This document shows positions 1 through 60,149 of a DNA stretch of 60,149 nt, one piece after another; within the stretch, counting starts at the first letter, position 1; the number at the start of each line of letters is the position of its first letter. The notes under the pieces were generated by a model. The model had not been told where the DNA came from and did no database searches. It saw only the letters and a list, made by a program, of their open reading frames with translations. The DNA is taken from IMG/VR virus record IMGVR_UViG_3300032162_000173, positions 1 to 60,149 of that record; one strand, 5' to 3'. The DNA is from a virus (taxonomy: Duplodnaviria > Caudoviricetes). A program made the translations under genes and the position numbers.

Positions 1-291
1 ATGGAATCTTTAAAACCTTTATCCGATTTCTTTTCAGCTATCGAAAATGATTACCGGATTAGTATTACGCATATTGGTATCTATGCTGCTTTGCTCCAAT
101 ATTGGAAGGAACATCAATATGCAAACCCCGTACAAGTATTTAGTTATGAAATTATGGGTATAGCCAAGATTTCAGCCAGCAATACTTACCATAAATGTAT
201 ACGGGATTTAAGCAATTATGGTTATATCCGATATACACCATCTTTTAAGAGAAATCAAGGCAGCAAAGTATATTTTAGTAAGATTGGATAA
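1..291 (+). CDS. Small winged-helix/HTH-like protein of the type found on Bacteroidota integrative elements
   Basis: 96 aa. The SASNTYHKCIRDLSNYGYIRYTPS segment resembles a wHTH recognition helix and wing. Sits upstream of the recombinase. Confidence 0.55.
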   Translation: MESLKPLSDFFSAIENDYRISITHIGIYAALLQYWKEHQYANPVQVFSYEIMGIAKISASNTYHKCIRDLSNYGYIRYTPSFKRNQGSKVYFSKIG

Positions 292-361
292 AAGAGTAAA
301 AAAAATTTAAACATTGCAAAAGCTTTAATGAGGCTTTTGCATTTTATCTAAGAGGTGTGTG

Positions 362-511
362 ATGGAAACAAGTGAGAACGATAAAATTACATCTGAAAAA
401 GCAGTCGAAATACTTAGAAAAGGCGGGCTGGAAGTAACGCTTGAACAGGCAAAACTAATACTTGAGTTTTTACACAAATTAGCTGATATAACTGTGGCTA
501 TACATGTTTAA
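362..511 (+). CDS. Small hypothetical protein (49 aa) preceding the serine recombinase
   Basis: Read by hand: METSENDKITSEKAVEILRKGGLEVTLEQAKLILEFLHKLADITVAIHV*. Too short for the supplied ORF track. Confidence 0.5.
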   Translation: METSENDKITSEKAVEILRKGGLEVTLEQAKLILEFLHKLADITVAIHV

Positions 512-583
512 GCCACCTTAATTTCGTAAATTTGTTATACAAAGATGCAGTAGTTTTCTGTTCAAACAACTAAACTGATAGGT

Positions 584-2128
584 ATGCAAGTAGCTGATTT
601 ATATATAAGAGTGAGTACAGACGAGCAAGCTGATAAAGGATACTCCCAACGCAATCAGGAAGAAGTTTTACGTAAGTATTGCGCTATAAATTCTATTCAA
701 GTAAGAAAAGTAATATTTGAAGATCATTCTGCGAAAACATTTAATCGTCCTGAATGGACTAAACTTCTTGCTGATATCAAGAAATATAAGGGCAAGTCTG
801 ACCTTATCCTTTTTACTAAATGGGATCGCTTTAGCCGTAATGCAGGTGATGCTTATCAAATGATCAATACCTTACGGAAATTAGGTGTAGAACCGCAGGG
901 TGTAGAACAACCCTTAGATTTATCTATACCTGAAAATAAAATGATGCTTGCATTTTATTTAGCAGCACCCGAAGTAGAGAATGATAGAAGGGCTTTGAAT
1001 GTATTTCATGGTATGCGAAGGGCAAAAAAAGAAGGCAGATGGATGGGTACAGCTCCTATGGGATATTCAAATAAGGCAGGTGAAGACGGTCGTAAATTTA
1101 TTGCACCAAAAGAACCCGAAGCCTCATTACTTAAATGGGCATTTCATGAAGTGGCATGTGGAACATTAGCTGCGGATCAGGTAAGGAAGGAAGCAAATAA
1201 AAGGGGACTAAAATGCAGCAGAAGTAATTTCTGGACAGCAGTTCGTAATCCCATTTATTGCGGAAAAATCTTTATTCCTAAATTTAAAGATGAAGAAAGC
1301 TATTTGGCTCAGGGGCAGCATGAGCCGCTTATAACGGAATCGCTGTATTATGATGTACAGGACACTCTTGATGGTAAAAAAAGAAAAGAGCGGCCTAATA
1401 CAAAAATTATATCTCAGGATAATTTACCGCTAAGGGGTTATTTGACTTGTCCGAGATGCAGCCGTATGTTAACGGGTAGTGCGTCAAAAGGTAAATACAA
1501 TCTTTATTATTATTATCACTGTATATCTCCATGCGGATTTAGGCACCGGGCTGAAGAAGCAAATGATATGTTTGTTGGAGAACTAAAAAAGTTTATTCCG
1601 CATTCTGGGGTAATGGATTTGTATAAGTTAGTCATTAGTAATACATATAAAAAACAAAGTAGTCAACAGCAGAATGGAACCAAACAGATAGTTGTGGACA
1701 TGAGTAAGCTTAATGTGAGGATTGGTAAAGCAAGGGATATGCTATTAACGGGTGATATAGATCCCAATGATTATCGCATTATTAAAGCTGAATGCGAGGA
1801 TAAGATTAGTCGTTTGGAAGCTAAGCTTGCAGAAGCCACACATACATCTATAACAGTTAGTATAGATAAGATTATTGAAAAAGCTGTTAGTTCACTTTCT
1901 CACTTAGATATATTATATACAAAAGCAGATGTTACAGGAAAGCGTCAAATAATAAGTTCGATATATCCTGAAAAACTTTGTTTTGACGGATTGCAATATC
2001 GAACTCCTTGCATCAATGAAGCGGCCAGTCTTATTTACAAGATAAACAATGAGTTAAGAGCAAAAAAAGACCGGAAAGGATACGATATTTCGCACCTTTC
2101 CGGTTGGGTAGAGCGCCCGGGAATGTAA
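584..2128 (+). CDS. Large serine recombinase (integrase)
   Basis: N-terminal YIRVSTDEQ catalytic motif, WDRFSRN, recombinase domain, Zn-ribbon CPRC...YYYYHC and a coiled coil. Confidence 0.95.
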   Translation: MQVADLYIRVSTDEQADKGYSQRNQEEVLRKYCAINSIQVRKVIFEDHSAKTFNRPEWTKLLADIKKYKGKSDLILFTKWDRFSRNAGDAYQMINTLRKLGVEPQGVEQPLDLSIPENKMMLAFYLAAPEVENDRRALNVFHGMRRAKKEGRWMGTAPMGYSNKAGEDGRKFIAPKEPEASLLKWAFHEVACGTLAADQVRKEANKRGLKCSRSNFWTAVRNPIYCGKIFIPKFKDEESYLAQGQHEPLITESLYYDVQDTLDGKKRKERPNTKIISQDNLPLRGYLTCPRCSRMLTGSASKGKYNLYYYYHCISPCGFRHRAEEANDMFVGELKKFIPHSGVMDLYKLVISNTYKKQSSQQQNGTKQIVVDMSKLNVRIGKARDMLLTGDIDPNDYRIIKAECEDKISRLEAKLAEATHTSITVSIDKIIEKAVSSLSHLDILYTKADVTGKRQIISSIYPEKLCFDGLQYRTPCINEAASLIYKINNELRAKKDRKGYDISHLSGWVERPGM

Positions 2129-2192
2129 TCGAACTCCTGGAGCGGATCCTTCAGTTTACGTCTAATATGCAAGTAGCTTAATAAACTACAAA

Positions 2193-2798
2193 ATGTACGA
2201 AGCTTTTCCACTTCAGTGGCCGATAGGATATCCCAGGGAAACCGTTCGCCACGGTTCTAATTTTAAAGTCACTCCTGACAAAGCAAGGAAAGAATTACTG
2301 GCTGAAATTGAAAGGCTTTCTGGTGATAAAAATCCTGTAATAAGCTCCAATGTACCTCTCCGGAAAAGAGATGGCCAAATGTATGCTGATGTTGCTAATG
2401 ATGAATTAGCCGATCCTGGTGTCGCTATTTACTTCTTATACAATGAAAATCCGGTTGCTTTAGCCTGCGATCACTGGAAGAGTCCTGCTGAAAACATAAG
2501 AGCTTTGTCTCTTACCATAGACGCTATCCGTGGCATGGGCAGGTGGAAATGTACCCAAATTCTTGAAAGAACCTTCAGTGGGTTTCCCGCTCTTCCTGAA
2601 GTAACTGCTGCAGATACTCAAATCTGGAATACACTTGGCCTTTCTTCTAAGCCTGAAAATATAGATACTATAAAGTCTGCATATAAGGCCAAGGTTATTT
2701 TGGTACATCCCGATAAGCCTACCGGCAGCCGGGAAAAATTCGAAGCTTTACAGGATGCTTATAGAAAGGCGCTTTTACTGTATCGCCAACCGCCTTAA
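2193..2798 (+). CDS. Phage protein with C-terminal J (DnaJ) domain
   Basis: C-terminal IKSAYK...HPDKPTGSREKFEALQDAY contains the J-domain HPD motif. Confidence 0.8.
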   Translation: MYEAFPLQWPIGYPRETVRHGSNFKVTPDKARKELLAEIERLSGDKNPVISSNVPLRKRDGQMYADVANDELADPGVAIYFLYNENPVALACDHWKSPAENIRALSLTIDAIRGMGRWKCTQILERTFSGFPALPEVTAADTQIWNTLGLSSKPENIDTIKSAYKAKVILVHPDKPTGSREKFEALQDAYRKALLLYRQPP

Positions 2799-3036
2799 AT
2801 TTTATTGAAAAACCCATAAATAAAAAAGGGTTGGAGGATTCCTGACAAACCTCCAACCCAACAATACAATTTTAAAGCACTTTCAAACAAGCTGGAAAAC
2901 AACTTTCCGGAAACGCAAAAGCTTTGTCTTGTAAAAGCCTATTTCAGTTGTAAAAGTACTTAATTTTTTATAAAACGTTTCTGCAAAATGCGCGAAAGAT
3001 ACCTATTCATAAAACCAAAAAAGGAGAGTTAGCAGC

Positions 3037-4281
3037 ATGAGCAGAACGAACATTGAGTGGACTCATATACCAGGTACGCTGCCTGAAGTATGGAACCCTG
3101 TGACAGGGTGCAATAAAGTTAGCCAGGGATGCAAACATTGCTACGCTGAGACAATGCATAAAAGGCTGATGCATATAATGCCCTCGAAATACAACCGTCC
3201 GTTTTTGGAAGGCGCTGTTACTCACGAGGATATGCTGACTGTTCCGCTAACCTGGAAGAAGCCCAGAACTGTTTTTGTTAACAGTATGAGTGATTTGTTT
3301 CATCAGAATGTTCCTGATGAGTTCATTGATAAAGTTTATTCAGTAATGGGCTTATGTCAGCAACACACCTTTATTATACTAACGAAGAGGCCCGAAAGAA
3401 TGGCTCAATATTATGAAAGCCGAGATGATGCTTCAAATATGGAAGAAAGGGCAGAGATACTTGCTTGTACATATCCGGAGTTGGTTTATACAATGAATCA
3501 TTATAAACCGGAGAAAGACCAAACAATTTCTTTTCCAACAAACAATCTTTTGCCTCACATAAAACAGGCTGGATGGTATTCAGGAATAGGCTATATTAAC
3601 ATGGGTGGAGTGGAGGCGGAAAAAGAGCTTGAATTTATATATGAAGGTGAATGGCCACTCAAAAACGTTTGGACAGGTACCAGCGTTGAAGACCAAATGA
3701 CTGCAAACGAAAGAATCCCTTTTTTGCTGAAAGTTCCCTCTGCAGTTAGATTTCTTTCATGTGAGCCATTGTTGGGCCCCATAAACTTAAAAATTCAAAC
3801 CGGATGCGAGGAGGAACTCGACTCATTGGCCGGATTAGAAATTCCAACAGTTCAACATCGCTCAATTAAGCCGCGGGAAGTTAAAAAGATTGATTGGGTA
3901 ATTGCCGGTGGCGAAAGCGGCAACAAAGCAAGGCCGGTGCATCCTGATTGGGTGCGCTCTCTGCGTGATCAGTGTGCTGCTGCAGGTACTCCTTTCTTTT
4001 TTAAGCAGTGGGGTGAGTATTATACCAGGTGGCAGCATTTAGGCAATCATAAACCTGTTTTTAAAATGTATGAATCTTATCTGCAGTTCACTCAAAAGTT
4101 ATGGGTTCATGAAAGGGATAAGTGTGTAGATGCTGCCGGCAAAGAATGTAAAATCGGACAAGATTTTATGAATGCCACTTACCCAGTTGCTATAATGACT
4201 AAAGTCGGTAAACATAATTCCGGGCATTTGCTGGATGGAGAGGTGCATCATGAATTTCCCGAAGGAAAATTAAAAGCTTAG
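3037..4281 (+). CDS. Phage Gp37/Gp68 (DUF5131) family radical-SAM-like protein
   Basis: TNIEWT, WNPVTGCNKVSQGCKHCYA, VFVNSMSDLFH, FLSCEPLLG, WVIAGGESG and FFFKQWG motifs. Confidence 0.9.
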   Translation: MSRTNIEWTHIPGTLPEVWNPVTGCNKVSQGCKHCYAETMHKRLMHIMPSKYNRPFLEGAVTHEDMLTVPLTWKKPRTVFVNSMSDLFHQNVPDEFIDKVYSVMGLCQQHTFIILTKRPERMAQYYESRDDASNMEERAEILACTYPELVYTMNHYKPEKDQTISFPTNNLLPHIKQAGWYSGIGYINMGGVEAEKELEFIYEGEWPLKNVWTGTSVEDQMTANERIPFLLKVPSAVRFLSCEPLLGPINLKIQTGCEEELDSLAGLEIPTVQHRSIKPREVKKIDWVIAGGESGNKARPVHPDWVRSLRDQCAAAGTPFFFKQWGEYYTRWQHLGNHKPVFKMYESYLQFTQKLWVHERDKCVDAAGKECKIGQDFMNATYPVAIMTKVGKHNSGHLLDGEVHHEFPEGKLKA

Positions 4282-4285
4282 TACT

Positions 4286-4714
4286 ATGAAAATATATGTA
4301 GCAAGCAGTTGGAGGAATGACCAGCACCAGGAAGTTGTAAAGCAGCTTAGAGAGGCTGGCCATGAAGTGTATGATTTTAAAAATCCTTCCGAAACTGATA
4401 AAGGATTTGCGTGGTCACAAATAGATCCGGACTGGCAAGGTTGGACAAAGAAGCAATGTGTTGAAGCACTGAGTCATCCAATAGCAGAAAACAGTTACTT
4501 AAATGATTTTAGTGCAATGCAATGGGCGGAAGCCTGCGTAATGGTGATGCCATGCGGCCGAAGCGCTCACGTAGAAGCCGGGTGGATGCAGGGAACCGGA
4601 CGTCCGACAATTATACTGCAGCCGAATGAAGCTGAACCTGAGCTAATGTATAAAATGTTTGAGCTGATAGCACATGACATTCATGAAGTGATAGCACACC
4701 TGGATATTTTATAA
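4286..4714 (+). CDS. Nucleoside 2-deoxyribosyltransferase-like protein
   Basis: KIYVASSWRN start and a GRSAHVEAGW motif with the catalytic-type Glu. Confidence 0.65.
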   Translation: MKIYVASSWRNDQHQEVVKQLREAGHEVYDFKNPSETDKGFAWSQIDPDWQGWTKKQCVEALSHPIAENSYLNDFSAMQWAEACVMVMPCGRSAHVEAGWMQGTGRPTIILQPNEAEPELMYKMFELIAHDIHEVIAHLDIL

Positions 4715-4773
4715 AACGCTTTTTGTATTGAATAAAGAACCGGGGTCATTGCTCTCCCCAACAAATAAGGTAT

Positions 4774-5040
4774 ATGACAAAAGAAAAAGTAATTGCAAGT
4801 AAAGACTTTTCACCAGGCATTATTGGTGGAGGAATTGTTCACTTTTTAGTCTCGGGAACAAACGGGTTATATTTTATGAAGCATGAGGGACACGAAAAAT
4901 ATTTAAAAGATGATAGCGGGAAGTATGTAAAAATATCCATCGATACTGTAATAGAAGCAAGAGTATTGTACCTGCTTGCGCATGGTGAAAAGGAGCCGCT
5001 GAGCAGGAAGAACGGACTAAAGAAAAAAGCAATTAATTAG
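4774..5040 (+). CDS. Hypothetical protein
   Basis: ORF co-oriented with the early operon. Confidence 0.5.
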   Translation: MTKEKVIASKDFSPGIIGGGIVHFLVSGTNGLYFMKHEGHEKYLKDDSGKYVKISIDTVIEARVLYLLAHGEKEPLSRKNGLKKKAIN

Positions 5041-5073
5041 TAGTGAATAAAACAAACAGACAATAACACCATA

Positions 5074-6024
5074 TTGACAAATCAGGCTACTATACCAAAC
5101 AGCAGCGCAGTACTGGAACTTAAAAATGTACCGGCCGGGCTAATTATGTACGCAGTACAGCAATGGACGCCATGCATGAAGTATGCAAAAAACAAAGCGG
5201 CCGGTCACAACACCAATACGTTTATCAGGGGCATATCTGTATGGCTGATACTAAAGAGCGAGACCACCTCGGGTAATATAAAAAAATACCGGGCGCAACT
5301 GCCTGAGCTTGCAGCGAAATGCAAAATGTCGGTGCGAACGATGGATAGATACATTGCATGGCTAAAGTGCGAACGCCTGGTACACACGGAAGGGAAAAAT
5401 CTTTTTGTACACAACTACGAAGCACTTAAAAAATACGGCATCAACACAAAAGATAGGATGCCAACCATTTATTATGACACAGAAAATAAAACAACCCTGG
5501 CCGAGATCATTGTCGCCATAGCTATTACGAAAATGAAGGAGCGGTGGATGCAGATGTACTGGAATAAGATCAACCAAAATCAGGATGAGTTTAAGGTTTT
5601 AAGCGACCTTCTTATATTCTTCAAAGCAGACGCCGGCAGGCTGCACGACCGGAACTACTTCCGCGAGTGCCACCTGGAGCTTATGCTGCGATTTTATAAG
5701 GAGGAAAAGCCTGGTCAGCGGGTGTACGATTTTCTCCATACACAAGTAGAAGCCAACCCCGACATTAACTGCATGGCAGCCACGTATGCAAAAAAGATGG
5801 GCTACAGCGCTGCCATGAGCTTTTGCCATCTGAAGTTTAAAATGATCCGGAATGGACTGATAAAGGCAGAAAAAGACCATATAGAAAGCGAATGCCGTTC
5901 GCGCAAGGATGAAAAAATGTTTCATCACCGGTATGTGAGGCAAACAAAGAGCACAATATGGTTTAGGTGCGACCAGATAACCGTACAAAACGAAGCGATT
6001 TTCGGAAAAAAAATCGCTGCTTAA
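5074..6024 (+). CDS. Putative replication initiator (HTH-containing)
   Basis: HTH-like ELAAKCKMSVRTMDRYIAWLK. Immediately followed by an origin-like palindrome and a DnaA box. Confidence 0.5.
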   Translation: MTNQATIPNSSAVLELKNVPAGLIMYAVQQWTPCMKYAKNKAAGHNTNTFIRGISVWLILKSETTSGNIKKYRAQLPELAAKCKMSVRTMDRYIAWLKCERLVHTEGKNLFVHNYEALKKYGINTKDRMPTIYYDTENKTTLAEIIVAIAITKMKERWMQMYWNKINQNQDEFKVLSDLLIFFKADAGRLHDRNYFRECHLELMLRFYKEEKPGQRVYDFLHTQVEANPDINCMAATYAKKMGYSAAMSFCHLKFKMIRNGLIKAEKDHIESECRSRKDEKMFHHRYVRQTKSTIWFRCDQITVQNEAIFGKKIAA

Positions 6025-6088
6025 ACACCTTTTGAAAAAAATGTTATATACGAGAAGCGGTTAAATATCATTTTAAACTCACTTATAC

Positions 6089-6164
6089 CACTTGTACAAG
6101 TTGTACAAACGTGTACAACTTGTACAAGTGCAGCGGTGAATAAAAAAAATAACCCTGTGGATAA
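6089..6164. other. Putative replication origin: perfect 19-bp inverted repeat plus DnaA box
   Basis: CACTTGTACAAGTTGTACA-aacg-TGTACAACTTGTACAAGTG at 6089-6130 contains four TGTACA units. TGTGGATAA (reverse complement of TTATCCACA) at 6156-6164. Confidence 0.55.
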
Positions 6165-6183
6165 CCTCAAAAACTACTGAAAA

Positions 6184-6582
6184 ATGTTGATAACCCAAAA
6201 CCAAAACAACTCAAATGTGCATATACCCAAAGACCACGAGCGGCTCACCGGCAATCATCTGACAACAAAAGGAAGACTGACCTGCAGGTTCGAGCTGTTT
6301 GTAAGATGGCCGGAAAGCTCCCGTCGAAAAATGAATCCGTTTAAGTACCGTGGAGACAGGTTGGGTCTGATGGAAGCAGATAAAATGATAGCCTGGCTGG
6401 TGAAGTTTTTCATTAAGGATCACCATGACTGGCTGCTTGCTGAGCTATGGGATAATACGAAGCAGCTTAATGATCCGGAGAGAATTGTACTTAGCTGGAA
6501 GCGCGGAATAATTGACACCAACCGGCTAAAAGATTATGAGCCTATGCTTCAGACAGTAGCCATTCCGGACTGGATGAAATAA
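6184..6582 (+). CDS. Hypothetical protein
   Basis: ORF in the early operon. Confidence 0.6.
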   Translation: MLITQNQNNSNVHIPKDHERLTGNHLTTKGRLTCRFELFVRWPESSRRKMNPFKYRGDRLGLMEADKMIAWLVKFFIKDHHDWLLAELWDNTKQLNDPERIVLSWKRGIIDTNRLKDYEPMLQTVAIPDWMK

Positions 6583-6650
6583 GGCCCCCGACTTCGACAC
6601 ACAGCGGAGGCATTAAAAACAACATTAAGACCAATTTCAAAGCTAAAATT

Positions 6651-7415
6651 ATGCAATTTAAAACAAATGGCCTTCATCATACTATGAGCACAGTAATGGT
6701 TTTTCAAACCGATGAATATGCCAGATTTAAAACCATCACCGGTAACCGGCAGCTAAATGATGCTAAAATTAAAAGAATAATCAGTGAAATTGAAAGCGGT
6801 GTGGATCTGCTCCAGTACTACCCGATACAGGTGGTGGAAAAAGATAACCGGCTTGATATTGTTGATGGCCAACACAGGTTTTACATATGCCGAAAACTAA
6901 AAAAGCAAGTCTATTACATTGTTTTGAAGAGAGAAATATCACTGCCTGACATAGCTAAAGTAAACAGTAATGTGGAGAAATGGAAAGGAGCTGATTTTAT
7001 AAACTGCTACACTCAGCTTGATAATGAAAACTATAGACAGCTCCAGGTAATAATGGATAAATACCCGGTACCGATGACAACAGCGATAAGCTTGCTGCAA
7101 TCGGGGGTCGTAAATGATGGCGGAGGTACCAAAAATGACTTTGAAAGAGGATCATTTGTTATAAAGAAATATGACCTGACGATGCAGGTGTTAAACTACT
7201 GCAGCCAGTTTGATTATGAAAGGAAGTTCAATAGACAATTTATAAAAGCGGTTTTAAAAATAATTGAAAGCAATAAGGTAAAAATGGAAGATGTCATTGC
7301 AAAAGTTGCAGAGTATCCTGATGACCTCGTAGCACAGCACGAATGGAAGGATTACCTTACTAACCTGGAAAATATTGTAAATAAAGGCAAAAAAAACAGG
7401 GTAGTTATTTATTAA
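6651..7415 (+). CDS. ParB/Srx N-terminal-domain protein
   Basis: GNRQLN...YPIQVV...IVDGQHRF motif. Confidence 0.75.
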   Translation: MQFKTNGLHHTMSTVMVFQTDEYARFKTITGNRQLNDAKIKRIISEIESGVDLLQYYPIQVVEKDNRLDIVDGQHRFYICRKLKKQVYYIVLKREISLPDIAKVNSNVEKWKGADFINCYTQLDNENYRQLQVIMDKYPVPMTTAISLLQSGVVNDGGGTKNDFERGSFVIKKYDLTMQVLNYCSQFDYERKFNRQFIKAVLKIIESNKVKMEDVIAKVAEYPDDLVAQHEWKDYLTNLENIVNKGKKNRVVIY

Positions 7416-7440
7416 AAACATATCGCTTAATAGCTTACAT

Positions 7441-7809
7441 ATGCTAAACCTTCCTCTTACACGCGATGAGGCACGATTGATACAAAAAAACTTTCTGCCT
7501 TATATGCTGATGCTGATAAAGGCCAAAGCAGCCGGTGCAGAAACAGGATCAAATAAACATCTCAGGTATAAAATTATTTTTTCGCTTATCTGTGATGTAA
7601 GAGGAATGTTTGTAAAAAAGCTGGCAAGCGGTGCCAAGAAGCTGAAGTTTAAGCTGAGTGATGCACATGGCATTGCACTTTACGTTTTCCTGATGCGGCA
7701 GCCAATAGCTGCTGAAGAAGTATATGCTCATATGTTGCGTCAAAAGATGTGCGATCGGCTGTATCAGCAGTTAATTGATCCGCTTGTGGAAGATCAGGAA
7801 TTAGACTAA
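7441..7809 (+). CDS. Hypothetical protein
   Basis: ORF in the early operon. Confidence 0.55.
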   Translation: MLNLPLTRDEARLIQKNFLPYMLMLIKAKAAGAETGSNKHLRYKIIFSLICDVRGMFVKKLASGAKKLKFKLSDAHGIALYVFLMRQPIAAEEVYAHMLRQKMCDRLYQQLIDPLVEDQELD

Positions 7810-7814
7810 AACAT

Positions 7815-8177
7815 GTGGAGGCAAATAAAGTAAACGATATGTCAGAAAGAACAGCACTTAATGAAATTGAAAAGAAGATTGTAAAAGCCTTAGACACTGT
7901 TACCTTTTTACCAGCTTCTTACGATAAGCGTTTTTATCGCTCCTTGGCTGCTGATGCTATATATACCGAAAAGCAAAAGCGTTACCTGCATTTCATCTTC
8001 AATAAGTACAGGCGACAAATAAAGAACTATCAGGAGTTAGCTTTTGAACTACAGCCAGAAAGGTTCGAGGTAAAAGTAAAGTTTGAAAGAACTTTATTCA
8101 GCATGGACGGCTCTGCTGAAGTTGAATTTAAAGACACTTTTAAGCCGTCAAAATTAGTTAGCGGGGAAGGTCAGTAG
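7815..8177 (+). CDS. Hypothetical protein
   Basis: ORF whose 3' end runs into a GTTAGCGG...CCGCTAAC mini-element. Confidence 0.55.
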   Translation: MEANKVNDMSERTALNEIEKKIVKALDTVTFLPASYDKRFYRSLAADAIYTEKQKRYLHFIFNKYRRQIKNYQELAFELQPERFEVKVKFERTLFSMDGSAEVEFKDTFKPSKLVSGEGQ

Positions 8178-8213
8178 CCATTGCCGCTAACAATATTATA
8201 AAATGAAGAAAAT

Positions 8214-8636
8214 ATGAAACGTAATACGGCCACTAATTTCGGCGAATTGCGGCAGGGAGACAGGTTTTACTTTGCCGGCGACAGTAAAAAGATTGCCTAC
8301 CAGGTAACGGATGAGAAATTTTTTAAAAAATCTTCTTATAATTTAATCAGCGACCAGGGCATATCTGCATGGCCGTATGATAAAGAAGCTCCGAACGATA
8401 AGGGTGTAGTTTTTCTGCGGCACACCATTCCGCAGTTGGGTGAGGAGTGTGTATTAAAAGATTTGTCAGACGGAGATGTTTTTCACCTTCCGGATAATAT
8501 AATAGATGAATTCAGGCTTGATAAGAAACCGGGTGCGTGGGTTGTAACCGGGATAAATACTGATAATACGCCCGGAGATATCTCTGCTGAAACGCTTGTT
8601 GTTTTTGTCAGAAAACAGAAGGAGGCGAGGCTATGA
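8214..8636 (+). CDS. Hypothetical protein with an internal duplication
   Basis: FGELRQGDRFYF...VVFLR is repeated as LKDLSDGDVFHL...VVFVR. Confidence 0.6.
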   Translation: MKRNTATNFGELRQGDRFYFAGDSKKIAYQVTDEKFFKKSSYNLISDQGISAWPYDKEAPNDKGVVFLRHTIPQLGEECVLKDLSDGDVFHLPDNIIDEFRLDKKPGAWVVTGINTDNTPGDISAETLVVFVRKQKEARL

Positions 8637-8836
8637 CACGAAAAGACAAAATAACCTGTTTTATTTTTTCGATACTAATAATTGCCGGTTATTTTATTGG
8701 CGGTTATAGTGGTGGATTACTCTCCGGAGCAGGCCTGGCTACGCTCTGCCTTTACTTGGTTGGAAAAAAAGTTGCTGCAAAAGCTATCGCCAGAATTGAC
8801 AAGAGAGTGAAGGATATTTTAATTGATGAACAATAA
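8633..8836 (+). CDS. Small membrane protein
   Basis: Two hydrophobic segments. Start overlaps the upstream stop (ATGA). Confidence 0.55.
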   Translation: MTRKDKITCFIFSILIIAGYFIGGYSGGLLSGAGLATLCLYLVGKKVAAKAIARIDKRVKDILIDEQ

Positions 8837-8844
8837 ATAATAGG

Positions 8845-9327
8845 GTGTTGAATAAAATTGAAAATGATGAGCATTTAGGTTATAGCCCATTTTTTACCAA
8901 ATCCAATATTGGTAGCAGTTCTGGTCTAATCGTAATTGGAGATGTTCACGGCAAGGTAGATGCTTATTGTAAAATATTACAAAAGCTAAATGGCAAAAGC
9001 TGTTCTATACAAATAGGTGATTTTGGTTTTAAAAAGCAACACGAATGGCACTTAAAAAATATTGATTATACAAAGCATCAAATAAACTTTGGCAACCACG
9101 ATGATTACACTTTCTTACATAAGCCACATAGTCTTAATGATTGGTCTTACGATTATGAAAGCAAAGTAATGACTGTAAGAGGTGCTTATTCAATCGATAT
9201 GCCTTATAGAACTGTAAATATTGATTGGTGGGCAAATGAACAATTGAACTATGCAGAAATGCAGCAAGCCGTTGATTTTTACTCTTTTAACAAACCAAGC
9301 CGAATAAAGAAAAAATGTACAAGATAA
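8845..9327 (+). pseudogene. Calcineurin-like metallophosphoesterase, C-terminally truncated
   Basis: GDVHG, IGDFG and GNHD motifs are present, but the later His motifs are missing. The 3' end is fused to the right half of an array spacer. Confidence 0.65.
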
Positions 9328-9403
9328 CAACGTCCAGCCCCGCTTTTGCCTATGCATTGTTGGCAGAAGTAACGGGCAAAGACGGAAGTTCTTTAAAATA
9401 AAT

Positions 9404-9679
9404 GATAGTTGCTTGACGGTTATTAGACGCTTGTTTGGACGGCGGTTCGATTCCGCCCACCTCCACACTTTGCAGCATGGCTGTGAGTATTCGCCATGAA
9501 GCCCCTTGAGTAAGGGCTTCAATTTGGGGGTGTACCGGTTTTGACAGCAAGTAGTAGATAGCAATAGATTATCAGATAAACAACAAAAGGCAAGTTAATC
9601 GCCTTTGGTCGCCCTGCGGTGAAAGCTGCGGCGTAGTGCCAACGAGATTGAGCAACCTGCGAAAGTGGTTGCTTTTTTT
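9404..9679 (+). ncRNA. ssrA: Circularly permuted (two-piece) tmRNA
   Basis: The T-arm GGCGG-TTCGATT-CCGCC and acceptor 3' strand CACCTCC-A (9441-9465) lie upstream of the 5' end GGGGGTG-TACCGGTTTTGAC (9526). G3-U70 pair present. Tag frame 9589-9636 reads GKLIAFGRPAVKAAA*, followed by a terminator. Confidence 0.88.
9651..9679 (+). terminator. Intrinsic terminator after the tmRNA coding piece
   Basis: AGCAACC-tgcgaaagt-GGTTGCT followed by a T run. Confidence 0.7.
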
Positions 9680-9875
9680 AAACGCTGGTAGTTATTTCTG
9701 CCAACGTTTAGCGGTTTATGCTGTTTTGGAATTTGAAAAACTTCCGCTCCGAAAACATACGGAGCCAAATATAAAAACTAAAGTACAGCATGCGTTACGT
9801 CCGCCAAAATAGCATAAACCGCCGTGTTAGTGGCATGTGGCGGCAAATAAACAAAACACTTATAAATTTAAAGAT

Positions 9876-10235
9876 ATGGCACACCCTTGTTTTAGCTGCG
9901 GCAGTGAATGTTATTGTCATGGCGATATTGATGATGTAATTGTAAGTAAAACGCCTTCTAATTGCGATGGATGTGGATGCGATGATTCTGATGATAGAGG
10001 CGAATGGGATGATAATGATTCTGATTTTGGTTGGTGTTCTGAATGTGATGGTCACGATGCGTGTAGAGACTTTGGGTGTGCAATAAAATTGGGACATAGC
10101 ACACAACGGCGTTCCAGTGTTGCCGATGGTGTAGAACTGGCAGCACGAAGCAAAACTGAAATTATTAGCTGCCGTGATAGGTGCAGCTTCACTATTAACG
10201 TCCCGCTACACTATTGGCAACACATTGTTGTGTGA
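9876..10235 (+). CDS. Cys/Asp-rich cassette protein (putative metal-binding), reading through into the spacer
   Basis: CFSCGSECYCH, CDGCGC and CSECDGHDAC. ATG at 9876 follows an A-rich leader. No stop codon before the cassette end at 10107. Confidence 0.5.
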   Translation: MAHPCFSCGSECYCHGDIDDVIVSKTPSNCDGCGCDDSDDRGEWDDNDSDFGWCSECDGHDACRDFGCAIKLGHSTQRRSSVADGVELAARSKTEIISCRDRCSFTINVPLHYWQHIVV

Positions 10236-10275
10236 CGGTTTACGGGCTATTAATTAACCAATTTAAATTATAATC

Positions 10276-10620
10276 ATGTTTACAAAAGAGAAAGAAGAAA
10301 TTAGAATTTGCACCTGTCACGATGAAGAAGTTCCATTGATTTGGACGTTTGCTTTTAATGGTTCTGAATACTGGTGTCCCGCCTGTGGGTTCAATGGCGG
10401 TATGTTTGGGTCAGGAACAAAAGTTGAACTGACAAAAGACTTAAAAAAGTCTGCTAAGGAATGGGAAAAGAAAGCTGAAATATTTTTAGATGCAAAGTCA
10501 ACTTTGGTTTGCCATAGTAAAGAATTTGAAGGCAAAACTGTTTTAAGAAAAGACTTGCCAATAGAGGAAATTGAAAGGTGTAAAAAGATTGTGTCTGAAT
10601 GGGTTTATGAAATTGAATGA
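10276..10620 (+). CDS. Zn-ribbon-like cassette protein
   Basis: CTCH...WCPACG. Fills cassette 10227-10642. Confidence 0.65.
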   Translation: MFTKEKEEIRICTCHDEEVPLIWTFAFNGSEYWCPACGFNGGMFGSGTKVELTKDLKKSAKEWEKKAEIFLDAKSTLVCHSKEFEGKTVLRKDLPIEEIERCKKIVSEWVYEIE

Positions 10621-10792
10621 TGGTAGTAAACTGTCACACAACGGTTCGGGTATTTATGCAGGGCGGGAATTAATGCTCGTCAGCCCAATGCCTGTACCGC
10701 TGTTGAATAAAGATAAAAAGATTAATTAACCCCCGTCAGCCCGACTTGCATAAATACCATTGTTAGCGGCTGTACGGGCAGATTTAAGAGCA

Positions 10793-11074
10793 ATGACAAA
10801 AATGAAATCAATGGCAGCTTTCCTTGCCTTAGCTGCACTGTCTGGTCAAAGTTTTATGGCTTCTGGTCGTGGCGAAGAATTAGAAACATTCACGCCAATT
10901 CCAAAGGAGCCACCAATTCCAAAAGGGTGCAAGGAGTATTTTTTCAATAAGGATGGAGATTTTTCAAACAGGCACATGAGGCGTGATGAACTTGTTTTTA
11001 AATGCGTTGCTTCAAACGATAAAGTAGCAAAAAAGAAGTTTCAAAAATGGCTGAACTCTCAAGATGTAGTATAG
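10793..11074 (+). CDS. Hypothetical cassette protein
   Basis: Fills cassette 10762-11082. The stop codon lies inside the right terminal repeat. Confidence 0.6.
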   Translation: MTKMKSMAAFLALAALSGQSFMASGRGEELETFTPIPKEPPIPKGCKEYFFNKDGDFSNRHMRRDELVFKCVASNDKVAKKKFQKWLNSQDVV

Positions 11075-11160
11075 CCGCTAACGTGATAGCAGCTTTATGT
11101 AGTTGCGATTTTTAGTTCCCGAAGTTTGATTGAAAATATAATGATTATAAAAGCAATGAT

Positions 11161-11544
11161 ATGAAGAATGGTATTATTCGAGAGTTGATAAACTTTGCTA
11201 AAGTTGGGCAAGAAAAAGCCGACAAAGATGCGGAGACTAAGAATATAAATGGACTGTATTATTTAGGAAAGGCTTCGGCTTTTTCTGATATTATTCTTAA
11301 AGCTGAATTGCTTTTTGGTACACCGTTGAATAATGATATTCAGCCGCAATTACATAAAACTGCCTGTTATACGCCGTTGGTGGAATTTAAAAACCGAAGG
11401 CTCAAATTACAGATGTCGTTGCGTGATGTTACCAAAGTTACGGGTGTATCTGCTGCTACAATTAGCAGGATAGAGATGGGTAAAGAAGCAGAGTACAGTA
11501 ATGTTCAAAAGCTGGATAGTTATTATGCCACCAATGGCGTATAA
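11161..11544 (+). CDS. XRE-family HTH protein; N-terminal half encoded in a spacer loop
   Basis: C-terminal RRLKLQMSLRDVTKVTGVSAATISRIEMG is an XRE HTH. The ORF crosses the spacer/cassette junction at 11366. Confidence 0.75.
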   Translation: MKNGIIRELINFAKVGQEKADKDAETKNINGLYYLGKASAFSDIILKAELLFGTPLNNDIQPQLHKTACYTPLVEFKNRRLKLQMSLRDVTKVTGVSAATISRIEMGKEAEYSNVQKLDSYYATNGV

Positions 11545-11680
11545 CGTAAAGCATTTGTGAAGGCACGGAAATCAAGGCTTGTCAGCCGAGAACCTGCACA
11601 GGTGATTAATTAATAACCAAAAGTACAGCCGAGTTCCGTCCGCCGTGCTTTTATAAATGCACTTGTTGTGCGAAGTTTTT

Positions 11681-12028
11681 ATGTCAGATAAGTTTAAATT
11701 AAAAAGAATAAAACAATGCGACAAATGTCCATGGAAAGAAAGTACAGACCCTTACGAAATTCCTGATGGTTATTGCGAAATAAAACATAAAAATCTTTCA
11801 AATACAATAGCTAATCCGAATGAGTTAAGGTTGGGCGGCACAATGAATATAATGGCTTGTCATCATTCTAATGGCAACGACCAAATGTATTGTGTCGGTT
11901 GGTTAAATAACCAATTAGGTGTCGGCAATAATATTAGGTTACGAATACAAATGATGCGGTGCGAAAATATTGGTAAATTAAAAATTGTCGGAGAACAACA
12001 CGAACGATTTGAAGATACGTTGCCCTAA
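11681..12028 (+). CDS. Cys-containing cassette protein (DUF6283-like)
   Basis: QCDKCPWK...MACH...YCVGWL. Fills cassette 11665-12041. Confidence 0.55.
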   Translation: MSDKFKLKRIKQCDKCPWKESTDPYEIPDGYCEIKHKNLSNTIANPNELRLGGTMNIMACHHSNGNDQMYCVGWLNNQLGVGNNIRLRIQMMRCENIGKLKIVGEQHERFEDTLP

Positions 12029-12061
12029 AATTTCGCACAACTCGTTAATATACGATATAAG

Positions 12062-12286
12062 ATGATACAACTAATTGAAAGACAAAAGGGTAAATTCTGC
12101 ATGATAATACATGGAGTGAACTGCGTCTTTATGCCAATGGAATTGTTTGTAAATAATCAGCTTTTGCCATTGGCCAAAAAAATAAAAGGTTCAACCCTGG
12201 GTTGGTATATTAAAAGGATGTTTGTTAGCTATAACCAAATAAAAAAAACAATTACCATTGGCCCTGACACTGCCTTTTATGAATAA
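12062..12286 (+). CDS. Hypothetical protein
   Basis: ORF directly after the array. Confidence 0.5.
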   Translation: MIQLIERQKGKFCMIIHGVNCVFMPMELFVNNQLLPLAKKIKGSTLGWYIKRMFVSYNQIKKTITIGPDTAFYE

Positions 12287-12361
12287 ATTTGGCTGGCCTT
12301 TTATGTCATTATTTCAATAGATGCTTTTAATGTAAATTTGGGTATCCTATTGAAAAACATT

Positions 12362-12877
12362 ATGAAGGGTTACATACCGGTGGAGATACCGACTAAGCGG
12401 TATATTAAAGCATACATACATTTCAAGCTGGGCGAAAAAGCTTTTATGAATACGGAATGTAATATTGGTTCTAAATTGTATGACGTATTGAATCATAAGA
12501 CCAATGAGGAAAAAAGCCGTTTTTCTAACGTAAGATATAATACCACGCTGAGGTTGTATGTAAGCTACCATACCTTTACCCACAGAGGCGCTTTTCTTAA
12601 CGAAACAAACATAAAAAATTTTAATCTTTATGTAGAAGGTATTATTAAAGACCGATTTCGCCTGTATATGGATTTTTACATTTCTATTCTTCCCAGCTTC
12701 GAGGCTAACCTGCCAGAGGTGCGTAAAAACCTGGGTATTGATATAGAAGACTGGAGTGACGACAGTATGAGAAAAGATTACTACAGGTACCGGTTGTATA
12801 AAGGGAAACCTCTCTTATATGAAAAAAACAATGCCGCAACTGTCCCATCGGTAATTAATCAGAATTTTGGTTTTTAG
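12362..12877 (+). CDS. Hypothetical DNA-binding protein, candidate late-transcription activator
   Basis: Last gene before the structural module. Basic C-terminal MRKDYYRYR helix. Function inferred from position only. Confidence 0.4.
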   Translation: MKGYIPVEIPTKRYIKAYIHFKLGEKAFMNTECNIGSKLYDVLNHKTNEEKSRFSNVRYNTTLRLYVSYHTFTHRGAFLNETNIKNFNLYVEGIIKDRFRLYMDFYISILPSFEANLPEVRKNLGIDIEDWSDDSMRKDYYRYRLYKGKPLLYEKNNAATVPSVINQNFGF

Positions 12878-12909
12878 GGCCAAAAAGAATGCCGCAACTG
12901 TCCCATCGG
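12830..12909 (+). repeat. 22-bp direct repeat AATGCCGCAACTGTCCCATCGG
   Basis: Identical copies at 12830-12851 and 12888-12909. Confidence 0.85.
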
Positions 12910-12944
12910 AGAATTGCGTGCCGGATAGTCTTTAGCTTCGCTGA

Positions 12945-13415
12945 ATGAAACCAGCTTACTCAGATATTTTCCTGAAACCTGGTGCCGTTAACCACGGCAT
13001 TGTAAGTGTAAAAGTTGTCCCGCGTGAATGGCTGTCTGCTGATCCTGTCATTGACTTCAATACCGGTAAGGTAATAGCCGCAGTTTCTCTTGCTGCCGGC
13101 AGAAGCTGGATATTGCTCGATTTTGCAGCAACTACTTATAAGTACGACGAAAAGCTAAAAAGTACCCGTCCGGGTTCTTTTTACGAAATTTCCCTCTCCG
13201 GATCATTTAATAATTATGATTCTTTAATACAACAGGTAACTGACAGCCTGCGCTACCACGAGTTAGTCGCCATTGTGATGGATCGCAACAAAAGAATAAA
13301 GCTTGCCGGCACCAAAGAAGCCGGTTTTGGCGTTTCTCCCGCTAATAATATATACTCCGGGCACATAGATTTGTTGATGGAAAGTGAATTTCCTGCACCT
13401 TTTTATGAATTTTAG
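12945..13415 (+). CDS. Hypothetical virion-associated protein
   Basis: Beta-rich ORF at the start of the structural module. Confidence 0.5.
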   Translation: MKPAYSDIFLKPGAVNHGIVSVKVVPREWLSADPVIDFNTGKVIAAVSLAAGRSWILLDFAATTYKYDEKLKSTRPGSFYEISLSGSFNNYDSLIQQVTDSLRYHELVAIVMDRNKRIKLAGTKEAGFGVSPANNIYSGHIDLLMESEFPAPFYEF

Positions 13416-13468
13416 AACTGTAAAATACCTTCTGCCTTCAGGCTAAGAAGGAGTTATCCCCGTTTTTC

Positions 13469-13503
13469 GTCCTTTTACAACCTATAATCTCATTGCATTT
13501 TCG
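13469..13503 (+). promoter_or_regulatory. Putative late promoter (GTCCTTT with a -7-like octamer 27 nt downstream)
   Basis: GTCCTTT at 13469 and CATTTTCG at 13496. Same geometry at seven other sites. Confidence 0.65.
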
Positions 13504-13529
13504 TAGCCTAAAGAACTACGGGCACTTCA

Positions 13530-14450
13530 ATGAGCATACAAACAGCATCTGATATTCTTCGCGGGAGGTTGTTAATAGAGCCATCTTTTGCCGCCGGACA
13601 GTTGCCTGTGATTATGCAAATGATAAAAGACCAGGTAACGGACAGTAAACTACTCTACAATGTAAGATCACAACGGGCTCCCGAAACCATTTTAAACATT
13701 CCCATCCGGAAGGTATTTGCTGCTGCAGAGCAGTTTGATGTTTTTTCAGTAACGCCATATACATCAGTTGACCGCCTTGGCTACGACTCTATAGTTATCA
13801 TAAATATTATCGGCCCTGTAATGAAATACGGCGGGTGGTACTCGTGGGGCACTGTTGAGCTAAATGACCTGGTGATACGGATGGCTAAAAGCGATAAGGT
13901 AGAAGGTATCATTCTGAATATAGACAGCCCCGGCGGGCAGGCTGCAGGTACCGGTGATTTTGCACAAACGATACGGGATGCCGGCAGAATAAAACCGGTA
14001 TTGGCTGTGGTGCAGGATGGTTACGCTGCGAGCGCCGCTATGTGGATCGCCAGCGCTGCGCTGGAGATATATGTAACACAACCTACAGACCAGGTCGGCA
14101 GCATTGGCGCGTACAATACTCTTTATGACATCTACGGCTACCTGGAGAAACAAGGACTGAACGTAAGAGACATCTACGCGCCGCAAAGTGTTGACAAAAA
14201 CCAGGACTTTATTAAAGCGCTGGAAGGCGACGACTCGCTGATAAAAGAAGATCTGAAATTTTTAGTGGACAATTTTATCGGCACGGTCAAAACAAACCGC
14301 GGCCAGCGGATCAGCATGAGTGGTGATGAGCCCTTTACAGGTAAAATGTACAATGCTGCAGACGCTAAAAAAATGGGCCTTATAGACGGAATAAAACCAA
14401 TGTCGGGCGTAGTAAAGAGAATAGAACAATTAATCGCATTAAGAGCATAA
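13530..14450 (+). CDS. S49 (SppA/ClpP-like) prohead protease
   Basis: LNIDSPGGQ, AASAAMWIAS and VGSIG motifs. Confidence 0.9.
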   Translation: MSIQTASDILRGRLLIEPSFAAGQLPVIMQMIKDQVTDSKLLYNVRSQRAPETILNIPIRKVFAAAEQFDVFSVTPYTSVDRLGYDSIVIINIIGPVMKYGGWYSWGTVELNDLVIRMAKSDKVEGIILNIDSPGGQAAGTGDFAQTIRDAGRIKPVLAVVQDGYAASAAMWIASAALEIYVTQPTDQVGSIGAYNTLYDIYGYLEKQGLNVRDIYAPQSVDKNQDFIKALEGDDSLIKEDLKFLVDNFIGTVKTNRGQRISMSGDEPFTGKMYNAADAKKMGLIDGIKPMSGVVKRIEQLIALRA

Positions 14451-14463
14451 ACATTTTATATCT

Positions 14464-14943
14464 ATGAAATATCCACAAATAGCCGCAGCATTGGGATGGA
14501 CAGAAACTCCTGACATGACTGAAGGCATTTTTTTGCAGCCGGTAGAAGCCGGAAAAATCAATTCGGACCTGGAAGCAGGCTCCGCAGCACAACAGGCAGT
14601 GATTGACCTGGCAGAAGCAAAAGGCACGATAACCGAACGGGATAATACAATCTCGGCGCTGAATACTACCATAGGTGATATGACAACTTCCGCCGATACT
14701 GCTGCTCAAGCCGCAACAAATACGATTGCCCGGCGTGACCAGCGCATTACTGAACTGGAAGCACAGGTAACTGAGCTTGGTAAAGGAAGCAGCGGTAATG
14801 GTACCACATTAACAACAGTGGCAGACGAGGCTAAGCCTGAAACGGTAAACGAAGCAGGTGTAGTAGGCTATGACAGTCCGGATCATCCCGGTAACCAAAT
14901 GGTTGATCAATATACACGTAAAAAAGCGGTAAAAAAAGCTTAA
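14464..14943 (+). CDS. Putative capsid scaffolding protein
   Basis: Ala/Thr-rich coiled coil located between the protease and capsid genes. Confidence 0.55.
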   Translation: MKYPQIAAALGWTETPDMTEGIFLQPVEAGKINSDLEAGSAAQQAVIDLAEAKGTITERDNTISALNTTIGDMTTSADTAAQAATNTIARRDQRITELEAQVTELGKGSSGNGTTLTTVADEAKPETVNEAGVVGYDSPDHPGNQMVDQYTRKKAVKKA

Positions 14944-14988
14944 AGATTTTTTAATATCCAATATTCTATAAAAACTAAATTTTTTTAA

Positions 14989-15960
14989 ATGGCAGATACA
15001 GTTATCTCCCCCGAACAGATGATAGCGGATTTCGGCGGGTATTATTTAGACGCAGGCCAAAATCAGAATAGCCTGATGATGCGTCCGTTCACTCCCTTCG
15101 GTACATTGGATGCATTTACAATGTGGCCAACCAACGACACCATACTTCGCATGGGCGAGGTACAGGTTGGTGAAATACTGCAGGCTTACCAGGACGAATA
15201 CACGCCAAAGGGTCAGGTGGTATTCAAGCCTATCACCATCACCATGTTTGAGCAGAAAATTGACCAGGCTTTTAACCCAACGAAGCTTTACAGAACGTGG
15301 GCTGCTTTCTTAACGAGCAACAACACCGACCGTACAACATGGCCGTTTCCTAAATGGTTTATAGAAAAGTATCTGCTTGGACAGGTTGATGAAGACCTGG
15401 AAACGCAAGCCATTTACACAGGTACTTATGTTGCACCGACAACAGGCGTGGCTGGCGCTGCCATCAACGCTATGGATGGGGTTAAGAAAATCATTAATGC
15501 AGGCATTACTGCCGGTTCTATTGTACCGATTGCTACCGGTGTATTGCCAACCGACGAGGTAGCATTTGTAACTGCGATAGAAGCATGGATAGCAATGCTT
15601 CCGGTTAAATACCAGAGAAAGCAAATGCAACTGAACCTGGCAGTTCCGCTGCAAAACAGGTGGAGAAGGGGCATGCGCAAGAAGTATAACATGAATTATG
15701 GGCAGGTTTCAGAACTTGACAACATAACAGATTTTGAAAACATCACTATTGCCGGACGTGTGAGCATGGGAAACAGCAATAAAATTTGGATGACTCCCAA
15801 GGAAAACGCCATAGCTGCAGTAAAAGGTTATGAGAATAAAAACGGTTTTCAATTAGAAAAAGTTGACCGTAAAGTGAAGATTTACACTGACTGGTTTATA
15901 GGTGTTGGTTTTCTTTTGAAGGATATCATTTTTACTAATGACCAGGATTTGACTGCGTAA
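14989..15960 (+). CDS. Major capsid protein
   Basis: 323 aa, follows protease and scaffold. IYTG...AMDGVKKII and the C-terminal KIYTDWFIGVGF are typical of HK97-fold capsids. Confidence 0.8.
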   Translation: MADTVISPEQMIADFGGYYLDAGQNQNSLMMRPFTPFGTLDAFTMWPTNDTILRMGEVQVGEILQAYQDEYTPKGQVVFKPITITMFEQKIDQAFNPTKLYRTWAAFLTSNNTDRTTWPFPKWFIEKYLLGQVDEDLETQAIYTGTYVAPTTGVAGAAINAMDGVKKIINAGITAGSIVPIATGVLPTDEVAFVTAIEAWIAMLPVKYQRKQMQLNLAVPLQNRWRRGMRKKYNMNYGQVSELDNITDFENITIAGRVSMGNSNKIWMTPKENAIAAVKGYENKNGFQLEKVDRKVKIYTDWFIGVGFLLKDIIFTNDQDLTA

Positions 15961-15978
15961 GAGCAGTTGGGAGATGAT

Positions 15979-16034
15979 AGTTGACAGTTGACAGCTTACA
16001 GTTGGCAGTTGGCAGTTGACAGTTCACAGTTGAC
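15979..16034 (+). repeat. Heptamer tandem repeat (AGTTGAC) x8
   Basis: agttgac agttgac agcttac agttggc agttggc agttgac agttcac agttgac. Confidence 0.9.
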
Positions 16035-16093
16035 AGAAAAATAAATTTTTAAACGGCGCTCCTTTTAATCGGGAACGCATTAATACACATATT

Positions 16094-16513
16094 ATGGCTG
16101 ATGATATAGTAACCGAGAAAACCCGGAATCAGATTACAGAGGGTAAAGAAACGACTCTTGACGAAAGAATAGGTAATGATGGTTCGCATGCCGCTACTAA
16201 TGACCTGACTACCGAACAACTTTTTGAAATTATAAGAAAGCAAGGAGAGCAGATAGCGACTATCACGGCCACTTTTGGCAGAGGTACTGAGCTGAAAGTA
16301 GTGGCGACAGAAAAGGCGCCTGAGATACCTAAAGACGGTGTAAAGCATAAGAAAAAGACTTATGACTTTACCATGCCGGTTTTTATGCTGCCGGTAGTTG
16401 TTGAAGGTTATGACACAACCAGGTTTACTGCTGAAGAAGCGGCTACTGACCCTAAAGTAATTGAGGCTATCATGTCTATAAACGGGCAGGGTATACTGAA
16501 AGAAAGGGTGTAA
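16094..16513 (+). CDS. Hypothetical structural protein
   Basis: ORF following the capsid gene. Confidence 0.55.
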   Translation: MADDIVTEKTRNQITEGKETTLDERIGNDGSHAATNDLTTEQLFEIIRKQGEQIATITATFGRGTELKVVATEKAPEIPKDGVKHKKKTYDFTMPVFMLPVVVEGYDTTRFTAEEAATDPKVIEAIMSINGQGILKERV

Positions 16514-16519
16514 GAGATG

Positions 16520-16592
16520 CCTCACCCCAGGCCCTCTCCTCGCGGAGATGGAGGAAGAACCTCACTCTGGCCCTCTCATTGTGGAGAGGGGA
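16520..16592 (+). repeat. Two tandem REP-like palindromes (CCTCACCC..CCCTCTCC..GGAGAGGG family)
   Basis: Copies at 16520-16553 and 16560-16592. Confidence 0.75.
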
Positions 16593-16630
16593 TTATGAAA
16601 TAAATTATCCAATCCTGAAAAAACAATATT

Positions 16631-17170
16631 ATGGATTATAAAAATTTGAAGAATCCTCGGAACGTAAAGAGCGGTGTGGCTGAGTATCTGTTGCTTGCGC
16701 CATTTGCATGGTTTACGGTTGGCGGTGTGAAGGCTCCGGTTGCGCCTTTTGCAAATCCGGGAGACTCTATGATCATTAAAACGCCGCATGAATTTTTGCC
16801 GGGCAAAGGGTTTATTTATGTATCCACGGCGCCACAGAAAAATAGTAGTGGTTATAAATCTGTGGGTGATCCCGGTTTTGTTGGTTTTAACTCCGAAGTG
16901 AAAGCGTTTATAGCAGGCAGTTACCCGGAGGCCCACGAATTTGCAAAAAATATTTTAAATGTGCCGCTTATTGTATTGCAAAAAGACTCTAACTGTGCCG
17001 CAAATTTGTTCTACCAATTCGGTAACGACTGTACGTTTGCCTACCTGAAAGTAGATTTTAATACAAGCACAACCAATAACGGTGTCAAAGGCTTTGACGG
17101 TACAATCACGTATGATGATGGTCCGCAGTTTTACGAGGTTCCAGATGGCCCGGCGATGCTGGCTGATTAA
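16631..17170 (+). CDS. Putative major tail (tube) protein
   Basis: Size, beta-rich composition and position among virion genes. Confidence 0.55.
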   Translation: MDYKNLKNPRNVKSGVAEYLLLAPFAWFTVGGVKAPVAPFANPGDSMIIKTPHEFLPGKGFIYVSTAPQKNSSGYKSVGDPGFVGFNSEVKAFIAGSYPEAHEFAKNILNVPLIVLQKDSNCAANLFYQFGNDCTFAYLKVDFNTSTTNNGVKGFDGTITYDDGPQFYEVPDGPAMLAD

Positions 17171-17200
17171 CCTCACCCTGCCCTCTCCTCTTGGAGAGGG
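17171..17200 (+). repeat. REP-like palindrome
   Basis: CCTCACCCTGCCCTCTCCTCTTGGAGAGGG. Confidence 0.8.
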
Positions 17201-17241
17201 TGAAGAACTAATAATTTTTAATTTCGATACCTCATATCATT

Positions 17242-17272
17242 AAAAATCCTCTGCTTATTGCAGGGGATTTTT
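17242..17272. terminator. Bidirectional intrinsic terminator
   Basis: AAAAATCCTCTGC-ttatt-GCAGGGGATTTTT. Confidence 0.65.
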
Positions 17273-17294
17273 ATATTTATACCTGCTTACCTTC

Positions 17295-17412
17295 GTGCAG
17301 CGAGACCTGTTTTATTTAAGTAAGAAAAGCAACTACCTTATGGTGGCTGGTCCCGGGCATTTTCATGCCCGCTTTTCTTATTAAGATCAGGTCTCGCACA
17401 CAACCAGCCATC
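17295..17412 (+). ncRNA. Structured leader or antisense RNA (c4-like architecture)
   Basis: Pairings 17300-17309/17388-17397, 17321-17330/17371-17380 and 17342-17351/17403-17412, plus hairpin 17355-17370. A -7-like TACCTTCG precedes it. Confidence 0.5.
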
Positions 17413-17419
17413 TATTTTT

Positions 17420-17725
17420 ATGCAGTACGAAGAGGATGATGATATCAACGACGAAGATCAACCGGAGCGTGAAATAAACGCAGAGATGGAGGGATTGCTC
17501 AACAAGCTCAAGAATTACCTGTTCTATTATTACACTCCTGTATTTGATCCCAAAGATGCAGAGGTGCACATGAGCACACAGGAAGTGTACGACCAGCTTT
17601 ATAAGATATTACCAAATGGCGAGTTGTTCTCACCCTCGGATGTTGCTGGCTGGCTTCACTCAGGAGGCTTTACTTTTTTTGATTATGGAAATATGAAGTT
17701 TGAATGGATGATGAAAAAGGTGTGA
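17420..17725 (+). CDS. Hypothetical moron protein
   Basis: Acidic N-terminus; lies downstream of the structured leader. Confidence 0.6.
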   Translation: MQYEEDDDINDEDQPEREINAEMEGLLNKLKNYLFYYYTPVFDPKDAEVHMSTQEVYDQLYKILPNGELFSPSDVAGWLHSGGFTFFDYGNMKFEWMMKKV

Positions 17726-17755
17726 CCTCACCCTGCCCTCTGCTTATGGAGAGGG
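17726..17755 (+). repeat. REP-like palindrome
   Basis: CCTCACCCTGCCCTCTGCTTATGGAGAGGG. Confidence 0.75.
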
Positions 17756-17859
17756 TAACTTCACAAACTTTAGATTTTGGAGAAATATTATCTAAAATTG
17801 CTTAGTTTCACCTTATAAAAAGAGGAGCGGCTACCTCTATAAAAATTTGCCTTACAATT

Positions 17860-18132
17860 ATGGCTCGTGAATTTCCCACCTATGTTTATTATGAAGAGCA
17901 GGAAGCTAAAAGCACTGGCGAATTTATAATAAGAACTGTCAAGCCTAAATTTATTGCAAGAATTAATAGATTAGATATATATCCAGGCGATTTTCAACTT
18001 GAAATTCTTCAATGGTGGGATGCTATCGAAGATGAAAAAATACTTAATTTTTATAATGATGCCACGATATGGTTTTTGAATTATAGGATCCGCTTTAATA
18101 AAAGACAGTCAGACAACAACAATCTCATTTAA
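17860..18132 (+). CDS. Hypothetical moron protein
   Basis: AT-rich ORF with its own leader motif. Confidence 0.55.
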   Translation: MAREFPTYVYYEEQEAKSTGEFIIRTVKPKFIARINRLDIYPGDFQLEILQWWDAIEDEKILNFYNDATIWFLNYRIRFNKRQSDNNNLI

Positions 18133-18157
18133 TTTTTAAAATTTACACCCTCAGTTT

Positions 18158-18192
18158 GTCCTTTCCCAAGCGCACGCCTCATGGTAACCTTG
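18158..18192 (+). promoter_or_regulatory. Putative late promoter
   Basis: GTCCTTT at 18158 and TAACCTTG at 18185. Confidence 0.65.
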
Positions 18193-18196
18193 TATC

Positions 18197-18964
18197 ATGT
18201 TGCAACTTCTCCGGGCGTGGTTAAATGGCAGTAAAGATTACTTTACCGGTGTTGCTCTCTATGAGAAATTGGGGAGCAATGATGCGTTGAAGAAGCTTTT
18301 TGTAAAAGGCCCTACCGATTTTAACCGAAAACGCCTGCATGAGGAGCTGCTGAGTATTTGTAACGATTTAAAAACCCAAGAAAATGATCGCAATATCCCT
18401 GCTGCTGCTGGCAGCCCTGGCATTGATACTGCTGGCAGGTGGCCTGACGGTAGACTTCGAACAGACGGAGGACGGAAAACAGAAGACGCACATCCATTAC
18501 CAACTGCCCCAAACCAACCGAAGCAACCGGTAAACGTAGAACTATACAACGCCACGAGGCTGCAGGCAAACAAACTGTACAAAGAAACAATGAACAACAG
18601 GGCTGTATTGTTTTCGATGGCTGATTCCAATGACCATACAGATCCAAACACTGAAGCAAAAATAAATGAACGGGTAAAGCTTGCGCTTTCGGTTGTGACA
18701 AGTTTTCAGCAAGCTTCGGCAATGTATGATAAGTCGGAATATGTATCAGCGCACGGCCGCCTGCCTGACCAGGACGAAAACGGTGATGAAAACGAGTACG
18801 ACCACTTGCCTGACCAGCTTGTGAAACAAACCCTTGATAACCTTCGAAAGAACGTGAATAAGATGAAAAAGCGTGAGCAGACTCCTGAGCGGGTAGCGCT
18901 GCAGCAAAAACATGAAGCTAACATAGAAAAGTTATCAAAGAAATGGCATTCGTTAAAACATTAG
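18197..18964 (+). CDS. Hypothetical protein of the packaging operon
   Basis: ORF directly after a late promoter; helical composition. Confidence 0.65.
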   Translation: MLQLLRAWLNGSKDYFTGVALYEKLGSNDALKKLFVKGPTDFNRKRLHEELLSICNDLKTQENDRNIPAAAGSPGIDTAGRWPDGRLRTDGGRKTEDAHPLPTAPNQPKQPVNVELYNATRLQANKLYKETMNNRAVLFSMADSNDHTDPNTEAKINERVKLALSVVTSFQQASAMYDKSEYVSAHGRLPDQDENGDENEYDHLPDQLVKQTLDNLRKNVNKMKKREQTPERVALQQKHEANIEKLSKKWHSLKH

Positions 18965-19533
18965 GCAAAGAATATATTACGGATCCGGTTAGGGATAACA
19001 CTCGATTTACCTACACTTCGGATGATATCAGCGATTTTGTTGTTTGCAAAAGTCCGGAGAAACTGAAAACAGTGCTGGAGTCATTAAAGCCTGGCAAAAT
19101 GGTTGAATTCGTTACAAACGGTCACTGGAGCCTGATTGATATGGTGATTGAATTACTAAAGAAATACAAACCGGCAAACATATACATCGCAACGTATGCT
19201 ATCCGGGAATTTCCGATCAGACAATTGATACTGGCACAGGAAAGAGGCGAGTTGCAGGAGATTAATATATTGCTGGAATCGAGAGCTAAAATCAGAACGC
19301 CTGACGTGTATCATTTCGCCAGTATGAATGCTAATAAAATTTTTCTTACACCACTTCATGCAAAGGCTACTGTAATAGAAAGCCCTGCAGGCTGCATAAC
19401 CATAACGGGAAGCCAGAATTATACAGCAAATCCCCGCCTTGAAAATGGCATGGTAAGCCTTTGCGAAAAACGTGCGCAGTTCAATATTAACTGGATTAAA
19501 AATGTAATGGAGAATGCTGAAATATTTGACTGA
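18943..19533 (+). CDS. Phospholipase D-like (single HxK) nuclease-fold protein
   Basis: HAKATVIE...ITGSQNYT...RLEN matches HxK...GSxN of the PLD/Nuc family. Confidence 0.75.
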   Translation: MAFVKTLGKEYITDPVRDNTRFTYTSDDISDFVVCKSPEKLKTVLESLKPGKMVEFVTNGHWSLIDMVIELLKKYKPANIYIATYAIREFPIRQLILAQERGELQEINILLESRAKIRTPDVYHFASMNANKIFLTPLHAKATVIESPAGCITITGSQNYTANPRLENGMVSLCEKRAQFNINWIKNVMENAEIFD

Positions 19534-19813
19534 TATTACTAAAGAAGATTATGAACAGATTGAAGCGCTGGCTGCATTGTTTTTTACGCCGCGCGAAATT
19601 GCTGTAATGCTTGAAATGCGAGTGCAGGACATGAACGACGAAATGATGGATGAAGAAAGTGCCATTTATCGTGCATTTAATTGCGGACGCCTGCAAAGTG
19701 AAGCAGATTTGAGAAAGTCAATTGTAAAGCTTGCCAAAAGCGGCAGCAGCCCCGCGCAAACGATGTCACTGGACCTGTTGAATAAATCAAAAGCCCGGAT
19801 GCTCGACCGGTAA
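19514..19813 (+). CDS. Putative terminase small subunit-like HTH protein
   Basis: FTPREIAVMLEM HTH and a LAKSGSSPAQ tail. Lies upstream of TerL. Confidence 0.5.
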   Translation: MLKYLTDITKEDYEQIEALAALFFTPREIAVMLEMRVQDMNDEMMDEESAIYRAFNCGRLQSEADLRKSIVKLAKSGSSPAQTMSLDLLNKSKARMLDR

Positions 19814-19824
19814 TTATTATCCTG

Positions 19825-20112
19825 ATGAAAACATATAAACTATTTGATTTTTTTTCACGAAAAATAACTGCTTTTACAGCCAGTCCGGTAGGTTTTTTAG
19901 TCGCTGTGATCACCGTTGTTTTCTGGATGAAGAGCACTGATGTTACATCTTACTTAATGCTTTTTGTGATTCAGCAAAGCTCTAATTTATCCACCAAGGC
20001 GATACAAATTAAATTAGACGAGCTTATCAAAGCCAATGAAAAAGCGGATAATAATCTGCAGCAGATAGAAGACTTGACCGAACAGGAAATAAAAGAGAAA
20101 AAGCAGTCATGA
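19825..20112 (+). CDS. Low-affinity iron permease (Fet4-like) small membrane protein
   Basis: Hydrophobic helices followed by FVIQQS...KAIQIKLDELIKA...IEDLTEQEI. Confidence 0.65.
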   Translation: MKTYKLFDFFSRKITAFTASPVGFLVAVITVVFWMKSTDVTSYLMLFVIQQSSNLSTKAIQIKLDELIKANEKADNNLQQIEDLTEQEIKEKKQS

Positions 20113-20747
20113 AAGAAGATGTGTCAATAGCCTTGCAAAAGAAAGCTGACCAGGTGATGGCTGCGGCGGAAGCGCTAATTCAAAATACCAACGACTGGCA
20201 GGTTATTAAGCAGTTTATGTGCAATCGGCTGAAAGGGCTGCAGCTTACCCCTGAACAGGAGAAAAAACTGGAACGGTACCAGTTTATTTACAACCAACTC
20301 GTTTCGGGAAAATATACGGATGCTGAGGTAATCAGCCAGTTGACGAATAAAAAATTGTATGGCCTGAGCATCAGTCAGGCTTATGAAGATATGAATGCTG
20401 CGAAGGAGCTATTTCCTTCGGTTATAAACATTAATAAGCGTTTTGAATTGCATTTGGCTCTGGAGCTAAATAAACTCAGGCAAATGAAGGCCGAGGCGAT
20501 GGGAGATATGAAAGCGCTTGCTGCGTTTGAAAAAAACAGGACGTTGTTTCTGAAAGAATTGCCGGAACAAGAGGAAAATCCTGCTGATATGTTTGAAGGA
20601 CACACAATCGAAGCTGTGTTCGATCCTGCGCTATTGGGAGCGCCGGCAGTGGATATGAAAGAGGTGCTTAAGGCTGTAAATGAAAAACGAGGTAAAAAGA
20701 TTAAGATTGATATGTTTGAGGAGTTGAGTTATGAGGAAGAAGGATAG
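20109..20747 (+). CDS. Hypothetical packaging-region protein (alternative TerS candidate)
   Basis: HTH-like YGLSISQAYEDM; lies upstream of TerL. Confidence 0.55.
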   Translation: MKEDVSIALQKKADQVMAAAEALIQNTNDWQVIKQFMCNRLKGLQLTPEQEKKLERYQFIYNQLVSGKYTDAEVISQLTNKKLYGLSISQAYEDMNAAKELFPSVININKRFELHLALELNKLRQMKAEAMGDMKALAAFEKNRTLFLKELPEQEENPADMFEGHTIEAVFDPALLGAPAVDMKEVLKAVNEKRGKKIKIDMFEELSYEEEG

Positions 20748-21028
20748 TATAAAAGGTTAAGTATTTTTTATCTCCTGTAATTCTACAGAACTTTTTTAAA
20801 CTATTGTTTTTGGTAAAGTTACTAAAACAATTCCCCGTCTTATTAAATATCACTCTATTACTCAATTTAGTTTTTTGGTAAAATTACCAAAACTAAAAAA
20901 GTACTGTAATTATACATAACTTTCTAAGTTAACCGTAAACAACCAATAAAGTTTTCTGTGTCCTTAGAACCATTGTTCATAACTGATTTTTGAAGCCTAA
21001 TATTAAATAAGTTAGAAAAATATTAGAT

Positions 21029-21463
21029 TTGCTTATTATGAAAATATTTGGTTCTTATAATACAAAGTCAAAGAGTTCGAGCCTTCGGCATCAGGTAGCT
21101 AAGCTTTTTTTAGATAGATCAAATGGTTGTCTTTGTGTCAATAAACGCCTGCTCGAACTTTTAGAAATAGGAGGAAAAGAAACTGCTTTTATATATTTTA
21201 TAGAAGATGATAAAGGTAAGTTTGGTATTTGCAAAACATTGGATGAGGAAAAGGGCATTCCGTTGTATTGGTATAAAACGGACACAAGAGCAAGAATGTT
21301 CAATTCAACGATTGTGGAATACATTATGAATAAATTTAAGCTTACGAATATTCATACAAGTTATCATATAGTATTTTATCAGTTACCTGTAACGATTGAG
21401 AAATTGGTAGTTTATCAAATAAGAGAAATAACCCCTTATCAAAGGCACATGGTTAAAAGGTGA
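21029..21463 (+). CDS. Hypothetical AT-rich moron protein
   Basis: Low-GC ORF between packaging genes. Confidence 0.5.
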   Translation: MLIMKIFGSYNTKSKSSSLRHQVAKLFLDRSNGCLCVNKRLLELLEIGGKETAFIYFIEDDKGKFGICKTLDEEKGIPLYWYKTDTRARMFNSTIVEYIMNKFKLTNIHTSYHIVFYQLPVTIEKLVVYQIREITPYQRHMVKR

Positions 21464-21473
21464 TGTTTATTTA

Positions 21474-21508
21474 GTCCTTTTATTACCCATTAGATTAAAT
21501 CATTTTTG
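21474..21508 (+). promoter_or_regulatory. Putative late promoter
   Basis: GTCCTTT at 21474 and CATTTTTG at 21501. Confidence 0.65.
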
Positions 21509-21539
21509 AAAGCCTTGCCACAAACCGTAAGGCTTTTTT

Positions 21540-23183
21540 ATGTCTGTTCAGCAACTTCATTTCAACAAACCTCAGTTGCGTTCAATGGTTATCGGAGCTT
21601 CCTCCGAAGTACTGGTAGCCGGCCGTGGTACTGGTAAAAGTGAAGGTGTGCTGGCTCCTAAAAGTGCTAAGTGTTATTTTGGTACAATGCCCAGAGCTAC
21701 CGGTGTTATTGTGGCTGCTACTTATAACCAGGCACTGGTTAGAACATTGCCTGCCGTTACTGCGGGTTGGGACAGGCTGGGTTATAAGCGTGATCATCAT
21801 TACATCATTGGTAAAAAACCTACTGAGAAATGGAAGAAGCAATGGAAATGGGAAGGTCCGTACAGAGCGCCGTTTGATTATAAATATTTCATCAGCTGGT
21901 GGAACGGCGGCGGGGCTCACATAGTAAGCCAGGACAGATCCGGAAGCAGCAACGGTATTACCATAGACTGGATCATTGGCGATGAGGCAAAGTTGCTTAA
22001 TGAAGAGAAGCTTAAAACTGAATTATTTCCTGCAAACCGTGGTATCATTCCGGCTTTCTCCAATAATCCTTATCATCATGGAATTACATTCACTACAGAT
22101 ATGCCTGTCGGTACTGCCGGAAGGTGGATACTTGACCGGGTAAATGCCATGGATCGGGGAAAGGTTAACGATATATGGAAGCTTCAGGTAGTGAGGTTTC
22201 AGCTTACCCACCTTTGTAATAAGGAAACGAGGAAAACTTTTCAGGAAGAACTTAAGAAACAAATCACGGTAATAGATGATGAAATCAATGACCTGAGAAA
22301 AGGATTGCTGTATTATCATGAGGCGTCCACCCTTGATAACATACATGCGCTGGGGCTGGATTATATAAAACAGCAACTGCGTGATACGTCGGCTTTTCAG
22401 TTTGACACACAGATATTAAACCTGCGTCCTTTGAAAATGGAGGATGGATTTTACCCGGACTTTGATGAAGAGGTGCACGGGTACTTTGCTGCTGATAATT
22501 CGTACCTGGATAAACTGGAATATGATTTCAATAGGATTGACGGTATTGATTGCAGGCGTGACAGTGATGTTGATACGAATGCTCCACTACATATTGGGTT
22601 GGATTATAACAGGCGTATACATCCAATATCTGTGGGCCAGGTACTTCCAGGAGAGATCCGCGCACTGAAGGGGCTGCATTCACTATATCCTGCAAAGCTC
22701 AAAGAAGCGGTAGACATGTTTGTTAAGTACTATAAACCACATAAGCGCAAGTTCGTTTACTACTGGTATGATCAGACTGCAGTAGGTGATCAGCATGAGA
22801 CACGTCAGTGTGACGATGTAATGAATATACTAAGAAAGAACGGATGGATAGTGAAAGGCATGTACATAGGTCTGCAGCCCGGACACGAAGAGCGCTACCG
22901 TATGTGGGGAGATCTGCTTACCAATAGCGGTAAGTATAAGAAGACATTCACCATTAACAGGGAGAACTGCGATAAGCTGGTATTGTCAATAAACCAGGCC
23001 AAAGCAGAACAACGTAAGAACGGTTTTGGCAAGGATAAGAAGTCTGAGCATGATGAAAACTTTCCGGCTGAAGAGTCAACTCACTATACCGATGCATTGG
23101 ATACATGGGTATTTGGAGTTCTCGAGTCTAAGCTGCCTTATGGTGTTGAAAGCAAAGGTGGTGGAGGAATGGTGATAGGTTAG
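21540..23183 (+). CDS. terL: Terminase large subunit
   Basis: Walker A AGRGTGKS, Walker B IIGDEAK, nuclease IGLDYN and C-terminal HYTDALD. Confidence 0.92.
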   Translation: MSVQQLHFNKPQLRSMVIGASSEVLVAGRGTGKSEGVLAPKSAKCYFGTMPRATGVIVAATYNQALVRTLPAVTAGWDRLGYKRDHHYIIGKKPTEKWKKQWKWEGPYRAPFDYKYFISWWNGGGAHIVSQDRSGSSNGITIDWIIGDEAKLLNEEKLKTELFPANRGIIPAFSNNPYHHGITFTTDMPVGTAGRWILDRVNAMDRGKVNDIWKLQVVRFQLTHLCNKETRKTFQEELKKQITVIDDEINDLRKGLLYYHEASTLDNIHALGLDYIKQQLRDTSAFQFDTQILNLRPLKMEDGFYPDFDEEVHGYFAADNSYLDKLEYDFNRIDGIDCRRDSDVDTNAPLHIGLDYNRRIHPISVGQVLPGEIRALKGLHSLYPAKLKEAVDMFVKYYKPHKRKFVYYWYDQTAVGDQHETRQCDDVMNILRKNGWIVKGMYIGLQPGHEERYRMWGDLLTNSGKYKKTFTINRENCDKLVLSINQAKAEQRKNGFGKDKKSEHDENFPAEESTHYTDALDTWVFGVLESKLPYGVESKGGGGMVIG

Positions 23184-23263
23184 GGTGTTCCGCAGAGGCG
23201 TCGGGGCTTTACGTTCATAGTCCTCGCTATTGCTGTGGGCTATCCACTTCAATCCCTAACACG
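23183..23263 (+). ncRNA. Possible Flavo-1-like structured repeat/RNA motif
   Basis: GGGTGTT...TCGGGGCTTTACGTTC...GGGCTATCCACTTCAATCCCTAACAC resembles the Bacteroidota Flavo-1 motif from memory; not searched. Confidence 0.4.
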
Positions 23264-23659
23264 AGGCGAAGAAAACTGCATGAACAGTATTCTTCGCCTT
23301 TGTATGTTTAGCACAACCCTCGCCTCATAGGGAGCTCTCGCATCAATGCAAAACATAGGGAGAGTGGCAGCTACGCTACTATAGGGGCGTTCCTGCTACT
23401 GCTACTTCTATTCATATATGCCCTCCTTCTGCTATGAGGCGTCCGCCTTACGCCCATAGTGCGGGCGTAATATATTTTGACTTTTTTACACTTTTTTTAA
23501 AAAGTGATTTTGCAATGTGTTGATAATGAAAGAAATAGTAAAAAATAAACCGGAAAAAGTGCTTTTTTTTCTTGTCTATGTCAATACTTTGTCGTACCTT
23601 AAAGGTATAATTAACAAAAAGAGGAGCGGCAACCTCTATAAACTCTCGCCTCACATCTT

Positions 23660-24106
23660 ATGGTTACAAATTCAAATGTTGCCAGCAACTTGGCAAAAGA
23701 TCCGTTAGCTCAAAACGGAAAAGACACAAAGCAAACAGAACAGAAGCCAGGAGAAAACCAGCCAGAAGGGCAAAACTCCGAAACAGAATCTAAAATTCCT
23801 ACAATCATTCCGGCAAAAAATGCTCCTAAAGTTAAACCTGAACTTCGGCCATTGGAGGAAAGGATTTACAAAGTACAGCAGTTAACGGATTTGGTTTACC
23901 GTAGGGAAAAGCTGCAGGAAAGTCTCGCTAAATTAAAGTCTTACAAATTGTCATCTGATGGCAGAGCTGACAGTATCCGCATTCAGGACGGGCACGGGCA
24001 CGAGTGGAACACAAGTAATAGCGATGCTATTAAAGATGTAATTGCAACTCTCAAAGAGACCCTGCAAAAAAAATTAAACGAAGTAGAGAACCTCATTATC
24101 TTTTAG
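23660..24106 (+). CDS. Hypothetical moron protein
   Basis: Has its own promoter, leader motif and downstream hairpin. Confidence 0.65.
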   Translation: MVTNSNVASNLAKDPLAQNGKDTKQTEQKPGENQPEGQNSETESKIPTIIPAKNAPKVKPELRPLEERIYKVQQLTDLVYRREKLQESLAKLKSYKLSSDGRADSIRIQDGHGHEWNTSNSDAIKDVIATLKETLQKKLNEVENLIIF

Positions 24107-24167
24107 ACCCTCATTTCTTCCGGCCTTTTACGGCCGGAGGTTTTTTAATTCCCAAAAAGCCCGGCAA

Positions 24168-24356
24168 ATGACACAAAAGCAAAAGTGCATACAGCACTGT
24201 AAAGACTATTTGACTCAACGCAACCTCTTAGCCTATTTCTGCAGCAGAGAATTTGATCGCATTTATAAAAGGGGAGGCAGCATTGCAAACCCTTATTCTT
24301 TCGGTTTAAGCACCGGCGATGCAATGATTCGTAACGCTAAACCCATTTATAAATGA
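24168..24356 (+). CDS. Hypothetical protein
   Basis: Small ORF in the moron. Confidence 0.4.
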   Translation: MTQKQKCIQHCKDYLTQRNLLAYFCSREFDRIYKRGGSIANPYSFGLSTGDAMIRNAKPIYK

Positions 24357-24388
24357 AATTTTAAAATATACAGCAGAGACAAAAAATC

Positions 24389-24589
24389 ATGCAGAATGAA
24401 TTTACTAAAGGCGGCAAAGTAATAATTTGCCGCTTTTATGCTGACATTGCCGCAGACACAGAAGGAACGGTGATTAAAAGCTGGATTGTAAAAAATACCA
24501 AATGGGTAAAAGTATTTTTTGGCTTTAACCTGTCAGGGCAAAAATTAATTAAAAATTTTCCTGTTGATTGTCTAAAGAAGGCCACCTGA
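24389..24589 (+). CDS. Hypothetical small beta-rich (SH3-like) protein
   Basis: Small ORF in the moron. Confidence 0.45.
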   Translation: MQNEFTKGGKVIICRFYADIAADTEGTVIKSWIVKNTKWVKVFFGFNLSGQKLIKNFPVDCLKKAT

Positions 24590-24778
24590 AAAGGCGGCTT
24601 TTTTTAAAAAATTTCCGCTGCGCGGGCTGTTTCCTTTTCGCACAAACTTTTTTCTTGATAAGAGAAAAAAGTTTTTTAACTAAGCTATTTGTAAAAGTCG
24701 TTTTTTTTATTCCCAAATTTCTGTAAAAATATTCCGCATCTTCTAACAAAAATATTCCTAATAGCAACTTCCCTTTTT

Positions 24779-24813
24779 GTCCTTTTCCCCAAATCCATCT
24801 CTCTCTAATATTG
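24779..24813 (+). promoter_or_regulatory. Putative late promoter
   Basis: GTCCTTT at 24779 and TAATATTG at 24806. Confidence 0.65.
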
Positions 24814-24817
24814 CCTC

Positions 24818-25147
24818 ATGGCACTTGACCTTAGAGAAGTTGTTTCCCTCCTCCACAGCGGCGACTGGTGCAGTCTCAGCTACATTACAGCCAATGTAAA
24901 AAAGGGAACCGGCGGCAAAGTCATAGACCTGCAAAAATGCAGAATAGCAAGGAGGCAACCGGCACCAGCCGATCATAAGTCCTCCAATGTGCCAAAACTC
25001 CCTCTCCTGGAGGAGAGGGCTGTGGTGAGGTCACGTGATCCAAATCACAATCTCCACTTCACCCGCAATGTGGAGCTGCCCAATAAAATGATCAGAGCCA
25101 TACATCCCATTCTTATCATCAGCATAAACAATCAATCCGTACTATGA
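24818..25147 (+). CDS. Hypothetical pre-portal protein containing an in-frame REP-like insertion
   Basis: REP copy at 25000-25030 is translated as LPLLEERAVVRS. Confidence 0.65.
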   Translation: MALDLREVVSLLHSGDWCSLSYITANVKKGTGGKVIDLQKCRIARRQPAPADHKSSNVPKLPLLEERAVVRSRDPNHNLHFTRNVELPNKMIRAIHPILIISINNQSVL

Positions 25148-26613
25148 GCATTGAAATGGCCGGTCCTGTGGCCTACTTAGGCGAGAGCCAGAGCGCCGTG
25201 TATTTTGGGCGTTCAGGCGCAGATGCAGGCACATTTCAGTCAAAAGGAACAGCGAGCATTGTAAAACAGTTCCAAAATATTATTGGTGTTGCATTATGGG
25301 GCGAAGACAACCGTTTTCCGCAAAATATAGAGCAGCAAATGGCCTATTGCGGCGTTGGCAAGGCCGGCCTCGACTGGAAGGCAAGAGCCCTATACGCCAG
25401 CGGCATTATTCCCGGTAAGATAAAAGGCTACAAAGACGGCGGCTCAACGGAGATTTTCGAGCCGCTGGATCCTGATAAATACAAGCCGGTATACAATTTC
25501 ATCAACAACCGGCGCATGTTCAGGTTCTGGCTCGAATACCTGCAGGACTGGACGTGGTTTTTCAACTGTTTCCCGGAAGTGATCCTGAGCAAAGATGGCA
25601 AAAGCATTACTGGACTGGTACACCAGGAAAGCTGTGACAGCCGGTACAAGCAAATGGATGACAACGGAAAAATATCTAACATATTCCTTTCTAAAATATG
25701 GGGTGCTGCAAGGAACCAGTACGCCATGTTCGACCCCAAAAAAGCTATGATTGGCCTGATGGAAAATGCCAGGTTTGTAAACGAGGTAGACAACAAGTTT
25801 GTAAAGTCGCTCGATTGCATTGATATGTACGACCCGGTTAACAGCCTTAAGCAAATAGCAAAAGACTTATATGCGGCAAAGAGTGTGAATTTTAAATCCG
25901 CCATTCTCCCTGTCAATTACCCTTCTGTCAACAAAACCTATTACCAGGTGCCTTACTGGGATGGAGCACGCCTCGCAGGATGGGTAGAGATAGCAAGTAA
26001 AATTCCCTCCCTCATTAAAACGTTATATAATAAGGCTTTCCGGATAAAGTATCATATAGAAGTGCCTGAAAGTTATTTTGAACGTCTGTACAGCTTCGAA
26101 AAGTGGCAAAGCATGAACGAATCCGAACAGTCCGGAGCGCGCAAAAAATTGCTGAAAGAAATGGATGCCTTTCTTACAGCCGAAGAAAACGCTTACAAAT
26201 CATTCGTAAGCTTTTTTGATGTAGATCCCATCACTAAAAAAGAATATGGCCAGGTTAAAATAACGGAGATCGAAGATAAAACCAATCTCGACAAAGAGCT
26301 GATAACCGGATCCATGGCCGACATACAAATATTAATCGCCATGCAGGCGCATCCCACGCTGTTCGGTGCAGGTACCATCGGTACAGGTTCGCAAAGAAGC
26401 GGCGGCAGCGATATACGCGAGGCAAAGCTTGTGTACGACGCAAACCTGCACCTTGAGAGAAACGTAGCCCTTGAGCCTCTGTACCTGGTGCGTGATTACA
26501 ACCGCGAAGTGGGCGGAATATCAGAATGGGAGGAAGACATCATTTTTAGGGTAAAAGATACTGTGCTCACTACCCTCGACACCGGTGCCGGAACAAAAAA
26601 AATAGTAAGCTAA
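25144..26613 (+). CDS. Portal protein
   Basis: 489 aa after TerL, with WGEDNRFPQ, YYQVPYW and SGGSDIREA motifs. Confidence 0.8.
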   Translation: MSIEMAGPVAYLGESQSAVYFGRSGADAGTFQSKGTASIVKQFQNIIGVALWGEDNRFPQNIEQQMAYCGVGKAGLDWKARALYASGIIPGKIKGYKDGGSTEIFEPLDPDKYKPVYNFINNRRMFRFWLEYLQDWTWFFNCFPEVILSKDGKSITGLVHQESCDSRYKQMDDNGKISNIFLSKIWGAARNQYAMFDPKKAMIGLMENARFVNEVDNKFVKSLDCIDMYDPVNSLKQIAKDLYAAKSVNFKSAILPVNYPSVNKTYYQVPYWDGARLAGWVEIASKIPSLIKTLYNKAFRIKYHIEVPESYFERLYSFEKWQSMNESEQSGARKKLLKEMDAFLTAEENAYKSFVSFFDVDPITKKEYGQVKITEIEDKTNLDKELITGSMADIQILIAMQAHPTLFGAGTIGTGSQRSGGSDIREAKLVYDANLHLERNVALEPLYLVRDYNREVGGISEWEEDIIFRVKDTVLTTLDTGAGTKKIVS

Positions 26614-26635
26614 CAATAAAAAAGATACCTGTATT

Positions 26636-26670
26636 CCCCCTCTCCACGAGGAGAGGGCCAGGGTGAGGTC
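26636..26670 (-). repeat. REP-like palindrome directly before the ATG at 26671
   Basis: CCCCCTCTCCACGAGGAGAGGGCCAGGGTGAGGTC. Confidence 0.8.
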
Positions 26671-27672
26671 ATGTTATTCAAAACAACAAAAGAAATAGCC
26701 GAATTCGCGAGTATAGATTCTAATACAAACTTCTACAGCCTTAAATCTACCTTGCAAAAGGTTGAAACAGTACATATAATACCGGTACTTGGCAAAGAAC
26801 TATACGATTCCCTTAATACCGCGTATACTGCAGCAGTTACAGAAAATGAGCTCACTGAAGCTCAAAAAAACCTCCTTGCCCAATGCCGCGGCGTGGCAGG
26901 TCCGTACCTGTGTTATTATTTTGCCCCTAAGTCAGACGTGAAGCTCGGCGACAGCGGCATGCAGCGCCAGGAAACCGGTAGTAATAAAACAGCCTATCAG
27001 GAGCAGCGTATAGAATACCGCGAAGCTAACTTGCGTGAAGGCGAAAGTGCCGTTGAAACATTGCTTGAATTCCTCGAAGAAAACAAATCAACGTACACCC
27101 AATGGGCAGATAGCCGGGCTTTTGCTCAATATCGCAGTCTTTTTATCAGGTCCGGAAAGGAATTTGACGAATTCTTCTCTTCTCATACGCCATACCGCAA
27201 CTTCTGGGCTATCCGCCCAAAAATGGTGGATGTGGAAGAAAATCTAATCCGCCCGGCCATTACCACCCTGCTTTTCGATGTTCTCAAGCAAAAATGCACC
27301 AGCAGCACGGAAACATTAACCGAAAAAGAAGAAAAACTCCTTTTTAAGCTAAAAAAAGCCATTGCATACCTGAGTATTTCCTTCGCAGCGCCTTTTCTTA
27401 ATGTAAGAATTGATGTAAACGGCATCTCTGTATTAGGTCCTATAAGAGCTTCGCGGGATGAAGATGCTAAACGCACATCAGCATCCGATCTGCAGGTAAG
27501 CAATTTTGCAAAAGCAAGCGCCGAAAACGGCAATACCTGGTTGTCAAACGCAGTAAAATACATCACAGAAAACCCTCTTGATTTTCCGATCTGGATAGTT
27601 GTACCCGTAGCAACTATCAGAGAAGAAATATCGGTAAACAAAGAATTAGGCGGATCCTTCGGCATGTTCTGA
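26671..27672 (+). CDS. Putative head-tail connector/adaptor (DUF6712-like)
   Basis: Follows the portal. Two internally repeated helical halves (IIPVLGKELYD / IRPAITTLLFD). Confidence 0.65.
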   Translation: MLFKTTKEIAEFASIDSNTNFYSLKSTLQKVETVHIIPVLGKELYDSLNTAYTAAVTENELTEAQKNLLAQCRGVAGPYLCYYFAPKSDVKLGDSGMQRQETGSNKTAYQEQRIEYREANLREGESAVETLLEFLEENKSTYTQWADSRAFAQYRSLFIRSGKEFDEFFSSHTPYRNFWAIRPKMVDVEENLIRPAITTLLFDVLKQKCTSSTETLTEKEEKLLFKLKKAIAYLSISFAAPFLNVRIDVNGISVLGPIRASRDEDAKRTSASDLQVSNFAKASAENGNTWLSNAVKYITENPLDFPIWIVVPVATIREEISVNKELGGSFGMF

Positions 27673-27690
27673 TGTCTTTGCCTCGTTTTG

Positions 27691-27725
27691 CCCCTCTCCA
27701 TCAGGAGAGGGGTTGGGGTGAGGTC
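27691..27725 (-). repeat. REP-like palindrome
   Basis: CCCCTCTCCATCAGGAGAGGGGTTGGGGTGAGGTC. Confidence 0.8.
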
Positions 27726-27729
27726 TTTT

Positions 27730-27764
27730 GTCCTTTTTGAAAATCCTGTATCCGCCCACATTTG
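27730..27764 (+). promoter_or_regulatory. Putative late promoter
   Basis: GTCCTTT at 27730 and CACATTTG at 27757. Confidence 0.65.
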
Positions 27765-27782
27765 CTTTCAGCATATCAAAAA

Positions 27783-30700
27783 ATGAAAAACCGGTTAATT
27801 AAACTTTTATCAACATCGCTTCTGCTCACAATGTCTTTTGCGGCCATATCGCAAACTAAAGTTACCGATTTGCCAACGCTTACCGGAGACCCTTCCGGCG
27901 GATGGATGCTTATAAATAAAGACGGATTAAGCCGAAAGATTGATGCTGCCAATCTCGGTGTAAAGAAGCTTGACAGTATTTTTCTGCGAAACGACACCCT
28001 GTTTTCAGTAAAAAACGGTTCGATAGTTTCTTTTAATGCATTGCCAAGTTTTGATCCTGCACTGCTCACCGGCCAGGTTAACCACCTTATTGCCAACGAA
28101 GATACAGCAGTTAAAAGTTGGGTAACCAACCAAAACTACCTGAAGACGTATACAGAAATTGATTCCCTTTCAGTTCATATTGCTGACAGCCTCAATATGC
28201 TGCTTCCTTATCTGCGTAAAATTGATACGACGAACAAATGGGCTGCAAAAGTACACCAACATGCAGCTTCTGACGTAACATCCGGAGTTTTTAATCCGGC
28301 GAGGCTTGGTGATATACCTGCCGGCCTTACTGTTGATGCAACTTCCTATTTATCCGGTACAGGGTGGACTAAATTCGCAAACCTCGTACTTGCATCTATC
28401 AGCAATAATAATAATCCTGTAGACATTTACGGTATTGGCAATCCTACAAAAAATGCTGCGTGGGATTATGTGCGGTTCACAACCGGACAAACATTAGACA
28501 ATAACATAGGCGTATTGCTGACAAGCGACGGTGGTGGTGGTGCGCCGCGTGGATTCGGTATAGTGGCTGGCGGCCCTGGGGCACGGCTTTTTCTTGGCAG
28601 CAGTAGTTTACCACGTTGGTGGATTTCCTCTAATTATGATCCGCAAGGGCTTGGTCATTGGCTGCCATACCTCGATAATACTTATGACATAGGAGCTTTG
28701 ACAAACAGGGTAAGGACTATATATACGCAATCACTTAATGTAAATGGAGCAAACATTCTTTTCCCAACTACTCCCGGCAGACTTGTTACAAGTGTAGGAG
28801 GTATAGTTCCAGATTCAACAGGCAATGTTCCCTTCGTTTCAAGCGGAGGAGGATCAACAGGAAATACAAAAGTTTACGGTACTGCGAACAGAATTACTAT
28901 AACTAGTGATACTGCGGCGGGTTATACGGCAAATATTGCTTCTAATTATGACGGGCAAATAAGTATAAAAACCGTTGGTACGATTACGCAAGGCATATGG
29001 AACGGAACACCTTTAGCCGATGCTTCTATAGTCTCCGCACAGACATGGAATACGCATATAGCTAATATGGCTAATCCGCATGGCGTAACTATAACTCAAT
29101 TAGGTTATGGCAACATCAATAATACAAGTGATGCCGACAAACCCATTTCAACCCTCACGGCAAAAGCACTTGCTGCAAAACTTAATATACCCACTCCGAT
29201 AACTCCCTCTACCGGTACAAAAATAACTTATGATGCAAACGGTCTTGTAAAGAGTAGCACAACACTTGCTGTTTCTGACATACCAACCGTCAACCAAAAT
29301 ACCACTGGTACAGCAAGCAATATAACAGGCGTGCTTAACGCCAGTTCTCACCCAGCGCTGCAAGGTGATGTAACCACCACTGCGGGTTCTTTAGCAACCA
29401 CTATTTCAGCAAATGTAGTTACGACTGCAAAGATTATGGATGGTTCAGTAACTACAGCAAAGATCACTGATGGTTCAGTAACTGCAACTAAAATAGCTCC
29501 CTCTGTTCTTGCTGGAAAGCAAAATATATTAGATTTGTTCGGAGGTATTCCTTGGGGATTGGGAAATGGAGTTTTTCGCCTTGCTCAACAGAATGTTGAA
29601 TACATGCAGGGAATGGCTCAGTACTCAACAGGATTGATAAAAAATAATAATGGAGGTTCACCGTCCATTGCGACACTTGGTACAGATTATTCAAATCAAA
29701 CAACAACTGGCCAGCAAGTATTAGATACCATAAAAAAATACGGGCTATCAGATACGTTGGGATTAGATGTATCTGCACCAGGCAAACATACTGTTTTCAG
29801 AAAAGACAGCCTTACAATTGGGTCACGCGGATTGGTAGACGGAGATAATTATTCATGGACATACCCAACCCCAAACACAATTGGGCTTAATATTACAGCT
29901 TCGGGCAGTTCAGGTATTAGGGATACTGTTCCAACAATAGGAAGTAATAACGGAGTAACCTCAGATGCAGTAGCTACGGCCTTAGCAGATAAAGCCTCTC
30001 TCGGTTCGGATGTTGTTTTTACAAAAAGTATTACTATTGGCAATGTTAGTCCAAATGCATCCTATAAATTTTATACCAATAGTGGCAATACAAATATAGC
30101 TCTATTTGAAAGTTCAAACTCCGCTGGAGGAAATGTAAAGTTATACAGAACAACCTTACCAACATCGGCTAATCAAAGAATACAGGAAATTCTATTTGGA
30201 ACATCCGGGCAATCTTCGAGTGGGATAATCGGCATGTATGCTGACTCCCCTCATATTGCAAGCACTTCACTACCAACAGATTTTGCAATTAAGCTTACAC
30301 CGAAAAATTCAACTGTACCGACCGAACGGTTTCGTATTAACTCTGATGGAAGCACTAATATCAATGGAAGCTTATCGTTAGGCTTAACTCCTGACATCTC
30401 CGATAGCTCTAATGCTGTTCAGACGACGGCCGGGACAAAACAGTTATTAGCTGCATATAATACTGGCGGGGTGACAGGAAGCGGCTACGCATATTTGGCA
30501 AAGAATAACTTTTTTACAGGCAAAATGGGAATTGGGGCATCTCCCGACACCGTTAACAATTACATGTTGAATGTAGTGAATGCTTCAAATACCAATACTA
30601 TAAAATTGCAATCCAATCATACTAATGGAGCTTATATGAAACTTGAGTCGCCTATCCCTTCGGCAAGCGACAAAAGACTCGGTGAAATTGGTTTTAGCGG

Positions 30701-31505
30701 GCGCGATGCAGTAACCTCTGCTTCAATTTTGGCATCGTCAGACGGCGCCTGGAACAGCGGAGTTTCGCAGCCCAGCAGGCTAAGCCTTTGGACTACGCCA
30801 TCAGGTTCTATAACTCGCGTCAACAGGCTTACAATTAATAATGCAGGGGATGCTCTTTTTACGGGTAATATTTCTGCAAATAATTATGGAGGAGTGCTTA
30901 ATAATCCATCTGCATTAGCAAGCCCTGGTTTTTATTCGAAGGGCGATGGAGTTGCTTTTGCAAATACAGGCGTTGGTTATGCGGCTGTATTAAAATTATA
31001 TTATCCCGGTAATTTGCAACCTACAATTATTGCGGACGCAGTATCATCTGGTAATATTTTTTGGCAACCAAATTCAGGAAAGCCAGTTGAAAAAATATGG
31101 ACTGATTTTTCACTCCGAAGCAATACGGACAATGATATTAGGTATGCGTATAAAAGCGATATACCAAATGGCTCAGCAGGCATACCAACGGCAACTTTGG
31201 GCTTATCGTCGGTGGTAGGTGGAGGAGCTACTGTAGCATTAACAACAGGCAGCAATGATCTGCAAGGTATTATAACTATTAATACAGGGTCTAATCCTGC
31301 TCCGAGTGTCGGTGGTTTATTGGTAACACTTACTACATCCGCAAATTTAGGTAATGCAGTTGTGATACTTTATCCTGCAAGTTCACAAGCTGCCGACCAA
31401 AAAACTTCCGGCACTTACTCGAATGGTGCTGTAAAAATTTTAGCTTATCCAACTCCTCTGGGTGGAGCCTCTTTGATATATAATTATATAGTCCAAAAAT
31501 TATAA
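27783..31505 (+). CDS. Mosaic tail-fibre-like protein with an N-terminal signal peptide
   Basis: Fibre-type repeats (HQHAASDVTSG, NPHGVT..QLG.GNINNTSDADKPIST, VTTAKI.DGSVT, ERFRINSDG). Starts MKNRLIKLLSTSLLLTMSFAAIS|Q. Confidence 0.7.
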   Translation: MKNRLIKLLSTSLLLTMSFAAISQTKVTDLPTLTGDPSGGWMLINKDGLSRKIDAANLGVKKLDSIFLRNDTLFSVKNGSIVSFNALPSFDPALLTGQVNHLIANEDTAVKSWVTNQNYLKTYTEIDSLSVHIADSLNMLLPYLRKIDTTNKWAAKVHQHAASDVTSGVFNPARLGDIPAGLTVDATSYLSGTGWTKFANLVLASISNNNNPVDIYGIGNPTKNAAWDYVRFTTGQTLDNNIGVLLTSDGGGGAPRGFGIVAGGPGARLFLGSSSLPRWWISSNYDPQGLGHWLPYLDNTYDIGALTNRVRTIYTQSLNVNGANILFPTTPGRLVTSVGGIVPDSTGNVPFVSSGGGSTGNTKVYGTANRITITSDTAAGYTANIASNYDGQISIKTVGTITQGIWNGTPLADASIVSAQTWNTHIANMANPHGVTITQLGYGNINNTSDADKPISTLTAKALAAKLNIPTPITPSTGTKITYDANGLVKSSTTLAVSDIPTVNQNTTGTASNITGVLNASSHPALQGDVTTTAGSLATTISANVVTTAKIMDGSVTTAKITDGSVTATKIAPSVLAGKQNILDLFGGIPWGLGNGVFRLAQQNVEYMQGMAQYSTGLIKNNNGGSPSIATLGTDYSNQTTTGQQVLDTIKKYGLSDTLGLDVSAPGKHTVFRKDSLTIGSRGLVDGDNYSWTYPTPNTIGLNITASGSSGIRDTVPTIGSNNGVTSDAVATALADKASLGSDVVFTKSITIGNVSPNASYKFYTNSGNTNIALFESSNSAGGNVKLYRTTLPTSANQRIQEILFGTSGQSSSGIIGMYADSPHIASTSLPTDFAIKLTPKNSTVPTERFRINSDGSTNINGSLSLGLTPDISDSSNAVQTTAGTKQLLAAYNTGGVTGSGYAYLAKNNFFTGKMGIGASPDTVNNYMLNVVNASNTNTIKLQSNHTNGAYMKLESPIPSASDKRLGEIGFSGRDAVTSASILASSDGAWNSGVSQPSRLSLWTTPSGSITRVNRLTINNAGDALFTGNISANNYGGVLNNPSALASPGFYSKGDGVAFANTGVGYAAVLKLYYPGNLQPTIIADAVSSGNIFWQPNSGKPVEKIWTDFSLRSNTDNDIRYAYKSDIPNGSAGIPTATLGLSSVVGGGATVALTTGSNDLQGIITINTGSNPAPSVGGLLVTLTTSANLGNAVVILYPASSQAADQKTSGTYSNGAVKILAYPTPLGGASLIYNYIVQKL

Positions 31506-31506
31506 A

Positions 31507-34269
31507 ATGAAACATTTATTATTGCTTATACTTTTGTTTTGCTCCTTGCTTTGCAGGGCGAATAAGTATTATTTTTCTTTATCTGGTTCGGACAATAATA
31601 GTTCTACTCAGGCACAAAGCCAAAATACACCTTGGAAGTCAATTAGCCGTCTTAATGATATTGCAAATAACAGTTATTCAGGAGTTGCTGCATTAACTGT
31701 TGCCGATACGCTTTTTTTGAAAATGGGCGATGTCTTTTATGGCTCATTTAATTTCACAAAATCAAACATAAATATTTCAGTGTACGGCACTGGCAACAGG
31801 CCTGTAGTTACTTCATTGCAACAGTTACCCGGACTAACATTATCTGGTACTAATAGGTACAAGAGTTCTGTAATAAATTCGGAAAGTGACCCAAAGTATA
31901 TGTTAGTTGATGGAGTACTCGCGGAAATGGGTCGCTTTCCTAACGCAAACCTCGGTGCTAATGGATGGCTTTTCTCAAGTGGGGTAACTTCTTCAACCGA
32001 AACAATTGGGACAGTGAAATACAGTTATGCAAATCTTCCATATTCAAACTGGACAGGTCTATCAAAACCCTGGAATATAACAGACTGGACAGGAAGTGAA
32101 ATAGTAGTAAGGTTCAATAGGTTTATCTGCAACACTTACACATTGGATAACGCAGACAATTCTGGAAAGCAAACATTTTCGGGAACAAATAATGCCAATA
32201 CAAATTTCAGAGTACCTAAGGGGTCTTCGCTTGAAACAACAGAGGGATTTTTTCTAAGAAATAATTTGGCAACGCTCGACTCGCATACGGAATGGTATTA
32301 TAGTTCTGATAGTAACTTAGCATACATATACTTAACCTTTAGTCCTTCCGGTCACAAAATCGAAATGCCTACCATAGATAATGCTGTAACCACAACAAAT
32401 GCCAGCAATGTATACATATCAGATATAGAATTTAATGGCTATAACAATCAGGGTGTATATGCTACTACTGGTAACACGCTGATACTTAATCGTTGCCGGA
32501 TAAATAACGTTAGAACAGGTATAACAAACAGCGGTACAAACAATCTTAGATTTTTGAACAGCACAATGAATAATGTTCTTCGGTATGGACTATATAAGAA
32601 TAACGTAGGCGGCAGCAATGTGTATCTTGAACATGATACTATAACTAATATTATGCCTTTTTTAGGCAGTAATGTCGGCTATGGCGGAGATGCCGTGTAT
32701 CTTAAAGGTAACGGAGACACTGTATTACATTGTCTTATCAGAAATACCGGTTACAATGGTATAACGTTCGAGTATAGATGTACTAATATACTTATTGCGT
32801 ATAATGTTATTGACAGTTTCGGGCAAAAACTTGACGACGGTGGAGCGATATATACCGTTAATCCATTTCCTGCTCCCACGTTCACATCTTTTAACAGGAT
32901 AGTGAAGCAAAATATTATTCTCAATTCGGCCAACAGTGGATATCCTTTCGTTGGTACTACCGGTATTCCTAATAGCGACATATATCGAGCCCCTCTGTAC
33001 GGAGACGAATTGACAGCTAATGTTGTTTGGGATGGGAATATTGTTGTTGGTTCGTATACGAAAGGGATTTATTTTAATGATGGTCTTAATAACGAGATCA
33101 AAAACAATATTTTCTATAATTATAAAACTTATGGATACGAACACTATAATAAACATGATAGCATTCCTGATCCATCACGGCCGGGGAAAAACAAATTGCT
33201 GGTATTATCAGGTAATAATATACATAATAATACTTTCTACTCAGATGGAACTGGAAGCAGAGCTATCCACATTAATAACAGGCAGAGTGTAAATATTGCT
33301 AATTACGGAAAAATAGATACTAATTATTTTGCTTTTCCACTCAATAAAAATCAGTTGTTCAGGACGGACAATGCCAGCGGAAGCAGCACATATCTATTGC
33401 CGGAGTGGCAGACTAACTACGGACTGGATAAGAACAGTAAGTTGTCACCCTTATATTTTTCAACAACGTCGCCTCCAACCATACCTTCTATACTTGTCTA
33501 TAATGACCATGAGAATGACTCGGTTGTTTCTTTGCAAGGCAAAACTTGGATAAACCCAAAAGGGGTAAAGTTCAATAACAACTCCTTAACCTTAAAGCCT
33601 TTTACAGCAGAAGTTTTGATTTATACGGGTATATATACTTCCAGTACTACATCGCCGCCTTCGGTCAACCTCACAAGTCCGGCAGATGGAACTACGTTTA
33701 AGAAACCAGTTTCAATAACAATCTCCGCAAATGCAACAGATCAAGACGGAACGATAACAAAAGTAGAGTTTTACAATGGAAATACTCTTTTAGGAACTGA
33801 CCTTACAAGTCCTTATAACTATACATGGAGTAATGTTGATACAGGCAGCTACACAATAACAGCAAAAGCTTACGATAATACTTCCCTTACAACATCTTCC
33901 ACGGTTGATATTATGGTTACCGCGACAGCATTGCCCCTTATCAATATTACACTGCCTACAGGCAACCCTACATATTATTACCCGGAGAGCATTAATATAA
34001 ACGTAAATGCACGCACATTAGACCCCGGAGATTCGGTATACAGGGTTGATTATTATAACGGTAGCACCAGGCTGCATAGCGAGACAAATTATCCTTTTTC
34101 GTGGACGTGGGAAAATGTTCAACCCGGGAATTACACGATTACAGCAATTGCCGTGAGCGGGGTAACTAATCTGTCATCACAGCCAGCTATGCAAAATATA
34201 ACAGTATTACCAACACCAGTACAAACAACACAAAAATTTAGAAAGTTCAAATTTTCACGAATAAAATAA
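31507..34269 (+). CDS. Secreted-type right-handed beta-helix protein with two C-terminal Ig-like domains (putative depolymerase/adhesin)
   Basis: Signal peptide, YYFSLSGSDNN...PWKSI, DGGAIY and Asn-rich beta-helix repeats. PSVNLTSP...ATDQDGTITKVEFYNG...YTITAKAYD Ig repeats. Confidence 0.8.
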   Translation: MKHLLLLILLFCSLLCRANKYYFSLSGSDNNSSTQAQSQNTPWKSISRLNDIANNSYSGVAALTVADTLFLKMGDVFYGSFNFTKSNINISVYGTGNRPVVTSLQQLPGLTLSGTNRYKSSVINSESDPKYMLVDGVLAEMGRFPNANLGANGWLFSSGVTSSTETIGTVKYSYANLPYSNWTGLSKPWNITDWTGSEIVVRFNRFICNTYTLDNADNSGKQTFSGTNNANTNFRVPKGSSLETTEGFFLRNNLATLDSHTEWYYSSDSNLAYIYLTFSPSGHKIEMPTIDNAVTTTNASNVYISDIEFNGYNNQGVYATTGNTLILNRCRINNVRTGITNSGTNNLRFLNSTMNNVLRYGLYKNNVGGSNVYLEHDTITNIMPFLGSNVGYGGDAVYLKGNGDTVLHCLIRNTGYNGITFEYRCTNILIAYNVIDSFGQKLDDGGAIYTVNPFPAPTFTSFNRIVKQNIILNSANSGYPFVGTTGIPNSDIYRAPLYGDELTANVVWDGNIVVGSYTKGIYFNDGLNNEIKNNIFYNYKTYGYEHYNKHDSIPDPSRPGKNKLLVLSGNNIHNNTFYSDGTGSRAIHINNRQSVNIANYGKIDTNYFAFPLNKNQLFRTDNASGSSTYLLPEWQTNYGLDKNSKLSPLYFSTTSPPTIPSILVYNDHENDSVVSLQGKTWINPKGVKFNNNSLTLKPFTAEVLIYTGIYTSSTTSPPSVNLTSPADGTTFKKPVSITISANATDQDGTITKVEFYNGNTLLGTDLTSPYNYTWSNVDTGSYTITAKAYDNTSLTTSSTVDIMVTATALPLINITLPTGNPTYYYPESININVNARTLDPGDSVYRVDYYNGSTRLHSETNYPFSWTWENVQPGNYTITAIAVSGVTNLSSQPAMQNITVLPTPVQTTQKFRKFKFSRIK

Positions 34270-34275
34270 AATGAT

Positions 34276-34899
34276 ATGAAAAAATTATTTGTAATAGTAA
34301 TGATGCTGGCAAGCCTGTCCGGGTTCGCCCAAATAACAGTTAAAAAAGCACCCTTTAATTTAAAGGGTTTGAGTTACATAACTCCGCAATCCGCAACAGT
34401 AAAAGGAGTGCAGGAAGTAACGTTGAATTTCAATGAAAAGAAATTGCCGGTATCCGATTTGCAGGCGATTGAGTTTTTAAAGAAGACTAACAATTCGGAC
34501 TTTGTTGTCTTTCAAAAAAACGTATTGGCTACTGTAAAAATATTGCAGGATAGCGTGAAAAGTATGACTGCACAAATTGCGGTTTTGAAAAGTACAAAAC
34601 CGGGTGGATTAGTCAGTCCGGTCTATGATGCGGCAATTAATCTGATGCAAAAATCAATTGCGTCAAAAGCAGACAGCAGCGCAATTGCAAGATTACCAGA
34701 ACTAAGCTTTCCAGATTTCAATATTACCGGGGATGGCCTTCATTATACCATTTCAGCAGCACCCAAACGCGTTACGTTAGCTCAAAGACTGGCAATGAAA
34801 AATCAGGAACCGGGGCTATTAGTATGGCAGACTGACGGTAACAGGATTGGAGAATACCGTTTTAGTCCTGAAATAAACGATTGGGTTTTTAAACCTTAA
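34276..34899 (+). CDS. Hypothetical protein with a signal peptide
   Basis: MKKLFVIVMMLASLSGFA|Q. C-terminal PKRVTLAQRLAM...GLLVWQTD is a fibre-like motif. Confidence 0.65.
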   Translation: MKKLFVIVMMLASLSGFAQITVKKAPFNLKGLSYITPQSATVKGVQEVTLNFNEKKLPVSDLQAIEFLKKTNNSDFVVFQKNVLATVKILQDSVKSMTAQIAVLKSTKPGGLVSPVYDAAINLMQKSIASKADSSAIARLPELSFPDFNITGDGLHYTISAAPKRVTLAQRLAMKNQEPGLLVWQTDGNRIGEYRFSPEINDWVFKP

Positions 34900-34909
34900 T
34901 TAATAAAGA

Positions 34910-35842
34910 ATGCAGTTATTAAATGTACCTTTTGTAGCTTCTTATTCAGCAATTTGGATGATAATCATGCAGTTTGCCATTGTTGTACTGCTAATTATTA
35001 TTATCGGTCATGTGGTAGAATGGAAAAAATATATCCCTTATCTTAATAAAGAGACACCTGAAAGCATAGAACAGAAGTTAGCCGGTTTTGATGAAAGCGT
35101 TTTCGCGGAAATTGTAGTAGACGAAAAAGGAATAGTTACAAATGTAAATAAGCAGGCAGAAGAACTATTTCAATATTCAGAGGCAGAATTTAAAGGTTCG
35201 GATTTGCATAAAATAATTCCTTCTGAATATCAAAAGATGCACTCCGAAGGACTTGCAAGAGAAGCTGGTAAAGACACGCCGGATAAAAAATACCTCTTGC
35301 CTGCAATAAAAAAAGACAGCACAAGATTTATGATTGAACTGTTTTTGAGGAAAAGAAAAATAGGTAATAAATGTTATTATTTAGGTGTGGCATTGGATGT
35401 TACTAAACAGGAGGAAGAAAAAAAGGTAAGAGAAGATGAAATAAAACTTTTGAAATTCAAGCTTTCTATTGTTGACAAAGGTGAAGAAATTTCAAATATG
35501 GCAAGTTGGATATGGAACATTAAAACCGGCGAGATAACGGCAAGTGACGGCTATAAGAAAATAACGCATTTGAGTTTTGGCAACTATTACCAGTTCGATA
35601 AAATAACGCCTAAAATATGGGATGGGGACAGGGAAACATTGAACTCAGCATTATATAATGCTACCATAGAAGGGCTGGATTATGACATTACATACAGGCA
35701 AATAAGAATTGACGATTTGCAGGTTGTTCATTTGAGAAGCATTGGGAAAGTAGAAAAAAACGAAGATGGAATACCTGTCTTTTTACACGGCTCTACAAAA
35801 CTTGAAAGGGTTACAAGTATTAAAGATGCTGAAAATTATTAA
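34910..35842 (+). CDS. Membrane-anchored double PAS-domain protein
   Basis: N-terminal TM. PAS1 IVVDEKGIVTNVNKQAEELFQYSEAEFKG...AIKKDSTRF. PAS2 SWIWNIKTGEITASD...YDITYR. No kinase domain. Confidence 0.8.
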   Translation: MQLLNVPFVASYSAIWMIIMQFAIVVLLIIIIGHVVEWKKYIPYLNKETPESIEQKLAGFDESVFAEIVVDEKGIVTNVNKQAEELFQYSEAEFKGSDLHKIIPSEYQKMHSEGLAREAGKDTPDKKYLLPAIKKDSTRFMIELFLRKRKIGNKCYYLGVALDVTKQEEEKKVREDEIKLLKFKLSIVDKGEEISNMASWIWNIKTGEITASDGYKKITHLSFGNYYQFDKITPKIWDGDRETLNSALYNATIEGLDYDITYRQIRIDDLQVVHLRSIGKVEKNEDGIPVFLHGSTKLERVTSIKDAENY

Positions 35843-35845
35843 ATT

Positions 35846-36190
35846 ATGTCAGAAGATAACAGTACCTACCATTGGATATTTGATGGCATTATTGGTTCGC
35901 TGTTTACCTTTTTAGGTATATGGCAAAATAAAAAGTCTAAGAGAGAAAGAGACCAAGTTGAGCGCGCAAGAGATTTGGAAATTTCAAACCAACGTATTGA
36001 GCAACAAAACTCGTGGATTGAAAATCTAAAGAAATCAAACAATGATTTGAGCGAAATCAGCAAAGCGCAGTTAATACAAATTAAAGAACTGCAGCAACAA
36101 AAGGAAGAAGCATTAATCGCTCTGCATCGAAAAGAAATTGAGGACCAAAAAAAGTTCAATATCGAACAATTTAATAAAATAAAAAAATGA
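35846..36190 (+). CDS. Holin/antiholin-like protein (one TM plus coiled coil)
   Basis: N-terminal hydrophobic helix then coiled coil, in the lysis region. Confidence 0.5.
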   Translation: MSEDNSTYHWIFDGIIGSLFTFLGIWQNKKSKRERDQVERARDLEISNQRIEQQNSWIENLKKSNNDLSEISKAQLIQIKELQQQKEEALIALHRKEIEDQKKFNIEQFNKIKK

Positions 36191-36468
36191 AAAACATCTT
36201 AAACAAATTTTTAGGATCATCGCCACGAACCTCAATCATGGGCTTCTTAACAGCTATTGTAATTGTAGTAGCACCTATTATTCAAGACGGAAATTTCGAC
36301 ATCCGCAAGGACTGGAAAAACTTGTTAGCTGCAGTTGCTTCAGTTATTTGGGGCAGGATGCAAAAAGACAGCAACGGCATAACTGCTACCGAAGGTAAAG
36401 AACTGCATGAAACAGTTGAAGAAATTAAACCAATTATCAACCAAACAGAAAATGAAAAGACTAACTAA
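36187..36468 (+). CDS. Putative holin (two TM)
   Basis: Two hydrophobic helices and a charged C-tail, upstream of the endolysin. Confidence 0.6.
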   Translation: MKNILNKFLGSSPRTSIMGFLTAIVIVVAPIIQDGNFDIRKDWKNLLAAVASVIWGRMQKDSNGITATEGKELHETVEEIKPIINQTENEKTN

Positions 36469-36544
36469 TGCAGACCCGGTTAAGGTATTTGTGTTCTTAT
36501 ACCTTTTAGTCGTTACAATTATCTTTTTATTTTCATTCTTTTAA
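36452..36544 (+). CDS. Small hydrophobic peptide (30 aa)
   Basis: Read by hand: MKRLTNADPVKVFVFLYLLVVTIIFLFSFF*. Overlaps the holin stop. Confidence 0.4.
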   Translation: MKRLTNADPVKVFVFLYLLVVTIIFLFSFF

Positions 36545-36554
36545 AAAAAAATTT

Positions 36555-37217
36555 ATGCTGCAAGAGCCGCTAAAAGTAATTCATGCACTTATAATAATGG
36601 TAACCGTTATCATTATTATAACCTTTTTAAGAGGCTGCTTTGCGCCAAAGCCACAACCGCCCGCAACGGTGATTATTAAAATTGACAGCAGTTTTTATAG
36701 TCATACCAATGTTACACCTGTTCAGGCCCAGCCGATTTACATAGGCAGCGGTCAAACCCCTGCATCAGTGAGGGAAAAGGAAACGATTTATCGTATTGAT
36801 ACAGCAGCAACAAAAGAGTTTATGGCGGCACAATATGCTAAGCTCGTGGATGCTTTTTTAAAGAGCAATTATTTTCGGGATACATTAAAAATTGATAGTG
36901 TAGGTTATGTTGCAGTTAATGACACTACGCAAAAAAACATGCTGACGGGCAGGTCCTTTAGTTACAATTTAAAATACCCCATTATCACCAAAACAGTTAC
37001 TGTTACCAATCCGCCCGAAAGGAAAAATCAACTCTATTTATATGGAGGAGTGGAAGGAAATAAAACAGATCCGCTAAAAGGTTTGGGAGTAAGAACCGGC
37101 GTCTTGTTTAAAAACAAAAACGACCGGATGATTTCAGGTGGCATTTCGTTTTGGCCCGGGCACCAAAATCAATTAGATTTTAATTATTATCAAAAAATAA
37201 GTTTCAAAAAAAAGTAA
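36555..37217 (+). CDS. Putative spanin-like lipoprotein/membrane protein
   Basis: Hydrophobic N-terminus ending LRGC, beta-rich C-terminus, lysis cassette context. Confidence 0.5.
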   Translation: MLQEPLKVIHALIIMVTVIIIITFLRGCFAPKPQPPATVIIKIDSSFYSHTNVTPVQAQPIYIGSGQTPASVREKETIYRIDTAATKEFMAAQYAKLVDAFLKSNYFRDTLKIDSVGYVAVNDTTQKNMLTGRSFSYNLKYPIITKTVTVTNPPERKNQLYLYGGVEGNKTDPLKGLGVRTGVLFKNKNDRMISGGISFWPGHQNQLDFNYYQKISFKKK

Positions 37218-37234
37218 TGTTTCATCTCTAATCA

Positions 37235-37270
37235 CCCCTCTCCTCAAGGAGAGGGGCCAGGGGTGAGGTC
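37235..37270 (-). repeat. REP-like palindrome
   Basis: CCCCTCTCCTCAAGGAGAGGGGCCAGGGGTGAGGTC. Confidence 0.8.
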
Positions 37271-37284
37271 AAAAACCAAAGACT

Positions 37285-37860
37285 ATGATAAACCAAACTG
37301 TGTGGGAAACCGAATGGCTGTTGGAATACATTCAAAACAATAAGCTCGAGCTGCATAAAATGTTTATAGATGCAGGCTGCGGCGACGGAATGCACCAAAG
37401 CAATTCACACATCTTCATTAAGCAGGGATGGAATGCTATTCTTATAGATGCACTCCGGTCAAACGTAACCAGGTGCAGCATGCTTTACGAAAATTATAAA
37501 AATGTCACCTGCATCAAAGCGACTCTGTCAGACAAACGCGAAGATGTTTTTTTCAAAGAAGACACGCGTCACTGGTCTCTCTCAAAAATTGATCCCGCAG
37601 AAGGTGTGGCTACCAAATCAATGCGGCTGTCAGACATACTGAAGCTATACGGCGTTACCCAAATTGGTATCTGCAGCATTGATCTTGAAGGGCATGAGAC
37701 AAATGTTCTCACCGACCTTTTGCACAATAGAATTTACCCGCAAATACTCATTGTTGAAGGGAATACGCTGGAGCTTATGCAGCAGCACAGAGAAATGTTA
37801 TCTCCGTTTTACAAATGCATTGGCGGCATTTTCCCTAACCAGTTTTTTATGAAATTATGA
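37285..37860 (+). CDS. FkbM-family SAM-dependent methyltransferase
   Basis: FIDAGCGDG...SNS...GWNAILID and SIDLEGHE motifs. Confidence 0.8.
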   Translation: MINQTVWETEWLLEYIQNNKLELHKMFIDAGCGDGMHQSNSHIFIKQGWNAILIDALRSNVTRCSMLYENYKNVTCIKATLSDKREDVFFKEDTRHWSLSKIDPAEGVATKSMRLSDILKLYGVTQIGICSIDLEGHETNVLTDLLHNRIYPQILIVEGNTLELMQQHREMLSPFYKCIGGIFPNQFFMKL

Positions 37861-37954
37861 AAACGAAAAATTTTTTCGATGCGGGTTCTTGGTCTGCCGA
37901 CCTTGACGGGTGGCGAAAGCATGATTATGTTAATAAGCTTGTTTTGTTAAAAAA

Positions 37955-38584
37955 ATGAGTAGTGGAGCCAACATAGCATCCATTAACCGGTCAAAGTTTT
38001 ATGAACATGCCCGTAATAATATTTTTGCCGGTAAGCTCAAAGTTTCCCAGGTACGGGGCATGGAAGCAGACCTCGACGAATGGGAGAAGCACGACTACAA
38101 AGACGGGCGCTGGCTTGCTTATATGCTGGCTACCGAGTATCACGAGACCTGCGGCGCCATGCAGCCCGTTAGTGAGATTGGAAGAGGCAAAGGGCGCGAC
38201 TACGGCAAAAAATTGAAAATGGGCGGCGGCCCCGGCAAGCGATTACCATACACGCAGCCCAACCAATATTATTTTGGCAGGGGAAAAGTGCAGGTTACCT
38301 GGTACGAAAATTACCAGCTCATGGGCAGGTTATTAGGTTTGGATCTGCTCAACAATCCAACTCTTGCATTAGAGATGGATGTATCGGTTAAAATTATGTT
38401 TGAAGGGATGCTGCAAGCCTCGTCATCATTCGGTGATTTTACCGGAAGATCTCTGGAGCATTATTTTAACAAGAATACCGAAGACTGGTTCAACGCCAGG
38501 CGAATTATTAATGGCCTGGATTGCGCAGCAAAAATCGCCAAAAATGCAAAAATATTCTACGCTGGGCTGCAAATAGCAGCATAG
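37955..38584 (+). CDS. Endolysin, GH19/chitinase-like lysozyme fold
   Basis: LAYMLAT.YHET, YFGRGKVQVTWYENY and ARRIING motifs. Confidence 0.88.
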   Translation: MSSGANIASINRSKFYEHARNNIFAGKLKVSQVRGMEADLDEWEKHDYKDGRWLAYMLATEYHETCGAMQPVSEIGRGKGRDYGKKLKMGGGPGKRLPYTQPNQYYFGRGKVQVTWYENYQLMGRLLGLDLLNNPTLALEMDVSVKIMFEGMLQASSSFGDFTGRSLEHYFNKNTEDWFNARRIINGLDCAAKIAKNAKIFYAGLQIAA

Positions 38585-39035
38585 CAAAACCAATAAATAA
38601 ATTGATAAGTATAAAATAAGGCAATTCTATTGCGCAAATCAGTAAAGAATGCAAAAAAATATTACATGCTGCCATAAGTATCGCAGCATGACAAACGCTG
38701 TGTTTCATAGCAGTTGATTTTGGTTTAGCCCGTTTGTCTACATCCGGGCTTTTTTTTATTTATCTTGCTAACATGAAAAAAAATATTCTTTCTGCAATTT
38801 TATTAGTATTAGTAGTTGTCAATTCGATATTTTTATTTATCAATATCCACAAATACGATTATGCAAAAGAAAATACAGTAACTATTAATGCCACTGAAGA
38901 TATAGCTATGCCCGATTTATTACAAGCGCAAAACAGGGTATGACGGTATTCAGCTAATAGTTGAAAAAGGAAAATTAGAAGCCAATTTCTGCTATCCAAA
39001 TAAATGTGAGTTTGATAATTTAAACTATAAAACAA

Positions 39036-39509
39036 ATGAAAAACCTTAAAATCATCAGTGTTTTGTCCATGTTCCTGTCAAGTGCTTTATTTGTAAATGC
39101 ACAACATAAACCATCGCAAAGACTTGTATTATCAGATAGTGGTGATCTTGTATCACAAGATACATCAAGGGTAAAATTTGAAATACTGGATAAAAACCGC
39201 TTAACCGGTTTTTCTATGAGTAACACTAAAATGCGCGCATTTGCAGTTAATGATAGCGGCGGGAGAAGAGTTGCAACTTTATATACAGACGGCTCGTTGG
39301 TAGTAAAAGATAGTCTTGCTGCAATAAAATCACTTATGGTTGCAGCTGAACATTATATTAATGATCATGTTTGGTATGACAGATTCCAAGCTGCTGCCAA
39401 AATATTAAACTATGTAAACGTAGATGGCTCTGTACATCATAAGAAAAATTTTGATGCAGCTGTTAAAGAGTACAGAAAGTTAATGAAAGTACCTGATGAC
39501 ATCCATTAA
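39036..39509 (+). CDS. Hypothetical protein with a signal peptide
   Basis: MKNLKIISVLSMFLSSALFVNA|Q. Confidence 0.6.
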   Translation: MKNLKIISVLSMFLSSALFVNAQHKPSQRLVLSDSGDLVSQDTSRVKFEILDKNRLTGFSMSNTKMRAFAVNDSGGRRVATLYTDGSLVVKDSLAAIKSLMVAAEHYINDHVWYDRFQAAAKILNYVNVDGSVHHKKNFDAAVKEYRKLMKVPDDIH

Positions 39510-40380
39510 TCTCTTTATGCCCGGAAAATTAAATGCACACCTGCAGTTTCCAACAGCCTGGGATGAATTATTGCCGGCCGAGGTTATAGAGATAAGCCGC
39601 CAGCAATTGATTTCGGCAAACAACCTGCATGCACAAAAAGCAAGCATTGTATGCTTCATTATAGAGTCGCGGGCAAAAGAACAAAAAGTAAAGCTTCCCC
39701 GCGACTGGGTTAGCATAATGGATCCGGAACAGATGGTGATAAACGGGTATACGCTGTTAGAATTCATTTATGCAGAAAACGCATTAACAAAAGCGCCTGA
39801 GAGCCGCATACATCTTCCCGGATTATTTTCTCCCGTCGTTTATTCGCCCAGGGAGGGATTTCAAAGTATGACCTGCGGCGAATTTGAAGATGCCGAAACA
39901 CGTTTCTACGAATTTATAGAAACCCCAACCCCCGAACCCTTGGCGCATCTCGCTTCCATCCTATGGCGTCCAAAGTATTCCCCCCTCTCCCTTGGAGAGG
40001 GCCGGGGTGAGGTCAAACCATACATCCGCCGAAAACCTAACGGTGAATTCAGCACTTACAACGCTGAAAAACTATTTAAAAAATTTATTAAGCTGGCCCC
40101 ATGGCAGTTGTACGCCATTTTCACCTGGTATCACGGCAGCCGAAACCAGTTGCCCATCATGTTTCCGACCGTACACGAAACACATGGCGAAGCCAAAAAC
40201 GACGAACCCGATATCATGGCTTTCACCAAATGCATTCACTCTGGCGCCGGCCCAAAAAACGGAACCCGGAACGACATCCGCCGTACATTGCTTTTTGAAT
40301 ATATGTACGAAATGGAGCAGGAAGCCATCAAGGCAAATGAGATGAGAGAAGAATACGATCGCATGAAAACACAAACCTGA
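39496..40380 (+). CDS. Putative tail assembly chaperone-like protein containing an in-frame REP-like insertion
   Basis: PTAWDEL and MTCGEFEDAE motifs. REP copy at 39980-40014 is translated as SPLSLGEGRGEV. Confidence 0.55.
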   Translation: MTSINLFMPGKLNAHLQFPTAWDELLPAEVIEISRQQLISANNLHAQKASIVCFIIESRAKEQKVKLPRDWVSIMDPEQMVINGYTLLEFIYAENALTKAPESRIHLPGLFSPVVYSPREGFQSMTCGEFEDAETRFYEFIETPTPEPLAHLASILWRPKYSPLSLGEGRGEVKPYIRRKPNGEFSTYNAEKLFKKFIKLAPWQLYAIFTWYHGSRNQLPIMFPTVHETHGEAKNDEPDIMAFTKCIHSGAGPKNGTRNDIRRTLLFEYMYEMEQEAIKANEMREEYDRMKTQT

Positions 40381-40405
40381 TTTTTAAAAATTAAAAAAAT
40401 CTCCA

Positions 40406-40437
40406 CCCTCTCCTCCCGGAGAGGGCAGGGTGAGGTC
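40406..40437 (-). repeat. REP-like palindrome
   Basis: CCCTCTCCTCCCGGAGAGGGCAGGGTGAGGTC. Confidence 0.8.
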
Positions 40438-40445
40438 AACCAACC

Positions 40446-40991
40446 ATGGATAACAACGTAACCGGCTACATAGATTACTTCAGGCAGCTTGCCGTGAGCC
40501 ACAAAGACCTGCAGCATAAGCCAGCAAGCGAAACAGGAGACTGTCTCCCGGGCGATATGCGCTTTACAAAAATATCTGTTGAGCAGGTGCTCAAAGGGCT
40601 GCACAGCAAAATCGGTTTTCCCTGCTTAACGCTCGAGCTGTATACCACGGACACAGAAAGCGAGATAGTATACGAAGTAAAGCAAAAGCCCCGCGGCGCC
40701 TTCATGGTCGTTGACCACCCTGAAAACGATACCAACGCCGCCGAAGAAAAATGTTACGAAATAGCAGAAACCATTGTTTTGCAAATCCTCAAACAGATAT
40801 GGCAGGATCATTACGGGGTCGGTGTTAACCGCTGCGCCACGCCTTTCAAAGAATTTGTGTACGACAAAATAAGCATAACGCCAGTAGGTCCTATTTTCAG
40901 CAACGAGCACGGCTGGCGTGTAGAGTTCGATTTTGAATTTCAAAACATAATAGATATAACAGAAGCTCCCGAAGAAGGAATATTCACATAG
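40446..40991 (+). CDS. Putative tail terminator/completion protein
   Basis: Size, position and the acidic C-terminal GWRVEFDFE. Confidence 0.5.
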   Translation: MDNNVTGYIDYFRQLAVSHKDLQHKPASETGDCLPGDMRFTKISVEQVLKGLHSKIGFPCLTLELYTTDTESEIVYEVKQKPRGAFMVVDHPENDTNAAEEKCYEIAETIVLQILKQIWQDHYGVGVNRCATPFKEFVYDKISITPVGPIFSNEHGWRVEFDFEFQNIIDITEAPEEGIFT

Positions 40992-40992
40992 T

Positions 40993-41026
40993 CCCCTCTC
41001 CCTTGGAGAGGGCGGAGGGTGAGGTC
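40993..41026 (-). repeat. REP-like palindrome
   Basis: CCCCTCTCCCTTGGAGAGGGCGGAGGGTGAGGTC. Confidence 0.8.
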
Positions 41027-41031
41027 AAAAA

Positions 41032-41478
41032 ATGGACTTAAAAACAACATTCATACAACAAGCCCTTGCCCAGTATATGCAGGACGTTATTGCAGCCATG
41101 AAAATTGCCGCAAAGCGTGCCGGCGTGGGCGTTACCAACGAGGCAATCGAGTCGCTCAGCTACGAAGCTTTGCAGTTAGATAGCGGCGGCAAAGCAACCC
41201 TTTCTTTTCTCGACTATCTCAGGTATGTAGATATGGGTGTCGGCCGCGCCCACCCGCTCGGCGGTTTAAAAGCCATGCGTGTAGCCCTGCAAAGCCGCCA
41301 ACAGGAAGGGCTTGCACTGGTAAAAGACCGGGTTCGTAAACCAAAAAAAATATATAGCAAGATTGCTTACGGCAAGCTCACGTGGCTCGAGAACAAACTG
41401 CTGCACGGATATACCGATGAAACTATTGCCACGCTTAAATCTGAGCTGGAAAATAAATCTATAGCTGGGAGTCAATAA
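41032..41478 (+). CDS. Putative neck/tail-completion protein
   Basis: FLDYLRYVDMGVGR...RKPKKIYSK; basic protein in the tail module. Confidence 0.55.
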   Translation: MDLKTTFIQQALAQYMQDVIAAMKIAAKRAGVGVTNEAIESLSYEALQLDSGGKATLSFLDYLRYVDMGVGRAHPLGGLKAMRVALQSRQQEGLALVKDRVRKPKKIYSKIAYGKLTWLENKLLHGYTDETIATLKSELENKSIAGSQ

Positions 41479-41518
41479 ATTTTTTGCGCCATTATAAAAA
41501 GTTTACCTACTTTTATTG

Positions 41519-41690
41519 TGCAAACCGTTTTTAAATTCTATGACTCTTTTAACAGCAACATTTAATCCTAAAATTTTTGGCCGGCACACGGGTGTAAGTC
41601 CTGTAACTTTTTTGTTGCGAGTCAACGAAACGCGTTTGCAGTGACCGGCCATATTATTTATCATCCTAAATTTTAAAAAAATGCAAACGC
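41519..41690 (+). ncRNA. Structured leader or antisense RNA (c4-like architecture)
   Basis: TGCAAAC (41519) pairs with GTTTGCA (41634). TGGCCGGCAC (41578) pairs with GTGACCGGCCA (41641). TGCAAAC recurs at the ATG of a 25-codon ORF (41681). Confidence 0.5.
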
Positions 41691-41754
41691 AAAAAAAATG
41701 GTCGAAAAAAGCTTTATTGAAACTACTTTGTTTTAACCTCTTAAAACCAACATC

Positions 41755-41883
41755 ATGAAAGTCAATTTGCTTCTTATTTGGAATTACTTACCTGTTGTCA
41801 ACACCTTCCTGACAATCCTTGGTATAGCGTTAATCGCGCTATTTATCCGCTTTATCATCAAATCATTTTTAAAAAGACAATAA
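41755..41883 (+). CDS. Small membrane peptide (42 aa)
   Basis: Read by hand: MKVNLLLIWNYLPVVNTFLTILGIALIALFIRFIIKSFLKRQ*. Confidence 0.5.
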   Translation: MKVNLLLIWNYLPVVNTFLTILGIALIALFIRFIIKSFLKRQ

Positions 41884-41893
41884 CAAAAATGTT

Positions 41894-42559
41894 ATGAATA
41901 AAATACTTATTTCTTTACTCATGGTTTTTTTGGTCAGTTCATGCAAAAAATCAGATAATCTGACTGTCTTTAAGCAAATTTCACCTCAGCAAAATGCTTC
42001 CAATGATATAGCTAAATATCTTGGTTTGCAAGAAGTGAAAATTTTACCGGCTGCATCAAATGCACAGGTCTTTTCAAAAGAAGAGGCGCTAAAGTTTATA
42101 CAGCAGCACCAGTTAACCGGTTACTTCATCAACCACCATAGGGTGGCGTCTAAAGAAGCTGCTGTCGGCGACGATGCAGGCGTTGAAATTTTTGGAACAG
42201 ACGCAAGACCACACGATCCATATGCTACACATGGCGGGGGCGGTACTGATTGGTGGGGTTTAAACGGGATGTCTGTTACCTTTAATTGGGGATATGATCC
42301 TAATGGGAACATTGTTACCTCAGATTGGAGTGCAACAATGATTGGCGTATTTTTATTTATTGGTTATGAATACAAAAGCACATCAAAAACAGTTGATGAA
42401 AATGGCGTTATTCATTACACGGTTGCCGGATACCAAACATACGGACTGACTGTTGAAGGAGTCGGATTAATAACCGGACGACAATCTGTTAGAATCCATG
42501 GTACGTATGATACTAAAACCGGAGCATCTACTACCCATTACACACCAGGGACTGATTAG
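41894..42559 (+). CDS. Lipoprotein (moron)
   Basis: Lipobox LVSSC followed by KKSD, similar to the Bacteroidota lipoprotein export signal. Confidence 0.75.
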   Translation: MNKILISLLMVFLVSSCKKSDNLTVFKQISPQQNASNDIAKYLGLQEVKILPAASNAQVFSKEEALKFIQQHQLTGYFINHHRVASKEAAVGDDAGVEIFGTDARPHDPYATHGGGGTDWWGLNGMSVTFNWGYDPNGNIVTSDWSATMIGVFLFIGYEYKSTSKTVDENGVIHYTVAGYQTYGLTVEGVGLITGRQSVRIHGTYDTKTGASTTHYTPGTD

Positions 42560-42600
42560 TGAAATAATTTTGATGGACTTGATAACCCATAACGTCAAAT

Positions 42601-42629
42601 AAAAAGCCCTGCATCCGCAGGGCTTTTTT
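42601..42629. terminator. Bidirectional intrinsic terminator
   Basis: AAAAAGCCCTGC-atcc-GCAGGGCTTTTTT. Confidence 0.75.
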
Positions 42630-42648
42630 ATTTATCATTATTTCTCTT

Positions 42649-42683
42649 GTCCTTTTTTGCAATATGGCACCATATCATTTTTG
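42649..42683 (+). promoter_or_regulatory. Putative late promoter
   Basis: GTCCTTT at 42649 and CATTTTTG at 42676. Confidence 0.65.
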
Positions 42684-42724
42684 TAATATCCCAAAGCCAC
42701 CATAAAAAAAGCCCGTCCGCTTTT

Positions 42725-42764
42725 CCTTCTCCTAAAGGAGAAGGTGCCCAAAGGGCGGATGAGG
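42725..42764 (-). repeat. REP-like palindrome variant
   Basis: CCTTCTCCTAAAGGAGAAGGTGCCCAAAGGGCGGATGAGG. Confidence 0.65.
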
Positions 42765-42780
42765 TGGCGCCGGGCGCTAA

Positions 42781-45066
42781 ATGCAAGCATACCTGATCAA
42801 AAAGCCTTTCGAAGTATCCTTTTCGGGCAATCCCATGCCCTTCGCGTTTGCGATTTTTCCATATAGCGAGGCTGAAAAGAGCCAGGACATCAGGCTGATC
42901 ATAAAAGTGCTTATAGAAAAAGATTACAACACAGGCACATTCACCGAAGTTCGCGGCCAGACCTTTTACCCTGACGCCGACGGTATGATCAGCCTCGACA
43001 TACATACCATCGTAGACCCATACCTCAGTTATTTTTTACCAGGCCTCAAATTGTCAAAGCCCGTGATGGCCAATAGCCAGCGCAAGCGGTATAAAATAAC
43101 TTACCTGCTTACTAAAGATGGCGAAAATGTAGGCACGATAGCCGAATCAGCCATGCTGCACGCTATAAAAGGCGGAATGGCTTATGAGCAATGGCACCCG
43201 TCAGATTTTTTTAAAAAAATTATTGGCCAGCAAAAGCAGTCTTTACGCTATAACGCACCCGGCGAAAAAGTATTTGCCGACGAGATAAAGTATTTATACT
43301 GGCTCTACAACGCCCAGCCGGATATTCTGGTGCTCGAAGATGGCAGCTATGTAGACGACGGCAGCGGTAATGGTATCTTAATCGGTGAGTATACGCTCCC
43401 GCTGCAGGTAATATTTAACGTGCTGGATAACACCGGTGCAGTATATACGTACGCACTGCCTGTAACGCTTACCTGCGACAAATGGAGCATTGGCTGTGCG
43501 CCTGCCGGTTTTAACCAGACCGGGCTGCAGGCATTGGTGCCAGACGGTAATTACGCAGTCTCGTATACTGTGGAGGTAGTATCGGAGTCGGCGCAGGTAG
43601 TGGCTCCCGTGACGTTTTTGCTTGAGTATAGAAATTTTTACCGCACATCCACGTTGTTGTACCGCAACAGTTTGGGCAGTCTTGAAACCATTGTTTTGCG
43701 CGGCCAGGTAGACGCCATGGCCGATTATGACCGGCAGCAGGCCCAGCAATCAGTGCCGCCGGATTACTTCCAAAAAATGACCGTGCTGCCGCAGGTGACA
43801 GACAATGTGAGTGAGGAATCCGCAAAGTTTAAAGGCGATACCGGCTTCCTCAGCCGCCAGGCTGCAGACAAGCTGAGAGACCTTTTTTTATCACCGCAAA
43901 AATATGAGCTCGTAGATGGAAAGTTGCTGCCAGTCGTCATAAATACCAAAAGCACTACGTTTTACACCAATCGCGACTCACTGATAAGTACGCAGATCGA
44001 GTGGCAGCATGCTTTTAACAACCGGTTTTTTACACCACGAATGCTGATGCCATCTTCCGCAGACAGCGCGTGCCCGCCCGTAGAAAGCTTTGAGGTAACC
44101 ATAATCAGCAGAGACAGCTATCTGATCATGTATTCCCTGCAGATACCCTACGACCAGGTACAGGTAGAGGTAAGGCCGAAAGTAGTAGACAATCCGATTT
44201 CAGGCCCGGGCGGCATACTGAATAACCGTGTGTACACATATACGTATACAGGTAATGCCCGGTCTGTGCTGCTAAATATAAATCTGCCTGATATCGTTCT
44301 TTTTAAGACAATAGAAATCACAGCCCGTACCATTTGTGACGCTGACAGCAACCCGGTCAGCCTGGGGCCATCTACCGTTATCACCATTCCTTTAATAGCA
44401 AAGCAGCCGCCCGTAGTCGCCGACAATACCTATACCATAGATGCAGGACATACTGCCTACGTTACGCTGCCCGGCTCGGTGCTGGCAGACGACTACGACC
44501 CAGACGGCAATGCTATAGAGGCAGTGCCATTTACGGGGGGTACAGCGGTTGGCGGCTTTTATATTATATATGCCGACGGTACGGTTAATTACCTGCCACA
44601 GTCTGCCGCATTTGCCGGGAGCGATTATTTCGACTACCAGGTAAGAGAAGTGGGCAGCACGGAAACCGTGACCGGCCGGGTAAACATAAACGTAGTAGCC
44701 GTGGGCGCAGTGGTAACCAATGTTTACGCAAAGCTGGTGTACAGAAATGTGGTAGAGAGCAGCAATTTTGACGGCCGATATAAAAAGGGTGAAATATGGA
44801 TTGATGTTTTCAATGACCCTGCCGGTACAATACCCGCAACCGTTGCCGGGATCGCTGTCAACACAGAGGTAAAAGTGCATCAGCGCTCACATAGCAATAT
44901 CACTATTGACAAAACCACCAATACCCCTTATACCATTACCGGCACACAGATTAAAATTTATGATGGCCCTATTTCAACATTTGAGTTCCCTGGCATCTTT
45001 CAATACAGTTCTGAATACCAACGTGACACAAAATTACTTGCAGGTACAGGCTATGTTGTGATATAA
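42781..45066 (+). CDS. Tail structural protein with an Ig-like/cadherin-like domain
   Basis: YRNSLGSLET..G tail motif and PPVVADNTY...VLADDYDPDG...F.GSDYFDYQV Ig-like repeat. Confidence 0.65.
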   Translation: MQAYLIKKPFEVSFSGNPMPFAFAIFPYSEAEKSQDIRLIIKVLIEKDYNTGTFTEVRGQTFYPDADGMISLDIHTIVDPYLSYFLPGLKLSKPVMANSQRKRYKITYLLTKDGENVGTIAESAMLHAIKGGMAYEQWHPSDFFKKIIGQQKQSLRYNAPGEKVFADEIKYLYWLYNAQPDILVLEDGSYVDDGSGNGILIGEYTLPLQVIFNVLDNTGAVYTYALPVTLTCDKWSIGCAPAGFNQTGLQALVPDGNYAVSYTVEVVSESAQVVAPVTFLLEYRNFYRTSTLLYRNSLGSLETIVLRGQVDAMADYDRQQAQQSVPPDYFQKMTVLPQVTDNVSEESAKFKGDTGFLSRQAADKLRDLFLSPQKYELVDGKLLPVVINTKSTTFYTNRDSLISTQIEWQHAFNNRFFTPRMLMPSSADSACPPVESFEVTIISRDSYLIMYSLQIPYDQVQVEVRPKVVDNPISGPGGILNNRVYTYTYTGNARSVLLNINLPDIVLFKTIEITARTICDADSNPVSLGPSTVITIPLIAKQPPVVADNTYTIDAGHTAYVTLPGSVLADDYDPDGNAIEAVPFTGGTAVGGFYIIYADGTVNYLPQSAAFAGSDYFDYQVREVGSTETVTGRVNINVVAVGAVVTNVYAKLVYRNVVESSNFDGRYKKGEIWIDVFNDPAGTIPATVAGIAVNTEVKVHQRSHSNITIDKTTNTPYTITGTQIKIYDGPISTFEFPGIFQYSSEYQRDTKLLAGTGYVVI

Positions 45067-45096
45067 AAATGTATATCTTGGCAGTATAATCAGCTC

Positions 45097-45381
45097 TTGT
45101 TAATGACAAGCCTTAAAATGTACATAAACGGCGTTTTTTACGATAAGGCAATGCTGAAGAGTGTAAAGGACTTGTCTGTAAAAGAAACTGAAAACTACTA
45201 TGGCGACGTTGCCGCATACCTGAGCCGCAAGCACAAAAAAGATATAAAAAGCCTGGGCATACAACCAGACTTTTACGTACAGCTCCCCAGCCTTCTTAAT
45301 GAAATGTATGTCTCAGAAATTGAATTGACAGAATTCGATGAAGAAATCAAAAGGAGAAGGCAGTTGGTACGGGCTGTGTAG
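45097..45381 (+). CDS. Hypothetical protein
   Basis: ORF before the tape measure gene. Confidence 0.5.
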   Translation: MLMTSLKMYINGVFYDKAMLKSVKDLSVKETENYYGDVAAYLSRKHKKDIKSLGIQPDFYVQLPSLLNEMYVSEIELTEFDEEIKRRRQLVRAV

Positions 45382-45385
45382 CCTT

Positions 45386-45420
45386 GTCCTTTTCTCAGCC
45401 AAGATGCAGAATGAAATTTA
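45386..45420 (+). promoter_or_regulatory. Putative late promoter
   Basis: GTCCTTT at 45386 and a degenerate GAAATTTA at 45413. Confidence 0.55.
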
Positions 45421-45454
45421 TAGCCTCACCTAACAATCCGGTGAGGCTTTTTTC

Positions 45455-48400
45455 ATGTCCGTACGTACCGATGTCATCAATCTTAATGTAAATGTTAACG
45501 GCAACCAGGCCCAGAATCAGTTAAATGATTTGCGCAAAAAAGCTGCAGATACAAAGCTGGAAATGGAAGGCCTTGTAAAGGGTACGCAGGCATTTATAGA
45601 CAAGAAAGCTGACCTCAGCAAGATTACTGCGGAAATGGATGGCCTCAAAAAACAAATTGGCTTTACCGCACTTTCTCAAAAAGAACTTAACCAGGAACTC
45701 ACGAGGCTTAAAGCATTAAAAGGATCTGTTGTCCCTTTTACCAACGAATTTAAAGACCTGCAGGCGCAAATTGAAAAAGTAGAAAGCCGGATATACGACG
45801 TTAAAAACGGGGTACAGGGTTTAGCTTCCTTCTTTTCTAAAATAAAAGACGAGGTAAAACAATTTGGCGTAGCTGCTGCGGCTTATCTCGGTTTTGAATT
45901 TATAACAAATCAGTTTTCAAATATTATTAATGGTGCTGGTAAACTTAGTGACAGCTTAGCTGACATCAGAAAATCTGCAGGTTTATCTGAAGAGGAAATG
46001 GCTGCTTTTAACAAGCAGCTCAAAAGCATTGATACACGTACATCCGCCGAACACCTGAGAGATATTGCTAAAGTTGGCGGACAGCTAGGGATTGCAAAAG
46101 GTGATTTATTGGGATTTACGGCTGCTATAGATAAACTGAATGTAGCGCTGGGAGATGAGTTTGCTGGTGGCGCAGAAGAAATTACCAATGCAGTAGCCAA
46201 GCTGAGAAACACATTTGCCGACATCAGAACCGATAAGGTTGACACTGATTTATTGCATATCGGTAATGCACTCAACGTATTAGGTGCAGCCGGTGTGGCA
46301 ACAGCGCCTGTGGTCAGTGATTTTGCACAAAGGATAGGCGCCGCAGGAAGCATCTATGGTCTCACTGCCGGGCAAACTTTTGGACTGTCTGCCGCCTTTC
46401 AGGAGCTAGGGATAACAGCAGAAAGAGGAAGTACTGCAACAATTAAGCTGCTGCAAAAAATAAGCAAAGCGCCTGAAGATTTTTATGCGATCGCTGCATC
46501 TGTAGATCCCTCTATAAAATCTATTAAACAATTTTCTGATCTTGTAAATACAGATATCAGCAAAGCTTTTTTACTGGTGTCTCAGGGTTTTGCTTCAAGC
46601 AAAGGAAATGCAACTGAATTTGCTAATAAACTGGCCGATGCTGAGGTGGGAAGCGCAGCTATAGCCGAGGTATTAAGTAAAGTAGGTACCAACTCTGCCA
46701 CCGTTTCTGACAAAATTAACCTTGCTACTACCGCCCTTAAAAACCAGGATAGCGTAATAGGAGAATTCAATATTAAAAATCAAACATTTGGAGCGACACT
46801 CGATAAGCTATCCAAAGAATTCAACAGCCTGCTTACAGCACCTGGTGTAACCAACTTTTTGAAAGGCGCTGCTGAAAGTGCTTATAACCTTATACAGTTC
46901 TTAAAAGAGCTTCCTAAGTGGCTGGAAGAAAACAGGACATCCTTAATTATTTTAACCGGTGTTATACTTACTTATGTTGCCGCAAAAACAAGAGCGGCAC
47001 AGTCAACACTTTTGGCCCGGGCAGCAACGTTGTTTGAAACTGCTGCCGATAAAATAGAAGCTGTTCAAAAAGCTGTTAATACTGCACTGACTACAGCCTA
47101 TGCATACGCGAAAGACATTCTTACTGGTAAAATAAAAATCGCCACGGTTGCTCAGCGACTGTGGAATCTCGCATTAGAAGCAAACCCTCTCGGCGTCGTT
47201 GTCGCGGTGGTTTTTGCGCTTGCTGCTGCAATCAGTTATTTGACTTCCAAAGTTGCGCAGCTAACAGCAACGCAGAGAGTTCAGGCTGAATTGCAAAAGA
47301 AAGTAATTGAACTGTCATCGGACGAGGAAGCCAAAGCGCAATCTTTGTTCAAAACGTTACAATCTACTTCACTTGGTTATGAGGCAAAGAAAAAATTATT
47401 AAATGAATTAATAGCTATTAATCCCGAATACCTGAAAGGTCTGACACTGGAAAATATAAGGACACAGGAAGGAGCAGAAATAATGAAAAATTATATTAAA
47501 AACCTTCGTGAAGTCAACCAGGAAAAAGCAAGACAATCAATAATACAGGAAAAAGAAAAGAAGGTAATTGAGCTCACAGGAGAAGCAAGCGAGTCCAAAA
47601 CAAAACTTCAGCAAAAAGGTTCCTCATCTCAAACAGGAATTATATTAAAGAATGCTTTATTTGGACCTGACGAAGACGCCAAAAAACTCGTAGAAAAGAA
47701 TAATGAAATCAAAAAGTTAAATGACGAGTTGACTATTTTATATCAAGACCATGCAAAAGCAGTTGAAAAAAATGTAAAAAAAGCTTCTGATTCAACAAGC
47801 AAAATAACTTCAGATTCTACATCTCGTACTATAAAATCTATTCAGGACCAGATAAAAGCCTTAAATGAAGCCTATGAAAATATTGACATAACAGATAAAA
47901 ATGCATTGAGAAAAAACTTTGATGAAAGGAAAAAACTGCAGGATGAGTTGGATGCGCTTAATGGAAAAACTTCAGGAGAAAAAAAGGATGACCAAACCCT
48001 GAAACAGGCCCAGGAATTCTATAAAAAACTGCAGGAATTAAAGTTTCATGCTGAAGAAGCGGCAAAGTCTAAAGATCAGCAGGAGATTGACAATGTAAAG
48101 CACAAGTATGTTGAACTGCTTAAAGAGTATGATCATTTCGCTGCCAGTTTAAAAGGAAAAGCCAAAAGTATACTCGGTAACCGTGAAGATATTACCAAAG
48201 CTGAACAGGCCGAGCTGAACGCACTGGGTGAAAAACAACGCAAAGAAGCTTTTGAAAAAGAGCAGAAAGAGATAAAGGATAATCTTACTAAAGCGTATAC
48301 AAGCCAGCAACAGTCCACCCAAGTATTTTACGAAGACCAAAAAAATAAGCAGGCACAACGCTTTGTTAACGGTGAGATAAGCAAAGCAGATTACGAGGCT

Positions 48401-49858
48401 AATATCAGGCAGGTTGATATTCAAAGCAAGCAAGATCAGTTGCAGGCCGCAGAAGAATTTTCCAGCCTTACCGTAACGATTGAAGGTAAAATTTTGCCGG
48501 CCGCAGAGCAGGCTGCTAAAGATGTAACCAGGTTAAAGAAAGAGCAACTTGACAAGCAGACAAATGATCTCGTAAAATCGCTCGAAGACCAAAAAGCCGA
48601 AAGAGCCTTAATGGAAGACTTGCGCAACAGCGGAAAAGAATCTGTCATTCAGACAAAAATTGCCGTCGCTTATTCCAAAAAAGACAACGACGGTTATTTT
48701 GCCGCACAAAAAGACCTTGCCGACCACCAGCGGCAAATGAAGTCCGACGCCCTGGAAAAAGAAGCGGACGATGAAAGAGCAAAGCTATCCTCAACGGGGG
48801 CGGAGCGTGAAGCCGCAGAATTATTAATACGGACAAATCTTCGTCAAAAATTAGAGCAGGTAGACGCGGAATTTGATGCTGCCGAAAAGCAGATTGAAGC
48901 TGATAAGATTACAGCCAAAGTAGATGCCGTAATGAAGTATGTAGATGCTTACATGACTGCCGCAAGCTCATTAAGCAACTTCCTGAACACGCTTGAAAAC
49001 CGGCAACTGCAGAATGAAGTAAACCGCAATAATAAAAAGAAAGCCGAGTATAAAAAACAGTTAGACAGCAAGCTTCTCAGCCAGGAACAGTACAACCTGA
49101 AGACTCAAAAACTGGACGATGAAAGTGAGACGAAGAAAAAGGAAATAGCCAGGCAGCAGGCCAAGCGTGACAAAGCTTTAAATATTTTCAGTGCGATCGT
49201 AAACACCAGCGCTGCCATCATCAAGATGTTAGCCGATCCCGGCGGGTTTGCAGGTGTGGCTTTATCCATTGCTGCCGGCATCACCGGCCTTGCGCAAATA
49301 GGCAGCATCATTGCCACACCACTACCCGAGCTCGGCACCGGTGGCCTGTTAGACTCAGGTCCATATCACCGGGAGAAAGAAAGAGGGCTGCACGTAGTGG
49401 ATCCCCGCACCGGTAAAACAAAAATGCTGCTCGAGAAAGATGAAGCTGTGCTGACCGGCCGGGCTATGCGCAGCAATGACCAGTTGACAGTTACGGGTAC
49501 ACCGTCACAAATTGCCAGCCGTATAAACAGCCGCTACGGCGGCGTCAATTGGGCAGGTGGCGCAGTGGTAGAGATGCCTAAGTGGCGAACAGAGAGACCA
49601 GTATACATAAACCCCAACATGCCCCGCATCATGGAGCAGGGCGGCCTCATAAGGCCGATAGACGGCAACACGAGCGCCGGCAATGACAACGCTGAGACAA
49701 ATGGCCTGTTACGGCAACTAATAAGCGAACAGCAGCAAACAAGGGCAGAAGTAAAGAACTGGAAAGTTAATAACAGGAATTATGTGTTGCTGAAAGATAT
49801 TGATGAAAAAAGGGCGAAGTATGAGTTGGCTAAGAAGGCCAGCGGGTTAAATCAATGA
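45455..49858 (+). CDS. Tail tape measure protein
   Basis: 1467 aa, helical and Ala-rich. LADIRKSAGLS...IDTRTS TP901-type core and ANPLGVVV motif. Confidence 0.92.
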   Translation: MSVRTDVINLNVNVNGNQAQNQLNDLRKKAADTKLEMEGLVKGTQAFIDKKADLSKITAEMDGLKKQIGFTALSQKELNQELTRLKALKGSVVPFTNEFKDLQAQIEKVESRIYDVKNGVQGLASFFSKIKDEVKQFGVAAAAYLGFEFITNQFSNIINGAGKLSDSLADIRKSAGLSEEEMAAFNKQLKSIDTRTSAEHLRDIAKVGGQLGIAKGDLLGFTAAIDKLNVALGDEFAGGAEEITNAVAKLRNTFADIRTDKVDTDLLHIGNALNVLGAAGVATAPVVSDFAQRIGAAGSIYGLTAGQTFGLSAAFQELGITAERGSTATIKLLQKISKAPEDFYAIAASVDPSIKSIKQFSDLVNTDISKAFLLVSQGFASSKGNATEFANKLADAEVGSAAIAEVLSKVGTNSATVSDKINLATTALKNQDSVIGEFNIKNQTFGATLDKLSKEFNSLLTAPGVTNFLKGAAESAYNLIQFLKELPKWLEENRTSLIILTGVILTYVAAKTRAAQSTLLARAATLFETAADKIEAVQKAVNTALTTAYAYAKDILTGKIKIATVAQRLWNLALEANPLGVVVAVVFALAAAISYLTSKVAQLTATQRVQAELQKKVIELSSDEEAKAQSLFKTLQSTSLGYEAKKKLLNELIAINPEYLKGLTLENIRTQEGAEIMKNYIKNLREVNQEKARQSIIQEKEKKVIELTGEASESKTKLQQKGSSSQTGIILKNALFGPDEDAKKLVEKNNEIKKLNDELTILYQDHAKAVEKNVKKASDSTSKITSDSTSRTIKSIQDQIKALNEAYENIDITDKNALRKNFDERKKLQDELDALNGKTSGEKKDDQTLKQAQEFYKKLQELKFHAEEAAKSKDQQEIDNVKHKYVELLKEYDHFAASLKGKAKSILGNREDITKAEQAELNALGEKQRKEAFEKEQKEIKDNLTKAYTSQQQSTQVFYEDQKNKQAQRFVNGEISKADYEANIRQVDIQSKQDQLQAAEEFSSLTVTIEGKILPAAEQAAKDVTRLKKEQLDKQTNDLVKSLEDQKAERALMEDLRNSGKESVIQTKIAVAYSKKDNDGYFAAQKDLADHQRQMKSDALEKEADDERAKLSSTGAEREAAELLIRTNLRQKLEQVDAEFDAAEKQIEADKITAKVDAVMKYVDAYMTAASSLSNFLNTLENRQLQNEVNRNNKKKAEYKKQLDSKLLSQEQYNLKTQKLDDESETKKKEIARQQAKRDKALNIFSAIVNTSAAIIKMLADPGGFAGVALSIAAGITGLAQIGSIIATPLPELGTGGLLDSGPYHREKERGLHVVDPRTGKTKMLLEKDEAVLTGRAMRSNDQLTVTGTPSQIASRINSRYGGVNWAGGAVVEMPKWRTERPVYINPNMPRIMEQGGLIRPIDGNTSAGNDNAETNGLLRQLISEQQQTRAEVKNWKVNNRNYVLLKDIDEKRAKYELAKKASGLNQ

Positions 49859-49885
49859 GCCCACAGCCCTAAAGGGAGTCTCCAT

Positions 49886-49920
49886 GTCCTTTTTTCAGTT
49901 GCGACGTCAGCTCATTTTTG
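49886..49920 (+). promoter_or_regulatory. Putative late promoter
   Basis: GTCCTTT at 49886 and CATTTTTG at 49913. Confidence 0.65.
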
Positions 49921-49957
49921 ATACATCCCAATACCCCCCTTTAGGGGTTGGGGGACT

Positions 49958-51769
49958 ATGCTTCAAATCTACCTATACGGCCCTGATGAATCCGGCTTCC
50001 TCGACCTGGCTCCCGGAACGGTTCTCGATATCGAAAGTCTTTCAGAACCTTTTGATGAAGACCTCAGCACCGGCGAATTTTCTTTGCCTATTGATTTTCC
50101 CTGGACGGAAAATAACCGCCGTCTTACAGGTTTTGCCGAGCGCCTTGAAAACTTTGGCAAGAAAGAGAAGTCGTGGCGCGTGACCGTTTACAACGATCTG
50201 TTTCCCGAACTGCCTTCGGCAATCCTTACCATTTTAGAAAAAAGCGGATCGTTTTCGTACCAACGAGGAAGCTTCAGCGCCACGATCAGCGGCAGCAAAG
50301 GGATTTTTGGTTCCTTAATAAAAAACAAAACGTTGCAGGACCTGCGGTTAGGCGGGGTAATTACCTGGCAAAATATAGATAGCCGTACGTTTGCATTTAA
50401 CACCATGCAGGGTAATTACCCTCAATATCCATATCTCGCTTTTGCGCCGGTAGCTATAGAAGATTTTTTCGCTTCAAGTGATACGAGTTCTCCGGATGCA
50501 GAATTTTTGGCTAGGGATACGGTCAACACGGTTATCCTTACCGGTTCGGGCTATACATTTGGCCGCCCGCAGAGCGCCAATGCAGGATTGCCTGCACCGG
50601 CAGGTAATCCGGAATACATGAATTACCGAACCGTTCCTTTTTTTAACCTGAAATATGTATTTCGGCAGGCAATTGAGCAATTTGGGTTTACAGTATCGGG
50701 CGACTTTTTAGACGGTACCGACTTCGACGATCTGTATATTTTTAACCAGTACGGCATCGAGAATTACGCCCCCACTATTGCCCAGGATTTTAACCGGTCC
50801 ATTACCCCGTCGAACCACCTGCCCAAAATGTCCGTTGCAGACTTCATCAAAAGCATTCTTGGCCTGTTTAATATTTATGCCGGCTTCGCCGGTGTCAACC
50901 AACTGCAGTTGCACTACCGCAAAAAAGACCTGGTAAACCGAAAAATACTTAGCCTGAATAATATCTGTAGCAGCCAGTTCAGCAGCGCTTACGAAAATGC
51001 CGGCAGCACAGAAAACGGGTACAAACTCAACTATATTGTTGACAGCAATGACAGCTATTTTGGCGAACAGGTTAAAGACCTGAATGATAAAACAGTGGTA
51101 GCCACCTTGGCAACTATAGCCGGCCTCGCCGCCATAAACGCCGGCCGCCAGCTCACAACAGACGATATTGCTTTTGTAGAGTCTGAAAACCTGTATTACA
51201 TTGTGGCAGATGCCACTGCATCACCGGTTAAATGGGAAGTATATGCAGAGCGACTCAATGCTTATGTATCAGGCAATGGTGACCGGTCTGTAGAATTCAA
51301 TATAAGTACGTTATGCACATACGTTGAAGAAAACACAACAACCGGCCTGCGGGAGAAGAGAAATTATGTTGGCTGCAAACAACCAGGCAGCTACATCAGC
51401 AACAAAGGCATAAAAGTGGTCAACGATTTTGGCCTGCGGATTTTTTATATTAAGAAAAGAAGCATCAATAACATTGAAATACCGGTGAGCTTCAATCACA
51501 GCCGTGACGTGGTCAATAACAACATTGTTCCTTACAGCTTAGCCTGGCAGGGCGCAGATGGCATGGCCAAAAGCTTTCACCAGGTGTGGCAGGACATGAA
51601 GGAAAATATGCAAATCGTAAAAACCAGCATACAGACAGACCAAAAGGTGATGCAGGAGCTAAAAGAAAACAACTGCTACGAAATTAATAATGTGCTGTAC
51701 CTGCCATATAAAACGTACCCAACGATACCATTAGGCAAAGACATGGAGATTGATTTGGTGGCTTTGTAG
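49958..51769 (+). CDS. Tail tip/baseplate hub-like protein
   Basis: Follows the tape measure. FSLPIDFPWTENNRR and HLPKMSVADFIKSI motifs. Confidence 0.65.
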   Translation: MLQIYLYGPDESGFLDLAPGTVLDIESLSEPFDEDLSTGEFSLPIDFPWTENNRRLTGFAERLENFGKKEKSWRVTVYNDLFPELPSAILTILEKSGSFSYQRGSFSATISGSKGIFGSLIKNKTLQDLRLGGVITWQNIDSRTFAFNTMQGNYPQYPYLAFAPVAIEDFFASSDTSSPDAEFLARDTVNTVILTGSGYTFGRPQSANAGLPAPAGNPEYMNYRTVPFFNLKYVFRQAIEQFGFTVSGDFLDGTDFDDLYIFNQYGIENYAPTIAQDFNRSITPSNHLPKMSVADFIKSILGLFNIYAGFAGVNQLQLHYRKKDLVNRKILSLNNICSSQFSSAYENAGSTENGYKLNYIVDSNDSYFGEQVKDLNDKTVVATLATIAGLAAINAGRQLTTDDIAFVESENLYYIVADATASPVKWEVYAERLNAYVSGNGDRSVEFNISTLCTYVEENTTTGLREKRNYVGCKQPGSYISNKGIKVVNDFGLRIFYIKKRSINNIEIPVSFNHSRDVVNNNIVPYSLAWQGADGMAKSFHQVWQDMKENMQIVKTSIQTDQKVMQELKENNCYEINNVLYLPYKTYPTIPLGKDMEIDLVAL

Positions 51770-51775
51770 AAATAT

Positions 51776-52030
51776 TCAGGCAGGTGAAGACAAGTAAGCG
51801 CCCAGTTCTTTTCCTAACGATTCAAGCAAATCATTTCTTACATAGATATCTGATAGCCATTTACCTTTTATTTTAGTAAAATAAAATTCGGGCGGCTGCT
51901 GATAATAGTGATAAGGCCAGGCAGTTACAGGATTTGCAAAATAGACATTAGTGTCCACCTCCAATATTCGGTATCCGGTAACCGGAAATTCTACTGATAC
52001 ATACAGTGTTTGAAAAATAAATTCCATCAA
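51776..52030 (-). CDS. Hypothetical protein
   Basis: Convergent ORF at the end of the tail module. Confidence 0.45.
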   Translation of the reverse strand: MMEFIFQTLYVSVEFPVTGYRILEVDTNVYFANPVTAWPYHYYQQPPEFYFTKIKGKWLSDIYVRNDLLESLGKELGAYLSSPA

Positions 52031-52316
52031 AAGTGTTTGTATGCTTGATATGCAACTATTTTGTAAGGTTTTTTAAAGCTTTTTCAAAAGACATTTCTCC
52101 GTTCATCATCAGCAACAATGCAAGACTTACCTTTTCCTTGCATTTATCGCATGCATGCACTCCTCTCAGGTCGGGGTCATTGCCAAATTTTACCGTAGCC
52201 GGTTGTCCGCATTGAACACACGTTGCTGTCATAATTTTAATTGCACTTATTTAATCTTACAAGTATAACCTTAAAACCTTGATAGCGCCATATTTTGTTT
52301 TGTAAATTATATATAT

Positions 52317-52667
52317 TTGAGTTTTTTTATAAGATGTAGTACCACTATGGAAAACTTAATAACAGATAAAATAGAATTGACTATTCATCTTATAGGTGAA
52401 AAAAGAGGCACAGGTGGCATAATTAAGGCCCGTGAACGGATTGTAATGAAAAACGGCGATGTAGTCTATAAAGACTGGGAAGCATATCCTTATTTTTTAA
52501 GAGTTAAGCGAACAAGTAATCTTTTAGATGATTTTACAAGGCACGTTTCACTTCTTAAAGAGGCTCAACCCGCTAAAGATGGCAGCGGCGATAGCGGAAA
52601 TTTTATTAGCCTGCTCAAGATGATCCGCGTCAAGCTGCTTCTTAAGGTTATCAACTTCATACATTAG
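52317..52667 (+). CDS. Hypothetical protein
   Basis: ORF in the moron region. Confidence 0.4.
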   Translation: MSFFIRCSTTMENLITDKIELTIHLIGEKRGTGGIIKARERIVMKNGDVVYKDWEAYPYFLRVKRTSNLLDDFTRHVSLLKEAQPAKDGSGDSGNFISLLKMIRVKLLLKVINFIH

Positions 52668-52778
52668 CTTCTTTATATTGTTTTCAAAATGTTCCTCCTG
52701 TGCAACAAAGCCTCCTTCATTTGAGAAATTCTGTATATTTGGGTCTATTGCGTTTCTTAATGCAAAAAATTTACTTCA

Positions 52779-52985
52779 ATGTCAACTCAAAATTGTAAGG
52801 TGCGGCGTCTTCAAAACGATGAGCTGTTTGCAATTGATCATAACCTTACTAATAATATTAATAATGTGCTTATGGCATTGGATGGCCTGCCTTTTCAAAA
52901 AGCAGTAATCGTTGCCGACTTAGCCATTCGTGCATTGAAAGACACAGTCGCTATAAGGTTAGAATATTGTCAGAATGATGAGTGA
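52779..52985 (+). CDS. Hypothetical protein
   Basis: Small ORF in the moron region. Confidence 0.4.
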   Translation: MSTQNCKVRRLQNDELFAIDHNLTNNINNVLMALDGLPFQKAVIVADLAIRALKDTVAIRLEYCQNDE

Positions 52986-53031
52986 AACGAATTTTAACTA
53001 TCGGTCCTTTCAAATTTTTTATTAATTTTCT

Positions 53032-53931
53032 TCACATATCTTCAAGTGCATCATAAAGGTCATACTCATGAACAATTACCAGAGGCAAGCCATTTTTCCT
53101 ATGAGTCATTGCTTCCTCGATCTTTCTTCCATAACATGTAAAAGCCCAGCAACTATTTTTTTCGTCGCAAACAATTAAATAATTAAGCTTTTTACTTATA
53201 TTATCTACTACGTATCCCCCATATAATTCTATTTTTTCAGCAATCTCTTTTCGTTTAAACTTTTTAGATAAACCTGTTATACAAAAGGTTTTTTCAGCAA
53301 TTGTAATACTGGGCTCTATTTGATAGAAACCTGTCTTTAATAAAGCAAGTAAAGCCATGTTAGAATTATCAGCTTTACCGACAACGGCTTTTGCAAAATT
53401 TATAAAAGTTTCATGCTCTTCTTTAGTTATAATACGATCCTGGATTATACTTGTAGTAACGTTATAAATTTCATCATAGGGCCAGCTATTTCTCAAATAA
53501 TCATTTTCTTCAAGCCAGTTATCTAAATATGTAAGTTCTTTTAAATTGATTTGTTCATCTATTGCGATGCCTTGCAAAATGCCGGTAAGTCTCTGTATGC
53601 CTGAAGTAACAACATTATAATAACCGATCTTTTCTATATATTGATTGCAATACCAACAGATATCTCTACATTCTTCATCGGTTAAGATATTGTCTGCGAT
53701 TGCCTCTCTAATTAATCCTATTATCTCTTTGTAAGGTTGCTTTTCTTCATATATTCTGTTATACTGAATCCATCCAGTAAGCTCTGCGTGTTCTCGAGGT
53801 GTAATTACACTGTCGCTTTGAATACCAGCCAGAATGCCTGTCAGTGTTCTTAAATCCTTTTCTATGACTGAAGGATTAGAAAATTTAAAATGGGAATTAG
53901 TGTCAAACTCATTAAATTTTTTAGTATCCAT
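53032..53931 (-). CDS. BRCT-domain protein with two repeated helical N-terminal domains
   Basis: C-terminal FCITG...RKEIAEKIELYGG.VVDNISKKLNYLIV...GRKIEEA...IVHE is a BRCT. L.GIL.GI..D..I occurs twice. Confidence 0.8.
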   Translation of the reverse strand: MDTKKFNEFDTNSHFKFSNPSVIEKDLRTLTGILAGIQSDSVITPREHAELTGWIQYNRIYEEKQPYKEIIGLIREAIADNILTDEECRDICWYCNQYIEKIGYYNVVTSGIQRLTGILQGIAIDEQINLKELTYLDNWLEENDYLRNSWPYDEIYNVTTSIIQDRIITKEEHETFINFAKAVVGKADNSNMALLALLKTGFYQIEPSITIAEKTFCITGLSKKFKRKEIAEKIELYGGYVVDNISKKLNYLIVCDEKNSCWAFTCYGRKIEEAMTHRKNGLPLVIVHEYDLYDALEDM

Positions 53932-54018
53932 ATCACATATTTATGTGGTTACAAATTAAAATATTAGTACTTCAATGTTTCGTCTTTATAAAGAAAATTA
54001 TAATGACTGATTTTTGCT

Positions 54019-54609
54019 CTAAGTGTCCGTTTCTATCCGATTGCCCCTTTTCTTTAAAGCCTTCAGCAGTGCAGCGCCTTTACTGTCAACAGTTCGCTTC
54101 AGACTTCGATGATTGTCCGGAGAAAGAAGCTCCAAAACCTGGTCACGAAAAGCCTGACCCATCGCTACCATCGTTAACTGATTTCCTAAAACGTCACTTA
54201 AATCTTTTTGTACCTGTGCTATTAATTGCTGATGCTCTTTTGCCTTCTCTTTGAGCAACTGGTTGTTTTCTTCTAACTGTTGGTAAAATCTATCTTTAAA
54301 ACCTTCATTCGTTACCGGGTGATCTGCCTCTGCAGTTACAGTTTCGTTATGTTCCGGGTTGTAATTTTCAATGGCTTTTATGGATTGATTTTTGAGCATT
54401 TCACCTTCGCCGGTTAACAGCCAAGTTGGGTTTGATTCTGGATAAACATTTTTAATTTTTCCAATTACCTTACTTGTTATACCACTGGTATCTTTCATAT
54501 TACTAATAGCACCTCTTGATAGACCTATTTTTGATTCAAATGCAGTTTGTCCAAGTTTCAGACTTTTAATAAATTTAATTAATCTTTTTTTTGGACTTTC
54601 GATCTGCAT
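54019..54609 (-). CDS. CI-like repressor (XRE HTH, no S24 peptidase domain seen)
   Basis: FESKIGLSRGAISNM...NPTWLLTGEGEM. Divergent from a Cro-like gene. Confidence 0.85.
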   Translation of the reverse strand: MQIESPKKRLIKFIKSLKLGQTAFESKIGLSRGAISNMKDTSGITSKVIGKIKNVYPESNPTWLLTGEGEMLKNQSIKAIENYNPEHNETVTAEADHPVTNEGFKDRFYQQLEENNQLLKEKAKEHQQLIAQVQKDLSDVLGNQLTMVAMGQAFRDQVLELLSPDNHRSLKRTVDSKGAALLKALKKRGNRIETDT

Positions 54610-54801
54610 CTTTACTGAATATTTTAAGTATTTTTGTTTTTATTATGTTCAAAATAAATTATGTTATTAATATAAGCCTTACTGGCGATCCAGACAACCT
54701 TACTAAAGAACTCAGAAGGCCTTTATTGAAAATATTAGACGAGTTATATGCAAAGGGTTCCAAGCTTTCAATAACATATCATGACAGTTCTTCTGATAAT
54801 C

Positions 54802-55032
54802 TCACTGTTGAAGAAGCTTAGTTATCTTAGTGGCCAAACTCGTCTCAAACATGCTTGAAAAAGCTTTTCCAGATTTAAAAACTGATATAATTCCTTTCGG
54901 ATCTTCCGATATTTGATCTTCTAGTGGTTTTAGCTTAGCAACCACTTTTTCTATAATTGACCGGCTTTCATCATCCGTCAATTCTGAGTATGAATGCCCT
55001 TCAAACTCTATTTTTTCAAAAATTCTTTTCAT
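54802..55032 (-). CDS. Hypothetical protein upstream of the repressor
   Basis: ORF on the repressor strand. Confidence 0.5.
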   Translation of the reverse strand: MKRIFEKIEFEGHSYSELTDDESRSIIEKVVAKLKPLEDQISEDPKGIISVFKSGKAFSSMFETSLATKITKLLQQ

Positions 55033-55091
55033 TCTTTTTATTTTTAGCGGTACTATAAATGTTATTGTTAAGTATTATTAAAATAAATATA

Positions 55092-55136
55092 TTAAAATAT
55101 TCAGTAAAATATTTGGTTACTGATTTTTTTTAAGTA
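55092..55136. promoter_or_regulatory. Candidate repressor operators in the divergent switch
   Basis: TTAAAATATTCAGTAAA (55092-55108) is the reverse complement of TTTACTGAATATTTTAA (54611-54627). Related TTACTGATTTTTTTTAAGTA at 55117-55136. Confidence 0.5.
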
Positions 55137-55157
55137 GCTTTACTTTGTAATTATACC

Positions 55158-55439
55158 GTGCAATTAAGCATGGTAAATATAAGGAAAGCTATGCAAATAC
55201 TTACGCTTAAACAACAATACTTAGATGCTATCAGAAAAGACCCTATTCTTCAGGGCGCTTTAGCTGCAGCGAATCGGGTAAGCACTTATACCATCGACAA
55301 GTGGAGACGTGAGAACGACGACAGCCTCACTACAGCTACCAGTCTTGGTATAATACGCGAACGGCTCAAATTGAATAATTCCATTGAACTGACAGAGCCT
55401 CAGGAATTCAATACAGAGGTCGAAAACGTGCATTCTTAA
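55158..55439 (+). CDS. Cro-like HTH protein
   Basis: LAAANRVSTYTIDKWRR HTH; first gene divergent from CI. Confidence 0.65.
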   Translation: MQLSMVNIRKAMQILTLKQQYLDAIRKDPILQGALAAANRVSTYTIDKWRRENDDSLTTATSLGIIRERLKLNNSIELTEPQEFNTEVENVHS

Positions 55440-55528
55440 CATCCGGTAAAAGTGAAAAACCAAAACTTAATTATTTCTATAATAAAGTATAAATACCCTT
55501 AACAAAAAATCACTTAAAAAAACCAAAG

Positions 55529-55942
55529 ATGTTAACCTTATTCAAAATCAAATGCAGGCATTTTATAGAAAATGATATAGAGCTGCCGCCCAAAAGCTTC
55601 TTTGTAAAAAATGAAACTTCTGTACGCCTTTGCTACAGCTACAAGACCGGCATAAAATATATACACCTGACCACACCTTTGGAAGTGGCTGCATTTTGGA
55701 AAAAACACGGGCTTATAAAAACCTACGCCGTGAAAGGCGACGTGGTAAAGATGTTTATTAAAAAGTTTGAAACCATTTGCGGCCCGAAGGGCGAACCGGT
55801 GCAGAAGGAAAGCCTTGTATCGCTTGAGTGGGATGATATAGAGCTGACGCCGGGCCAGGTTCAGACTTTTGCCGCGGTGCACGAGATGGAAAATAATAAG
55901 GATCTGATGAGATTTATTAAGGAAATCTTTAAGGCTGCATAA
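55529..55942 (+). CDS. Hypothetical early protein
   Basis: ORF in the early operon. Confidence 0.55.
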   Translation: MLTLFKIKCRHFIENDIELPPKSFFVKNETSVRLCYSYKTGIKYIHLTTPLEVAAFWKKHGLIKTYAVKGDVVKMFIKKFETICGPKGEPVQKESLVSLEWDDIELTPGQVQTFAAVHEMENNKDLMRFIKEIFKAA

Positions 55943-55991
55943 AGAACTAATAAAATTTATACTATAACGCACTTGTACAAACTTTCAAAAA

Positions 55992-56282
55992 ATGGACTAC
56001 CAAATTTTAGAATCGAGAATTGAATTTAAAGACAATAAAATTGAGCGTATAACTGTGTTAGTTGATTACACCGGCAATATCTTAAAGCCTTACAGCGACG
56101 TAAGAGCTATTTATGCAACGACAAAGCCAAAAGGTGGTTATATGAGCATACCACCAAATGCAAAAATTAGCAATGCTTTGCTGCAGGAAGTCGCTGCTGC
56201 TGGTATGGAAACAGTAGATAGGGATGAAATATTTCCCAATTGTAAAAAGAAATACTACTATGCAGGTAACACCTGCTGCTAA
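55992..56282 (+). CDS. Hypothetical early protein
   Basis: ORF in the early operon. Confidence 0.55.
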   Translation: MDYQILESRIEFKDNKIERITVLVDYTGNILKPYSDVRAIYATTKPKGGYMSIPPNAKISNALLQEVAAAGMETVDRDEIFPNCKKKYYYAGNTCC

Positions 56283-56309
56283 TACATCAATAAAAAAAAA
56301 AGCAATTGT

Positions 56310-56528
56310 ATGACTCACCCGGATTTACATGAACAAATGCGCCTGCAGGAAGAACGAATAAGGTCTGCACAACATGAGGTAAGTAAGCAGTTTACTACAG
56401 CCGAGATAATTGAGGTTATTAATGCTAAGAAAAACCGTGCAAGAGCCGCCTCACCCCCCGCCCTCTCCTCACGGAGAGGGAGCTTTGGCGGTTTGCCTCT
56501 ATCATCCTTTAAGAGGCAGGTTGCATGA
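56310..56528 (+). CDS. Hypothetical protein containing an in-frame REP-like insertion
   Basis: REP copy at 56449-56480 is translated as SPPALSSRRG. Confidence 0.5.
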   Translation: MTHPDLHEQMRLQEERIRSAQHEVSKQFTTAEIIEVINAKKNRARAASPPALSSRRGSFGGLPLSSFKRQVA

Positions 56529-56926
56529 TGGAAAGAGTCAGTTTTTCTCATAACTACAATGGTAAACTTTTTACGGATTGTTTCGGATCTGTGCAATTGG
56601 AAGACAGCGAACGGTTTTTTGCAGGCAATATGCTGACTGGTTTGTACAAGAATGAAAATATAGGTCTGCTGAAAGTGGAAGCCGTAAGAAAGTTTCGGTT
56701 TCAACACATAAGTGATGTATTGGCCTATATAGAATGCGGCAAGCCCGCGCACTATCTGGCAGAAGTAATCAGAAAAAGTGCAGCGGCAGACGGATATATC
56801 GTGAAGCCGGAGACGAGGTTAGACCATGTAGTTTTTTGTTATGAAACCAGAAACATAACCATCCACTCAGCGCTGCTGCAGCAGTGGTGGCAGGAAAAGA
56901 AAACGCAAAACAAACCCATGCTATGA
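56525..56926 (+). CDS. Hypothetical early protein (possibly PUA/ASCH-like)
   Basis: FSHNYNGKL start; family assignment is tentative. Confidence 0.5.
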   Translation: MMERVSFSHNYNGKLFTDCFGSVQLEDSERFFAGNMLTGLYKNENIGLLKVEAVRKFRFQHISDVLAYIECGKPAHYLAEVIRKSAAADGYIVKPETRLDHVVFCYETRNITIHSALLQQWWQEKKTQNKPML

Positions 56927-57366
56927 TTACTATTATCACTATCCATGACTGTGCTCTTTATGAAAATTTTGTAAGCCCCAGGCTTTGCCACGATCTTACA
57001 ACCTTTGGCCTATCGCACAACACCCACTACAGGTGGAGTATTAACGGCGAAGACATAAAGCTTGATACCTGTCTTTTCGATCATGACGGCTATTACCAAA
57101 AAAGCATGCATTTGCTTGACGAAACAAATAAACCCTTTATCATTCCGGCCTACAGTATAAAAGATGTTGAAAAGGCTTTGCCCTATTTCCTCCTTACAAA
57201 AAACGATCGCGGTTACGAAATCTCTTTAGAAAAAATATTTGAAGTGGAAAGCAAGATAGCGCTGCGCATGCCTGACGCAATGGGCGCCTTGCTGCTGGAA
57301 GCTATAAAGAAGAATGTTGTCAGCCTGGAAAAGATAAACCACATTATAGAAAAACAGGCTGCCTGA
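56884..57366 (+). CDS. Hypothetical early protein
   Basis: ORF in the early operon (IPAYSIKDV motif). Confidence 0.55.
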   Translation: MVAGKENAKQTHAMITIITIHDCALYENFVSPRLCHDLTTFGLSHNTHYRWSINGEDIKLDTCLFDHDGYYQKSMHLLDETNKPFIIPAYSIKDVEKALPYFLLTKNDRGYEISLEKIFEVESKIALRMPDAMGALLLEAIKKNVVSLEKINHIIEKQAA

Positions 57367-57457
57367 AGATGGTTTGATGTTAAACATAGAGATGGAAAAG
57401 GCGGCTTAGCCGGTCACTGGCGGCCGCCAATTTTTTAAAGGATTTTAACCTGCAGTT

Positions 57458-57787
57458 ATGAAAGTAAAAATATCTAATGAGGATTTGATTTTGCTGGAAA
57501 GGGACATATGCAAACAGAAAAATAATTTCCCTTCTTTCAATTTTTTAAATCGCGACAAAGTTGCTGCTTTTTATAATGATAACAAAGAGGCGCTGAATCT
57601 GTCAAAAGAAAAGACTGACGAGCTCATGAATAAGCATGTTCAATTGGATTCGCAAGGTAACTGGAGCGCAGTGACGGTAAACGAACAATTTGTAAAATGG
57701 GCGTTTTTAAGTGAAGCTGACGAGGATTTGTACAAAAAGAAGTACGATAGATTAATGAAGACTCTTGTTGAGGTTACTTTTTTATAG
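57458..57787 (+). CDS. Hypothetical early protein
   Basis: ORF in the early operon. Confidence 0.55.
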   Translation: MKVKISNEDLILLERDICKQKNNFPSFNFLNRDKVAAFYNDNKEALNLSKEKTDELMNKHVQLDSQGNWSAVTVNEQFVKWAFLSEADEDLYKKKYDRLMKTLVEVTFL

Positions 57788-57843
57788 GTTCACATATAGC
57801 AATCGTTAGAAGGCCACTCCTGTATCTACAGGAGGGCTATTTT

Positions 57844-57938
57844 ACAGGAGTGGCGGAATTGGTCAAACGCAAAGGGTTAATGGGAAATCTAACGAGACTA
57901 CCGCTCTAAAGCTGCAGGTTCGATTCCTGCCTCCTGTA
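57844..57938 (+). tRNA. tRNA-like element with a non-canonical anticodon arm (pseudo-tRNA or insertion-containing tRNA)
   Basis: Acceptor ACAGGAG/CTCCTGT-A, D-arm GCG-GAATTGGTCAAA-CGC and T-arm GCAGG-TTCGATT-CCTGC are intact. No canonical 7-nt anticodon loop. Confidence 0.6.
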
Positions 57939-58012
57939 CGGTTTAGTTTTCATAGGGTATTGGATTTTTTGAATAAGAAAAATCCGGGCTTGTATATACT
58001 TGCCCGGAACAT

Positions 58013-58084
58013 AGCGGGATAGAGCAGCGGCAGCTCGTTGGGCTCATAACCCAGAGGTCGGAGGTTCGAATCCTTCTCCCGCCA
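58013..58084 (+). tRNA. tRNA-fMet (CAT, initiator type)
   Basis: Anticodon arm TTGGG-CTCATAA-CCCAG with three G-C pairs, 1:72 mismatch (A/C), T-arm GGAGG-TTCGAAT-CCTTC. CCA is not encoded. Confidence 0.9.
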
Positions 58085-58291
58085 CAAGGTAATGTTAGAG
58101 TAGAACAATTGCCCTTTTTTCATGAAACACTTCATGTGGGTCACATGACCTAAGCCGGTCGGGTAAGCGCCGGCAATTTTAGAAATAGTATTAGTGAAAT
58201 TATAATAATTGCATCCGTATGCCTTACAGCAGGGTATAGTATTGGGTTTATCGTAGGGTCATTATTAAAAAAACCTAAGCAATAAAAGGCT

Positions 58292-58516
58292 ATGAAAATT
58301 ACTATAGAAAGTACATCAAAAATTATTCACTTAAATGAGGTCCCAGCAAGAATTTGGGAAGGTCATACCGAAAGCGGAATAAAGGTGCATTGTTACATTA
58401 CAAGAATAGCGATTGATAAAGATGAACCGAGAACGGACGAGTTTCAGAAAGAATTGCTTGAACAAAAAGCGCCTTCTGCAGAAATTGAAGCAATCCCATT
58501 AAGAATGCTTATTTAA
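58292..58516 (+). CDS. Hypothetical protein
   Basis: VPARIWEGHTESGIKVHCYITRIA; compact phage ORF. Confidence 0.65.
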   Translation: MKITIESTSKIIHLNEVPARIWEGHTESGIKVHCYITRIAIDKDEPRTDEFQKELLEQKAPSAEIEAIPLRMLI

Positions 58517-58574
58517 GAAGATGTTACGAAAACTGCAGCTACAGGTACGGATCAACTAAAATAAATAACCAGCT

Positions 58575-58802
58575 ATGAAATACTTTAGGTCAGATATAGG
58601 GGAGGTTAAAATTGCCAGTGGTAAGACGATGCAATTTGATCTCAATAAAAGAGAAGTAGAATCTGACGAATTTATCACCATCATAGATGGCTTTTTTGCA
58701 GAAGAAGCTATAGCAGCCACAGGCAAGCACCTGGTATGGGACAGCCTTAAGCATGGCCAGCCTGTAATAGTGGATAATGTCTGCCTGTCAATAAAAATGT
58801 AA
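58575..58802 (+). CDS. Hypothetical protein
   Basis: ORF in the early operon. Confidence 0.5.
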   Translation: MKYFRSDIGEVKIASGKTMQFDLNKREVESDEFITIIDGFFAEEAIAATGKHLVWDSLKHGQPVIVDNVCLSIKM

Positions 58803-58807
58803 AGCCC

Positions 58808-59098
58808 ATGCTTTGTTACCGATTAAAAGAGCTGATCATCAGCAAATATGGCAAGAATAAGTACGAGACCGGCAAGCAGATCGTTGCCCAGTGGCTGAGC
58901 AAGGAAACAGGTCACCCGGTGAGTGCCGAAGCTGTGCAGCAATGCTGCGATGCTAATATTCCGGAAGAGTTTTATGTTTCACCCGAGATGGTTACCGCAT
59001 TACTAAAGCTGTTTGGTTTAAAGCTGCCGGAAGAGCTTGTTACATTAAAAAGTGCCCGTAAAGCACCTGAAATTGAAGAATTTTTAATCATAAAATAA
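58808..59098 (+). CDS. Hypothetical protein, possibly HTH-like
   Basis: YRLKELI...LLKLFGLKLPEEL resembles an XRE-like outline. Confidence 0.5.
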   Translation: MLCYRLKELIISKYGKNKYETGKQIVAQWLSKETGHPVSAEAVQQCCDANIPEEFYVSPEMVTALLKLFGLKLPEELVTLKSARKAPEIEEFLIIK

Positions 59099-59109
59099 AA
59101 ACTGCAATT

Positions 59110-59382
59110 ATGGAAAAAGGGATAAAAGCAATAGAAATGTTGCTGGATAGTAAAAAGTCTGAGTTGAAATACTGTATTCAGAGTCTGGAAGAAGGTCAGC
59201 AAAGTAAAAGCCTCCTAACCGAGGAGATAGCGCAAATTGAAAAGGCTATTGCCAGGTTAAAAAGTCCGGAGCAACGAAAAGAGAGAGACAGCCAACATAC
59301 AGAATTACCTCCATTTTTTGAATTTATTGAAAGCCTAAGGAGAGTGGCAGAGCCTGCTGAAAAAGCTATCCGCCCAGATTAA
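59110..59382 (+). CDS. Hypothetical coiled-coil protein
   Basis: ORF in the early operon. Confidence 0.5.
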   Translation: MEKGIKAIEMLLDSKKSELKYCIQSLEEGQQSKSLLTEEIAQIEKAIARLKSPEQRKERDSQHTELPPFFEFIESLRRVAEPAEKAIRPD

Positions 59383-59540
59383 ATTATTTTTTATTACTAT
59401 TTTAAGGAGATGGTCTTACGTAGAAATAGATTTCCATTCGATGATAATGACATAGTATTTAATGCTAATCATTGGCTTGCTGATCGTCTGTCTGTTTTTA
59501 AAATAAATATTATTTCACCCCTCTGAAAAAGTTATAGACT

Positions 59541-60149
59541 ATGGGAATTTTAGGCAAGAAAGCTGTACATCGTTTAACAGGATTTAAAGGCATTATTACA
59601 GGCATAATCACTGACATATATGAGCCTGACAAATTCGGTATTTCTGCTCAACGTTTTGAAAAAATGAAAGGCCGCCATACTTACTGGTACGACGAGAAGG
59701 AAGTTCACATAATTGATGAAGAAGATGAAGACGAAGAAGTACAGGCAAACAAAATTATATCAGATGAACAGCATAAAAGGAACGTCAACCAAATTGAGCG
59801 AAGAAGTGCCCAAGAAAATAGAGTCGAAAATTTTTTATTCCGCCTGTTAGGAGACAGTCGGAAAAACCTTTTGGTTGCTTTTAGAAGACGTGATGAAGTG
59901 GAGAGAAGGGATTTTAAACTGGAAACCAAAGTTACCCGAAGCGGTAGTAGTGATGTTCATCTTGTTCTGGTGGAACCCGAAAGTGATGAAAATCTGGATA
60001 AATGGGGTGAGGCGATTATAAAAGCTGAGGTCCTTTTGGGTATTATTGAAAAGGAACAATTGCATGAGATATCAAACCCTAATTTCTTTAAGGCAATGCA
60101 AGCTAAGTACCTTTTCAGGTATGGGAAAGACGAAAGTCGTAATGGATGA
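59541..60149 (+). CDS. Hypothetical protein
   Basis: ORF ending at the window edge. Confidence 0.55.
   Translation: MGILGKKAVHRLTGFKGIITGIITDIYEPDKFGISAQRFEKMKGRHTYWYDEKEVHIIDEEDEDEEVQANKIISDEQHKRNVNQIERRSAQENRVENFLFRLLGDSRKNLLVAFRRRDEVERRDFKLETKVTRSGSSDVHLVLVEPESDENLDKWGEAIIKAEVLLGIIEKEQLHEISNPNFFKAMQAKYLFRYGKDESRNG

What the first reader, a model, noticed from the sequence alone, without database searches (positions are those of the whole stretch)
8908..12041. Phage-borne integron-like cassette array with cassette-specific terminal inverted repeats and fixed-length stem-loop spacers, without IntI
Seen in sequence: each cassette starts GTT and ends AAC, and its two ends are complementary to each other rather than to neighbours. 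Pairs: GTTGGCAGAAGTAAC (9359) / GTTATTTCTGCCAAC (ends 9705); GTTGTGTGACGGTTTAC (10227) / GTAAACTGTCACACAAC (10642); GTTAGCGGCTGTAC (10762) / GTATAGCCGCTAAC (11082); GTTATACGCCGTTGGTGG (11366) / CCACCAATGGCGTATAAC (11545); GTTGTGCGAAGTTTT (11665) / AAAATTTCGCACAAC (12041). Cassette 9826-10107 has a degenerate pair. Spacers are 120, 119, 119, 283 and 119 bp. Each has a different 18-19 bp inner stem, for example GCGGTTTATGCTGTTTTGG/CCAAAATAGCATAAACCGC and GGTATTTATGCAGGGCGGG/CCCGACTTGCATAAATACC. Most have a CGTC(C/A)GC-like motif before the right arm. Structure and length are conserved while sequence is not. Established: integron attC sites use AAC...GTT cores and are recognised as folded single-stranded DNA by IntI. 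Inference: this is a cassette capture and shuffling system in a phage early region, with longer outer stems than classical attC sites and a recombinase encoded outside this window.
Basis: partly seen in the sequence, partly recalled or inferred. Interest (0 to 1): 0.92.

Follow-up and report, generated by a model that had tools for sequence, protein, structure and literature searches.

The report
Integron-like cassette array in phage
A Bacteroidota prophage carries six small gene cassettes separated by folded DNA sites that look and behave like integron recombination sites, and relatives show these sites belong to a widespread system that uses a Xer-like recombinase, not the classical integron integrase.

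Summary
Window 9295-12041 holds one truncated and five complete AAC-N119/120(283)-GTT hairpin sites. They separate six cassettes, and the 14-18 nt ends of each cassette pair with each other.

The window is a 99% complete provirus. It has no tyrosine recombinase and no HUH gene.

Relatives explain the array:
- One relative has an empty site.
- Others carry such arrays ending about 40-100 nt before a Xer-like tyrosine recombinase that lacks the IntI-specific domain.
- A covariance model of the site finds 150 copies. 129 of them lie upstream of that recombinase on its strand, and 37 of 44 recombinase loci have at least one.
- 18 of 23 pairs covary, and one G.T pair is almost invariant.
- Cassette ends pair with their own partner, not with the neighbour: 4.8 against 2.2 of 6 positions.
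- Window cassettes 1, 3 and 6 recur in other arrays. The DNA alignments for cassettes 1 and 3 break exactly at GTT and AAC.

The site also occurs in 78 of 151 sampled Bacteroidota genomes, next to the same recombinase clade.

Verdict: an orphan phage array of an integron-like system. Seven searches found no description of it. Recombination itself is inferred.

The parts
8633..8836 (+). Conserved small membrane-protein gene. It marks the left border of the variable slot.
   Evidence: Homologues precede the slot in L002 (7810-7995) and L003 (5545-5748).
8845..9327 (+). Metallophosphatase-like ORF (160 aa). It lies left of the array and is not bounded by the repeats.
   Evidence: Weak Metallophos_2 match. 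No left arm for site S0 lies inside it. No homologue in the other loci.
9295..9361 (+). S0: a truncated site. Only the right half is present (CGTCCAGCC motif, right arm, TGTT).
   Evidence: Right-anchored comparison with the other sites. No partner arm found.
9359..9705 (+). Cassette 1, with ends GTTGGCAGAAGTAAC / GTTATTTCTGCCAAC. It carries no ORF but an RNA gene.
   Evidence: I10. The same cassette is 85% identical in L027 as the last cassette before the recombinase, and the homology is bounded by TGTT and AACGTTT.
9408..9636 (+). Permuted (two-piece) tmRNA gene inside cassette 1.
   Evidence: Rfam RF04321, 60.3 bits against a gathering score of 47. ARAGORN did not call it.
9703..9828 (+). 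Site S1: AAC, 120 nt, GTT, with a 19-bp inner stem.
   Evidence: (I3). R1 model 71.7 bits.
9826..10107 (+). Cassette 2, encoding a Cys-rich small ORF from 9876. Its right end is degenerate and the ORF runs on through S2 to 10235.
10105..10229 (+). Site S2 (119 nt).
   Evidence: (I7). R1 41.5 bits.
10227..10642 (+). Cassette 3 (ORF 10276-10620, 114 aa, no Pfam family).
   Evidence: I8. The protein is 88% identical in L116. There the DNA homology runs from TTGTT to AACG, inside an array with nine R1 matches.
10640..10764 (+). Site S3 (119 nt).
   Evidence: (I5). R1 84.9 bits.
10762..11082 (+). Cassette 4. Its small ORF ends at 11074 and looks like a signal-peptide protein (my reading of the translation). 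No Pfam family.
   Evidence: (I12).
11080..11368 (+). Site S4, with a long loop (283 nt). ORF 11161-11544 starts inside the loop.
   Evidence: (I6). Similar long-loop sites with an ORF start occur in L021 and L011.
11366..11545 (+). Cassette 5, holding the HTH_3 part of ORF 11161-11544.
   Evidence: (I2).
11543..11667 (+). Site S5 (119 nt).
   Evidence: R1 68.7 bits.
11665..12041 (+). Cassette 6 (DUF6283 protein, 11681-12028). It is the last cassette and ends in AAC with no site after it.
   Evidence: (I1). A 71% identical protein sits in L101 between two R1 sites.
12042..12358 (+). The place where relatives carry the recombinase gene. Here there is only ORF 12062-12286 (74 aa).
   Evidence: No recombinase homologue. 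The homologue of the 74-aa ORF lies about 3.3 kb downstream of the recombinase in L028.
12359..12877 (+). Conserved gene that forms the right border of the variable slot.
   Evidence: Homologues in L001-L023.

Best explanation
Window 9295-12041 is an orphan, recombinase-less array of gene cassettes. It belongs to an integron-like site-specific recombination system of Bacteroidota and their phages.

Anatomy. Each recombination site is an imperfect hairpin of about 130 nt. It has a closing helix YAACG/TGTTR, a small asymmetric internal loop, an inner stem of about 18 bp and a variable loop. Each cassette begins GTT and ends AAC, and its first and last 14-15 nt are complementary to each other.

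Proposed mechanism. A cassette plus one site is excised as a circle. In the circle the cassette's two ends extend the hairpin into a long perfect stem. The circle is then re-inserted at an AAC next to the recombinase gene, or at another site.

The enzyme is a dedicated clade of Xer-like tyrosine recombinases without the IntI-specific domain. In related phages its gene follows the last cassette. For this prophage it would have to be supplied in trans by the host chromosome or another phage.

What is shown:
- the anatomy of the sites and cassettes;
- the covariation of the stems;
- the fixed polarity of arrays relative to the recombinase gene;
- re-use of cassettes in other arrays, with DNA homology breaking exactly at GTT and AAC where aligned (cassettes 1 and 3);
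- the empty site.

What is inferred:
- that this recombinase catalyses the exchange;
- that the + strand of the window, the strand on which the non-standard pairs are G.T, is the one that folds;
- that the crossover lies at the AAC side.
For: (1) Anatomy in the window.

(2) Slot occupancy differs between relatives. It is empty in L002. In L003 it holds one site, one methylase cassette and a recombinase gene 39 nt after the AAC. L021 has three or more cassettes followed by the recombinase. L011 has a different methylase cassette before a homologous AAC-proximal region and recombinase.

(3) Of 61 viral loci fetched with the recombinase, 44 are non-duplicate and have at least 700 nt upstream. 37 of these 44 have at least one model hit upstream on the recombinase strand. 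Of the 150 best hits, 138 lie on that strand. Of the 143 in recombinase-bearing loci, 129 lie upstream on that strand (300,526 bases upstream in all) and only 3 downstream on it (405,749 bases downstream).

(4) Covariation. In the 35 seed sites, 18 of 23 pairs have compensatory changes. 94.6% of cells pair, against 64.7% after shuffling and 33-49% with slid partners. The covariation score is 0.715 against 0.174. The figures are the same for 150 sites (94.3% against 63.2%). One inner G.T pair is present in 145 of 146 sites, and the G.T beside AAC/GTT in 144 of 148.

(5) Cassette ends pair with their own partner. At variable positions 5-10 there are 4.79 of 6 Watson-Crick pairs (n=89). Across the same site with the neighbour there are 2.23 (n=128). 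Shuffled partners give 2.17, with a maximum of 2.43 in 200 shuffles.

(6) Exact modular breakpoints:
- window cassette 1 against L027;
- window cassette 3 against L116;
- window cassette 6 occurs as a cassette in L101;
- an identical cassette end (174 nt, 100%) is followed by the recombinase region in L028 but by a site in L033, and the two diverge right after AAC;
- homology between recombinase-proximal regions starts within about 3 nt of the last AAC.

(7) Similar sites in different loci share the downstream flank more than the upstream flank. Mean identity is 9.0 against 5.8 of 15 nt, and 5 against 0 of 11 pairs reach 10 or more. This fits a unit of 'site + following cassette' and a crossover at the AAC side.

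(8) Site polarity follows the recombinase, not transcription. The longest cassette ORF is on the site strand in 91 of 98 viral cassettes but on the opposite strand in 20 of 29 chromosomal ones.

(9) Reciprocal test. In all 5 array-rich Bacteroidota genomes found with the site model, a recombinase of this clade (254-268 bits) is present. In 4 of them (G221, G113, G178, G140) a copy lies about 0.7-12 kb beyond the 3' end of an array. In G111 the copy lies about 6 kb from a minus-strand array.

(10) L026 has this recombinase and also a large serine recombinase. The window has only the serine one. The tyrosine enzyme is therefore not needed as the prophage integrase.
Against: - No recombination product was seen. 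The two public runs that hold the region are contig sets and show no joint or circle. One is probably the source of the window.
- The window itself lacks the recombinase. It has a truncated first site and one degenerate cassette end, so it may be a fossil.
- The mobile unit is not clean. The site upstream of cassette 1 is not specifically like the one upstream of its copy in L027. One site is shared at 94% identity between L026 and L075 with both flanks unrelated. Breakpoints therefore occur on both sides of a site.
- Folding energies do not separate the two strands. The + strand gives -24.4, -24.9, -18.0 and -18.1 kcal/mol; the - strand gives -21.9, -23.9, -20.1 and -18.6.
- 7 of 44 recombinase loci have no model hit.
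- In chromosomes the recombinase gene is on the opposite strand to its position in phages, so the gene's own orientation is not fixed.
- The seed sites were picked by a scan that required a stem, and the larger alignment is fitted to the model. Both inflate the percentage paired.
Confidence: 0.75

Rival explanations
1. The hairpins act in RNA. The array is one transcript in which each ORF is closed by a stem and separated by 119-nt hairpins, serving for example RNase III processing, termination or mRNA stability. On this view the recombinase next door is only the phage integrase.
For: In the window and in viral contigs the sites lie on the coding strand (91 of 98 cassettes). The non-standard pairs are G.T, that is G.U in RNA. 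Bartlau et al. (PMC8776804, passages read) read the Leef and Ingeline integrases as markers of a temperate life style.
Against: - In chromosomal arrays the longest ORF is antisense to the site in 20 of 29 cassettes, while the polarity towards the recombinase is kept.
- An RNA role does not explain the exact re-use of cassettes and sites at GTT/AAC, nor the invariant AAC/GTT.
- L026 and the window have a serine recombinase available for integration.
Confidence: 0.07
2. The sites are real recombination sites, but they are used by the host's housekeeping Xer recombinases or by classical IntI enzymes, not by the adjacent Xer-like clade. The adjacency would reflect co-mobility only.
For: - Many arrays, the window's included, have no dedicated recombinase nearby.
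- G045 and G049 have arrays, but only matches of about 125-127 bits that look like housekeeping Xer.
- G111 also has a true IntI at 430 bits.
- Qi et al. report that IntI1 recombined a predicted attC of Polaribacter phage P12002L (PMC9892861, section 3.4 read). My model hits that phage in the methylase region.
Against: - Adjacency and polarity hold in 37 of 44 viral loci, and a copy of the recombinase lies near an array in all 5 array-rich genomes checked.
- The conserved recombinase-proximal sequence starts at the last AAC, as expected for a cognate insertion site.
- By IntegronFinder, classical integrons are rare in Bacteroidetes (preprint 10.1101/2022.02.28.482270, passages read).
Confidence: 0.08
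3. Cassette shuffling happens through homologous or illegitimate recombination between repeated regulatory hairpins. This is what I recall being described for promoter/stem-loop cassettes in T4-type phages. No dedicated site-specific enzyme would be involved.
For: The array sits in a plastic region of small accessory genes between the replication and structural modules.
Against: - The sites differ in sequence (mean column identity 55%), which is too little for homologous exchange.
- Stems covary instead of being conserved.
- Breakpoints are exact to the base at AAC/GTT.
- There is a strong link to one recombinase clade.
Confidence: 0.04
4. The units are single-strand transposable elements moved by an HUH/Y1 enzyme, of the IS200/IS605 or REP/RAYT type.
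For: The units have hairpin ends and conserved short flanking triplets.
Against: There is no Y1_Tnp match in the window. No such gene was noticed beside the arrays I read. The neighbouring enzyme is consistently a tyrosine recombinase. I did not run an HUH search on the other loci.
Confidence: 0.02

Closest known systems
Integrons: IntI, attI and attC cassette arrays, including clusters of attC sites without an integrase (CALIN)
   Same: - Arrays of promoter-poor small cassettes, each bounded by GTT...AAC.
- Sites are imperfect hairpins with a conserved AAC/GTT closing helix, an unpaired central part, a covarying inner stem and a variable loop.
- The start of a cassette is complementary to the far end of the same cassette, the classical signature of a crossover beside the core triplet.
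- A tyrosine recombinase gene sits at one fixed end of the array, and conserved sequence starts at the last triplet.
- Orphan arrays exist.
- Chromosomal cassettes can carry defence genes, for example a restriction-modification system in L094.
   Different: - The recombinase lacks the IntI-specific additional domain and scores below the IntI cut-offs. TIGR02249 gives 122-203 bits against a cut-off of 265, always in two pieces. About 43 residues present in the solved IntI (2a3v) are absent.
- The outer stem is 14-15 bp and the inner stem about 18 bp, with fixed G.T pairs instead of known extrahelical bases.
- In phages the cassette ORFs lie on the same strand as the site model and the recombinase.
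- In chromosomes the recombinase gene is inverted.
CALINs reported in phage genomes (Qi et al. 2023, PMC9892861; abstract, section 3.4 and passages read)
   Same: These are phage-borne arrays of predicted attC sites without an integrase, often around DNA methylase genes. One example is Polaribacter phage P12002L, a Bacteroidota phage. My model hits P12002L at 30005-30059, 32220-32284, 32794-32928, 38032-38093, 38876-38939 and 39119-39248 on the gene strand. The authors showed that IntI1 can recombine one P12002L site.
   Different: The paper treats such sites as strays of classical integrons and names no cognate recombinase.
Xer recombinases acting on folded single-stranded DNA, as in CTX-phi integration. 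This is recalled; it is mentioned in the discussion of Escudero et al. 2016, PMC4792948 (passages read).
   Same: It is a Xer-type tyrosine recombinase without an I2-like domain that uses a DNA hairpin as substrate. This makes the proposed chemistry plausible. The recombinase here is closest to XerA/Xer-like structures (140 bits), just ahead of IntI (128 bits).
   Different: CTX-phi integrates a whole phage genome at the chromosomal dif site using host XerCD. There are no cassette arrays, no AAC/GTT cores and no dedicated enzyme.
Xer-site-bounded modules on Acinetobacter plasmids (pdif modules). This is recalled; only a search listing of a review was seen.
   Same: Discrete accessory-gene modules are bounded by inverted recombinase sites and are found in different contexts.
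   Different: Those sites are short duplex dif-like sequences that are the same for all modules. There is no module-specific end pairing and there are no 119-nt hairpins.

Membership tests
Integron (IntI type) | A tyrosine recombinase gene beside the array | tested here: not met
   The window has no PF00589 match and no homologue of the relatives' recombinase. Relatives do have one.
Integron (IntI type) | The IntI-specific additional domain around patch III in the recombinase | tested here: not met
   The recombinases of the relatives align to TIGR02249 and to the solved IntI 2a3v in two pieces. Profile positions 172-198 face chain residues 177-246, so about 43 residues are missing.
Integron (IntI type) | Score above the curated IntI model cut-off (TIGR02249, 265 bits) | tested here: not met
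   122-203 bits for four recombinases of the clade. As a positive contrast, a true IntI in G111 scores 430 bits.
attC-type recombination site | An imperfect hairpin closed by conserved AAC...GTT triplets, with covarying inner pairs and a variable loop | tested here: met
   23 pairs, 18 with compensatory changes. 94-95% of cells pair against 63-65% after shuffling. Loop length varies from about 20 to about 250 nt.
attC-type recombination site | The first bases of a cassette are complementary to the inverse core at the end of the same cassette (the crossover signature) | tested here: met
   4.79 of 6 pairs with the own partner, 2.23 with the neighbour, 2.17 with shuffled partners.
attC-type recombination site | Extrahelical bases that set strand choice | tested here: inconclusive
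   There are fixed non-standard pairs (G.T in 145 of 146 and 144 of 148 sites; an unpaired cell at a third position in 57 of 148) and an asymmetric internal loop. No clear bulged bases were seen, and folding energy does not separate the strands.
attC-type recombination site | Detected by the IntegronFinder/HattCI attC models | not testable with these tools
   Those models are not available here. Rfam 15 has no matching family, even at E up to 10.
CALIN (cluster of attC sites lacking an integrase; definition recalled) | Two or more sites in a row with no integron integrase nearby | tested here: met
   Five complete sites and one half site, with no tyrosine recombinase in the 99% complete provirus. 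This holds only if the sites are accepted as attC-like.
Integron (IntI type) | An attI site and a Pc promoter beside the integrase | tested here: inconclusive
   Conserved recombinase-proximal sequence starts at the last AAC, which fits an insertion site. No promoter analysis was done.
Xer/dif systems | A short duplex dif-like core with two inverted arms and a 6-8 bp centre | not tested
   I only inspected the junctions by eye. No dif model was applied.
IS200/IS605 or REP/RAYT elements | An HUH (Y1) transposase | tested here: not met
   No PF01797 match in the window. The other loci were not searched.
T4-type promoter/stem-loop cassettes (recalled) | Near-identical repeated sequence that allows homologous exchange | tested here: not met
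   Mean column identity among 35 sites is 55%. Stems covary instead of being conserved.

The most novel reading that the evidence does not exclude
Bacteroidota and their phages run a second, so far undescribed lineage of integrons. About half of the sampled genomes of the phylum, and many phages, carry arrays of folded AAC...GTT sites. These are served by a dedicated Xer-like tyrosine recombinase that never acquired the IntI 'additional domain'. If so, hairpin-based cassette capture does not need that domain. Phages would use the system to swap accessory genes such as methylases, regulators and even a tmRNA, and 'integrases' such as that of Polaribacter phage Leef_1 would be cassette recombinases and not lysogeny enzymes.
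Probability: 0.5. Interest if true: 0.92.

Novelty: new variant of a known kind. Interest (0 to 1): 0.86.

Why it matters
Integrons are defined by IntI and its extra domain, which is held to be what lets a tyrosine recombinase use folded single-stranded attC sites. IntegronFinder surveys report them as rare in Bacteroidetes.

This would be a cassette system with the same logic but a plain Xer-like enzyme. It was found in 78 of 151 sampled genomes of the phylum and in dozens of viral contigs. If it is real, several things follow:
- The question of how hairpin recombination evolved from Xer becomes directly testable (Escudero et al. 2016 discuss this step).
- It would reveal a large hidden pool of mobile cassettes, including restriction-modification genes in chromosomes and methylases, regulators and a tmRNA in phages.
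- It would change how 'integrase' genes in flavobacterial phages are read as signs of lysogeny.
- Cultured material already exists for experiments: Polaribacter phage Leef_1 and its host.

Tried and rejected
- Left arm for the truncated first site. Nothing above chance: 13.5 against a shuffled mean of 13.0.
- Public reads. One search gave two contig-only runs, one of them the likely source. There were no joints, circles or variants. A 218-nt low-depth contig leaves the window sequence at 9363, just after the GTT, but it has 4 mismatches and probably comes from another phage. This counts neither for nor against.
- Near-identical phages. megablast of 6000-14500 against 50,697 phage records found no match. 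The metagenome scan with the flanking protein gave one 1.2-kb contig. The scan with ORF 8214-8636 gave nothing. L001 is not syntenic upstream.
- Rfam. No family matches the sites, either at the gathering threshold or at E up to 10.
- Strand choice from folding energy. Not decisive.
- Co-inheritance of the upstream site with cassette 1. Not seen.
- Cellulophaga phage Ingeline_1 (recombinase 32% identical). My scan found no convincing site upstream, and the model gave no hit in L086 at E up to 0.01.
- Literature. Seven searches turned up no description of this recombinase-plus-array system. The library lacks most subscription journals, so this is not proof that none is in print.
- IntegronFinder and HattCI could not be run.

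Full report
**Observation.**
- The repeat finder returns all five cassette-end pairs at the stated coordinates (15-26 nt, 77-94% complementary) and four of the five inner stems (18-19 nt, 89-95%).
- My scan for AAC, a short offset, a stem, a loop, the stem's partner and GTT finds five places in the whole 60,149 bases, on either strand. They are 9703-9828, 10105-10229, 10640-10764, 11080-11368 and 11543-11667, with 120, 119, 119, 283 and 119 nt between the triplets.
- A sixth element just before 9359 is only the right half of a site. No partner arm exists for it above chance. The array therefore starts near 9295, not at 8908.
- The array ends at the AAC of 12039-12041 with no site behind it.
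- In all five good pairs the eleventh base is G on the left and T on the right.

**Context.**
- The window is a whole IMG/VR record classed as a provirus and estimated 99% complete.
- It encodes a large serine recombinase (584-2128), a DUF5131 protein and an S49 protease.
- It has no tyrosine recombinase and no Y1/HUH transposase.
- Relatives of the flanking gene 12359-12877 are found in viral contigs and in MAGs labelled Chitinophagaceae, Chitinophagales, Segetibacter and Bacteroidota.

**Cassette contents**.
- Cassette 1: a permuted tmRNA.
- Cassette 2: a Cys-rich peptide whose frame runs on through site S2.
- Cassette 3: a 114-aa protein of no family.
- Cassette 4: a small protein with what looks like a signal peptide.
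- Cassette 5: an HTH domain whose ORF starts inside the long loop of site S4.
- Cassette 6: a DUF6283 protein.

**The slot in relatives.**
- L002: the small membrane-protein gene is followed within a few bases by the conserved gene, so the slot is empty.
- L003: the same slot holds an ORF ending in AAC, one 119-nt site, and one cassette with a C5 methylase bounded by GTTCTATGCTGGGG / CCCCATAGCATAGAAC. A 297-aa tyrosine recombinase gene on the same strand follows 39 nt after the AAC.
- L011: a homologous recombinase (51% identical in the alignment) and a homologous AAC-proximal region, but a different cassette, an N6-methylase-like ORF by my reading.
- L021 (a Segetibacter MAG): at least three cassettes and then the recombinase.

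**The recombinase.**
- It has Phage_integrase and Phage_int_SAM_4 domains.
- Arg134, His224, Arg227, His250 and Tyr259 (L003 numbering) are invariant in the three-sequence alignment. That these are the catalytic residues is my reading from knowledge of the family.
- The best NCBIfam models are archaeal XerA (174-216 bits, cut-off 220), XerC/D, and the integron integrase model TIGR02249 (122-203 bits, cut-off 265). TIGR02249 always matches in two pieces.
- Against solved structures a profile of the three proteins scores 140 bits on XerA/Xer-like chains. It scores 128 bits on the Vibrio integron integrase 2a3v, again in two pieces. Profile positions 172-198 face chain residues 177-246, so about 43 residues of IntI have no counterpart. 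This is the region of the IntI-specific additional domain.
- Database relatives (211 clusters at E 1e-40 or lower) are called XerD-like or hypothetical.

**A family of arrays.** A scan of viral contigs with the recombinase alignment returned 61 loci.
- My scan found AAC...GTT hairpins of mostly 107-124 nt upstream of the recombinase in most loci that have enough upstream DNA. The cassettes between them have complementary ends of 14-15 nt.
- I aligned 35 such sites: 3 from the window and 32 from 20 other loci.
- RNAalifold predicts a 5-bp closing helix (YAACG with TGTTR) and an 18-bp inner stem. 18 of the 23 pairs show compensatory changes.
- On this alignment 94.6% of cells pair, against 64.7% after shuffling partners and 33-49% when partners are slid. 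The covariation score is 0.715 against 0.174.
- The covariance model R1 built from the alignment found 166 matches at E 0.01 or lower in 1.15 Mb of held sequence. These include the fourth short window site, which was not a seed.
- Of the best 150 matches, 138 are on the recombinase strand. Of the 143 in recombinase-bearing loci, 129 are upstream of the gene on its strand and 3 are downstream on it, although more downstream sequence was searched (405,749 against 300,526 bases).
- 37 of 44 non-duplicate loci with at least 700 nt upstream have at least one match. The seven without are L067, L051, L055, L080, L079, L081 and L082. L079, L081 and L082 have only 26-29% identical recombinases.
- On the 150-site alignment the same statistics hold (94.3% against 63.2%). 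One inner pair is G.T in 145 of 146 sites, and the pair beside the triplets is G.T in 144 of 148.
- Caveat: the seeds were chosen by a scan that required a stem, and the large alignment is fitted to the model. The percentage paired is therefore inflated. The position-specific compensatory changes and the fixed G.T pairs are not produced by that selection.

**Ends belong to cassettes.** I compared the first 16 nt of each of 89 cassettes lying between consecutive model hits with the last 16 nt of the same cassette.
- At the variable positions 5-10, 4.79 of 6 are Watson-Crick pairs.
- The two ends that face each other across one site give 2.23 (n=128).
- Shuffled partners give 2.17, and at most 2.43 in 200 shuffles.
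- Position 11 is G.T in 74% of cassettes.

It is the same signature that I recall being used to place the crossover in classical integrons.

**Modules move.**
- Window cassette 1 is 85% identical to L027 4800-5163, where it is the last cassette before the recombinase. The alignment starts at TGTT and ends at AACGTTT.
- Window cassette 3 encodes a protein 88% identical to one in L116, inside an array with nine R1 matches. The DNA homology runs from TTGTT to AACG and the flanking sites differ.
- A 71% identical DUF6283 protein in L101 sits between two model hits. Fourteen other homologues in viral contigs have no site nearby, so ordinary phage genes become cassettes.
- L028 and L033 share 174 identical bases at the end of a cassette and diverge right after AAC. 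L028 continues into the recombinase-proximal region and L033 into a site and further cassettes.
- Homology between recombinase-proximal regions of different arrays begins within about 3 nt of the last AAC.
- Sites can also be shared without their flanks. L026 and L075 are 94% identical from AAC|G to GTTA|.
- Among 11 pairs of similar sites from different loci, the 15 nt downstream are more alike than the 15 nt upstream. The means are 9.0 and 5.8, and five pairs against none reach 10 or more. This fits a usual unit of 'site plus following cassette' and a crossover at the AAC side.
- (the upstream site of cassette 1 is not co-inherited) and one search show that breakpoints also occur at the GTT side.

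**Polarity and comparison with integrons.**
- Read on the strand of the model, every array runs site-cassette-site-cassette, ends in AAC, and has the recombinase beyond that end.
- As I recall it, this is the order seen when a classical integron is read on its recombinogenic bottom strand.
- In viral contigs the longest ORF of a cassette is on the model strand in 91 of 98 cases. In the chromosomal arrays I fetched it is on the other strand in 20 of 29.
- Site polarity thus follows the recombinase end and not the direction of transcription. This argues for a DNA-level role.
- The fixed G.T pairs would be A.C mismatches on the other strand, which suggests that the model strand (the window's + strand) is the one that folds. 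DNA folding energies of the four short window sites do not separate the strands, so this point stays an inference.

**Host genomes.**
- The model matches at E 1e-6 or lower in 65 of 101 genomes sampled from the family of the Segetibacter MAG, and in 78 of 151 sampled from its phylum. The matches often form same-strand clusters.
- In all five array-rich genomes that I then searched, a recombinase of this clade (254-268 bits) is present, again split on TIGR02249. In four of them (G221, G113, G178, G140) a copy lies about 0.7-12 kb beyond the 3' end of an array. In G111 the copy lies about 6 kb from a minus-strand array. In the four cases where I could compare strands (G221, G113, G140, G111) the gene is on the strand opposite to the sites.
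- G111 also has a true IntI elsewhere (430 bits).
- In another set of five genomes, three had a clade member above 230 bits. Only one of these was near a site, and G045 and G049 had arrays but only Xer-like matches of about 125-127 bits.
- One chromosomal cassette, next to rluD in L094, holds an HTH gene, a C5 methylase and an ORF on the other strand that I take to be the restriction enzyme. The functions are my reading of the translations.

**Cultured phages and the literature.**
- Polaribacter phage Leef_1 has a recombinase 33% identical to that of L003. It is preceded by four model hits and by cassettes with the same kind of ends.
- Its authors took the integrase as a sign of a temperate life style (PMC8776804, passages read).
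- Polaribacter phage P12002L has no such recombinase above E 1e-20 but has seven model hits at E 0.001 or lower, six on its early-gene strand and several beside methylase genes.
- Qi et al. (PMC9892861; abstract, section 3.4 and passages read) reported 17 CALINs in phages, P12002L among them, and showed that IntI1 recombines one of its predicted attC sites. I could not see their coordinates because the supplements are closed.
- The IntegronFinder 2.0 preprint (passages read) reports only a few integrons in Bacteroidetes.
- Ghaly et al. (preprint 10.1101/2022.02.06.479319, passages read) restate that IntIs are defined by the additional domain.
- Escudero et al. (PMC4792948, passages read) state that no XerCD-family recombinase is known with an I2-like domain. 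They discuss a Xer-like ancestor acting on single-stranded phage DNA.
- Seven searches found no paper describing this recombinase-plus-array system.

**Mechanism proposed.** A cassette and one site form a circle. In the circle the cassette's two ends close around the site into one long hairpin, made of the 14-15-bp outer stem, the internal loop and the 18-bp inner stem. This mimics a two-arm recombinase core site. The Xer-like enzyme exchanges one strand at the AAC with the AAC next to its own gene or with another site, and replication resolves the junction.
- Shown: the anatomy, the covariation, the polarity, the exact breakpoints, the empty slot, and the link to the enzyme clade.
- Inferred: catalysis by this enzyme, single-strand folding, the strand used, the crossover point, and activity of the window's orphan array in trans.

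**Verdict.** The window holds an orphan phage array of an integron-like system whose recombinase is not an IntI. I file it as a new variant of a known kind. The main risks are two. The system may already be known under another name, or simply be counted as CALINs. And no recombination product has been observed.

Noticed in passing
window 9408-9636: A permuted (two-piece) tmRNA gene (Rfam RF04321, 60.3 bits; beta_tmRNA 51 bits, below threshold) sits inside a mobile cassette of a Bacteroidota prophage. ARAGORN does not call it. The same cassette occurs in L027. I did not work out a tag reading frame.
   Followed up: partly
window 57844-57939 and 58013-58085: Two tRNA genes lie near the right end. 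One is tRNA-Met. The other is 96 nt long and ARAGORN reports a four-base anticodon (atgg); Rfam tRNA gives it 49.3 bits.
   Followed up: no
window 3037-4281: The DUF5131 protein has 414 aa, but the Pfam profile has 243 positions matched end to end (residues 4-408). The protein therefore carries about 160 extra residues inside the domain.
   Followed up: no
L002 7645-7740; L003 5390-5500; L021 8520-8660: Clusters of direct and inverted TGGAACA repeats lie just upstream of the small membrane-protein gene in three relatives. They look like iterons or operator sites. I did not look for them in the window.
   Followed up: no
L070 2512-5342 (- strand) and 5670-7741 (+ strand): Two arrays of opposite polarity meet at a large palindrome (5333-5680, arms paired over at least 26 nt) upstream of the recombinase.
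   Followed up: no
L034 1679-1793 and 3938-4025 against L039 6422-6535 and 7420-7506: Two cassettes share about 90 nt at each end (92% identical) but differ in length, at 2.3 kb and about 1 kb. Cargo therefore seems to be replaced inside a conserved cassette frame. L075 and L076 also have 'empty' cassettes of about 105-160 nt.
   Followed up: partly
L094 8231-10751 (genome G073, contig 7): A chromosomal cassette between two sites, next to rluD, holds an HTH gene, a C5 DNA methylase and a convergent ORF that is probably the restriction enzyme.
   Followed up: partly
L003 5079-5180: A sequence of about 50 nt is duplicated in tandem inside an HNH-like ORF and splits it into two frames. This may be an assembly artefact.
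   Followed up: no
genome G111, contig 5, 61111-62052: A classical integron integrase (TIGR02249, 430 bits) is present in a Bacteroidota genome that also has the Xer-like recombinase and its arrays on another contig.
   Followed up: no
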